From Chiloscyllium plagiosum (lineage: Eukaryota): 64,000 bases of DNA. The position numbers and the translations under genes were made by a program. Of this stretch, positions 1 to 64,000 are shown in pieces. The first letter of the stretch is position 1. Every line of letters starts with the position of its first letter. The stretch is taken from the NCBI RefSeq assembly GCF_004010195.1, contig NC_057759.1, positions 223,865-287,864 on the forward strand. The letters are read 5' to 3'. The notes under the pieces are model-generated. The model was given only the letters and a program-made list of their open reading frames with translations, was not told the DNA's origin and made no database searches.

Positions 1-51
1 CCCCGGGGGGCAGGATGGTGGTTATTGGGGGGTGGAGGGGAACAGGAGAGA

Positions 52-53
52 TT

Positions 54-84
<31 letters not shown>

Positions 85-265
85 GGTATATTGTACAGAC
101 CGCGAGGTCTCTCTCCGTCTCTACACATCTCTCTCTCTCTCTGTTTGACTGTCCACGACTTGCTTTAACTCTCTTTGTTGATGACTCTTTGATCTTGCGT
201 TTCTCTCTGAGTCTCTATCACTATGTTTCTTTGTAACTCTATGACCCTCTGTCCCTCTCTGTCTC
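52..265. repeat. poly-C run followed by CT-rich low-complexity tract
   Basis: C homopolymer at 52-78; (CT)n-rich tract from 108 to 265. Confidence 0.85.
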
Positions 266-674
266 CAGTCGGAGTACTGTTTGTTGCTGAACACAACAAT
301 TCCTGCCTTAGAAAAGTGCCTAACAGTTTGGTTTAATCACAGGCATCCCTGTGTCAGTCCTCGAGCTGAATGCCCACCTGGAAATGAGGTAATGGAGGGA
401 GACATCACCTCGTTAATCCGCTCGGTTCGACCCCAATTCAATATATTTTCTGTAAAAATGGTGAGGAGATTTACTGGAAATACTCCAACCACTGCAGAAC
501 CGTACACACAATCATCAACATCAGCAAAAGTCAAGAGGGCAATTAGCACTGTGCTGTTTCTAACCAGCAGGCAGGGTCTCTCCTGAACAGCAAATGTTTT
601 CAGTGAGTTTTTAAGCAACTCTATACAAATCGACATTATCAGAGCAATGTGATAGCACTGGGGGAGCATGTAGA

Positions 675-1450
675 GGAAAGTTTACCAGGATGTTTCCTTG
701 GGAACTGGAGAGTTTCGGTGATGGAGAGAGAGATTGGACAGACTATAGTTGTTTTCCTGAGAGCAGAGGAGATTGAGAGTGTGGTGACATGATTGAGATG
801 TATAAAATGAAGAGGGGTGTAGATAGGGTAGAGAGGAAGAAACTTTTCCCCCTTTGATGGAGGGATCAATGACTGGGGGAGGGGCATATGTTGAAAGTAA
901 GGGGCAGGAGGTTTAGAAAGGGATGTGGGGGCAAACATTTTCACCCAGAGGGTGGTGGGGAATCTGGAACTCACTGCCTGGAAGGGTGAGAGAGGCAGAA
1001 ATCCTCATCACGCTGAAGAAGGATTTAGATGTGCACTTGCGATGCCAATGCTAGAGTGAGATTAAGTGGTCCTTGAAGTTTCACTTGTATTTTCCTGCAG
1101 AAATAGGGGCTTGGATAAGATGAATAGCCAAGGTATTTTCTGCAGGGCATGGGAGTCCAAAACTAGAGGGCATTGGTTTAAGGTGAGAGAGGAAAAATTT
1201 AAAAGTGACCAGAGGGGGGTACTTCTTCACACAGATGGTGGTACATATTTGGAATGAGCTGCCAGAGGAAGTGGTAGAAGTGGCTACAATAACAACCTCT
1301 AAAAGAGATTTGGAAAGATACATGGATAGGAAAAGTTTAGACGGATATGGGCCAAAGGCAAACAAATGGGACTAGTTTTGTGAGTTAGGCCTGGTCAGCA
1401 TGGACGAGTTGGGCCGATGGGTCTATTTCCATGCTGTATGACCAAATGAC
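675..1450 (+). mobile_element. two degenerate CR1 LINE 3'-end fragments
   Basis: Translations resemble the CR1 ORF2 C-terminus (SKTRGHWFKVREEKFK, FTQRVV, WNELPEEVVE) followed by a CR1-type 3' UTR. Confidence 0.75.
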
Positions 1451-1599
1451 TGGGAAAATTGTGTTAGAGAATAGAGAGTTGGTTGCTTTTGACTGGTGTG
1501 GATTCAGTCAGCCGAAGATCTGTGCTGTAGACCACTGACTCTGAAATTACTTGTTAAGCAATCCATCAGAGAAAGGTAGAAGCTTAGACAATATGAGCT

Positions 1600-1940
1600 G
1601 GGGGAAGCTTATGGTAACACCAAAGATGTTCATAGTAGTGTAGGGTTGGGGACACTGATGGTAACCCACAGGATGTTGATAGTGAGGTGGGGGTGGGGAC
1701 AGTGACGGTATCCTTCAGGATGTTGATAGTGGAGTTGGGGACTGTGGTGGTAACCTGTAGGATGTTGATAGTGGGGATGGGGACAGTGAATGGTAACCCT
1801 CAGGATGTTGTTAGTGCAGCAGGGTGGGGACAGTGACGGTAACCTTCAGGATGTTGATAGTAAGAAGAAGGTGGGGACAGTTACAGTAACCCCCAGGATG
1901 TTGATAGTGCAGTGGGGTGGGGACGGTGATGGTAACACCA
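1600..1940. repeat. G-rich minisatellite, about 7 copies of a 42-47 bp unit
   Basis: Unit approx GGGGTGGGGACAGTGATGGTAACCYYCAGGATGTTGATAGTG; the GGTAAC-like anchor recurs near 1613, 1660, 1707, 1749, 1792, 1838, 1885, 1931. Confidence 0.9.
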
Positions 1941-2200
1941 TTGAACATTGAGAGACAATGGTTGGATAATTTGGCCATCCATACTTAACACAAATCTTTC
2001 GAAGTATAGATTTTACAACATAGGGAGACTTTGCAATGATGTGAAATCTTGCTTGTTTTATTTCTCCTTTCCATCAATTATTATCCTGTCATCGAAGATA
2101 ACATCTGTGAAAAAAGAGACAATTTCAGCGTCCGTTTTTTTATTTCCTCTTTGTCTTGTTTTGTTCCGGTTCCTGTTGCTGGGGTTTTCCTCACCCCCAG

Positions 2201-2262
2201 AGCCAATAAAATGGAGATCCTGATTGGGAGTCTTCTCGTTCTAGAGTGTGTACTGAGCCAAG
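2201..2262 (+). other. candidate signal-peptide (leader) exon of an unidentified gene
   Basis: Pyrimidine tract plus CCCCCAG acceptor ending 2200; ATG 2211 gives MEILIGSLLVLECVLSQ; phase-1 donor AAG|GTACTG at 2263. Confidence 0.3.
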
Positions 2263-2689
2263 GTACTGGACCCTACTTTCAATGGTACTTTCAACAGAAA
2301 ACCTTAAACAATGCCAGTAGGAATTACAACTCGAGCTCAGGCAGAACAGAGCTGGCCATTGAATCCTTCCAGTCCCAGCACCAACGCCGATAACAGTGTC
2401 TGTTGGTCAACAGGGGTCCCTGTGGAATGATATTTAATGTGACCAGTAATTCCATCGACCTCAGTGTCAGGTAATCCATTCTTCATCCATGATCTGTGCT
2501 CATGTTTCACTGGTGCAGTTGAAGACTTGACATGAACACTCTTAAACAAAAATTGCCTCAGACACTCAACAGGTCTGGCAGCATCTGTGGAGAGAGACAG
2601 ACAGACAGAGTGAATGTTGCAGGTTGTAAACACAAAGTGCTGAAAAAACTCAGCAGATCTGGCAGTAGCTGTGTGGGGGGGAGAGAGAG

Positions 2690-3480
2690 TGTGTGTAACA
2701 TCCTTGCACAGATAAGGGAGACTTCACAGTGAGACGATTCAAGTCCAGGAGCAGGGATGGCTTGCGACAATTGGACAAGATGCGACCACACCCTGGAGAA
2801 CTGTGTGTGCAGTTTGGGGTCTCCTTATCTGAGCTTAAAAATGTGTTGCTGGAAAAGCGCAGGTCAGGCAGCTTCAAAGGAACAGGAGAATCAATGTTTC
2901 GGGCTGACCTGCTGCGCTTTTCCAGCAACACATTTTTAGGCTCTGATCTCCAGCATCTGCAGTCCTCACTTTCTCCTAGTCTCGTTATCTGAAGAAGGAC
3001 ATTGTGCCTATGGTGGGAGTGCAGCAAAGGTTTCCCAGAGTGATTCCTGAAGGGTGGAGACAGACTGGATTAGTTAGGACGATATTCACTGGAGTTGAGA
3101 AGAATTAAGGTGGAATCTCTTAGAAATCTATTAAATTTGAACAAGGACGAGACAGAGTAAACACAGGGAGGGTGTTCCCGGTGACCAGGTGGAGAATCCA
3201 GAACCAGGGTGCCATTGTCTAAAGGAAACGTGACAAGATTGAGATGGAAGAAATGTCTTTGCCCAGAGAGTGGGGAGCCTGTGGAATTCTCTGCCACAGA
3301 AAGCAGTCAGGGCTAGAACACTGAATGTTGTTCAGGAAAGAATTGGATTGAGTTCTTTGGGGCTAAAGGGAGAGTTCGGGGAGGCACAGGATGAAGTTGG
3401 GTGATCAGCTATGATCCCATTGAATGGGCGGAGCAGGCTGGATGGGCCGAATGGCAGAGTCCCATTGGTATTTTCGATTT
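2690..3480 (+). mobile_element. CR1 LINE 3' fragment interrupted by a foldback element
   Basis: RPHPGELCVQFG (degenerate RPHLEYCVQFW), ESRTRG-type motif and CR1 3' UTR. Confidence 0.7.
2833..2979. mobile_element. non-autonomous foldback element, family A (probably PLE-derived)
   Basis: Arms AAAATGTGTTGCTGGAAAAGCGCAG / CTGCGCTTTTCCAGCAACACATTTT; flanking duplication TCTC(C/G)TTATCTGA at 2820-2832 and 2980-2992. Confidence 0.75.
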
Positions 3481-4002
3481 GTCTGTGAATGACCCAGTTG
3501 CCACTGACAGGTGGATGACACAGGGAAGTTTTGCCTAGATATACGTAGGCAGTGAAAATGAGGGACAATAATTTCCAGTGTGGATGCAAAGTGCTCTTTT
3601 GAGTTCAGCATCAAATATTCTGGGTTGGATTGGTGGGATGTTGTAAAAGAGAGGCTGCACAAAAACAGTGATGTCACTGCGATGGTGAGGGTTTGGAGCG
3701 AATTTTACAGACACAAAGGTTTTCCTCCAAATGGATGGGTGTTGGCAGGGGGTTAGGGTAACAGGGAACAGGAAACAGACCTTCACTCCGTGTGATGTTC
3801 AAAAGTGGCTGGGTTTTTGAGGGTTAATATGAATGAGAGAAAATCTCCACTTTCACTGAACCAGAAATGTTATAGAAGTATATATATATATATATTTATT
3901 ATATCCTGTACCAGCGTTTCTTAGTTTGAGATGGTGAAAACCAAGTACACCAAACTGCTATCTGTTTTGGAGTCATCTATAATCAAAAAACAATAAGTGA
4001 CA

Positions 4003-4310
4003 CTGGCTCAGTGGTTAGCACTGCTGCCTCACAGCACCAGGGTCCCAGATTAGATTCAAACCTTGGGCGACTGTCAGTGTGGAGTTTGCACATGCTCCCT
4101 GTGTCTGCGTGGGTTTCCTCCAGGTGCTCCGGTTTCCTCCCACATTCCAAAGATGTGCAGGTCAGGTGAATTGGCCATTTTAAATTGCCCATAGTGTTAG
4201 GTGCATTCGTCAGAGGGAAATGGGTCTGGGTGGGTTACTCTTCGGAGGGTGGGTGTGGACTTGTTGGGCTGAAGGGCCTACTTCCACAGTGTAGGGAATC
4301 TAATCTAACC
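4003..4310 (+). mobile_element. tRNA-derived SINE (HE1-like)
   Basis: A-box TGGCTCAGTGG, B-box-like GATTCAAACC, core TGTGGAGTTTGCACATGCTCCCTGTGTCTGCGTGGGTTTCCTCC, (AATCT)n tail. Confidence 0.85.
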
Positions 4311-4859
4311 TACTCTGCTGTAAGGACGACAGCTCCAGTCTGTACAATCTCTCTCAATCACTGAAACCCTCCATCCCCCAATGCAATTTGTGGTAAATCT
4401 CCCTTTGCTTCCTCTCCCCGTTCATTTAGGTATGTACCATTGTTAAAATGTCTTTTGTTTTATTTACTGCTTCCTCAAATTGTACATCAGGAAGGAAACA
4501 CAAGTTATTTTGCAGTGAAAAAGAGGGTAGTTAATTTTTAATCAGTTCAAAATTAAAAACTGAGGTGAGGAGGAATTTCTTCTCGGACTGTTGAGTGTCT
4601 TTGGAACTCCTTGCCACAGAGAGCTGTGTGTGGGGACAGGGAGCAGGTTTGAGACAAGGACAGATAGGTTCTTGATCAGTTGGGGAATGGAGGATGACAT
4701 GTTAAGTGCAGGAAGGTGACCATGGGGAATGGTGCTCAAGGGGCCAAATGGCCTTCTCCTGTTCCTGTCTGTGATGGTACTTCAGGGAATGAAATCTGCC
4801 CTTCTTCGTCTGCTCTGCACTTGACTCCTGCCCCTGTGCAAACTCTTCACTGCCTTCTA

Positions 4860-5960
4860 GCTCATAGAGATGGAGCTATCCAATCCATCCATGCCGACCA
4901 GATATCCCAACCCAATCTAGTCCTACTGCGAGCCCATATCCCTCCAAACTCTTCCTGTTCATATTCCCATCCAGATGCCTTTTAAATGTTGCTATTGTAC
5001 CAGCCTCCACCACTTCCTCTGGCAGCTCATTCCATACACGTACCACCCTCTGTGTGTAAAGGTTGCCCCTTAGGTCTCTTTTATATCTTTCCCCCTTCAC
5101 CCTCAACATAAACCATAAACCCTCTAGTTCTGGACTCCCCGACCCCAGGGAAAATACTTTGTCTATTTATCCTATCCATGCCCCTCATAATTTTGTAAAC
5201 CTCTATAAGGTCACCCCTCAGCCTCCAACGTACCAGGGGAAACAGCCCCAGCCTGTTCAGCCTCTCCCTATAGAACAAATCCTCCAACCCTGGCAATGTC
5301 CTTGTAAATCCTTTCTGAACCCTTTCAAATCTCACAACATGTTTCTGATAGGAAGGAGACCAGAATTGCATGCAATATTCCAACAGTGACCTAATCAATG
5401 TCCTGTACAGCTGCAACTCCTGTACTCAATACTCTGACCAATAAAAGAAAGCATACCACATGACTTCTTCACTATCCCATCTACCTGTGACTCCACTTTC
5501 AAGGAATTATGAACCTGCACTTCAAGGTCTCTTTGCTCAGCAACAGTCCCTAGGACCTTACCATTAAGTGTGTAAGTCCTGCTAAGATTTGCTTTCCCAA
5601 AATGCAGCACCTCGCATTTATCTGAATTAAACTGCATCTGCCACTTCTCAGCTCATTGTCCCATCTGGTCAAGATCCTGTTGTAATCTGAGGTAACCTTC
5701 TTCGCTGTCCATTACACCTCCAATTTTGGTGTCACTTGCAAACTTACGAACTGTACCTCTTATGCTCGCATCCAAATCACTTATGTAAATGACAAAGTAG
5801 AGGACCCAGCATTGATCCTTGGAACACTCCACTGGTCACAGGCCTCCAGTCTGAAAAATAACCCTCCACCACCACTCTCTGTTTTCTACCTTTGAGCCAG
5901 TTCTGTATCCAAATGGCTAGTTCTCCCTGTATTCCGTGAGATCTAACCTTGCTAACCAGT
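4860..5960 (-). mobile_element. 5'-truncated CR1 LINE
   Basis: Minus-strand ORFs MQFNSDKCEVLHFG, LYRTLIRSLLEYCMQFWSP, YTQRVVRVWNELP. Confidence 0.9.
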
Positions 5961-6171
5961 CATTTCAGTATAGCATCCACTTCCTACCTTGGTAGAAGTG
6001 GCCACATCCTGTTCAGAGTACCGAGAAATAACCTTTGTCAGGGTCAGGTTTTGGCTTGTTCAAATCATGTGATTTGCCAAGAGAAATTGGTCTGCCTAAT
6101 GACCCCAGATATTCATAGCTCCTCCTGTACACTCTGTCTTTCAGACAAAGTTTGTTATTCTCATCCATTTT

Positions 6172-7062
6172 CATAGAATCATACAGCACGGAAACAAGCC
6201 CTTCAGCCCAACTCACCCATGGTGACCAGTTTTCCCAAATACAACTAGTCCCGTTTGTCTGCATTTGGTGCATATCTCTCTAAACTTTTCTTATCCATGT
6301 GCCTTTCCAAATGTCTTGGAAATGTTGTAACTGTACCTGCCTCTACCACTTCGTCTGGCAGCTCATTCCATATACGCACTGCCCTCTGCGTGGCAAGTTT
6401 GCCTCTCAGATTCCTTTTGAATCTTTCACCTCTCACCTTAAACCTATGCCCACTAGTTTTGGACACCCCTACCTTGGGGAAAAGACCATACATACTTACC
6501 TTTTCTCTGCTCGTGATTTTATAACCTCTAGAAGGTCACCCCTCAGCCTCTGACGTTCCAGGGGAGAAGAGCTTCCAGCTTATGCAGCTTTTTCTTATAA
6601 CTCAAACTATGTAGTTGTGGTCACATCTTTGTAAATCTTTTCTGTACCTATTCTTGCTTAAGAACATCCTTTCCACTGCAAGTTGACCAGAACTGTGCAC
6701 AGTATTCTAAAAGTGGCCTCACTAAATCCTGTACAATTGAAACATGATGCCCCAACTCTTGTCGTCAGTGCTCTGACCAGTGAAGGGAAGCATGCCAAAA
6801 GCCACTTTCACCACAGTATCTAACTGCAATGCACATTCAAGTAACTATCCACCTGACTCTGAGGTCTTTTTGTTCGGAAACAGTGCCCAGACTTGTACTA
6901 GTAACAGTATAACTCATGTCCTGGTTTGCCTTACCAAAATGCAACACATCATATTTATCTAAATTAAACTTCTTCTGCCATTCCTTGACCCACTGGCTCA
7001 GTTGATCAAATTTCCATTGTACTCTTTGATAACCTTCTGTGTCCACAATGCCACCAGTTTTG
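6172..7062 (-). mobile_element. 5'-truncated CR1 LINE
   Basis: KFNLDKYDVLHFG and TQRAVRIWNELPDEVVEAG; CATAGAATCATACAG tail at 6172. Confidence 0.85.
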
Positions 7063-9774
7063 GTCCGGGTCCTATCCACTACGTTTCTGTGTTGACCTGT
7101 GGAGCAGCAACCACCCTGCATCACATATGCCGCCCTGAGGCACACAGATACAGGAGGGGATGAGGGACCAGGTTAAGAGAAAGAGGGAAATGCTTATGCC
7201 AGCCTTCCACGGACATCGTGAGACAGCACAGAAGAAAGCCTATGAAACTTTACAAATCGATCAATAACAATCCAACCTTCCAGCAATTAAGGAGGATAAG
7301 GAAGAGAAGGCAGAGCAATGTCATGTTTCTGCAACTAGGCTAGGCTTTGTCTCAATTCACTCAGCAAGATGTCAGTTCCAAAGATGGACTTGTCTTGAGA
7401 AACCATCTACATAGTTGTCTCTCCCACAACCCTCAGTGTATCAATTTATTCCCACTGTAGCACAATCTAACTGTTGATGGCAGAGGTTTGAAGTTTTATG
7501 CTGTTCATTCCTAACTTTAGCATCCATTTGATTTCCTGGCAAATGGGTCCAGGCAGACAAGCCAATGAATTGAATGTATTCTCTATCTTTTGTTGAAATT
7601 TTGGTGGAAATAACTTGTTTTCCAGCCCTATCTTCATTGCCCTTTAACTTCATCACTGTCAATATACATCCAACTCTCTTTTCATACCTCATATGGAACC
7701 GACCTCCACCATGATCCCTGACTGCACGATCCAAAATCCTAACAATTTTGAGTAAAGACATTTCTCCTCGTCTCACTCCTTGCCAGTGAGACGAGGAGAT
7801 TTATTCCCACACTCCTTGCCCTTTTACTGACAATCTTGAAATTGTGACCCCTAGTTAGTGGTAACAACTAGGGGTAGTGGTAACAAAATATGCTTCTTTC
7901 CCCTGGCAAAATTCTTCATAATTTTGAACACCTCCATAAGGTCCCCGTCTTAATCTTTTCTGCTCCAAGGTGAAGGAGTCTGATATCACTAATCCTTCCT
8001 TGTACGTAAAATCCTTCATTGCTGCTAATATTCTAGTAAATCTTCAATGAACAGTCTCCAGAGCTTAAAGTTCCTTCCTTAAATAAAGTGCCCAGAACTG
8101 ATCACGAATGTGATCTGACCAATGATTTCAGTCTCAGATTATTGTTACATTGTGTGTGCACATGCATGCACAGGAGCCTTTATCATGTGCTGCTGGGCAC
8201 TGTGTATCCTCAACTGTGATAAGTGATGTTAAGAGTCAATTCATATCTGCAAATAATTGAGGCCAAATTTTATTATTTTCCTTTCAGCATCCAGTGTCTG
8301 AGTGAGTTTGCTCTTGTGCTGCCACTCTGTATCTCAGTTCATGTCTCTTGTAGTGAATGGGAAACAGCCAAAGTTCTTTAATTGTTAGTGCCTGTAGGAA
8401 TCACGTGCAAGTGAAAATGTAACACACTGCAACAGAAAGGATTCTGTGCTGTTCTTCAGAGACAAGGTAGGAAACACAGTAGACCTTCTGTATCTTGTAT
8501 AGTGTGGAATCTAACAGAGTAATGATATAAAATGTCCATCTTCAGAATGCCATCAGTTTTTGTTTCAGTGCATATTGATTTACTTTTCTGAACACTGCTG
8601 AACTAACAATCAGTGTAAACTGAATCCATTTGCAACTAAGTGAAAGGGTGACAAATCATTCAATTGCATTGAAGCTGACTGACCATAATGTTCCTTGTAC
8701 ACAAAAGAAGATTGACTAATTCACTTCTATTTTCTGATGCAGACAAAACATTACCCTGCTCTGTCGTGTGATGATGCACCATTAACAGTACTCTTGGTTA
8801 CTCTATAGTAGGAAGGAGGAAAGGAAAAGGAGTTTTATTTTTTTGTCATGCAGTGCACAATATGTAAACTGCCAAATTCAATTTATCGAACAATCAACAC
8901 TGTTCAATTCTACTTGAAAATAAAACGAGCAGTTCTACAAACCTACTAATTTTGGCCTTTTCTTTCCCTTTCTCCACTGCTTTGAAGGGTGGTTGTTAGA
9001 TTCCACTGAGACATTTTGTAAATTGCAGACAGATTTCACGCTTTTTCTGAGACACATCCCAGGGAGGGGGAAGAGGAATACAGAGCTCTTTGTAGAAAAT
9101 TGCAACCAATTTTGAAAGAAATACATAATTATCTAAAAACAAAAAGAATTTCTGGTTGGACTGAACCAGACAAAACAAAGTCTTCTACTGCAATATGAAG
9201 AAGTGGAGAATAATGATGTGATAAAGATGGGGATGGCAGCTCCTCTGCTACCATGATACATTTATGCAATTGGATGCTGCATGCTCAGGATGAAAATTGT
9301 TAGCTGGTTGTTTCTGATCATGCAGACTCAAAAGTTTTCTAGGGCCTGATTCTGTACTGTAGGCCTCTCTGACCAGGGATTTGTGGGTATAAATCATTTT
9401 GAATGTAACATTTTGCAATGTCAATGGAACAGTATGGCTGTTAGACATTGTAAGGTGTGTCAGGATGGTGTATGCTTTTGAAAGTAAGTGTGTGTTTGTG
9501 TGTGTTGGGGGAGGGGGTGAGGGGAAATGTTTGGTTACGTACCTACACATTAATCATTCTATGTCAGACTTCGACATAGAATGTGCATTTGGAATTCATA
9601 TTATTTGCTGTGTCTATATACGTCACAAAAGATTACTTGTCATTCTCAGTTATTGATAGCTGAAATGTTTCCTTCAATAACAATTTGTACTCAATATCTA
9701 CTTTACACATGGTTGCTCAAAGTAATCACATCAGCTATTTGTTCACCTTAATTGTAACATTAAAACTATCGTTA

Positions 9775-10160
9775 ATAAATGCAGACAACATAAACAATGG
9801 TGGATTTGTGGGTAGTGGAGAAGCTTGTCAAAGAATACAGCGAGATATAGATATACTTGCAGATATGGGCAGAGAAATGAAACATTGAGTTTAATTTGGC
9901 AAAGTGTAACAGGCTGGACTTTGGGAGATCAAATGTTGAGGAAAGGTATACAGTAAATGGCTGGACACTGAACACCATTGACGTACAAAAGGATCTTGGG
10001 GTTCAAGTCTATTGCTCCCTGAAAGGGGCCATGTAAGTATTCAGGGTGGTATCTAAAAGGCGGCATGTGGCACGCTTGCCTTATTGGGCAGGGAATTGAG
10101 TACAAAAGTCAGGATGTCATATTGCAGCTTTATAAGACTTTGGTTAGGTTATGCTTAGTT
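9775..10160 (+). mobile_element. CR1 RT fragment
   Basis: ADNINNGG (degenerate FADDTKIGG) and IQRDID, followed by the CR1 post-RT region. Confidence 0.7.
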
Positions 10161-10314
10161 TTGTGACAAAAGATTAATTCTGTCCTTCTCAGTTACTGAT
10201 AGTGGAAATGTTTCCTTGAATATCTGTACTCACTATCTACTTCATAGATGGTTGTTCAAACTAACAGCATCGTCTATTTGTAATGTGAAAAGTATCCTTA
10301 CTAAAGTTCAGAAC

Positions 10315-11022
10315 ACATGAGGACAGCCTCAGTCGGGACATTGGGTTCCTGTCACACTACACACACACTTGAGCAGACCCTCTCTCATCCACATGCTCAT
10401 ACACACACATATACACCCTCTCAGGCTTATACACGATCACACTCATACACACACACACAAACGCACACATTCACATATGTACTCACACTCACATGCTCTC
10501 TCTCTCTCTTTCTCTCGCACACACAAGTCTATGGGGTGAATTTGCATTTGCAGAATTATATTTGCAGATACATTCTATTTTGCTCAAAAAGAGCACAATC
10601 TACAGGCAGTCAATCCATGCCATATTTTATATATTCCTACTTTGGCAATAAAACCACTCTGACTCAAGATTGGGATACAGACAGACTCTAACTTAACACC
10701 TTTAATACATTGTCTGAGCTGAGATGTCACCCTTTTTAAAATAAAACCTGAAGTCATCTTGAGAACATGACTTAAAAGTAGTTCTGGGATGTATATATTA
10801 ATGGACTAAAACTTGCAACCCATTCTAAAAGATGAAACACTGAACAGCAACCTAGATTTGTTCAATATATCCTTTCAGTTGCATGACACTGTAATCTTTT
10901 GCTATAAATTCTGTGTCTCATGATCCTGTTTCACAGCAACCTGATGAAGGAGCAGCACTCTGAAAGCTAGTACTTCCAAACGAACCTGCTGGACTATAAT
11001 CTGGTGTTGTGTGATTTTTCAG
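10315..11022 (+). mobile_element. Penelope-like element 3' end, family B
   Basis: Same sequence family as the reverse complement of 17528-18180 (CA-rich tract, hammerhead core, TGGTGTTGTGTGATTTTT end). Confidence 0.75.
10938..10972 (+). ncRNA. minimal type I hammerhead motif, family B (degenerate helix II)
   Basis: AC-CTGATGA-A-GGAGC-AGC-ACTCT-GAAAG-CTA-GT. Confidence 0.5.
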
Positions 11023-11845
11023 TTGTGGTCAGCACATTACAGGAAGAACGTGGAGGATTTAGAGAGGGTGCAGAAGAGGTTTGCCAGAATGTTGTCTAGA
11101 TTAGAGGGTGTGAGCTATAAAGAGAGGCTAGAAAAACCCGGGTAGTTTTCTTCTGGGCAGCAGAGGCTGAGGAAGGACACCACTTCGACTGGGATAACAC
11201 ATCCATCCTTGGAAAGGCCAAACATAGAGATACATGAGAATTCCTAGAAGCATAGTATTCCAATCGAAACTCCATCAACAAACACATTGACTTGGATCCC
11301 ATTTACCACGTCGGGAAAAAATGAACAGGAAATAACATCGCCAACCCAAGGAAACCTAAACACAAATAGAAAGCGGGCCTTACTACCAGTGCTTCATCCT
11401 GAGGCTCACTGATGATGTTATCTTGTATGGTGACAAAACGTCTAAAAACAAACCTTCCAGTTCAGCAAACAAACCTATATCCAGAAGTCTCTAAAAGTAA
11501 GACATGCATGGTTAAGTTTGATGGTCAGAATCTTTTTCCAAGAGTTGAAACGTCTAAAACTAAGAGGCATGCCTATAAGGTGAGGGGGGAAAAGTTCAAA
11601 GGAGACCTAAGGTGCAGTTTTTATTTAAAGTAGAGAGTGGTAGGAGTGGAATGCATTGTCGGGGTGGTGATAGAGGCAGATACGATACAGGTATTGAAGG
11701 GACTTTAAAATATGCAAATTAATATGCAAGAAATAGAGGGATATGGACCAAAGGCAGGCAGAAGGGATTAATTTCATTTGGCGTCATGTTCGACACAACT
11801 TCGTGGGCTGTAGGACCCTTTCCTGAGCTGCACCATTCAATGTTC
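11022..11845 (+). mobile_element. CR1 3' end with a nested PLE fragment
   Basis: LERVQKR-like start; LFPRVETSKTKRHAYKVRGEKFKGD after the insert. Confidence 0.7.
11178..11485 (+). mobile_element. Penelope-like element 3' fragment, family C
   Basis: Homologous to 61115-61430 (HHFDWDNTSILG..AK...REFLEA); decayed hammerhead at 11406-11445. Confidence 0.8.
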
Positions 11846-12928
11846 AGATTTAATGCAGTGTATATTTCAGCTGAGAATTCATTCACGTTGATTGGAACTG
11901 ATTTCATGCATTGAGAATATAGATAAAAAATATAAACTTCTATTTCCTTGGTGGTGTTTAACTCTTGGTTTGAACATCTCTCTCTGGAAATGGAGCTCCA
12001 ATGTGAACCTGACTCAATTTGTGAATGTGGAAAGGATGTTCTTCGCTGTGACAGCGGTAACATACCTGCTGTTTGTTCGAAGCAGCTGGTCACACTTGGC
12101 TCTGTATGGAGATAATATTACATAGTCTTGGTCCTTTGAGTACTTGCCTGGAGGAAGATAGAAGAGATACCTCATGTAAATCAACATCAGTTGTGATTGG
12201 CATCAATATAACATTCGGTTAATGATTAGAATTTTTTGTTCAACACCAGCAATTTAAACAGAACCACAGGTCTGATTCCACTCCTGCTCTGAGCTACTGC
12301 TTGTCCATTTTTTTCTTAAACTTGACATGCAGTTCCAGGGAATTTTTGTTTTTTAAAAAAATAGGGTCTCTGTCTGCACCACCAAATTAGGCAGATAATT
12401 CCAGATACCCACCACTCTCTGCATAACAAACAATTTTCCTCATATCATCCAATCCTACAGCCACGTAGCTTGAATCTGTGATTCCTGATTTTTGAACTCT
12501 CTGCCAAAGGAAATAGGTTGCTCCTGTCTATTCTAATGTCTCCCTCTCACTAGTTAGTTAATAATCACTCAACATCAGGTTATAGTTCAACAGGTTTATT
12601 TGGAAGTGCACGTTTTCAGAGTGCTGCTCCTTCATCAGGTAGCTCACTTTTTAGTTTTGGAGCTCACAGCTATCCTCTACACTATCCACTCTATGGCCAA
12701 TTTTTGTGTTGTCTGCAAATTTCACAAATTTGCCCACCACATTCAACTCCAAATCATTAATGTATGAAACAAACAGCAGAAGTCCCAACACTGAGCAATG
12801 CAGATCACCACTTAAAACAGCTTTCCATTCACAAGGGCAGCCATTGACCATTACCATTTCTTTCCTGTGACTGAGTCAACTTTGGGTCCAATTAAACACA
12901 TTAACCTGTTTCCCATGGGATTTTACTT

Positions 12929-14675
12929 AGAGTCATAGAGATGTACAGCATGGAAACAGACCCTTCGGTCCAACCCGTCCATGCCGACCAGATATCCCAA
13001 CCCAATCTAGTCCCACCTGCCAACAGCCGGCCCATATCCCTCCAAACCCTTCCTATTCATATACCCATCCAGATGCCTCTTAAATGTTGAAATTGTACCA
13101 GCCTCTACCACATCCTCTGGCAGCTCATTCCGTACACTTACCACCCTCTGCGTGAAAAGGTTGCCCCTTACGTCTCTTTCATATCTTTCCCCTCTCACCC
13201 TAAACCTATGCCCTCTAGTTCTGGACTCCCCGACCCCAGGGAAAAGACTTGGTCTATTTATCCTATCCATGCCCCTCAATTTTGTAAATCTCTATAAGGT
13301 CACCCCTCAGCCTCCGACGCTCCAGGGAAAACAGCCCCAGCCTGTTCAGCCTCTCCCTTTAGCTCAGATCCTCTAACCCTAGCAACATCCTTGTAAATCT
13401 TTTCTGAATCCTTTCAAGTTTCACAACATCTTTCTGATAGGAAGGAGACCAGAATTCCACACAATATTCCAACAGTGGCCTAACCAATGTCCTGTACAAC
13501 CGCAACATGACCTCCCAACTCCTGTACTCAATACTCTGACAATTAAAGGGAAGCATGCCCAAATGCCTTCTTCACTATCCTATCTAACTGCGACTCCACT
13601 TTCAAGGAGCTATGAACCTGCAGTCCAAGGTCTCTTAGTTCAGCAACACTCCCTAGGACCTTACCAGTAAATGTATAAGTCCTGATAAAATTTGCTTTCC
13701 CAAAATGCAGCACCTCGCATTTATCTGAATTAAACTCCATCTGCCACTTCTCAGCCCATTGGCCCATCTGGTCCAGATCCTGTTACCCTGTAATCGGAGG
13801 TAACCTTCTTCGCTGTCCACTACACCTCCAATTTTGGTGTCATCTGCAAACTTACTAACTGTACCTCTTATGCTCGCATCCAAATCATTTTATGTAAATG
13901 ACAAAAAGTAGAGGACCCAGCACCGATCCTTGTTGCACTCCAGTGTTCACAGGCCTCCAGTCTGAAAAACAACCCTCCACCACCACCCTCTGTCTTCTAC
14001 CTTTCAGCCAGTTCTGTATCCAAATGGCTAGTTCTCCCTGTATTCCGTGAGATCTAACCTTGCTAATCAGTCTCCCATGGGGAACCTTGTCGAACGCCTT
14101 ACTGAAGTCTATATAGATCACATCTACTGCTCTGCTCTCATCAATCTTCTTTGTTACTTCTTTAAAAAACTCAATCAAGTTTGAGAGGCATGATTTCCCA
14201 CGCACAAAGCCATGTTGACTATCCTGAATCAGTCCTTGCCTTTCCAAATACACGGACATCCTGTCTCTCAGGATTCTCTCCAACAACTTGTCCACCACCG
14301 AGGTCAGGCTCACCTGTCTGTAGTTCCCTGGCTAGTCTTTACCACGCTTCTTAAACAGTGGCACTACGTTTGCCAACCTCCAGTCTTCCGGCACCTCACC
14401 TGTGACTATCGATGATACAAATGTCTCAGCAAGAGGCCTAGCAATCACTTCTCTAGCTTCCCACAGAGTTCTTGTATACACCTGATCGGGTCCTGGGGAT
14501 TCATCCACCTTTAACTGTTTCAAGACATCCAGCACTTCCTCCTCTGTAATCTGGACATTTTGCAAGATGTCACCATCTATTTCCCTACAGTCTATATCTT
14601 CCATATCCTTTTCCACAGTAAATACTGATGCAAAGTATTCATTTAGTATCTCTCCCATTTTCTGTGGCTCCACAC
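12929..14675 (-). mobile_element. 5'-truncated CR1 LINE including the RT domain
   Basis: [47 protein letters not shown]; frameshifted. An older CR1 piece lies at about 12330-12920. Confidence 0.92.
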
Positions 14676-14692
14676 TTTTTGGACCAGTCTAT

Positions 14693-16720
14693 TGTGATGA
14701 TGCTGCTCCTTTAACAAGCTTGTAAAAGACACAGGCTCAAAAAAGTCTGTGTTGATGAGTTTTAGGGCCATATTGATTATAGCTAACAGATAATTCCTTA
14801 GGCAAAAGGCTTCCACATTTTTAAAAAGAACACTTGTACAATGAAAGGGAAGTGGCCCAGTTTTCCCAGCTCAGCTTTTCTCTGGTTTGATTTGGTTTTT
14901 GGCTGTCTGGCTATTGACTGAAAGCAGTCAGGCAATTGAAAAAGCTGTTGAACCCGAAGCAGCAAGTCCATGATTGTACCATTCTTCTGACATCTCTCCT
15001 GTAAGACACTGTTTGATTTTAGCTTTTGTGGCAAGGGGTGTTTATGGGGACTGTTGTAAATGTTGGGAACATCATCATTAAGTTGGTATAATCCGTTGAG
15101 TTTTCAGATTTGTTGTTATTCAGTATTCTGTTCTCTTTTGTTTGTGTATCACTGCATCCCTCCTAGAATATCTTTGTTACACCCGCTTAAAATAAACTAG
15201 CAAAGTTAGAGTCTGGGTTACTTTCTTGAAATGTTTGGAGGGGATCTGGCCTTTTCCAATAACAGATTTGGGGCTGTTTGAAGAATTTATTCTATAGTTC
15301 CGATTTGGGATTCAGGTTGCTGGACTCTAAGGCAGCGAATGGTAAGTATTAATGTCTTTTTTTCCAGGAGTTGAATTCAATTGGTTTGAACAGCGCTTGG
15401 ACAAAGTGAGGATTGCAGATGATGGAGATCAGTGACGAGTGTGGGGTGCTGGAAAGGCATAGCAGGTCACGTAGAATCTGAGGAGTAGGAGAATCGTCAT
15501 TTTAGGTGTAAGCTCTTCATCAGGAAACAGTGCTTGGGATAGCAATGGCTCTTTGAATCATAAAGAGTTTTCTGGGGGTGGAAGGAGTGACTTCAGATTT
15601 TTGCAAAAGGTGATTAATGCCAAGTTGCTGGAATTAGCAAACAAACTGGAGCTTGACCTGCCTCCTTGCACGTGGAAAAAAGGCGATAGTTACATTAATA
15701 GCTCAACATTTACATTTACTGCAAACACCATCAGACTCTTTAGAGGTGGCTAACAGTCAATTGAAAATTAAGCAATTCGAGTTAGAGGCAAAAGTCAAGG
15801 AAACGGCAATAGAAAAAAACAGTTTGAATTACTATTAAAAGCAGAAGAGAGGAAGAAGAGAGAAAAACTGAGAGCGAGGAAATGAAGAAAGAGGGAGTTT
15901 GAACTTTAGTAACTGGCACTTAGACAGGAGTTCAAAACTTCACTTCCTGATGTAATGAGAACTATGTGGAAGAGCAGAGAGTTAAAACAGCAAGACTGGC
16001 ATCAGAAATGGCTGATGATTGAGTTGATCAATAAATCAAATTTGGGCTGCCAAAATCAATTTCAATCCATGAGGAATAATAATTGTGGATAAGAGAAATT
16101 CTCACGTGGAAAGGGAAAAGTAGACCTCGGTGAAGATCATATGGATGATTTACCATCGTAAAAAGGAAACCCTTGAAAGGGAAAGAGAAGTGAAAAAGCT
16201 CTGGTGTTCTCACTGCAATAAAGTAGGCCACTTGAAATCAGTGTTGATGGGTTAGGAAAAGCACTGAGAAGCCAAAATGTAGGAAAACAGGATAAGCCAG
16301 TGAATTTTGTTGGAGTGGTAACCGAGAGTACTGTGGAGACTAGAAACCTGCACTAGAATGTACAAGCTGGTCGGAGGTTGTTTATGGAGGAAGGGCCAGA
16401 TCTTCTTAAACCATACACCGTGAAGGTAAAGTTTACTCACATAAGTCAGGAACAACTGGTAAAGAGGGAGCAAGGATCCTCTCAATCTGTGATGCTAAAA
16501 AGTGAGGATATATGTACCTCTGAAGGACTATTGCCAAAAAAGGTACGAGTAACGGGAATTCACATTGAAATTAGAAATGCTCAATTGTAAGAAATGAGGT
16601 TAGAGTGAAGAGGGGAGAAGTCATAGTAGGAGTACTGGACAAACTTTCAGCTCCAGGAATACAATTTGTCCTTGCTATGATGTTGCTGATTCACTGGTAG
16701 GAGTGCTGCCTACTGTGGTT
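14693..16720 (+). mobile_element. degenerate Ty3/Gypsy LTR retrotransposon (5' LTR plus gag/protease relic)
   Basis: TG...CA bounded segment 14693-15264 followed by a weak tRNA-Pro-like PBS (TGGGGCTG); gag-like KLLELANKLELDL..AIVTLIAQHLHL; zinc-knuckle relic CSHCNKVGHLKSV near 16206-16245; many stops and frameshifts. Confidence 0.65.
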
Positions 16721-17159
16721 GAAAAACAAATGGAAATTGCCCATAGTGTTTGGTGCATTAGTCAGAGAGAGATGGGTCTGGGTGGGTTGCTCTTCGGAGG
16801 GTTGGTGTGGACTTGTTGGGCTGAAGGGCATGTTTCCACACTGTAGGGAATCTAATCTAAAAAAAAATCTAATCTATATCCTGGTGTTGTGTGATTTTTA
16901 ACTTCATACCAATTGAGTGAGATCCAGAAACTGAGCAACAACTGCCCAGCACCATGAATGGGAATACTCAACCACCAGGATGCTTACACAGGTCAATATC
17001 CAACTCCCCAACCGCCTGTTGGAAAGAGGGAAAACGGCGGTATTTCTAATGTTTTTACCAAGACCCCATTGTATGTCCTTTTACAAGAGTATCACATTCC
17101 TACAGTTGGTCCACACAACCTTAAGAAACAGCGGGAAACAGAATGAAATTAAAACAGGG

Positions 17160-17513
17160 CCCACAGCAGCTTCTTCCCCCCTCTGCCTCCCTCAGCAGGC
17201 CCACACACAGCCCGAGAAAGGCCTCTCTCTTCCCCCCAGCCCGCTCACTCCAAGTTCCGGGACCAGTTCCTGCTCCGCTCGGCCTCTTACAAACAGCCCC
17301 CGGTTCTCCCTGAACTCACCCCGAATCAATCCCGGTCTCCCATCCCGATGTGCTGCTGGAAGGAGCCTGCTGTTCCCTCGCTTCCCTGGGCGCTGATCTC
17401 TCCATTGCGGTCTGTTTCAAACAAACCTCTTGCACTCACTGAGTAAATGCTCCTCAATGGCAGCGCTGGGGGAGGGACTCACGCATGCGCTCCTCTGCTC
17501 AGGAACAGTCAGC
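17160..17513 (-). promoter_or_regulatory. GC-rich promoter and first exon of candidate gene copy A
   Basis: NRF1-type site ACGCATGCGC at 17481-17490, ETS core CCGGAA, donor GG|GTGAGT at 17319; near-identical inverted copy at 45039-45416. Confidence 0.55.
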
Positions 17514-17527
17514 TTGAGCGAGAAAAG

Positions 17528-18680
17528 TTTAAAATCACACAACAGGTTGAATTGGAAGCACACTAGCTTTCAGAGCGTCGCTCCTTCATCAGGTGATTGT
17601 GGAAGCTTCAATCCTAACACAGAATTTATAGCAAAAATTTACAGTGTGATGTAACTGAAATTATACATTGATCTTTCATGTGTAAATCACAAAACTTTTT
17701 TTTTAAGTTGCATTCTCAGGTTAGCTGTTAACAATGATGATAGCTAGACAATATGTTGAAGGTATTCGCCCCCTGTGTTCTCTGTCTATGCCATGATGTT
17801 TAGATTGATTCTAATCTAAAAAGTGAGATCACAGAGTTTTACATGAATTCATGTAGTTTTTGAGCAAAGTACAATGTAATCCTGCAAGTACATATTCAGC
17901 CCACAAAATGTGTGTGTGCGTGTGGGTCTTTCTGGGTTCGGGGTTGTGAGTGTGAGAAAGCATATGTGTGTGTAGTGAGCGCAGAGTGTCTTAAGTCTGT
18001 GAGGGGGTGCGTGTGGGAGTGTGTGTGTCTGTAAGGATGTGTGTGGGTGTCTGTGTGCGCGTCTGTGTATATGTGTTTCCGTGTATGTGTGTATAGGAGT
18101 GCCTGTGTGTGTGTCGGAGTATCTGTGTGTGTGTATAGTACAATGGTGTTCCCCTGTAATGTGACATGAACCCAAGGTGCCGGTTGAGGCCCTCCCTATG
18201 GGTACCGAACTTAGCGATCAGCCTCTGCTCGACCACTTTTCACTGCTGCCTGTCCCGAAGTCCGCCTTGGAGGATAGTCACCCGAAGGTCCGAGGTCGAA
18301 TGTCCTGGACCACTGAAGTGTTCCCCAAATGGGAGGGAAAACTCCTGTCTGTTGATTGTTGTGTGGTGCCCATTCACCCGTTGTCATAGCCTTTGCTCGG
18401 TTTCCTCAATGTACCATGCCTCCGGGCATCCTTGCCTGCAACGTTTAAGATCGACAACGTTGGCTGAGTCACATGAGTACCTGCCATGTACTAGGTGGGA
18501 GGTGTCCCCACGCGTAATGGTGGTATCTATGTCCAAACTCTGACACATCTTGCAGCGCCTAACCGCAGCCCAGGGTTGTATGGAGTTGTCCTGAGAGCCT
18601 GGCAGCTTGCTACGAACAACGATCTGTTTGAGGTTTGGCGGTTGTTTAAAGGCAAGTAGTGGAGGTATGGGGAAGGCGTT
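17528..18680 (-). mobile_element. 5'-truncated Penelope-like element, family B, with GIY-YIG endonuclease relic
   Basis: PPLLAFKQPPNLKQIVVRS...CKMC...YSCDSANVVDLKRCRQGCPEAWYIEETEQRL and EQRLIAKFGTHREGLNR; 3' UTR carries a hammerhead core. Confidence 0.88.
17561..17595 (-). ncRNA. minimal type I hammerhead motif, family B
   Basis: Reverse complement CAC-CTGATGA-A-GGAGC-GAC-GCTCT-GAAAG-CTA-GTG. Confidence 0.65.
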
Positions 18681-18689
18681 AGGGAGAAA

Positions 18690-18850
18690 AGGTTCAATCC
18701 CATATACAGTTGGAGCGGGAGTGAGCTGGAGGCGGAGCTGGATGATCAAAGCCATTTCCCTGCTCTGTGTCACTCAGTTGCCACTCCGGACCCGCCTCTC
18801 ACTCTCTGTCAGCTCTTTCTCAGCCAGGTCGGGCCGGCCTGTATAAAAAA
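18690..18850 (+). promoter_or_regulatory. H4 promoter
   Basis: TATAAAAA at 18842-18849, preceded by CAGGTCGG resembling the H4-specific GGTCCG element. Confidence 0.6.
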
Positions 18851-18895
18851 GGAAGGGGAGGCAGCTCAGCTCTCATTCAGCAGCGATTGGAGTGA

Positions 18896-19216
<321 letters not shown>

Positions 19217-19248
19217 GGATAAAGCGACCCTTTTCCAGCAAACCCAAA

Positions 19249-19290
19249 GGCTCTTTTCAGAGCCACCCAAATCCTCCGATAGAGAGCGGA
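19249..19290 (+). terminator. H4 3' stem-loop and histone downstream element (HDE)
   Basis: GGCTCTTTTCAGAGCC at 19249-19264, then ACCCA, then purine-rich ATAGAGAGCGG. Confidence 0.95.
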
Positions 19291-19819
19291 GGCCTGAGGA
19301 CGAAGAAAGCAGCACATTGGGAGGGAATAGTGGAACGGTTCTTTCACGTGTCATTTTGTCCAGACACGATGTTACATATTGCAGTATTTGTATTTCATTG
19401 ACCCTTTCAGAAACGATACTTTCATGAGTTCGGAATTTTTATAGTCTGCTCTTTCCATCTGCCTGTTACAGACCGTTCAGACAGCCATTAAGTTGTGTTT
19501 CGGCTGATTATAATCAGGTTTAAATAAAAAATATAGTCGGTAAGCTTCTGTAACTTTATCGTGGTACAATTTCAAGATGTTTAAATCGGCGGGGTTATTT
19601 AGATTCATACACGGCGGGTAGACGTTTGGTTGTTGAGTTTGTCTGGGCTGTTTTGAACCCCCCCCCCCCCTTTCTCCTGCCTGTTACAGACAGATCAGGC
19701 AATAATCCCGCCTTCTGTCTGCGCTGACAGCTAACTAGGCTTCAATCGATTTCTAGAAAGTATCTGAGTTGCGGACGAATGGCGTAATATATCTTATGTT
19801 ATTTGATATCAGGGTTTGA

Positions 19820-20539
<720 letters not shown>

Positions 20540-21014
20540 TAAATAGGCAATGAGTTATGAGCGATATTGACATGGGTAGTGAAGTCATATCGAATGAGAT
20601 CTCCCGTGTTCGCAGAATTTACTTTAACATTGTAGAATATAATTTTAACATGACATTGTGGTAGATTTTGTATTTAACTAATGGGGGATGAGATAGAATT
20701 GGCGCCAAAAGATCAACAGCTCGTTTCAAATTTGAAAAGCCCACTAACATGTAGAAAAGTGCGCTAAGTTTTACAGGTGAAAATGCGTTGATTTGTCTAT
20801 CGATTACAGAAGTGTAGTGCCTGCAATCTCACTTTGCCCCCTTCCCTCCTCTACGGCTGAAAAAAAACGCTCATGGGTATTTAATATTGTCTCTCTCTCT
20901 GGAGGCAGAGAACAAAGCCTGTCTATGAACGTACTCGTGAACAAAACGCAGAGGAAAATAGGCCGCTCAGTAGTGTTTGCTATATCGACTGTGCTTATTG
21001 CACTGGGTCAATTC

Positions 21015-21420
21015 AGCTCTTCCTGATGCAGTAAGATTCTGTAATTCCATTTTTTAAATATTAGAATCAGTCTGACCACTATGGCACAGACAGTCGCACA
21101 CAGGGCAGCTTACACCTTAAAAAGGTATTAGCAGTTGTTCAAGTTCACTTGAGATTGTAACATTTAGATGTTCTACGATTTACATTTGTAAAAACTGAAA
21201 CCAACATGGTCATTGTAAAAGATTAGAGATTAAGAAACAATCCAGGTTTTTTTTTGAATATATGGTTTCAGTTACATCACACTATAAACTTTTCCGAACA
21301 CGTCCATATTTTATGATCTTATATTCTACATGATGAAAGCTCCGAAAGCTAGTGCACACAAATAAACCTGTTGATTTTTAACTCTGTACACCTCAGTCCA
21401 ACACCAGCTTGTCCAAACCA
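21015..21420 (+). mobile_element. degenerate Penelope-like 3' end, family B
   Basis: Similar to 10600-11020; broken hammerhead TGATGAAAGCTCCGAAAGCTAGTG; CAGTCCAACACC tail. Confidence 0.65.
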
Positions 21421-21547
21421 CAGGTTTTCAATAACAAGGCGATAGTGGTTGGCTGATGTCAGGTACAAAGTTCAACCTTCTCCACCTTAAAACTAAAATA
21501 AATCCGACAGAAATGACAGTGTAACTCCTTTCACAGATGCTGTGAGT

Positions 21548-21909
<362 letters not shown>

Positions 21910-22830
21910 TTATTTCACATATATCGTGACAATTTACTAATACCGTGTTCTGCGGTACGGTAGAGAGCATTCAGAGTGGACGGTTCACCGTGGCCAATGA
22001 TTTTATAATTGTAAGTATTCCTACAGTGTAGGTAAGAGGCTATTAGGCCAATCGAGACTATTGTTCTGCAATCTGTAATTGTAAGATGCAGTAGCACCAT
22101 TAGGCCATTCTGCCCATCCAGTTTGTTCTGCTATTCGATCATGGCTGATCGTTTTCAAACTTATTTTGGTGCCTGCTCCTCGTAACCATCTGCCCGTTCA
22201 CGCAGCGATTACAAATTGTCTTCGGGCAAGTAATAACCCCGGATGAAATAAAGATGTATTGATTAAGTGTGGTTCTGTAATTTTATCGGTGTGCACTGTA
22301 TTACCTTTTAAGATGTTTCAATTGGCGGACCTTCGATTGATTCACGGCGCATATAAGTTTGGTTGCTCTTCCACAGAAAGCAGGAAGCGATAGGGGACAT
22401 TAGTTAAAAACAAAAACCACATACAGCGACAGTGAATTTGCAACTAATGTGATCTCCATTCAGGGATTGCGGAATTTATGAAAAAATATAATAATAAGAA
22501 ATGTGATTTAAACATCAAATTTTGGTATTGGGTTAGATATTTCCGGAGAAACCCCATCTCCTCAGTGACAGGAGAGAAAGGGAAAAAAATGGCGCCAAGA
22601 GACCAATGACTTATTTTCAAATTTGAAAATGCCCGCCATCACGTATAAAAGAGCAACAGGTTTTACAGAGGAGAAAGCATGAGCCCAGAGGCAGGGGATA
22701 AAAAAGTGGATATGAAGCGCAGAGGGTCAGAATTATAATGATCATTATCTGAATATTGTATTGATCATTTGATGTCTTCCTACTCAGCTGCTAGTGACGT
22801 ACAGGAGCTCTCTCTTTTGTCTTTCTCCAG

Positions 22831-22885
22831 GCAAATATTTGATGGATCAATCCAAGGGTGACCAGCTGCTTTTCACAATCAGCAG
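22831..22885 (+). other. copy of the 82-nt exon with an in-frame 27-nt deletion
   Basis: CTTTCTCCAG|GCAAATAT...CAGCAG|GTATGT; downstream intron homologous to the other copies. Confidence 0.55.
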
Positions 22886-25259
22886 GTATGTTACCTCTGA
22901 CAGAGTGGAGGATGTCCTTTCCACTGTCTGAGTGGATTGAGTCAGACACACATTGAGCTCAAATTCCAGAAGTACACATTCAATCCAAGAGTTAAACACA
23001 ACTGACGATATATAAATCTATATTATTTCACCCTGTTCTGAATGCATACCGCCTCGTGACAGTAAATTCCATTATTCAAAGCCAATTATCATTCAGAAGA
23101 TTAGAAGCAGGTTAGACTGTATGCTTGTAATAAATATGCATTTGAGCTGCATTAAATCCATATGTAGAATATGCATTTTTAAAGTTATAATTAAGAATCA
23201 ATTATGCTGTTACATTGTTATAACAAGTGTATATGAAGTTGATATTGAGGGCAGATATAGAAGCAAAGTTGGATATTGAGTAACTGAGCAGGACAAGTTT
23301 ATTCTTTTGATAAATAGGTGTTCTGTACAAAGACAATAATCAAACAATGTAAATTCCAACTGAACCTCTTGGGTCAAGCCTAATCTACAGAGGATGCTTC
23401 CAGAGAGATGCTTAAAGCCCATTCACACACGTGCATACACATCTGTCTCTGTCTATCTGTCTTTCAGCCTGGTGTTGACGAAAATACACTTTATCCACAC
23501 TCCCATTCTGGTTGAGAGCCTGAGTAATGCAGAAGCATTTCCTGAATTTTTAAATGTATGAAGCACTGATTGATAAGACATTAAACCCACCTCATAAAGT
23601 GCATCAGATCTGCAGGACTGGAAACACAAAGAGACATACAGACAATGTCAGTGTGATATAGACCAGTACCACTCTTCAAAGTGATACAGATTGGCAGCAC
23701 AACAGAAAACTCACTCTCACTCAGCCAGTTAATAGTTAAAGGGAGAAAAATACAATTTAGGCCAACAAGTACTTCCAAATATGGACAGTCATCAATTGAC
23801 TGACCAAATTATTAATTGCTTCAGAGGATGTTAGTGTGAGATGTTACATTACTGCAGTGCCCAGCAGCAACTGACAAAGGCACACACAAAATGTAAAAAT
23901 AAAATTGAGATTAAATACAGTAAAATTCAAATTCTTGGCAAAGATAAGTATTGAACCAATATTAATCCCTCAATCACACAGGTTTAGCGAATATTGAACT
24001 GGTTTATCCTACACCCTGACTGAAAAAAAACACAACTGAACATAGAAAGAGAATGACATCCATATACTCGACTCGTCACTGCACACCAAGCAAAACTGAT
24101 ACTATAGGTATTCAAAGGCTGATAACTGCAGAACTAATCTCAAATTGGCATTTATACTGAGACACTGGCAGTGAGTGGATGAGGTTCAGAATCCTAAACA
24201 GTTATTGGAAACTAGTATGAAAAACAGATGAAAATAGAATGTCCCAGCACAGACACAACAGGCTGAATGGCCATAACAATTCTGTGAATAAGTCATAAAT
24301 CACAAAATGCATAAGAGTTTAAGGCCCAATCACAACACCCTAAAAGCTGCTATCACAGATTGAATCACAGTCACAGAGAACTTGTTTTTTCTAATTCAGT
24401 CATGGAATGGGGGCATCCGTGGCTAGGCCAACATTTGTTGCCCATCCCCAACTACCCATGCAGTACTTTGGAGTCAACCACATTGATGTGTGTTTGCAGT
24501 AACATGTAGGCCAGACAAGGTAAGGTTGGCAGTTTCCTTCCTTCAAGCACATTAGTGAACCAGATGAGTTTTTCTGGCAATCAACAATAGATTCATGGAC
24601 ATCATTAGATTCTTAGAATATTATTGGCTGTCAGAGAATTGACAACTTTGATATATAAGAGTTGAACATGACTGGAACTCATTGAGAACTTCTCTCTCAC
24701 AGTCACACAGCAGAAACTGGCATATATAGATCAGTTCCTAAATTCACACATGGACACAGCAGAAATTGACATATATATATCAAGTCCTAAACTCTCGCAT
24801 GGACACAACTGAAACTGACAGTCATCGATTGATATCTGCTCTCACAATATTCACATTGCAGAAACTGAAAGGGAGAGAACAATAATCATGCACACACACA
24901 TGACAGGTACAGGTTGATAACTAGACTAACAGATTTGCATAGCAAAACCTGACAGGTACAGTATGATAAATGAATTTACATATTTATAAACACGAAGTTG
25001 GTAGACACAAATTAGTAACTGCACTCTCAGATGCACAGAGCAGAATCTGACAGGGACAGGTTGGTTAATAACTCACACATGCAGGTGGTAGTAAATTTCG
25101 GAGGAAGATTGATAACTACACTCATATTCACAAAGCAGAAACTGACAGGAATAGATTGATTATGCTCCCAATTTCAAATCACCTAAACTAACGTGTATAC
25201 TTTGATAACAAACACTCACATATTCACAGAGAAGAAACTGACAGGCAGAGATTGATAAC

Positions 25260-25885
25260 AAAACAAAGATTAGTGGAAAATTCACAGGACTGGCAGCATT
25301 TCAGGCAGAGTGACCGGTCCTCAGGACTGATAGTGGCAAGGAAAATGCGCAAAATGTGCTCAACTCTGTGTTGAGGAAACTGAACGCAGAGTGGGTGTCC
25401 ACTTTGCAGAACACCTACATTCTATCCAGACAAAAAGACCCTGAGCTTCCAGTTGCCTGTCACTTCAACACATCACTCTGTTCCCTGGCCAACATTTCTG
25501 TCTCAGGCTCGCTACAGTGCTCTAGTGAAGCTCAGTGCACACTTGAAGAACAGCATCTCATTTTCTGCTTGGGAACTCTACAGCCTTCTGGACTCAGTAT
25601 TGAGTTCTTCAACTTTAGGGCTTCAGCTCTCCCATGTTATTACCCAAAACTCCACACATCCAGTCTTGTTAACATATAGTCTGCTGTTATACACCACCAA
25701 TTGTGAGCCACTAACAGACCCTATTAATAGGCTATTCACCCTCTTAGTCTGACAGTTATCCGCTCCTTTCTCTGTTCTACTGTTCTTCTCTTTCTTTGGA
25801 CTCTATCTCCATCTATCTTTTACTTGTCACCCTTCCACCCACCCTATCTTCTGTATAAAAACTAATATTTTCCTAGCTACAACCA
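25260..25885 (+). mobile_element. Penelope-like element 3' fragment
   Basis: PELPVACHFN...LEEQHLIFCLGTLQPSGLSIEFFNFR, typical of a PLE GIY-YIG C-terminus. Confidence 0.75.
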
Positions 25886-25974
25886 GAAAATACAGAATTT
25901 TGAATACACCACCAAGCAACTCAAGAACAGCTTCCCTGCTGTTATCAGACTTTTGAATGTACTGTTCATATTTT

Positions 25975-26185
25975 AAGGTGAAAGTGGGTACTGCAGATGC
26001 TGGAGATTAGAGTCACAATTAGAGTAGTGCTGGAAAAGCACAGCAGGATAGGCAGAATCCAAGGAGCAGAAAAATTGATGTTTTGGGCATTCCTGATGAA
26101 AGGCTTTTGTCCGAAACGTCAATGTTTCTGCTCCTCGGATGCTGCCTGACCTGCTGTGCTTTCCCAGCACCACTCTAATCTCGTT
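25975..26185. mobile_element. foldback element, family A, nested in a Rex/Babar-like LINE 3' end (about 25895-26355)
   Basis: Inverted arms; ATTC-CTGATGA-AAGGCTTTTGTCC-GAAACGTC at 26089-26120; host reads KNSFPAVIRLLN. Confidence 0.7.
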
Positions 26186-27689
26186 CAAATTTTAATGTTA
26201 ATCTCTCTCTCTTTGCAGCTTTAATACTGTATTACAGATTCTGCTCTATTACCCTGATGCATTTTGTATGATATTATCTGCCTGTAAAGCACACAAAACA
26301 ATACTTTCCATTGTTTTCAGTGCATGTGAGAATAATAAATCAGATCAAATGAAATGGATAACTACACTCACATATTCAAACAGCAGAATCTGAGAGGCAC
26401 GGGTTCATAACTACAGTCACACAAAGATGAATAAATACATTCAAACACTGACATTACAGAGCCTGAGAGGGAAAGATTGATAATTAAACTCTCACATTCG
26501 CAAAGCTGAAACTGATAGCGACAGGTGAAAACTCAGCTCACACATTCACATCGTAAAAACTGGAAGGATTGACAATTACACAAACAAAGTCACCAAGCAG
26601 AAACTGACAGCTACAGATTGACATCTATATTTGTGTATTCACACAGCAGAGTCAGAAAGATACAGATTGACAGTTACAATCACTTTGACAAAGAAGAAAT
26701 TGACAGGTAGAGAATGATAACTGTACTCCCACATTCACATCACTGAAACTGATAGCTACAGTTTGATTAATACACCCACATTCACAGAGCAGAAGCTGAT
26801 GGGGACTGATCAATAACTGTATTCACATCTTGACAGGGAAGAAACTGACATGGACAGATTGGTATCTACACTGTCACATTGACATAGTAGAAACAGATTG
26901 ACAATGACACTCTGGTGTCAAATAGCAAAACCTGAATGATACTGTTTGATATTGATATAGATATAGATATAGATATAGAATATCGATATAGAATAAACTT
27001 ACAGGTAGAGATCAATATCTACATTCTCACAGAATAAACTGATGGGAACAAATTGATAACTGCATTTAATATTCATACAGCGGAAACTGACAGGTAGAGA
27101 CTAATATCAAAACTCGCATTCTCATAGCTGAGACTGACAGGTTCAGGTTGATAACTACACTCTCAGATACACAGCAGAAACTGTTCGGGAAAGCTTGGTA
27201 AGTAACACACATATTCGCTGGGCAGAAACTGACAGGTATATATTGATAACTAAACTTGCAAATCCACATCAGAGAAACACATAGGGACTGATTCTATTTA
27301 TTGAAAATATATGACATGTATTTATCAACCAGTCCCTGTAGTTTCCTCCATGTGGATACATGAGTTCAGTTATCAATCTGCACTGTGGTTTATGCTATGT
27401 GAATGTGTGAGTGTAGTTATCAGTCTTTCCCTATTTGTCTCTGTGATTAGAAAATGTAAATATATTTACCAGAGAGTGACAGGGACAGATTCATAACTGC
27501 ATTCACTTGCATATTTGCATAGATTATATGGATTGATAATTACAGTTTGATAATTACACTCAGATATTCACAGAGCAGCATTTAACAGGTACATGTTGAT
27601 AATTGTCTTCACACACTTACTGAGCAGGAACTGACAGCTATGGATAGATAAGGAAACCTTCATATCCAGACACTTCCTAACATCAGATT

Positions 27690-28185
27690 ATCCCATTTGT
27701 CGAGGTGTTGTTCGTATCTGTTTCTCAGTAAATTGGTAAAGTTTCTTTGATACAATCACTAAAGAGCAGCTCAGGCCAAGAGGAGAATCAGTCCTGTGGT
27801 CCTGTTGGAATTGCTGTCTTGAAGGAAAAACAGCCTAATGGTTATTAAATTATTACATTGTCTGTAAATCAACATTAAGTCAATGTCTCTTCTGTGTTCC
27901 TCCAGACAATTACTTGAAGGACCAAGACAGTGTTATATGTCCTTGGCACGAAGCCAAGTGTGATCAGTTTCTTCTAACAAACAGCAGTTATGTTACTTCA
28001 GTCAGACTGAAGAACATCTTTTCCATAGTCACAGAGCAGATTGAATTAGACACACACTGACTCAATTTCCAGAAAGAAATTTTCAAATCAAGAGTCAACT
28101 ACCTCAGACGAATTACAATTTTTTTCTCTCTCTCCATTCTTTATGTAAATCACCCCATTTGCCAATAATTGTTATAATTCACAGC
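27690..28185 (+). pseudogene. degenerate copy of candidate gene exons 2-3
   Basis: 82-nt exon 27906-27987 (NYLKDQDSVICPWHEAKCDQFLLTNS) with donor GT>TT; upstream region matches 52020-52150. Confidence 0.55.
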
Positions 28186-28499
28186 CATAGAGTTATAGAG
28201 GTGTAGAGCACAGAAACAGACCTTTCGGTCTGACTCATCCATGCCAACCAGATATTGGAAACTAATCATGTCACATTTGGCAGCACTAGTGCCATTTATC
28301 AGCACTTGGCCTATATCCCTCTAAACCATTCCTATTCATGTCACATCTACAAGCCTTTTAAATGTTGGAATTGTTCCAGCCTCCACCACGTCCTCTGACA
28401 GCTCATTCCATACACACACCACCACCAGCATGAAAATGTTTCCCCTTAGATCCTTTTTAAATCTTGCCCCTCTCACCCGAAACTTACGCCATCTACTCA

Positions 28500-31400
28500 G
28501 GAAAAATCAGCATTGTGGGAGAGGCATAATCGCGCATGCTCTGTTTTTGCAATGATTCCCAGAAACAGAAGAGGAGAACTAGGAAGACGGCTGAAAAGCA
28601 GGATGTCCAGAGTGGTTATCTCCGGTTTGCTTCCAGTTCCTTGGGCTGGAGAGGCCAGGAACAGGGAGATAATGGACTTGGCTGGGGAACTGGTGCAGGA
28701 AGCAAGGATTTAATTTCTTGGATCACTGGGGTATGTTTTGTGGTAAACATAAATTATACAAAAAAGATGGTTTGCACCTTAATAGGTTGGGGACCAGCAT
28801 TTTAGTAGGCAGGTTTGTTACTGCAACACAGCTGCATTTAAACTAAATAGCAGGGGGAAAGGGACAAACTGGAAGTTTAAGAAGGAAATTGAAGGGAAAA
28901 TTAGAACAAGGGAAGTCAAGAAAGACAACGGTATCAATGAAGCAGAAGACTCAAAAAGGGATTATGCCGTAAGGTTGAGTGAAATAGGGGTTGATAGGAA
29001 GGGTGAGGGCAGTAACAAATTGAAAATACTATATATGAATGCACGAAGTATTAGAAATAAGATGGATGAGCTTGAGGCCCTTTTGGAAATTGGCAGATAC
29101 GATATTGTGGGGATAACTGAGACGTGGCTTCAAGTGGACAGGGCCTGGGAAATGAATATTCAAGGCTATACGTGCTATTGTAAGGACAGACTGATGGGCA
29201 GAGGGAGTGGGGTGGCCCTGTTGGTAAAGGATGATATTCAGTCCCTTGCGCGGGGGGATCTAGAATCAAGGGATGTAGAGTCAGTATGGATAGAGCTGAG
29301 AAATTCTAAGGGGTAGAAAGACCCTCTTGGGAGTTATCTACAGGCCCTGAAACAGTAGTATGGATGTAGAGTGTAAGTTGAATAAGGAGCTGAAATTGGC
29401 CTGTCGCAAAGATGTTACTACAGTTGTTATAGGGGATTTCAACATGCAGGTAGACTGGGAGAATCAGGATGGTATTGGACCTCAAGAAAGAGACTTTGTG
29501 GAGTGCCTCCAAGATGGATTCTTAGAACAGCAGGTGCTGGAGCCTACCAGGGAGAAGGCAATTCTGGATCTGGTGTTGTGCAACGAACCAGAATTGATCA
29601 GGGACCTCGATATGAAGGAGCCATTGGGAGGTAGTGATCATAATACAATAAGCTTCAATCTGCAATTTGAAAGTGAGCGGGTAGAATCAGTAGTGACAAT
29701 ATTTCAGTTGAATAAAGGGAACTATGGAGCTATGAGGGAGGAGCTGGCCACAGTTCAATGGTGCAATACCTTAGCAGGGATGACAGTGGAGGAACAATGG
29801 CAGATATTTCTGAGCATAATGCAGAAGATGCAGGATCAGTTCATTCCAAAAAGGAAGAAAGATCCTATGAGGAGGCAGGGGTGGCCGTGGCTGACGAGGG
29901 AAGTTAAGAAGCATATAAAGTCAAAAGAGAAAAAGTATAACATAGCAAAGATGAGTGGGAAAATGGAGGACTGGGAAGCTTTTAAAGAACAACAAAGGAT
30001 TACTAAGAAGGAAATATGCAGAGAAAAAATGAGGTACAAAGGTAAACTGGCCAAACAAAAGGAGGATAGTAAAAGCTTTTTTAGGTATGTGAAAAGGAAA
30101 AAAATGGTTAAGACTAAAATTGGGCCCTTGAAGACAGAAACAGGGGAATATATTATGGGAAGCAAAGAAATGGCAGAAGAGTTGAATTGGTACTTCAGAT
30201 CTGTGTTCACTGGGGAAGACACAAGCAATCTCCCAGAGGTAACAGGACTGAAGGACCTGAACTGAAGGGATTTTATATTTGCCAGGAATTGGTGTTGGAG
30301 AGACTGTTAGGTCTGAAGGCTGATAAGTCCCTGGGGCCTGATGGTCTACATCCCAGGGTACTGAAGGAGGTGGCTCTAGAAATTGTGGATACGTTGGTGA
30401 TTATTTTCCAGAGTTCGATAGATTCAGGATCAGTTCCTGCGGATTGGAGGGTGGCTAATGTTGTACCACTTTTTAAGTAAGGTAGGAGTGAGAAAGCAGG
30501 AAATTATAGACCAGTTAGTCTGACCTCAGTGGTGGGAAAGGTGCTGGAGTATATTATAAAGGAAGAAATTACGACACTTCTGGATAGTAGTAACAGGATA
30601 GAACAGAGACAGCATGGATTTATGAAGGGGAAATCATGCTTGACTAATCTTCTGGAATTTTTTGAGGATGTAACTCTGAAGATGGACAAGGGAGATCCAG
30701 TGGATGGAGTGTACCTGGACTTTCAGAAAGCCTTTAATGAAATCCCACATAGGAGATTCGTGAGCAAAATTAGGGTGCATGGTATTGGGGGCAAAGTACT
30801 GATTTGGATTGAAAATTTGCTGGTTGACAGGAAACAAAGAATAGTATTAAACGACTCCCTTTCGGAATGGCAGGCAGTGACCAGTGGGGTACCGCAGGGA
30901 TCAGTACTGGGACCGCAGCTTTTTACAATATATATTAATGATATAGAAGATGATATTAATAGTAACATTAGCAATTTGCTGATGATACAAAGCTGGGTGG
31001 CAGGGTGAAATGTGAGGAGGATGTTAGGAGATTATAGGGTGACCTGGACAGTTTGGTGAGTGGACATATGCATGGCAGATGCAGTTTAATATGGATAAAT
31101 GTATGGTTATCCACTTTGGTGGCAAGAACCGGAAGACAGATTACTACCTAAATGGAGTCAAGTTAGGTAAAGGGGAAGTACAAAGAGATCTGGGTTGAAG
31201 GCAAGCATGCAGATACAGCAGGTAGTGAAGAAAGCTAATAGCATGCTGGCCTTCATAACAGTGGGGATTGAGTATAGAAGCAAAGAGGTTCTTCTGCAGC
31301 TGTACAGGGCCCTGGTGAGACCACACCTGGAATATTGTGTGCAGTTCTGGTCTCCAAATTTGAGGAAAGACATTCTGGCTATTGAGGGAGTGCAGCGTAG

Positions 31401-31885
31401 GTTTACGAGGTCAATTCCTGGAATGGCGGGACTATCTTATGTTAAAAGATTGGAGCGACTGGGCTTGTATACCCTTGAGTTTAGAAGACTGAGAGGGGAT
31501 CTGATTGAGACATATAAGATTATTAAAGGATTGGACACTCTGGAGGCAGGAAACATGTTTCCGCTGATGGGTGAGTCCCGAACCAGAGGACACAGCTTAA
31601 AAATAAGAGGTAGGCCATTTAGGACAGAGATGAGGAGAAACTTCTTCACCCAGAGAGTGGTCAGTGTGTGGAATGCTCTGCCCCAGAAGGCAGTGGAGGC
31701 CCAATCTCTCGATTCATTTAAGAAAGAGTTAGATAGAGCTCTCAAGGGCAGTGGAATCAAGGGTTATGAAGATAAGGCAGGAACAGGATACTGATTGAGG
31801 ATGATCAGCCATGATCATAATGAATGGTGGTGCAGGCTCGAAGGGCAGACTGGCCTACTCCTGCACCTTTTGTCTCTTGTCTATT
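28500..31885 (+). mobile_element. near-complete CR1 LINE (ORF1 esterase tail, ORF2 APE plus RT), frameshifted
   Basis: SRVVISGLLPVP; YMNARSIRNK, GITETWL, GDFN, LDLVL, SDH; QHGF, DFQKAF, GVPQGSVLGP; stop at 31794; TTGTCTATT tail. Confidence 0.95.
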
Positions 31886-33311
31886 AAACAAACATCAATT
31901 GGTCATTTCCCCAATTCCCTTTTCTCCCAGTTTGACCAAAGGAACTGGGGCTGTGGGGAGAAAGAGCAGGAAATGTTTCAAACTGGGACGTTGCCCCTTT
32001 ATGAAGATCCATTGGTGCTCATTCCCGGGTCATGTTAATAACTCCTCCCTCCGGCTCTCTCACAATCTGATCAGGGAGTGGAGAAGCTGGCGGGCACTCG
32101 GTCCATCCCCTGCATTCCCCCATTCGATAACATCACGTCTGATTGAATGTTAACTGTGGTATTTAATCCTGCTGGCCCCTCATCCACAAATATTAACCTC
32201 TTGCCCAAAGTAACATCGAGAGAGATGGAATAAGTGGAGCATTCTTACGAAGGCAGAAAATAACTGATGGAGAGAGTCTTGAATCACAGTGTCAGAGCTT
32301 ATTTCTGGGTCAGGAGGCCCGTGCAAAAATCAGACCAGGTCAGCAACAACATTTCTGGAACTCGATTTAGTTTGTCGTGGATGATACATTTTAGTGTTAG
32401 GTATGCTGCAGACAGAAACCTTGTAATGTATTGTATGCCACAACGAGAGACCCCAGCTGTTTTTGTTTATTCACTCCTGGATGTCGCTGGCTGAGCCTAG
32501 CATTTATTCTCCATCCCTTTGAGAAGGCAGTGTTGAGCCACCTTCTGGAACAGCTGTTGTCCCTGTGCTGCCCACAATGCCATGAGCACGGAGTTCCAGG
32601 GTCTTGATCCAGTGACAGCGAAAGAAAGCGGTTTTATTTCCAAGTCAGCATGATGAGTGCCTTGGATGGGAGCTTGTCCGATATCAAGGCGGTGTTCCCT
32701 GACATCAGCTGCCTTTATCCTTTTAGATGGAAGTAGTCGCAATTTGGAAGGTCCTCCTTTTACAAATTACAAAACTCGAATCTCTTTGTCAGCGGCACAG
32801 ACAGACGTCTCTCCGGCCAACAGCGAGAAATCAGAATAGTGTGTTGCCTCCCTGGTGATAGGATCAACGATATCTCGGAGAGAATGTACGATATTCACAA
32901 AGGGGAGTACACATTGGAACTAACTACGTAGGAAGAGAAAGGGTTGAGATTCCGAAGGAAGAATAAGGAAGAGAGAAATTAGAAAGGAGATCCACTCCGG
33001 TAGTAATATTTAGATTACTCTCGCTGTTACGAGCGAGTGAGGGAAGGAATAGGATGATAGAGCAGAGGAATGCCCAACTCAGGAGCTGGTGCAGGGGAGA
33101 GGGGTTCCCATTGTTGGATCATGGAATCTCTTCTGGGGATGAAATGACCGGTATAAAAAAGAAGCATTGCACCCGAATTGGAAGGGATCTAATATACTGG
33201 TAGGGACATTTCCTTGAGCTGCTGGGGAGGGGTCAAACTGGTAAGGTGTTGGGGTGTGGGGAGGTCAGTGAGAACCAGGGAGATAGTGAACAAAGGGATC
33301 TATCTGAGACT

Positions 33312-33514
33312 GTTAAAAATCACACAACACCAGGTTATATTCCAACAGGTTTAATTGGAAGCACACTAGCTTTCGGAGCGACGCTCCTTCATCAGGTGAA
33401 GGAGCGTCGCTCCGAAGGCTAGTGTGCTTCCAATTAAACCTGTTGGACTATAACCTGGTGTTGTGTGATTTTTAACTTTGTACATCCCAGTCCAACACCG
33501 GCATCTCGGAATCA
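33312..33514. mobile_element. foldback PLE end, family B: 80-bp arms, 5-nt loop
   Basis: Arms 33312-33391 and 33397-33476 with 2 mismatches; TSD ATCTGAGACT at 33302-33311 and 33515-33524. Confidence 0.9.
33364..33398 (-). ncRNA. minimal type I hammerhead motif, family B
   Basis: Reverse complement CAC-CTGATGA-A-GGAGC-GTC-GCTCC-GAAAG-CTA-GTG with perfect helices I and II. Confidence 0.7.
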
Positions 33515-35721
33515 ATCTGAGACTAGTAATCGGTAAGTCAAATAACCCAGGACAGATAGGAAAATAGCAGAGTATGAGATAGGATTGATCACTTAAACTG
33601 CATTTATTTCAATGCAAGAGGCCTAACAGGGAAGGAGGAGGAACTCTGGGCATAGTAAGGAAAATGGGATTGGAATTGGAATTTCATAGCAATTACAGAG
33701 ACATGGTTTGGGGATGACACAACTGGCAGCTTAATGTTCCAGGAATCAAATGTTACAGGAAGGATGGGAGGGAAGGGTCAGCAAGAGAAAATGGGGAGTG
33801 ACATAGAGACATAGACATAGAAAAGTACAGCACAGAACAGGCCCTTAGGCCCACAATATTGTGCCGAGACTTAATCCCAATGTAAAATATAGTAACTTAA
33901 CCTATGCACCCCTCAACTCACTGCTATTCATGTGCATTTCCAGCAGTCGCTTAAATGTCCCCAATGACTTTGCTTCCACCATCTCAGCTGGCAACACTGT
34001 CCATGCATTCACAAATCTCTGCATACATGTTTGGTAAGAGACAACATCACACCTTTACTTAGGGAGGATTTCCCTGGGCTTATATCCATGGAAATTATTT
34101 GGGTGAAACTGAGAAATAAGAAAGGGTTTGATCTCCTTTTTGGGATTGGACTGCAGACACCCAACAGTCAACAGGAAATTGAGAAACAAATTTGTCAGGA
34201 GATCTTAGATCTGCAGGAATAATGGTGTGGTTATGGTGAGGAATTTTGACATTCCAAACATGGATTAAGGCTGCTATATTGTTAATGGTTTAGACAGAGA
34301 GGAATTTCTTAAGTGTGTACAAGAAAACTTTCTGATTCAGTATGTGAATGTACCTTCTAAACAAGGTGCAAAACTTGATCTACTCTTATGATATAATGAT
34401 GTGTCAGTGGATGAGCACTTTGGGGTCAGGGACCATAATTTTATTAGTTTTAAAACTGATGGAAAAGGATAGACCAGATCTAAAAGTAAAATTTCTAATT
34501 TGGAGGAAGGCCAATTTTGAGAGTATTGTGCAAGAACTTTCAAATGTTGAATGAGGGCACAGTTGTTTACAGGCAAAGGGATGGCTGGAAACTGGGAAGC
34601 CTTCAAAAATGAGAAAACAAATGCTCAGAAACAGTACGTTCCTGTTAAAGTGAAAGGCATAACTGGTAGGTGTAGGAAATGTTGCATGAGAAAAGAAGTT
34701 GAGGTTTTGGTCCAAATAAGAAGGAAGCATATGTTAGTTAAATACAGCAGAGGTTGAGTGAATCCTTCGAAGAGTATAAAGGCAGTAGGGATATACTTAA
34801 GAAGAAAATCAGGAGGGCAAAAAGGGACATAAATACTATTTGCCAAAGCTATCTTATGAGAAGACAAATACATTGTATAAATACATGAAGGTCAAAAGGG
34901 TAACCAGGGAAAGAATAGGGCTCAGCAAAGATTAGCAAGGCAGCCTCTGTGTGGAACAACAGGAAATGTGGAAGATACTAAGTGAGTGCTTACTGAGGAG
35001 AAGGAAATGGAAGATACAGAATGTGGGGAAACATGGTGACATCTTGAAAAATGTCCATAATACACAGGAGGTGCTGCTGGATGTTTTTAAACAGAAAAGG
35101 TGGATAAAGCACGAGCACCCAATCAGGTGTACCCTGGAACATGATGATAAGCTAGGGAAGTGCTTGTTGGGCCCCTTGCTGAGTTATTTGTATCATGCAT
35201 AGTCACAGGTGAAGTGCAAAAAGACTGGAGGCTGGCTAACATGGTGCCATTATTTAAGAAAGGTGGTAAGTTAAAGCCAGGGAACTATTGAACAGTGAGC
35301 GTAACATCGACAGTAGTAAAACAGTTGAGGGGATTGTGAGAGACAGGATTTACATCTTTTTGAAAGATTGATTAGAGGTAGTCATCATGGCTTTCTGTGT
35401 GGGAAGTCATGTATCATTAACTCGACTGAGGTTTTTTGAATTGGTAAGGAGCAGGACTGATGAGGGCAAAGTGGTGGATGTGATCTCTATGGCCTTCAGT
35501 AAGGCGTTTGACAAGGTTTCCCATGGGAAATTGGTTAGCAAGATTGGATCACATGGAGTAGAAGGAGAACTAGCCATTTGGATTCAGAACTTGTTCAAAG
35601 GTAGAAGACAGAGGATGGTGGTGGAGGGATGCTTTTCAGACTGGAGGCTTGTGACAAGTGATGTGCTTCAAGGATCACTGCAGGGTCCATTGCTTTTCAT
35701 CATTTATATAAATGATTTTAA

Positions 35722-35915
35722 TTAAAAAATGACAGACCACCAGGTTATATTCCAACAGTTTTATTTGGAAGTACAAACTTTCAGAGTGCTGCTCCTCCAT
35801 CAGGTGTCTATATTTAGAAAACTTGTACTTCCAAGTAAACCTGTTGGACTATAACCTGGTGGTTTGTCATTTTTAACTTTGCATACCCCAGTCCAGTACC
35901 AGCACCTCCACATTA
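35722..35915. mobile_element. foldback PLE end, family B (older)
   Basis: TTAAAAAATGACAGACCACCAGGTTATA ... TATAACCTGGTGGTTTGTCATTTTTAA; flanked by AT(A/G)AATGATTT. Confidence 0.8.
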
Positions 35916-36651
35916 TTATGAATGATTTGGATGTGAGGTTGCAGGTATTGTTAGTAAGTTTGCAGATTACACAAAATTTGGAGGTGTACTAAATAGCAAA
36001 GAAGGCTACCTCAGAATATAGCAGGATCTCGATCAGATGGGCCACTGGACCCAGGAGTGGCACATTGAGTTCAATTTAAATCAATATGAGGTGCTGCAAT
36101 TTGGAAAGACAAATCAGGGCAGGACCTTCACACTGCATATTAAGGTCCTGTGGAATGTTGCTGAACAAAGAGACCTTGGAATGCAGGTTCGTTATTGCTT
36201 GGAAGTGGAGTTATAGTTAGATAAGATAGCAAAGAAGGCAATTGATATGTTTTCCTTTACTGGTCTGACCTTTGAGTATGTGACTTAGGAGAACACGTTG
36301 TGGGTGTACAGAACATTGTTTATGCCACATTTGGAGTATTAGGTGCAATTCTGGTCTCTCTCCTATAGAAAGGATGTTGTGAAACTTGAAACGGCTATTC
36401 AAGATAGTTTTTGGTCCAAAGAAGAGGCCTACAATTTAGGAAGAAATATAGCCACAGACATGAAGGCTGCAAACAGATCCAAATTCAGCAAATGGACAGG
36501 GAAAAGGGATTTGACTAACAAAGAGCAAATGAAAAAAACAGTAATGTTGCAGAAGCCATTAAAAACAAAAGCAACTATTAAAGCACCAGTAAATATGTAA
36601 AGAGAGAAAGGAACATAAATAGGTTGGTAAAGAGGACATAAAACAGGGGAG

Positions 36652-36836
36652 GAAATGAGGACTGCAGATGCTGGAGATCAGAGCTTAAAAATGTGTTGCT
36701 GGAAAAGCGCAGCAGGTCAGGCAGCATCAAAGGAGAAGGAGAATCGACGTTTTGGGCATAATGCCCGAAACGTCGATTCTCCTTCTCCTTTGATGCTGCC
36801 TGACCTGCTGCGCTTTTCCAGCAACACATTTTAAAG
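36652..36836. mobile_element. foldback element, family A
   Basis: Near-perfect palindrome centred on GGGCATAATGCCC; TSD CATAAAACAGGGGAG at 36637-36651 and 36837-36851. Confidence 0.88.
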
Positions 36837-38151
36837 CATAAAACAGGGGAGTTCAACATGGGGAACGAAAATGTCTCAAAAATCACTAACATACCGTTGT
36901 TTTCTGTTCAGAAATGTTCACACAACTAACCGAGTAGTTAATGTTGGGGTATTCGGTGAGAGGGAAAAACTGAACCAAATCAGTATTATTTGGGAAATGA
37001 TGTTGGGACAGTGGATAGGATTGAGCGTTGTGAAACAGCAGGTCTTGATCATCTATGTCCCAGAGTATTTAATGTAGTGGGCTGAGTAATTGTGGATGCA
37101 GTGGTGCTCATGTTCCGAGATTCTATAGGCTCTGCAATAATTTACATAGACGGGGCTAGCTAGAGTAATCAATCCAACGGAAAATGGAGGTAAGTATAAA
37201 ATTGAGAAATATAGACCAGTCAGCCTGTAGGGAAAAATCAAAATGAAAGCTTCAGTTGTGAAGCATTTGACAAAACAATATTCAGGATCTGCTAGAATCA
37301 GCATGGACATGAAGGACCTATTCCAGTGCACACTGTTCTGTCTTCTAAGCTTGTCAAACTGACTGGCCATCTTTGAGGATGTAAACAGGAGAGCTGATGA
37401 GAGTGTAACAGTTACTGAGAAGAAAAACTGCAACTAAATCCCTGGACACCGCAGCAAAGGTTGAAAGGAGGAGAAATTCTATCCTTCCACACTTACATTT
37501 GGTGATATTTCTGGCGTGTGACTGTGTAAATGTGAATATTGTGTCAGAGAGGCTGTCGGAAAAGAGCGGATGGTTAGTGTTCGCCAATATTATGATATTT
37601 CCAAGTCTTATGTAACTCAAAAAGATTTTCAATTCAAGTTATCCCCCTGCTCCCCTTCTAAACCTCAAAGCTAGAGTTGAAAGCAATATATTTGTTAATT
37701 TCAAGATTTCGGTCGAAAGGTAGCGACAATGTCACCGTTCAGCTCAGAGCGCAATCAGCAAAATGCATTAAACTCGACAACAGAGCCGTCTATTCGAGTG
37801 AAAACTTTTCGGCCGCAAACCTTCCACTGTCAGGGTGAGGAAGGGCATGTGCCCGAAACGTCGAATCTTCTGTTCCCCAGATGCTGCCTGACCTGCTGTG
37901 CTGTTCCAGCAATAAAGTTTCAGCTGAGGAGCGATCGAGCCTGGCTCTCTGGAGATGCGGAATTTCAGAGAAATCGGAGAGTTTAGGCTTTTAGAGAAAC
38001 ACAGAGAGGCACCAAGAGCAGGGAGCTGACAGCAGGTTGTCCCTGCGCCGTCCGCTCGCTGCCTTGATGTTGCTCAGTGCCGCCCCCAGCAGCTCCATTG
38101 CTGACCCGGTTCAGACTGTCCCAGAGAGAGATTCAGCGCCGAGTTCTCAGC

Positions 38152-38771
38152 ATGAGTGACGGCACAGCCGCCGAAACGGCTCCTCCAGCCTCCGCTCCCA
38201 CCAAAGCTAAGGCTCCCAGGAAAAAAACACCCGGTCCCGGGTTGGGAGAGCTGATTCTGAAGGCTGTCGGGGATATGAAGGATCGCAAAGGGACGTCTCT
38301 GTCCGCTATAAAGATGGCGCTGGAGAGAAGCGGGATCGATGTGGAAAAGCGAAAGGTACAGATTAAGATGAGGTGCCTGGCGAACGGCTCCCTTGTTCTG
38401 GTCAAGGGCCAGGGCGTCTCCGGCTCCTTCAAACTCCCTAAGAATCCAGTCAAGGCAAAAGCGGGAAAGAAGGTGGGAACATCAGCAGACGCCAAGAAAC
38501 CGGCCGTGAAGAAATCACCAGCATGAAGGCGACAGCAAAGAAATCCCAGGCCAAGAAAGCGACAGCCAAGAAATCCCCAGCCAAAAAAGCGAGCGGCAAG
38601 AAGACGGCACCGCCAAAGAAAGCGGTGAGCAAAGCAGCGACAAAGAAACGGACTCCCGTGAAGAAGGTGAAAAAGACCAAGGGCCCGAAAGCCTCCAAAC
38701 CCCTCAGCAAACCGGCTAAAAGCAAGGCCAAGCCCAAAGCAAAAGTGACCAAGACAGCAGCAAAAAAATGA
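38152..38771 (+). pseudogene. H1: histone H1 pseudogene
   Basis: MSDGTAAETAPPA..., globular domain GELILKAV..RKGTSLSAIK..KGQGVSGSFKL with an apparent short deletion in helix 3; frameshift gives TGA at 38524-38526 while the K/A/P tail continues in another frame; only the 3' arm of the stem-loop remains; H1 box AAACACA at 37997-38003. Confidence 0.9.
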
Positions 38772-39499
38772 ACCAGTCGGTGTAATATATAACCATCTTA
38801 ACAGAGCCACCCACATCTCTCAGGAAAGAGCTTAACCTGGACGAGTGCAGACCTACCTTAGATATTAATTGATATGAATAACTCAAACACTCGTGACATG
38901 GTTCACGAAAGCTGAGACCTGTGAATGGGGAAGGTATCACATAGGGGAGGTTTATTGATCTCCATCTGGTTATTTCAATTCGCGACTTATAACTGTACCG
39001 AGTCACGAATGTGACATATTGTAGTATTTGTATTTCATTGACCCGTTCAGGAATGTTACTTTGTTCACTTTTGATTCTGAGACCCTGCGGATGTTTTCAT
39101 GGCGTGTTCCTTCCATCTGCCTGTTACAGACAGTTCAAGCAGCAATTCCACATTGTCTTCGGGCTAATTACAATCTGGGGGTAACAAAAAATAACAGATA
39201 AAGAGAGAGTCTGTCCTTTTATCGGTGTATACTGCATTAGCTTTTAAGATGTTAAAATTGGCGGGGTTGTTTAGATTGACTCACGGCCGGTTGTTCCGTT
39301 TGTCTGGGCTGTTTTAAACCCCGCCTTTCCTCCTGCCTGTTACATACAGATCAGACAATGATCCTGCCTCCTGTCCGCGCTGACAGCTAACTAGGTTTTA
39401 AAGAATTACTATAAAATATAAAATTTTATCTTAGTTGCAGACGGATGGAGTTTTGCGTTTTAATGGTTAATTTAATTTCAGTGTTTGTGAGGGTAAATT

Positions 39500-39670
39500 C
39501 GGCAGGCATTTTGAAATTGACCAACTGTCATTTCACGTTATCCAATCATAACTCCAACAATTCTTTTCCTGCCTTTTCTGTGCCTTCCGGAGCTGTTTCT
39601 CTGTCGGTTGAGGGACAGGGCTGTATCCAATCGCAGTTCTAGGGCGGGCTCTCCATTCCCTTAAACAGGC
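39500..39670 (+). promoter_or_regulatory. H3 promoter
   Basis: CCAAT at 39542 and 39627, GGGCGG at 39642, TATA variant CTTAAA at 39660. Confidence 0.7.
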
Positions 39671-39729
39671 AGCACCGCAGCACCCTCAGCATTGACAGCA
39701 TCAGCCTGTGCGTGTGTTACAGCGCGTAG

Positions 39730-40146
<417 letters not shown>

Positions 40147-40208
40147 AAGGAGCCTGGCCGGTCTTGCACATTCACCCCGAGAGAGAGAGAGAGAGAGAGA
40201 AACACAAC

Positions 40209-40250
40209 GGCTCTTTTCAGAGCCACTAAACCATCCAGAGAGAGCGGGAA
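40209..40250 (+). terminator. H3 3' stem-loop and HDE
   Basis: GGCTCTTTTCAGAGCC at 40209-40224; GAGAGAGCGGG downstream. Confidence 0.95.
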
Positions 40251-41594
40251 GCGATAGGGGATCTGAGAGCACGACATTAATTTGTTCTTTACGCACGATG
40301 TCAATTCTGTTGTTATTAAATATATTTAATAGCCGGGGGGAGTTAGATGGAAGACACACGGCTTTCACGGTAATTATTAGAACATTGCGATGAATGTTAT
40401 GCAATTTTTACACAATATATTAGGTAGGGGAGAATTAATTCCGGATGAAATCTCTCCTCATTGTCTCCCTTGTTCCCACCAGCTGTAACTATATGATCAT
40501 TGCTGAGAAAGCAGATGGGAAGAAATGACACCAAATCATCAACCGTTTTCTTTCAAATTTGAAAATCCCGCCACGATGTAGATCAGAGAAGGTCGTTTTA
40601 CAGAAAACACTGCATTCGTACTTACTCGTTAGTTTGCTTTTCGTTTATAGTAATGCAATTCACACGATCTTTCTTTCGGGTAATGAGTCCAGAAGCTATT
40701 TAAAGGATTCGAGATTCTCTTCGGAGGGAAGGTTCAGACTCGATGGGCCGACTGCCCTCATTCAGTCTTGTCAAGATTTCATGACCGTTCTTGGCCGTGA
40801 GCACATTATTGCAAAAGCTCCACATGAACTATTCCAGTCCGGCAAATGTTCTGGTTTGATCTCGGTTCATTTCGAAAGCTTCTAGCCAACAGCAGAAAGC
40901 CTAATTTACATCATTCAATCATCATTCCCAACGGAACCCTCGCGGAGTTTTGGAAATTGAAAAAAAAATCAGTGTGAAATGTATCTGTGGGTCTGTAAGA
41001 AAAGGGGCACTTCTTTTGTTTCCCAGTGGTGACACTCAGAACTCACATCCCAACCAGGGCTTGCAGCTCCTGGAATAATCAAATATTAAGAGAGTAACTT
41101 GAGCAAATAGCAGCAAAGAGAAAAAAAAATGCACTGGTGTTTAATGTGCTCCCTGGAGGCAGGAAGAGAGGGCACGTTCTCTTGAAGCCAGCGCCAAATC
41201 ATCAACAACTTTCCCATTTGAAAAGCCGGCCAATTTGCAAGCAACGGAGTACGTTTTGCATTGAAAAAGAGGACGTTGTTCAGAGGAGGATCCATCAATA
41301 CTTGTTAATTGAGCATCGGAAGCTGAGGGGTGATTTTTACAGCTGCTTATAAAATCCTGAGTTGATAGGATGAAAAGCCAAGGTCTTTTTCCTTGGGTGG
41401 GGGAGCATAGATGACATAGGTTTAAGGTGAGGGGGGGGGGGGGGGAGGCAAAGATTTAAAAAATAACCAGAGGAGCAACTTTTTCATGCAGAGGGTGATG
41501 TGCATATGGAATGAGCTTCCAGAGGAAGTGATGAAGGTGGGAACAATTACAACATTTAAAAGGAGCCTGGAGCAGTAAATGAACGGGAAGGATT

Positions 41595-43900
41595 GAAAGG
41601 GATACATGCCAAGTTTAGAATCCAGAGAAGGTATATTCCTGTTAGGGTGAAAGGAAAAGCTGGTAGGTATAGGGAATGCTGGATGACTAAAGATATTAAA
41701 GGTTTGGTTAAGAAAAAGAAGGAAGCACATGTAAGGTATAGACAGGCTAGATGGAGTGAATCCTCAGAAAATTATAAAGGCAGTAGGGATATACTGAAGA
41801 CGGAAATCAGGAGGGCACAAAGGGGACATGAGATAGCTTTGGCAAACAGAATTAAGGATGGTCCAAAGGGTTTTTACAAATACATCAAAGACAAAAGGGT
41901 AACTAGAGAGAGAACAGGGCCCCTCAAAGATCAACAAGGCAGCTTTTGTGTGGAGCTGCCAAAAATGGGGGAGACATTAATCGAGTATTTTGCATTAATA
42001 TTTACTGTGGAAAAGAACAAAGAAGATATAGAATATAGGGAAATAGATGATGACATCTTGAAAATTACCCCTATTACAGAGGAGGAAGTGCTGGATGTCA
42101 TGAAATGCAAAAAGGTAGATAAATCCCCAGGAGCTGATCAGGTGTACCCTAGAACTCTGTGGGAAGCTAGAGAACTGATTGCTGGACCTCTTGCTGAAAT
42201 ATTTTTTAGATTAGATTACATTACAGCATGGAAACAGGCCCTTCGGCCCAAAAAGTCCACATTTACCCCTTACCTAACACTACAGGCAATTTAGCATGGC
42301 TAATTCACCTGACCTGCACATCTTTATGACTTGTGGGAGGAAACCCGGAGCACCCGGAGGAAACCCACGCGGACACGGGGAGAACGTGCAAACTCCACAC
42401 AGTCAGTCGCCTGAGGCAGGTATTGAACTCGGGTCTCTGGCGCTGTGAGGCAGCAGTGCTAACCACTGTGCCACCGTGCCGCCCACAATCGATAGTCACA
42501 GGTGAGGTGTCGGAAAACTGGAGGTTGGCTAATGTGGTGCTACTGTTTAAAAAGGGTGGTAAGGACAAGCCAGGGAACTATCAACCAGTGAGCCTGATGT
42601 CGGTGGTGGGCAAGTTGCTGGAAGGAATCCTGAGGTGCTGGATTCACATGTATTTGGAAAGGAAGGACTGATTAGGGATAGTCAACATGGCTTTGTGTGT
42701 GGGAAATGATGTCTCACAAACTTGATTGAGTTTTTTGAAGAAGTAACAAAGAGGTTTGATGAAGGCAGAATGGTAGATATGGTCTATATGGACTTCAGTA
42801 AGGCATTTGACAAGATTCCCCATGGAAGACTGGTTACCAAGGTTAGATGTCTTGGAATACAGGGAGAACTAGCCATTTGGATACAGAACTAGCTCAAAGG
42901 TAGAAGACAAAAGGTGGCAGTGGAGGGTTGTTTTTCAGACTGGAGGCCTGTGACCAAGTGGAGTGCCACAAACATTGTTGCTGGGTCCTCTACTTTTTGT
43001 CATTTACATAAATGATTTGGATGTGAGCATAAGAGATACAGTTAGTAAGTTTGCAGATGACACCAAAATTGGAGGTGTAGTGGACAACGAAGAAGGTTAC
43101 CTCAGATTACAGCAGGATCTTGGCCAGATGGGCTGAGAAGTGGCAGATGGAGTTTAAGTCAGATAAATGCGAGGTGCTGCATTTTGGGAAAGCAAATCTT
43201 AGCAGGACTTATACACTTAATGGTAAGGTCCTAGGGAGTGTTGCTGAACAAAGAGCCCTTGGAATGCAGGTTCATAGCTCCTTGAAAGTGGAGTCACAGG
43301 TAGATAGGATAGTGAAGAAGGCATTTGGTAGGCTTTCTTTTATTGGTCAGAGTATTGAGTACAGGAGTTAGGAGGTCATTTTGTGGTTGTACAGGACATT
43401 GGTCAGGCCGCTGTTGGAATATTGTGTGCAGTTCTAGTCTCCTTCCTATCGGAAAGATGTTGTAAAACTTGAAAAGGGTGTTGCCAGGGTTGAAGGATTT
43501 GAGCTATAAGGAGAGGCTGAACAAGCTGAGGCTGTTTTCCCTGGAGCGTCAGAGGTTGAAGGTTGACCTTATAGAGGTTTATAAAATCATGAGGGGCATG
43601 GAGCATCAGGGAGTCCAGAACTAGAGAGTATAGGTTTAGGGTAAGAGGAGAAAGATATAAAAGAGACTTAAGGGGCAACTGTTTCACACAGAGGGTTGTA
43701 CGTGTATGGAATGAGCTGCCAGAGTAAGTGGGGGAGGCTGGTATTGCAACATTCAAAAGCCATTTGGATCGGTGTATGAATAAGAAGTGTTTGGAGAGAT
43801 TTGGGCCAGGTGCTGGCAGGTGAGACTAGATTGGGTTGGGATATCTGGCCTGCATGGAAGGTTTGGACTGAAGGGTCTGTTTCCATGCTGTACATCTATA
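41595..43900 (+). mobile_element. 5'-truncated CR1 LINE (a separate CR1 tail lies at about 41310-41595)
   Basis: [58 protein letters not shown]. Confidence 0.92.
42205..42485 (-). mobile_element. HE1-like SINE inserted in CR1
   Basis: Reverse complement starts GGGCGGCACGGTGGCACAGTGGTTAGCACTG with B-box GAGTTCAATACC; the CR1 sequence resumes on both sides. Confidence 0.9.
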
Positions 43901-44106
43901 TTACTCAATTCTAGCAAATGAGATTTGACTAGTTTAGGGTACCCTTCAGCATGGACTAGTTGGATCAAAGGCTGTATGACTCTGCAACCTGAAAGTTACA
44001 GTTTGATAACTAGATTCTCATATATACACAGCAAACACTTGACAGGTGGCATATGATAAATGCAATTAAATAGTCATAAATCAGAGACTGACAGGTACAA
44101 ATTAAT

Positions 44107-44427
44107 GAGGTAAAAACAATGACTGCAGATGCTGGAAACCAGATTCTGGATTAGTGGTGCTGGAAGAGCACAGCTGTTCAGGCAGCATCCGAGGACAGGC
44201 AAAATCCGAGACAGGCAAAATCGACGTTTCGGGCAAAAGCCCTTCATCAGGAATAAAGGCAGAGAGCCTGAAGCGTGGAGAGATAAACTAGAGGAGGGTG
44301 GGGGTGGGGAGAGAGTAGCATAGAGTACAATAGGTGAGTGGGGGAGGCCTTTATTCCTGATGAAGGGCTTTTGCCCGAAACGTCGATTTTGCCTGTCTCG
44401 GATTTTGCCTGAACTGCTGTGCTCTTC
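44107..44427. mobile_element. family A element with two oppositely oriented hammerhead motifs
   Basis: TSD CAGGTACAAATTAAT at 44092-44106 and 44428-44442; cores at 44219-44254 (-) and 44353-44388 (+). Confidence 0.88.
44353..44388 (+). ncRNA. minimal type I hammerhead motif, family A
   Basis: ATTC-CTGATGA-A-GGGC-TTTT-GCCC-GAAAC-GTC-GATT. Confidence 0.7.
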
Positions 44428-45038
44428 CAGGTACAAATTAATAACTGCACCCTGAGATACACAGAGCAAAAGCTGACATGGATATACTCATACAGCACAG
44501 AAAAGCCCTTCAGGCATCTTGTCTACCACTGAAGGTTTGCTAATTTCCTGCACTTGTCCCATATCCTTAAATGTTATTACATTTCAAGTGCTCAATCCAA
44601 ATACTTTTTCCAGGTTAAGGTTTCTGGACTCCACTGTCTTCCCAAGCAGTATCTTCCAGATTTCCACCACTTGCTGAGTGAATAAGATTTTTCTAAAATT
44701 CCCTCAATATATTTACCTCTTACCCTACACCATAGTGAGAGTCCTTACCCTTACCATATCCTAACCCAATCACCACTTGTGATTGATCGCTCAGACAAGG
44801 GAAACCGCTTCTGTTTATTCACCCAGTCCATGTGCCTCAATCTTTTACACCACAATCATGTGGCCCCATTTCAGTTATCTCTGCTCTCGAGAAAACACTC
44901 CAAGTTTATTTAATCTCTCCCTTTATGGAAGTAATATTTCTGCTTTGATCCTAATCCCTGATACTGGGTCTGAGTTTAGCACTGCTGCTGTCACTGTCGG
45001 TTTAATGTGAATTATTTATTCCTGCATTCTAAAGCAGC

Positions 45039-47270
45039 GCTGACTGTCCCTGCCCAGAGGAGCGCATGCGTGAGTCCCTCCCCCAGCGCTGCCATTGAGG
45101 AGCATTGACTCAGTGAGTGCAAGAGGTTTGTTTGAAACAGACCGCAATGGAGAGATCACCGCCCAGGGAAGCGAGGGAACAGCAGGCTCCTTCCAGCAGC
45201 ACATCGGGATGGGAGCCTGGGACACAGAGGGGGCTCCGAGACCGGGATTGATTCGGGGTGAGTTCAGGGAGAACCGGGGGCTGTTTGTAAGAGGCCGAGC
45301 GGAGCAGGAACTGGTCCCGGAACTTGGAGTGAGCGGGCTGGGGGGAAGAGAGAGGCCTTTCTCGGGCTGTGTGTGGGCCTGCTGAGGGAGGCAGAGCGGG
45401 AAGAAGCTGCTGTGGGACATTCTTGTGGTTATTAATCCCCTAAACACTGATGGGAATTCTGTTTCACGCTGTCTGTTGATATCGGACAGTGAATAATGGA
45501 AGCACGACGACGATTTTGTGACAATCCTATTAAGGACACGTATTGGAGTGAACAGATTTGAAGTTTCGAGTAAAACATTAGACATAGCGTCTCTTGTTCT
45601 TTCCTTCAACATTTAATGTATCGTCAGCTTGCTATTGATATATGTCAGCATTGCAGCTGCTTCAGGAATCCCCATTCATGGAGGTGAACAGATGTTAGTT
45701 CTGGATCTTACCCAATTGTCACAAAGTTGCAAATAAAAGAAACGGAGACCGGGAGCAACTGAGGGAAAGAGTGGAATCGAAACCTGATTATTAACTGACT
45801 GTCACACTGATCAGTTTAATCTTGCTTAACTTGGCTTATGTTGATTTACAGCTGAAAAGTCTTCTGTCTTCTGCCAAGGAAATATTTATCTGACGAAGAC
45901 AATGTCATATTTCCTCAGTATAACGCCAAGTGAGACCAGCTGCTTCTAACAAACAGCAGGTATGTTACCACTGCCAAAGCAGAGAATATCCTTTCCACAG
46001 GTACGGAGCAGATTGGATCAGACTTAGTTTGAGCTCAATTTCCAGGGATATATCCAAACAAGCAAACAGTCAGACTCAACTGCGGAAAGACAAGTTTCTT
46101 TTTTTCTCTGTATTCTCCATAGACATCTTCCCGGTTTCAATTAATATGATTCATAGGCCATGAACATTCACAGCATGTTTAAAGCTGACTGGTTGCCTAA
46201 AGTAGGCAGTTAGTGTCTAAGTCAAGTTGACATTTTAAAAGGGCATTTTAAATGTCACAAACCAGATAAGCAATTATATCATGCTTTTATATAGTTTCAG
46301 CAGCCATTTTTGACAAGTAGTGAATAATTACTGAGCACACACAAACACACATGTACGCAAAGGTCCTGACTGATTCAGACTGAGTCCCCAATACACTCCC
46401 CATATCAACACACAAGATACAGAGACTAACAGCGATGTACACACATTTACTCTGTAGGAAACAGAAATGAATATATACAAATGTTTACACAAAAACAAGC
46501 AACTAATCCCATTCAACCAGCATTCCATTTCAATGAGTGTGTCATGGCAGCAGAGGAGCTGTCAACCCCACCTTGGTCTCAACATCATTCTCAACATATT
46601 CACCTTGCAGGGATAGAAATTAAATTTTCACACTGCCCAGTATTAATTTATTTTTATTAAAAAATGTGTAACTCGGTCTCCAAATTCACTTTAATCATCT
46701 ACAAAGAATCCCAAATGTCCCACCCTGTGAAATATTACAAAAAAAGCAAGAAAATAGTGTCATATCATCAATTTAACAATATAATCAAATAATCACCCTT
46801 TAATTCAACAAAGGAATTTAGTCAAATCTTGTAATTTGAAAATTCTCATTCTTTTTGCAGGAAGAGTTCAACCATGTTCAATAAATTTGCCTGAATGATT
46901 TAAATCTTTTCCACTGTATGACAAAAATACAAGTCTTTTCACTTTCCTCATCGCCACCACAGAGCATCAGGAGAGTACTGCGAATGGCTTGCACCATCAC
47001 TCCACAGAACAGGATTACGTAATACTCACAATAGAATAATGAAGTGAACTAGCCAATTCTCTTTCCTGTAGCAGGAACATTGTGGTCAGTCGGCTACAAT
47101 ACACTTTATTTGTTCGTTCCCCTCTCCTTTCAACACTAACAAAGGAATGTAACGCCTATCCATTTCTCAGCATTATTCACAAAAGTATCTAGGAAAAACT
47201 GATGACATCCTGAAGAACAGCCCATGGTATCATTCTTCCCAGTTCGAGTTTGCACTACAGGAGTTGGAAA
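45039..47270 (+). pseudogene. candidate spliced gene, copy B (compact, inactivated)
   Basis: NRF1 site 45062-45071; donor at 45258; exon-2 homolog about 45620-45718 with early TAG; exon 45878-45959 with TGA; exon 46963-47013 with donor GT>AT; colinear with copy A. Confidence 0.55.
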
Positions 47271-47319
47271 ACCCTTTAATTTTGCATTACACAATCCATG
47301 ACACAAAGCAAATGCACTA

Positions 47320-50300
47320 AGCAGAAACTGACAGGTACAGATCGATAAGTGCACTCACACATTCACATAGCTGAAATTGACAGGCATAGATTAATATCTA
47401 AATTCAGAGTCACAAAGCAGTATCTGGCATATACAGTTTGATGACTGTACTTACATTGACAGAGCAGTCAGATTGGTAAATATATTCTGATGTTCACATT
47501 GTAGAAAAGTGCATGTACAGATTGCTAACTGCACGCTGTAACACATATAGCAGAAATTGACAAGGAGAAATTGAGAACGATATTTACATATCAGAACTGG
47601 CAGGTACAAATTGGTAAGCACATTCACATATTCACAATACAGAAGCTGATAGGGTAAGATTGATAAATGCACTCACACATTCACATGGCAGACACTGAGA
47701 GTTACAGATTAATAACTGCACACTCAAATACACAGAGCTGAAACTGATAAGAACAAATTAGTAAATACACTCTGACATTCACGGAGAAAGTTTGATACCA
47801 AATGTATCATATCCACGAAGCAGAAACTGACAGGAACAGATCAACAATAACACTCAGTTTCATATTGCATAAACTGACAAGTAAATTTTTGATAACTAAT
47901 CTCACAGTTTCACACAGCAGAATTTGACAAGTATAGATCAATAACAATACTCAGTTTGACAAGCAAAAATGACAACTACACTCTAACATTCATCCCATAT
48001 TCACATGGCAGAAACAGTTACAGCTTGATATCTACTCTCACCCATTCACATTGCAGAAACTGACTGGGACAGATTGATGATGACACTCACACATTCATAT
48101 GACAGAAATTAACAGAGGTTCAGCTCAATAACTAAAATCACATATAGATGTAGGAGAAGCTGACAGCGAGAGACTGATAATTATACTCTCATTCACATTG
48201 CAGAAACTGAGATTGATAACTGCACCCTTATATTCACACAGAAACTGACAGATATAGATTTGATAACCACAGTCACACATTCATATTGCAATAACTGATA
48301 AGAGATAGATTGACCTTCCCTATGAGATATTTTTTAAAAAGTAAGAAAACAATATAATTTAGTCAAATTATCAATATAGCTTCCTACGCTATCATAGGAT
48401 ATACTCAATCTGGTCCGAGAGTTTGAAACAACATTTTTTTTTTAACATCTCTAGCACCCCGTCTGTTGGCATGTGGGCTGTTTTCAAGATATCAATATTT
48501 ATTTCCCCAAGTTTCCTAGCCTCCACTCTTATGTCTCCAGGCATAGAACAATAACTGTACTCACACATTTATATTACAAAGAATGGCAGATTCAGATTGA
48601 TAAGTGCATTCATACATTATCAAATCAGAAACTGATGGGGAGAGATTAATAACTAATCAATTTTATATTTAATAACTCATCTAGCCGAGACTTTCAGGGA
48701 GAGTCTTTTAGTTAGAATTAGAATCCATACAGTTTTGAAACAGGACCTTCAGCCTGGCAAGTCCACACCGACCCTCTGAAGATTATCACAACCAGAACCA
48801 CTCCCTTATCACTCTACATTTACCCCTGACTAATGCACCGAACCCATTCATCCCTGAACACTATGGGCAATTTAGCATGGCCAATTCACCTAACCTCTTC
48901 TTTGGACTGTGGGAGGAAACCGGGGCACTCAAAGGAAACTCACACAGACACGGGTAGAATGTGCAAACTCCACATAGACAGTCGCCCGAGGCTGAAATCG
49001 AATCCAGGTTCCTGGTGCTGTGAGGCAACTGAGCCACTGTGTCGTATAATGTGCCACATTATACAAGAATATTCACACCGCAGAAACTAACTGGTGCAAA
49101 TTGATCACAACACTCGTATATTCACAGAACAGAACATGACAGTTACAGATTGATAACTACATTTTCATATTCACACTACAGAAAATGACAGGTATGATTT
49201 AATGAATATAGTTGCATTTTTGCAAGCAGAAACATTTAGAGACATATTAATTACTCCATTCATATATTCACATATCTGAAACTGTTAGGTACAGATCAAA
49301 AACTAAACTCGTCAATTGACATAGCAGAAACTGGGACACAGATTGATACTTGCACTCATACATTCAGATAGCAGACACTGACAGGCACAGATGGCTAACT
49401 ACACTCACATACCGGAAACTGACAAGATCTTTCCCATAGCATAACCAAACAGGTAAAGATTTATAACTACAATTTCATGATCACAGAGGGAAAAACACAT
49501 TGTCATGTACAGTTTGATAACGATACTCAAAAATATCTGATTAGAATCTCTCAGGTCCATATTGGGAACTACACTCTCTCATTCACCTTGTAGAAATTGA
49601 CAGATGCAGACTGTTAACTACACTGACACATTCACAGCACAAAATGACAGGAACAGGTGGACAACTACCCTCATTCATTTATGAAGCAGAAACTAACAGG
49701 TACAGATGATAACCACCACTTACATATTCACAGGGCAGACTGTTACAGTCATAAATTGATAACTGGACTCACACATTTACATTACAGAAACTGACATACA
49801 TTTTGATAAAGGCATTTGGACATTACCAAACCAGAAACTTCCAGCTAAATGTTCATATCACCACTCTCACATACAGACAGCAGAAACTCACAGGGATAGG
49901 TTGGGAAATACACATACACATTCACATAGTGGAAACTGATATGTCCATATTGATGACTATATTTGGATGTTCACAAAGCAAAGACAGATTGATAATTGCA
50001 CCATATTCACAGAAGAGAATCTGACAGGTATTTCCATATGCACATAGTTGAAACTGACAGGTTTACAAATTGATAACCTCATTCACATATTAACAACACA
50101 GATATTGACAAGGAATGGTTGATATATGCACTCACATATTCACCAAAAAGAAACTGACTGGTACAGATTGATAACTAAACTCACATGTTGAAATAACAGG
50201 AACTGAAAGGTACAGACTGATAGCAACACTCTCATTCTCATAGCTCATACTGACAGATATTGGTTGATATGTACACTCTCATTCACATAGCAAAAACTGG

Positions 50301-51660
50301 CAGGAATAGTTTAATTACTTCCTTGGATATATGGAGGAGACACTGACAGGGACAGATTACACTCTTCTAGTCACATACCAGAAAATCACGGTTACAATTT
50401 GTTAACAACACTTCCACTTTCACTTAACATAAACTCTCAGATACGGTTTGATAAGTATACTCAATTTCACACAGAATCTGATAGGTAGAGATTGAAAACT
50501 CTGTCTCAATATGACTCACATATTGACTTGGCAGAAACAGATAGGCTTAGATTCAAACCTGTGCTCACATATTCACATTGATGAAACTGACTGCTAAACT
50601 TCCGTATATGCAGAGAAAAGTTTCTGACAAGTATAATTTGATAAAGACACTCAAATATTCATAGGGCATAGTGTATTGATCCCGACACTGTCTCACCAAG
50701 CAGAAACTGACAGGGAAATATTGATAAATACACTCACATATTCACATTGCAGAGACTAACAGAAAGAGCTGCTTCCGAATTTCTCATATTCACACAGCAG
50801 AATTGGTCAGGTTAGACTGACAATTTCACACACATATTCAGCCAGAAAAACTGACAGGTATGGATTGGTAACTACATTTACAGATGCACATACATTCTGA
50901 CAAGGACAGATCAAAACTAAACTCTCAGAAAAACTCAAAGCAGAATATGACAGATACAGAATGATTAATGCATTTACACATTCACAAATCCAAAAGTGAC
51001 AGTTAAAGATTAATAACTAAACATTCAGATTCAGAGAACAGAAACTAACGAGGAAAGGTTGATCAATTCACTTTGACATTGCAAAGACAGACAGCAATAG
51101 ATTGATAAATAAGCCACAGATACAGAGCAGAAACTGTTCAGTACAGATTGATAAATACACACGTGCATGGACATAGCAGAAAGTGACATGGCCAGATTTA
51201 TAACTACAGTCACACATTCTCATTGCAACAACTGACAGCAATACATTGATTAACAATCACTTGCTCATTTCACAAAACTGACAGGTAGAGACTGAAAATG
51301 ACAGTCATATTCACACAGCAGAATCTGACAGGCACAAATTGATAACACACATTGATGGAAACTGATTGGTATATGTTGATAAATGCATTCACCTATTAAC
51401 AAACCACAACCGCACCGGGACAGGTTATTACTGACATTCTCAGATTAACAGAGCAAAAACTGACAGGAATAGGCTGGTCAATAAACTCACACATTCACAT
51501 TGTGGAGACTGACAAATACATATTAATAGCTATACTTTGATATTTACAAGTAGAGATGGATAACTCCATTCAAATATTCATACAGAAGAAACTGACCAGT
51601 ACAAATTGATGGATACGTAAATCTATTTATGAAACAGAGACTGACATGAACAAATTGAGA
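47320..51660 (+). repeat. degenerate ~49-bp tandem array (longest block)
   Basis: For example GCAGAAACTGACAGG at 50700 and the next GCAGAGACTAACAG at 50749; continues for about 4.3 kb with two interruptions. Confidence 0.9.
48710..49040 (-). mobile_element. HE1-like SINE
   Basis: GGGCAATTTAGCATGGCCAATTCACC...TGTGCAAACTCCACA...CTGAGCCAC. Confidence 0.85.
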
Positions 51661-51959
51661 AATACATTCAGGTTGCACAAATGGACAGTGCTCTCAGCTG
51701 CAGGGTTATGGCCTGGGTGCAGAAAGGTGGAATTAGAATGGCCATCTGGTGTCTTTGGGTTGGAATGGACAGATAGGTCAAATGGACCTCTTATGTGCAA
51801 AGTCATTTCAATGTATCTATAGTTCTATGTTAATCTGTCCCTGTGAGTCACTGCTATGTGAATACAAAAGTAATTTCAGAATGACTTAGAAGGGCAAAGT
51901 GTGAGAGTGTGGTTGTCATTGACAAAGTAGGAATTGACATGAATAGTTCAAAAACGAAA

Positions 51960-52480
51960 CTGATTCCCAGCCCTGCTTGCATTGGATAGCCCCATTCATG
52001 GAGCTGTACAGTTATTGGTTAGTTTCTGGACCTCACTCAATTGGTATTGAATTAACAAAAAGAAACGTCACCAGACATGGAGCAAGAGTAGAATCAGACA
52101 TGTAGTTCTGTTTGGATTCCTGTCTTTAAAAACAATATCCTAATGATTATTAACAGTTAAAGATCAGTTAAAGATGGTCAAACTTGGCTGATTGTGATTT
52201 AGAGAGATTTCTGTTCTGTCTTCCTCCAGGCAAATACTGGAAGGGCCAAGACAATGTAATATTCCCTCGGTACGAAGCCAAATGTAATCAGCTGCTTCTA
52301 ACATACAGCAGGTATGTTACCATTGTCAGAGCAATGAACATCCTTTCCACAGTCAGAGCAGATTGGATTGAGCTCACTTTGAGAGTGAGAGATGTTCAAA
52401 CAACAGAGAAAATATGTTTGTTTTTTTTTCTCTCACAAATGCACATGACTCCAGTTTGAACAAATGTCACCATTCACAGC
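51960..52480 (+). other. candidate gene copy with open exons 2-3
   Basis: ATG 51998 to G|GTATTG 52043, joined to CCTCCAG|52230-52311|GTATGT, gives MELYSYWLVSGPHSIGKYWKGQDNVIFPRYEAKCNQLLLTYS. Confidence 0.5.
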
Positions 52481-53217
52481 TCATTGACATTTGCACAATT
52501 TTCAAACTGGAAAGTCTGAATTCTTGTCCAGAATATACATTGAAGAACTGAAACAAATCTGCCTCAAATTGTTAAAGTACAGATTTGAGATGGGCCAGGG
52601 AATCCCTTGTGGACTCAGGTATAAAGCCTCTCTCTTTTGGTTCGTCCTGGAGATCGTACTCTTTGGAAGTCTGGAATAAAAAACTCTTACAGGCAGATTA
52701 GTTTAATTTTAGTTGTCCCCTTTATTCACTAATAGCATCGCTGTTACAATATAACACTGATACCTATAAGCTAAACTAACCAGGTTCTAATAACCTAGGA
52801 GAGTAGGGTACCAGCTCTTCAAATGCCCCAGCAGGCTACTCTGACGTACTGATACAAAGTGGCCTCCGTTATACAAAAATTTACGAAAACATTGCATGTC
52901 CTTAATTAGACAGATAACAGTGAAAGACAATAATTTGTAAGGAAGAAAAGACAATTGACAGGTCTGTGTACGCTTGACTACTCACTCTTATAGGCCCTAA
53001 GCCACTCATCAGTTGGGAAAAACACACCCAGCCTGCTAGCGAGATAAGCTCCTATCATAAAAGTATACCAGTCCGAGTAATTGGAGAGTCCATAAGGTAA
53101 CCTTGCACAGCTCACATATCTAATACAATTGTTTTACGAAATGGCTTCTTAACAAGGAGGGCAAACTTTTGATCATAAAATGGCTTCCTGACAGATTGTG
53201 TCAGAGTCTCTTCAATG

Positions 53218-53488
53218 TTAGACCATTTAGGACAGAGATGAGGAGAAACTTCTTCACCCAGAGAGAGGTGGCTGTGTGGAATGCTCTGACCCAGAGGGCA
53301 GTGGAGGCCCAGTCTCTGGATTCATTTAAAAAAGAGTTGGATAGAGCTCTCAAGGATAGTGGAATCGAGGGTTATGGAGATAAGGCAGGAACAGGATACT
53401 GATTAAGGATGATTAGCCATGATCATATTGAATGGTGGTGCAGGCTCGAAGAGCAGAATGGCCTACTCCTGCACCTATTGTCTATTGT
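53218..53488 (+). mobile_element. CR1 3' end, same subfamily as 28500-31885
   Basis: Closely matches 31610-31885 (RPFRTEMRRNFFTQR...GYGDKAGTGY*). Confidence 0.9.
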
Positions 53489-54061
53489 TAGGTTTAGAAT
53501 AATTTTAAGCTGGGAGCAGATTCCTGCTTTTTATCTTGAACACAGAATCATTCTGTACCTGAGGCTGAAATGTTACTGCAAGGTTGTATCTAAAATGATT
53601 AATTAATCTCAAGTTAAACATGCCTTCTTTTCACGATTGTGATTCAAATTCAAATAAGACATAAGATCTGACTAGTTAGAATTGACAGTGGGGCGGTCTG
53701 TGGAGTGGTCTGCAAGATCAGCAAGTAAGTTAGGGCTTCATCAATATTATCTTTTACAGAGTTTGTATTTAATAACTGATATTGGCTACTCAATATCATC
53801 ATAAAGTCCCAAAATGCAATTAAAATCAATCCATAGCAGATAAGCACAAAGTGTTAATTTTCTACTGGCACCAACAGCCTCAGCACTAAAATCATCTCTC
53901 TTTGTCGTGTCCTTTCGAACTCTCAAGTCAGCAAAGTTTTTTTTTTCTTTGTGTCTGCCCCACTTGCAAGAGGTAAGAAGAATCCATTAAAGTTGGCAGC
54001 ATCTAATTGTTAATTACAAAGCTTTTGATCGTACCGAGTTTCATTTCAGGGTCAGAATCAT

Positions 54062-54366
54062 GGGCAGCACAGTGGTTAGCACTGCTGCTTCACAGCGCCA
54101 GAGACCCGGGTTCAATTCCCGCCTCAGGCGACTGACTGTGGAGTTTGCACATTCTCCCCGTGTCTGCATGGGTTTCCTCTGGGTGCTCTGGTTTCCTCCC
54201 ACAGTCCAAAAATGTGCAGGTTAGGTGAATTGACCATGCTAAATTACCCATAGTGTTAGGAGCAAGGGTAAATGTAGGGGAACGGGTCTGGGTGGGTTGC
54301 GCTTTGGCGGGTTGGTGTGGACTTGTTGGGCCAAAGGGCCTGTTTCCACACTGTAAGTAAATCTAA
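54062..54366 (+). mobile_element. HE1-like SINE
   Basis: GGGCAGCACAGTGGTTAGCACTG, B-box GGTTCAATTCC, conserved core and tail. Confidence 0.9.
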
Positions 54367-55308
54367 AAAAATATCAAACACTGTCATTAATTTTTCAAAG
54401 GAACGGCTGTGAATGTTATCACTTGGTGTCCTGTTCACACAGATTCACCAATGCTAAGACAAATGTTCTTAATTGTCTTACAGCATCCTGTTATTACTTG
54501 GTGAGCTCAGGTGTCCCTATCTTTAAGTTCCCACCTTTTTCTGAGCCTTCCTGGCTGTCTATTTTCTAGTGCAGTAAATGTGTCCTATAATGCAGCATTA
54601 CATTTTAGTCTAAATGTTTAAAGTCAAGTTTGAAGGCTATGGACTTTCTCAAAATCACCCTCATAACAAGTATCCCAAAACGAATCACATCCCCACAGAG
54701 AATATTAGTAGCTGTCAGAGAGTTACGTCCCTTTGACAAACAGAAACTGACCAGCAAACATTGATTCCTTTGTTCACTCGTTGGAATTGCAGAGACAGGC
54801 AAAATGACATTGATGACAACACACAATTGACAGGGCAGTTACCTACACACACAAAAACACACACATCTCCTCCACCTTGCAGGCAGTGACATGGATAGAT
54901 TCATGACACTCAGATGTTCACGTGACAGAAAGTGACACACAGACTCTTATTTTCATTGCACATAACAAAAGAAAGGTTTGACAACTACACTTCCATATTC
55001 AGATATCAGAAAGTATCAGACACTGATGAATAATTGTGCTCAAATTTTCATCCAGTTAGAAACTGATATTTTAGATCAATAATCAGACTCAACTACTGTC
55101 AGGTAGAGACCGAAGGTGACACTTTCATTCGCAGAGATAAAAGAAAATCTGACAGGTACATAACGATAACTAAAATTACATTCAGATGTCAGAAATTGAC
55201 ATGGACAGATTGGTAAACACACATTCACTTTTACACAATAGGAACTGTCCTAGAAAGATTAACAAGTGCACTCTCATGTTCACAATGCAGAAACTGACAG
55301 GAGCAAAT

Positions 55309-58300
55309 TAGAGTCATAGAGATGTACAGCATGGAAACAGACCCTTCAGTCAGAACCCATCCATGCCGACCAGATATCCCAACCCACCTGCCAGCACCCG
55401 GCCCATATCCCTCCAAACCCTTCCTATTTATATACCCATCCAAATGCCTTTTAAATGTTGCAATTGTATCAGCCACCACCACTTCCTCTGGCTGCTCATT
55501 CCATACACATACCACCCTCTATGTGAAAAAGTCGCCCCTTAGGTCTTTTTTATATCTTTCCCCTCTCACCCTAAACCTAGGCCCTCTAGTTCTGGACTCC
55601 GGCCCCAGGGAAAAAAACTTTGTCTACATAACAGTGGGCAGCACGGTGGCACAGTGGTTAGCATTGCTGTCTCACAGCGCCAGAGATCCGGGTTCAATTC
55701 CCGACTCAGGCGACTGACTGTGTGGAGTTTGCACATTCTCCCCGTGTCTGCGTGGGTTTCCTCCGAGTGCTCCGGTTTCCTCCCACAGTCCAAAGATGTG
55801 CAGATCAGGTGAATTGGCCATGCTAAGTTGCCCGTAGTGTTAGGTAAAGGGGTAAATGTAGGGGAATGGGTAGGTTCGCGCTTCGACGGGTCGGTGTGGA
55901 CTTGTTGGGCCGAAGGGCCTGTTTCCACACTGTAAGTAATCTCTAATCTAAAAAACTTATCCATGCCCCTCATGATTTTGTAAACCTCTATAAGGTCACC
56001 CGTCAACCTCTGATGCTCCAGGGAAAACAGCCCCAGCCTGTTCAGCTTCTCCCTATAGCTCAAATTCTCCAACCCTGGCAACATCCTTGTAAATCTTTTC
56101 TGAACCCTTTCAAGATTCACAATATCTTTCCGATAGAAAGGAGACCACAATTGCACACAATATTCTAGCAATGGCCTAACCAATGTCCAGTGCAGCTGCA
56201 ACATGACCTCCCAACTCCCATACTCAATACTCTGACCAATAAAAGAGAGCATACCAAACGCCTTCTTCACTATCCTATCTACCTGCGACTCCACTTTCAA
56301 GGAGATATGAACCTGCACTCCAAGGTTTCTTGGTTCAGCAACACTCTATTGGCCCTTACCATTAAGTGTATAAGATTTGCTTTCCCAAAATGCAGTACCT
56401 CCCATTTATCTGAATTAAATGCCACATGCCACTTCTCAGCCCATTGGCCCATCTGGTCAAGATCCTGTTGTAATCTGAGGTAACATTCTTCACTGTCCCC
56501 TACACCTCCAATTTTGGGGTCATCGGCAAACTTACTAACTGTACCTCTTATGCTGACATCCAAATCATTTATGTAAATGACAAAAAGTAGTGGACCCAGC
56601 ACCGATCCTTGTGGAACTCCACTGGTCACAGGCCTCCAGTCTGAAAAACAACTCTCCACCAACACCCTCTGTCTTCTACCTTTGAGCCAGTTCTGTATCC
56701 ACACGACTAGTTCTCCCTGTATTCCGTGAGATTTTTATTCCTGATGAAGGGGTTTTGTCTGAAATGTCGATTTCGAAGCTCCTTGGATGCTGCCTGAACC
56801 TGCTGTGCTCTTCCAGCACCATTAATCCAGAATTCTGTGAGATCTAACTTTGCTAACCAATCTCCCATGGGGAATCTTGTCGAATGCCTTACTGAAGTCC
56901 ATATAGATCACATCTACCGCTCTGCCCTCATCAATCCTCTTTGTTACTTATTCAAAAAACTCAATCAAGTTTGTTAGACATGATTTCCACGTTGACTATC
57001 CCTAATCAGTCCTTGTCTCTCCAAATACATGTACCTCTGTCCCTCAGGATTTCCTTCAACAACTTGCCCACCACCAACATCAGGCTCACTGGTCTATACT
57101 TCCCTGGCTTGTCATTACCACCCTTCTTAAACAGTGGCACCACGTTAGCCAACCTCCAGTCTTCCGGCACCTTACCTGTGACTATCAATTATACAAATAT
57201 CTCAGCAAGAGGCCCAGCAATCACTTTTCTAGCTTCCCACAGAGTTCTAGGGTACACCTGATCAGGTCCTGGGTATTTATCCACCTTTATGCATTTCAAG
57301 ATATTCAGCACTTCCTCCTCTGTAATGTGGACATTTTTCAAGATGTCACCATCTATTTCCCTACATTCTATATCTTCCATGTCCTTTTCCACAGTAAATA
57401 TTGATGCAAAATACTCATTTTGTATCCTCCCTCATTTTCTGCGGCTCTACACAAAAGCTGCCTTGCAGATCTTTGAGGGGCCCTATTCTCTGCCTAGTTA
57501 CCCTTTTGTCCTTAATGTATTTGTAAAAACCCTTTGGATTCTCCTTACTCCTATTTCCCAAGGCTATCTCATGTCCTCTGTTTGCCCTCCTGATTTCCCT
57601 CATAAGTATACTCCTACTGCCTTTATACTCTTCTAAGGATTCACTTGGTTCTGGATTAGTGGTGCTGGATGAAGGGCTTTTGCCTGAAACGTTGATTTTG
57701 AAGCTCCTCGGATGCTGCCTGAACTGCTGTGCTCTTCCAGCACCACTAATGCAGAATCTGGTTTCCAGCATCTGCAGTCATTGTTTTTACCTCTAAGGAT
57801 TCCCTTGATCTATCCTGTGTTACCTTACATATGCTTCCTTCTTTTTCTTAACCAAGCCCTCGATTTCTTTTGTCATCCAGCATCCCCTATACCTATCCGC
57901 CTTTCCTTTCACCCTAACAGGAATATTCTTTCTCTGGACTCTCGTTATCTCATTTCTGAAGGCTTCCCATTTTCCAGCTCTCCCTTGACCTGCAAACATC
58001 TGCCTCCAATCAGCTTTTGAAAGTACTTGCCTGATACAATCAAAATTGGCCTTTCTCCAATTTAGAACTTCAACTTTTAGATCTGGTCTATCCTTTTCCA
58101 TCACTATTTCAAACCTAATGGAATTATGGTCGCTGGCCCCAAAGTTCTCTCTCAGTGACAACTCAGTCACCTGCCTTATTTCCCAAGAGTAGGTCAAGCT
58201 TTGCACCTTCTCTAGTAGGTACATCATGTACTGAATCCGAAAATTTTCTTGTACACACTTCACAAATTCCTCTCCATCTAAACCCTTAACACTATGGCAG

Positions 58301-58590
58301 TCCCAGTCTATGTTTGGAAAGTTAAAATCCCCTACCATAACCACTAGAGCATAGATTCTTACAGATAGCTGACATCTCCTTACAAGTTTGTTTCTCAATT
58401 TCCCTCTGACTATTAGATGGCCTATAATACAATCCCAATAAGGTGATCATCCCTTTCATATTTCTCAGTTCCACCCAAATAACTTCCCTGGATGTATTTC
58501 CAGAAATATCCTCCCTCAGCACTGCTGAAATGCTATCCCTTATCAAAAATGCCACTCCCCCTCCTCTCTTGCCTCCCTTTCTGTCCTTCC
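55309..58590 (-). mobile_element. CR1 LINE covering most of ORF2, with nested SINE and two family A inserts (56733-56831, 57648-57791)
   Basis: GGGVAFLI, GLYYRPSN, GDFNFPNIDW, SDHN, GVPQGSVLGPLLF, FADDPKIGG. Confidence 0.93.
55634..55950 (+). mobile_element. HE1-like SINE
   Basis: GGGCAGCACGGTGGCACAGTGGTTAGC, GGTTCAATTCC, CTAATCTA tail. Confidence 0.9.
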
Positions 58591-58914
58591 TTTGATTACA
58601 CTCCCATTTCACAGAACATGAACTGACAGATACACTTTGATAACTATTCACAGAACAAAATCTGACAGCCATATATTGACATTCACACTTTTACACCTCG
58701 CAGAAATTGACAGATGCAGATTGATAACTAAACTCACATTCACACAGCAGAAACTGAGGGGGTAGATTTATAATGACAGTCACACACTTGAATTGCAATA
58801 ACTGACAAGGACAATTAATGACAACATTTACATGTTCATTTGGCAAGAATGGACAGGTACAGGTCAATAAATGAATTGTCATATTCACAATGCAGGAAGT
58901 GAGAGATGGACACT

Positions 58915-59890
58915 GTGTGATGATATTGTGGTTTGAAGAGGTTTATTTTGTCCTTTTGTTCTTGAAGAGCAATTTTAAGGCAGAGACACCGAGCCACTAG
59001 AGCAAACAGTTTGAGGCCTATTGGGCATCTTTACAGAAAGCTGAAGACTCATCAACAGAAATACTTCATGTTTGAGAAGGACACCTTGCGTTGATTGTTT
59101 TTGGAGAAATTTAAGAACAAAACTTACAGACTGTTTAGATGAAGCTTATTATTGCAGCCATTCAATTTGCAAATTACATACATGGCAGGATGACAGAACC
59201 TCATTGCCAAGGTGCCGTCACGACTTTGATGAAAAACGATGGAAGCATTTCTTAGCAGGAAAAAGTGGACTGTCGCAGTGAGTATTTCCATGCTTCAAGT
59301 CAATAAAATGTATATGTATTGTTTACTAATAGTGTAAAAATTAGGCCATCTCTGTATATTGATGGATTCTTTTTAAGAGGGGTGGAAGGTTTGATGGTAT
59401 TGTGGCTTTAAGATGTTTATTATGTCCTTTCTTTCTTGTTGAAGAGAGGTTTTATGGCAGAAGTGTCGAGAAGTCTACCAGAGCCGTGAGAGTAAACAGT
59501 TTGAGGCTTTTTTATAGTTGGAACAACAGAGGCAGCCTGAGTTAGTGTGGTCAAGCTCTCACAGAACAACATTTTTAGTTTTGGCTTTCAGCAAAACTGT
59601 TGCATCCTGAAGACAGGAAAGCTAGTTTCCTCTTCTCAGTTACAGTCAGAAGCTGCAGATTCTCCTTCTCCTTCTGCTACTGGAGTTGGATGCTTGACTA
59701 TCTATTTTATTGAATTTGTCTTTTGCCAAGAATGTTTATGGGATATGCACTGGAACAGTTAACTCGGAAGAGTTACTGTATCCATTATTCTATTAAGTAA
59801 TCCAACAGAGTTAAGATTTTCCAATTCCTTCTTTATTGTGTTATATGTTAACTACTGTGGACAGGATAAAATACACCTTTTTAAAGCCAC
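58915..59890 (+). mobile_element. probable LTR-derived sequence with duplicated 5' end
   Basis: 58918-59030 is repeated at 59392-59512; patchy similarity to 14693-15264 (TGTGATGAT start, TGTTTATGGG). Confidence 0.4.
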
Positions 59891-60126
59891 ACAATCATTC
59901 TAACTGATAACTGCCCTCATATTCACATAATAGAAACAGATTGGTACAGATAGATAACTACATTGCCATATTCGCGTCAGAGAAACATTCAGGAACAGAT
60001 TAAGCCAAATTCAGGAATTCACAAAGCAGAAGCTGACTGATACAGATGGATAACCAAACTCTTATATTCACAAACCAGAAAACATCAGGTGAAGGTTAAT
60101 GACCATATTTACAATGCAGAAACTGA

Positions 60127-61439
60127 CATCGACCTCGCAAAGGAAACACTCGCCACACTTTTAGAACAGACCATCACACATACACCAACAAACCATCAAT
60201 CACAACGAAAACATCATGAAGCTAGTGGACCTGTGCCTCACCACCCACTTCACTTTCAACAACATAGTCTACAAACAAAAACGGCACACCCATGGGATCT
60301 CCGCTATCAGGATTCATAGCAGAAGCGGTAATGCAAAGGCTAGAACAAACAGCCCTACCAATCATCAAACCAAAAATCTGGGTTCGCTACGTAATGACAC
60401 TTTTGTCATCACAAAACGAAACAAGATAGAAGAGACATTTAACATCATCAACAACACCCTCACAGGCATAAAGTTCACCAAGGAAGAAGAAACTGACAAC
60501 AAACGCGCATTCCTGGACGTCATAGTAGAAAGAAAGGACAACGGAGTATTACAAACCTGTGTATACAGAAAACCGACAAACACTGACCAAATACTCAACT
60601 ACACCAGCAACCATCCCAACACACAGAAACGAAGCTGTATCAGAACACTATTCCAACGAGCCACCACACACTGCAGCACAGACAAACTTCGAAAAACAGA
60701 GGAGACCCACTTATACGAAGTATTCAAGAAGAAAGGATACTCAAAAAACACAGTGCGCAGATTCCTCAAGAACAAACCACAACAAGCAGACAAAACACAG
60801 CCAGAAACCCTAACCACCTTACCATATATCAAAGAAGTTTTAGAAATGACAGCCAGACTACTGAGACCCCTCGGAATCCTAGTAGCACACAAACCCACCA
60901 ACACTCTCAAACAAAAACTAACAAACTTAAAAGACCCAGTACAACCCATGGACAAGACCAACGTCATCTATAAAATTCCATGCAAGGACTGCCACAAACA
61001 CTACGTAGGACAAACAGGAAGAAAGTTAGCCACCAGGATACATGAACACCAGCTAGCCACAAAAAGACACGACCTCCTCTCCCTCATAGCCCTACACATG
61101 GATGAAAAAAAACACCATTTCGACTGGGACAACACATCTATCCTGGGACAGGCTAAGCAAAGACACGCCAGAGAATTCCTAGAGGCCTAGCACTCCAACC
61201 ACAACATCATAAACAAGCACATAGATCTAGATGCCATCTATCAACCCCTCAGAAAACGATCAGGTAATGACATCACCACAAACCCCAGGAACCCCATCCA
61301 GGAAAAAGATATAAATAGAAAGCAGGAGACAACAGCTTCGCTTCACTTGGAGGTCGCCACTGATGATGTTACCTAGCCAGGTAATGAAACGTCTGGATAC
61401 AAACCTACAGCTCAGCGAGCAAACCTACACCCTAAACCC
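60127..61439 (+). mobile_element. 5'-truncated Penelope-like element, family C (RT C-terminal half plus GIY-YIG)
   Basis: MGSPLS in an alternative frame, FLDV, VYRKPTNT, NVIYKIPCKDCHKHYVGQTGRKLATRIHEH; flanking GAAACTGA at 60119-60126 and 61440-61447. Confidence 0.93.
61357..61396 (+). ncRNA. minimal type I hammerhead motif, family C
   Basis: CCA-CTGATGA-T-GTTACC-TAGCCA-GGTAAT-GAAAC-GTC-TGG in the PLE 3' UTR. Confidence 0.75.
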
Positions 61440-62714
61440 GAAACTGAAAAGTTGAAACTGATAAAAGCATTCACACAGACACATAGCAGAAACTGATAGG
61501 GGAAGACTGATAATTACACAGACGTATTCATTGAGCAGAAACTGACTCATAGGAAAGACTGATAGACACTGCAATGGTAATGACTTACACATTCTCACAA
61601 CAGGGACCTTTTGGGATTGAGCGATAATTGTACGAACGTAATCACTGACAGATACAGATGATTACTACAGTCACATGTTGAGATAGCAGAAACTGACAAG
61701 GACAGATTGTGAGAAAGTAATAATCATTCACCCCCTGAAAGCTCACATGCGCAGATCAAAAACCGCACTCCCGTTTTACACAGCCACTAACGAGAGGTAA
61801 ACTAATCCTTAACCAACCTGAAATTCTGAAGAACACAATATTATTCACAGTGTAATCAGAGAATCACAGTGATAAAACAAATAACATGAGATTGTCACAA
61901 TTAAAATTCACATAAGTACTATGTTCAAAATAATCCTTAAATAAGTGACCAGTTCAGAATGAGCACAAATGATTTGTAACCAAATAAAATTCAGAGAAAA
62001 TCCATTTAGCAAAGTTTATAATGAAAAAAACATCCTGCGAGGAACAAATGCACCGAATAATATCTATTCTAATGTAATGCAATGTAAGATTTCAGGAACT
62101 GAAATGTTGGCAGGGACACTGCTGACACTGATTGAGGAGCTGAACAGAGAGTAAAATTCATGTTGTCAGCAGAAAGCAAAAGGCACAGGTCGCAGTACGT
62201 CCGTTCCATTTAGTCGTTGAGGTAATCAGAGTAGAATTGACAATGATACACACACTGGCAGATATTCTAAGTAACGTATGAATACTTTGGCTGATACTCA
62301 TTGGAGATTTGAAGAAGAATCGGCGAATAGATAATTGAAGAGAGTTTACAGAGTAGATGATGGTAGGATGTCCTTCATTTTCGGAGACTATAGAGCAAGA
62401 AACACAAGCAAAAGAGAACATTCCTTAGCTCCCATTATCCTCCAACACAATGCAATTGTCGAGTAGTTCCATTATTTCCAGGAGTAAAACACACTCCCTG
62501 TCAGATTGCAGTGCATTTTCTCACTTGACAACAAATGTGATGCCATTTTAAAATGGAAAAGCAAAGAAAACTATAAGCTAAAGATGCAGAATGCCTTTCA
62601 ATTAGAATCTCACATTTTAGAGTGAGCTCGGCATTTGATCCCTTCAGAAAATTTCGGTTTGTGTTTCCGATGATATTGCAAATCCTGACAGGTCCACATT
62701 GAGTCCCAAACTAA

Positions 62715-62812
62715 CCAATCAGAGAGAAGCTACCGTGTCTACAAAGTAGCCAATAAGCAGCCAGGCATTCCTCAATCCCTCATTAGCATTGATGACGCCG
62801 TCAGTCTATATA
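62715..62812 (+). promoter_or_regulatory. H2B promoter
   Basis: CCAAT at 62715 and 62750; octamer variant ATTAGCAT 62782-62789; TGACG 62793; TATATA 62807-62812. Confidence 0.75.
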
Positions 62813-62866
62813 GAGCGAGCTCCGAGTCCGCTTTCCCTTATTCTGTATCTGAGAGTGAGCGGCGCT

Positions 62867-63160
62867 ATGGTTGAGGAAAAGAAGGGTCAAGTTGCCAAGA
62901 AGGGCGCGAAGAAAGCGGTGAAGAGGGCGCCAGCGAAGGGCGGCAAGAAGAGGAGGCGGTCCAGGAAAGAAAGTTACGCCATCTACATCTACAAAGTGAT
63001 GAAGCAGGTTCACCCCGACACCGGCATCTCCTCCAAGGCCATGAACATCATGAACTCGTTCGTCAAGACCGCCGTGCGGCTGTTGCTGCCCGGGGAGCTG
63101 GCCAAGCACGCCGTGTCGGAGGGCACAAAGGCGGTGACCAAGTACACCAGCTCCAAGTGA
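62867..63160 (+). pseudogene. H2B: histone H2B with an in-frame 28-codon internal deletion (97-aa ORF still open)
   Basis: ...[37 protein letters not shown]; canonical NDIFERIA...REIQ (29 aa) is replaced by one K. Confidence 0.85.
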
Positions 63161-63203
63161 GGGACCGCATTGCACTGAAGCATACACACACCCACAACCC
63201 AAA

Positions 63204-63245
63204 GGCTCTTTTAAGAGCCACTCACAACTTCCCTGAAACAGCTGA
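63204..63245 (+). terminator. H2B 3' stem-loop and HDE-like element
   Basis: GGCTCTTTTAAGAGCC at 63204-63219; GAAACAGCTG downstream. Confidence 0.9.
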
Positions 63246-64000
63246 ATCGTTATTTTTATGTTTGATAAAATGTTCGGTCAAGTATTAAGTGATTTCTGAC
63301 CCCGTCCGCACCTTATTCTCGGATACGTTCATGTGTATCCTGTAGTCCCTGCCTGGGGAGAGAGAACATGTTAAACGTCACTGTCATTTTTCAGCTGATT
63401 GTATGTGTCCTTGTTATTCGATCAGTTCTGGAGTTTCATCCCCATCAAACCAAGTGCTCCCCCAGCACCCGCCGGGAAACAAAAAAAAGTTTCCCTTTGA
63501 GTCCGATTTTACTTTATTTATTTTTAATTTCCAAATCTCCGCACGGGTATTGTCCGGGAACAGCCTTGCCAAATGCACCGAAATAAAACTAGAACAGCTG
63601 CAGAAGTGGCAGAGCAAATGTGGAGGTTTTTTTTATCGATCTATGATCGTGTGCAATAGGGAGGGTAACTTTAAAATATTCTCGAACGATCGTGTTCACT
63701 ATTAATGCGCTTGTTCGGGAGAACGTAATCTCATGTTGTATCATGCTGTTGAAATGTGAAGTAAATGATTAGTTGCAGAGTGCAGGGTTTGGCGCCTTTT
63801 TTGGGGGTCCGCTTATGTTTAGCGTTTGGAAAATCCCAATTCAAGTTCAGAAATGGACAGGTTCCAGTAGGCTAGGGAATGAGGTCAAGAGTTAATGTAA
63901 AGGGCCCACTTTTCATGTAGAAGTAAATTATCTTCAGTATTCGTGCATTCTTCTGTGTTTAAACTTCCTACTTTTCGGTACATATTGGCGGACTTTTCAA

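Follow-up and report, generated by a model that had tools for sequence, protein, structure and literature searches.

Spliced, likely non-coding transcription units present in many copies in a shark histone cluster

Does the minus strand at positions 8660..17513 of a 64 000-nt stretch of the Chiloscyllium plagiosum genome (the whole stretch is called the window below) hide a multi-exon gene for a short peptide among histone genes, or do its splice sites belong to something else? An earlier note on this DNA had proposed a two-copy gene with a preserved open reading frame (ORF), interpreted as a micropeptide gene, a lncRNA or a 5′-UTR region. We favor, with a probability of roughly 0.7, the reading that the locus (copy A) belongs to a family whose spliced and likely non-coding units, at least 100 of them, lie amid shark histone genes and were multiplied together with them, a module at the 5′-end of each unit being kept near-identical. 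Among the options offered earlier the lncRNA fits best; it agrees with the spliced RNA seen at family level, whereas the micropeptide fails, as the exon with its start codon is skipped in the junction seen and the frame shows no coding selection.

The features of copy A and its neighborhood, in window coordinates, are as follows:

17160..17513, minus strand: homogenized GC-rich module of copy A (NRF1-like site, exon 1, donor at 17319, first 158 nt of intron 1)
17320..17513, minus strand: exon 1 with candidate 5′-end; ATGs at 17486, 17405 (strong context) and 17343
16910..17015, minus strand: exon-2-like segment of 106 nt with AG/GT ends and the proposed ATG at 16955; skipped in the junction seen
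12066..12147, minus strand: 82-nt exon with AG/GT ends, the main internal exon of the family
8755..8802, minus strand: 48-nt exon (exon 4) with AG/GT ends, rarely used
8660..8693, minus strand: possible last exon, with an acceptor before 8693, preceded by a 61-nt intron
∼12929..14674, minus strand: CR1-type LINE with a match to RVT_1, the sole large insertion private to copy A
17514..18685, strand not assigned: repeat insertion between the module and the H4 promoter
18905..19216, plus strand: intact histone H4 gene, head-to-head with copy A

Exon coordinates, splice dinucleotides, the ATG at 16955, the 61-nt last intron and the frame were all found where the earlier note had placed them; the spliced ORF has 69 codons, or 59 if the 61-nt intron is retained. 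The module of copy A has a GC content of 61% and a CpG observed/expected ratio of 0.51; it contains a palindrome (17490-17482) that we take to be an NRF1-like site, along with motifs presumed to be YY1- and ETS-like. Exon 1 of copy A misses 25 nt that most copies have; together with the 82-nt exon it would amount to up to ∼276 nt, no pile-up of starts or ends being listed.

Copy A is far from being one of two. Copy B is real; however, comparison of the window with itself revealed five 82-nt-type exons in all, plus a second exon-2-like piece. The related copies are:

22831..22885, plus strand: 55-nt variant of the 82-nt exon, without exon 1
27906..27987, plus strand: 82-nt-type exon with a dead donor
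45039..47106, plus strand: copy B, with the same module and diverged downstream exons
51991..52311, plus strand: second pair of exon-2-like and 82-nt exons, 3′ of copy B

The window belongs to scaffold C50 (8.08 Mb), which carries the histone cluster, in a genome of 3.56 Gb. First-look candidates in the genome, with 40 matches scored per exon query, numbered 233 for the 82-nt exon, 129 for exon 1, 82 for exons 4-5 and 59 for exon 2. A 26-nt motif spanning the first donor had 100 matches in the genome (85 exact and 15 with one mismatch), while the control had none; 68 matches were on C50, 26 on small contigs and 6 on other large scaffolds. The family to which copy A belongs has at least 100 first-exon donors. 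Over 464 kb surrounding the window, including 34 kb of N, 12 first exons alternate with H1, H2A, H2B, H3 and H4 genes. The donor was present at all 61 exon-1 ends in the DNA examined; as none of these ends was without it, no processed genomic copy was seen. A transposable element was considered as the identity of the family and, on dispersal and flanks, rejected: the motif matches are concentrated on C50 and the downstream flanks of the copies are homologous.

In the subfamily of copy A, exon 1 lies head-to-head with H4 and is followed by exon 2; next come an 82-nt-type exon and another exon-2-like piece, and after these the main 82-nt exon with exons 4 and 5. Copy A has lost the two parts between exon 2 and the main 82-nt exon; therefore, the adjacency of its exons 2 and 3 is derived. 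Copy A as a whole is derived: 25 nt of exon 1 and an 82-nt-type exon have gone, and the CR1 element and the insertion toward H4 have come in. We take the latter insertion (17514..18685) to be SINE-like and Penelope-like by resemblance.

The placement of large transposable elements in introns had been put forward as evidence for a gene. Of the insertions named, the CR1 element was confirmed by its RVT_1 match, but the stretch labeled ‘Gypsy’ (14680-16730) had no Pfam match in the three frames tested. Intron content other than the CR1 element and a small SINE piece is common to 7-9 of 10 paralogous units; hence it was inherited and does not represent independent events. Exons make up 5.2% of the span of copy A, so that four to six random insertions would miss them with probability 0.81-0.72 (0.65-0.9 for several insertions). 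With exons at ∼5% of the span and only one large insertion specific to copy A, the observation that transposable elements fall in introns is uninformative.

The ORF itself was claimed to be preserved. We compared it with 29 paralogs per exon, the best-scoring of 40 matches listed, a set that leans toward copy A. The proposed ATG is kept in 27 of the 29; both splice sites of its exon, however, are kept in just 8 (9 if one alignment gap is forgiven), with the donor kept in 13 of the 28 paralogs covering that exon. The 82-nt exon has AG in 29/29 and GT or GC in 29/29 paralogs. Exon 4 is one nucleotide longer (49 nt) in 24 of 29 paralogs, and the proposed frame meets a stop inside it in 25. Copy A, with 48 nt, reads through by way of a private 1-nt deletion, to which the last third of its frame owes its existence; the exon-4 frame is common to only two of the 29 paralogs (identical to each other), by way of a different deletion. 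Of 10 whole units seven could be tested, as three lacked a part or were rearranged (an eighth row, a different paralogous exon, was dropped); one of the seven kept all splice sites and the same frame. A count of 24 intact sites out of 27 was left out, being biased by exon picking. Copy B does not preserve the frame either: its counterpart exon contains a stop, and the acceptor there is dead.

Substitutions tell the same about the frame. For distinct variants among close paralogs dN/dS was ∼1.00 in the 82-nt exon and 1.12 in exon 2; 59 non-synonymous and 3 stop variants stood against 21 synonymous ones, with an expected synonymous share of 0.26 (combined p 0.61 for synonymous excess). The frame shows no coding selection, and the 69-codon frame of copy A is a chance product of the 1-nt deletion that is private to it. 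Among nine representatives of deep subfamilies the 82-nt exon had pN/pS of 0.73 in the proposed frame and of 1.41 and 1.05 in the other two, all from small numbers, with variants spread over codon positions as 14/17/20. The exon has a single open frame, kept by its length variants of 55 and 76 nt. A faint or past coding constraint on the 82-nt exon is therefore conceivable.

To what extent is the family transcribed and spliced? All RNA evidence is at the level of the family, with no read assignable to copy A alone. X19 is the only run recorded as RNA (raw single-cell data, ∼2% of which was read), and it was mapped on copy A at 93% likeness; for runs X1, X2 and X6 an RNA origin is a guess, and expression is poorly gauged by their summed contig depth. 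In the run search, likewise, the 14 best runs were all guessed RNA and none was recorded as RNA; organisms D-F, with shares of 0.12-0.13, were left out. Mapping on copy A was dominated by reads from repeats, and the joints given here are the 15 listed, with 198 more beyond them. In X19 the signal in the orientation expected for minus-strand RNA was 18.4 versus 0.73 at exon 1 and 2.76 versus 0.2 at the 82-nt exon; a slight signal of the same orientation (1.34 versus 0.05) was present at 8094-8440. The joint 17319>12146, with canonical ends, was found in X1 (one contig, depth 16), X6 (one contig, depth 41) and X19 (one read), and not in X2. Thus, in three of four runs mapped on copy A, exon 1 was joined directly to the 82-nt exon, with the ATG exon skipped. 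Of the junctions expected for the proposed gene, 17320>17015 and 16910>12147 were absent among the 15 joints listed, whereas one of the 12066>8802 type did appear in a paralog. Given the 198 further joints, some use of the ATG exon is conceivable.

This paralog, the repeat-poor L161 (∼92% identical to copy A), was used in a second mapping at 85% likeness. The bin of the 82-nt exon showed a sharp peak, with summed contig depth of 398/1308/1156 in X1/X2/X6 and of 1-77 in neighboring bins; the exon-4 bin reached only 7/17/23. A single X2 contig (depth 7.4) joined the 82-nt exon to exon 4. The 61-nt intron was crossed by no joint among those listed (15 more lie beyond them), and a 302-nt X6 contig read through it unspliced. 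Another X6 contig joined two 82-nt exons in tandem. A further run, X20, gave no reads on L161, which counts neither for nor against. A loose end after the 82-nt exon (agreement 0.61) had no convincing match in the DNA examined. At family level, a stranded and canonically spliced transcription unit exists; copy A itself would presumably be active as well.

That copy A encodes a micropeptide of 69 or 59 residues is, in the light of these data, extremely improbable. Its splice sites are all canonical with phases that fit, the ATG is widely kept, and the joint between the 82-nt exon and exon 4 does occur, at low depth and in one run. On the other side, the junction seen bypasses the ATG exon and three ATGs of exon 1 lie upstream of the proposed start, the one at 17405 opening a 73-codon frame that overlaps the proposed frame; dN/dS is ∼1.0-1.1 and the exon-4 frame is nearly confined to copy A. 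Pfam gave a single match (E 0.22) for six peptides, and the Atlas had no usable match for the peptide, which indicates neither absence nor novelty.

A profile of the 82-nt exon did find relatives. Searched against 1.84 billion representatives, it returned 17 proteins, two of which were repeat-like chance matches. Those named among the other 15 (three, plus eight of ten looked up; four are left out) were uncharacterized models from C. plagiosum, C. punctatum and Stegostoma tigrinum, the Stegostoma matches being three loci on one contig. The models LOC122544537 and LOC122544534 (C. plagiosum), XP_072422816.1 and several chiPu entries (C. punctatum) as well as LOC132207171, LOC132206964 and LOC132206966 (S. 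tigrinum) share the 82-nt exon with copy A, and three C. punctatum models also hold exon 1; they differ from the proposal in being annotated as uncharacterized proteins, none of which is the 69-residue product. Their tails are mutually unrelated, several matching repeats that recur through the region, and none of the models with the 82-nt exon joins it to a known domain. In the RefSeq model XP_072422816.1, which begins within exon 1, the exons that follow directly are of the 82-nt type, the order also shown by the joint seen. It appears that the family is older than the split of Chiloscyllium and Stegostoma. Our literature search, with most subscription papers outside it, found no paper on these models or on the unit family.

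The best coding rival places the start elsewhere: translation might begin at the exon-1 ATG nearest the donor (49 nt away from it) and continue in frame through the 82-nt exon, giving a short peptide in typical members; copy A would be a dead member, its start having gone with the 25-nt deletion. The ATG with an open frame is present in 32 of 38 exon-1 copies, the arrangement agrees with both the junction seen and the start of XP_072422816.1, and the same frame is open in the three Stegostoma models, with pN/pS of 0.73 between subfamilies. Nevertheless, synonymous variants are not in excess either in the exon-1 frame (3 synonymous and 7 non-synonymous; p 0.54) or in the 82-nt exon of close paralogs. 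The 82-nt exon is asymmetric (phase 1 to 2), so its tandem use, as in X6, shifts the frame; every model has a different tail, and the start would be the third ATG. Moreover, gene finders choose the longest frame, so their choice of frame is not independent evidence. We consider such peptides distinctly unlikely.

One could also suppose that the histone repeat carried along an ancestral protein-coding gene which has since decayed to the present unit, leaving nothing active but its promoter. The single open frame of the 82-nt exon and the weak tendency to pN/pS <1 in deep comparisons would suit a remnant; but the profile search, apart from the chance matches, reached only shark models of the same family and no parent protein, which makes such an origin highly improbable.

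A further alternative is that the units are shared 5′-UTR exons of downstream coding genes, for instance C2H2 zinc-finger genes. One module (C50:457300, minus strand) does lie 18 kb upstream of a same-strand zinc-finger ORF without a nearby CpG island of its own, and a few copies may serve in this way. As a general explanation it is very unlikely: the 464 kb with 12 modules hold just four zinc-finger pieces, the zinc-finger genes are concentrated on scaffolds C44 and C45, and no protein model links the exon to a known domain. Downstream of copy A we found no coding exon and no long non-repeat ORF.

The part of the unit that is kept uniform is at its 5′-end. The module of ∼350-380 nt is 95-99% identical among copies, with 70-80% identity in their other parts. 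In a sample of 12 consecutive, unselected copies the donor was intact in all 12; median pairwise identity was 98.7% (minimum 97.5%) in the first 158 nt of the intron, with 95% identity for exon 1, 71.5% for the distal intron and 80% for the next exon. For comparison, third codon positions differed by 7-9% in H4 and by 2-4% in H3 (three copies each). An artefact of assembly polishing was tried as a cause of this uniformity and rejected, as RNA-type contigs match the module at 97-100% and its exon 1 recurs in models from C. punctatum. The contexts upstream of the module are of several different kinds. The module had no Rfam match (in the window Rfam found just two histone stem-loops) and its predicted fold is unremarkable (z 0.26). 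Near-identity across every position of the intron stretch would be explained more easily by gene conversion than by selection alone. With a first-exon module more uniform than the third codon positions of H4, the family offers a clean non-coding test of gene conversion versus selection in histone clusters.

The reading of copy A as one of many spliced, likely non-coding units can be put as follows. The RNA would start at the GC-rich module, which resembles a promoter and is likely transcribed by RNA polymerase II, perhaps under factors of the NRF1, YY1 and ETS types; the invariant donor would be spliced to a downstream 82-nt-type exon, and the RNA would then likely run on into variable, often repeat-derived exons. 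The whole unit would have been multiplied by segmental duplication along with histone genes, hence the shared intron content. Only the module of promoter, exon 1 and donor stays near-identical, likely through gene conversion and/or selection on promoter and donor; if so, the promoter or the act of transcription, rather than a peptide, is likely what matters. This would be an apparently undescribed multi-copy lncRNA family of shark histone clusters, whose members gene finders mislabel as dozens of unrelated ‘uncharacterized proteins’.

One could speculate further that the shark histone repeat has, in this module, an ‘extra member’ that is non-coding: it would match the histone coding sequences in uniformity over at least 100 copies, be conserved across carpet sharks and, through its spliced RNAs or as an always-on promoter, help to organize or time the histone locus. 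We regard this as an unlikely, though attractive, possibility; should the RNA or the promoter act on the histone locus, the unit would add a new type of component to those of vertebrate histone clusters. In a stingray the histone cluster co-occurs with tRNA loci, and the main text of that report does not use the term ‘lncRNA’ (bioRxiv 10.1101/2025.06.08.657570). In Drosophila, GA repeats in the bidirectional H3-H4 promoter direct formation of the histone locus body (PMC5588930). Like the shark element, these repeats are non-coding, recur in a histone cluster and are associated with the promoter region of H4; however, they are a short cis motif between two histone genes, whereas the shark element is a spliced transcription unit.

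Units of the copy A subfamily face H4 head-to-head, which recalls LUATs, divergent (upstream antisense) lncRNAs from promoters of coding genes (Lepoivre et al. 2013, PMC3882496); in both cases an RNA starts head-to-head from a GC-rich region beside the promoter of a coding gene. LUATs, as described there, belong to regulator and developmental genes, whereas the shark unit exists in at least 100 copies, most of them without H4, and has a homogenized first-exon module of its own. H4 had 31 matches in the genome, 19 of them on C50, and by comparison of coordinates 15 of these 19 have a head-to-head module within ∼4 kb, while most modules are not adjacent to H4. The distance from the NRF1-like site to the H4 ATG is 261-263 nt in four undisturbed copies; in copy A it is ∼1.4 kb because of the insertion at 17514..18685.

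Six histone genes lie in the window, four of them damaged-looking and two intact, the intact ones being H4 and H3, at 18905 and 39736, respectively. The damaged-looking genes are:

20042-20323, plus strand, H3, interrupted at codon 94 by a stop
21550-21885, minus strand, H2A, with the 5′ part missing
38152-38526, plus strand, H1, ending after 124 codons
62792-63160, plus strand, H2B, with an internal deletion of ∼80 nt

At two module-bearing stretches (L079 and L137), a truncated H4 coding sequence directly adjoins the module (the promoter, exon 1 and donor segment with proximal intron 1) or its intron part; here a deletion took away the H4 promoter and 5′-end. Near-identical module copies were also seen adjoining runs of N on unrelated scaffolds (L068, L070 and L071; contig C101069, scaffolds C39 and C18); these are possibly artefacts of assembly gap filling.

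Two C2H2 zinc-finger ORFs, 95% identical and spaced 64 kb apart, are present on scaffold C50 of the same genome (G000); one of the two contains a stop:

C50:438464-439054, minus strand, first ORF
C50:374278-374868, minus strand, second ORF

Upstream of the first, at a distance of 18 kb, a family module provides the closest CpG-rich promoter motif on the same strand.

In a single contig of X6, a sequencing run guessed to be RNA, the end of the 82-nt exon is joined to its own start, at 2987-3068 of the repeat-poor paralog L161 (G000:C50, about 328490-328570). The simple reading of this joint is a pair of tandem paralogous exons; it may also represent a back-splice.

A degenerate, AT-rich 49-nt satellite, with 50 copies at a cutoff of 60%, occupies 24660-27640 and 47300-51650 of the window, with scattered copies up to 61550; the same satellite recurs 3′ of many family units throughout the histone cluster.
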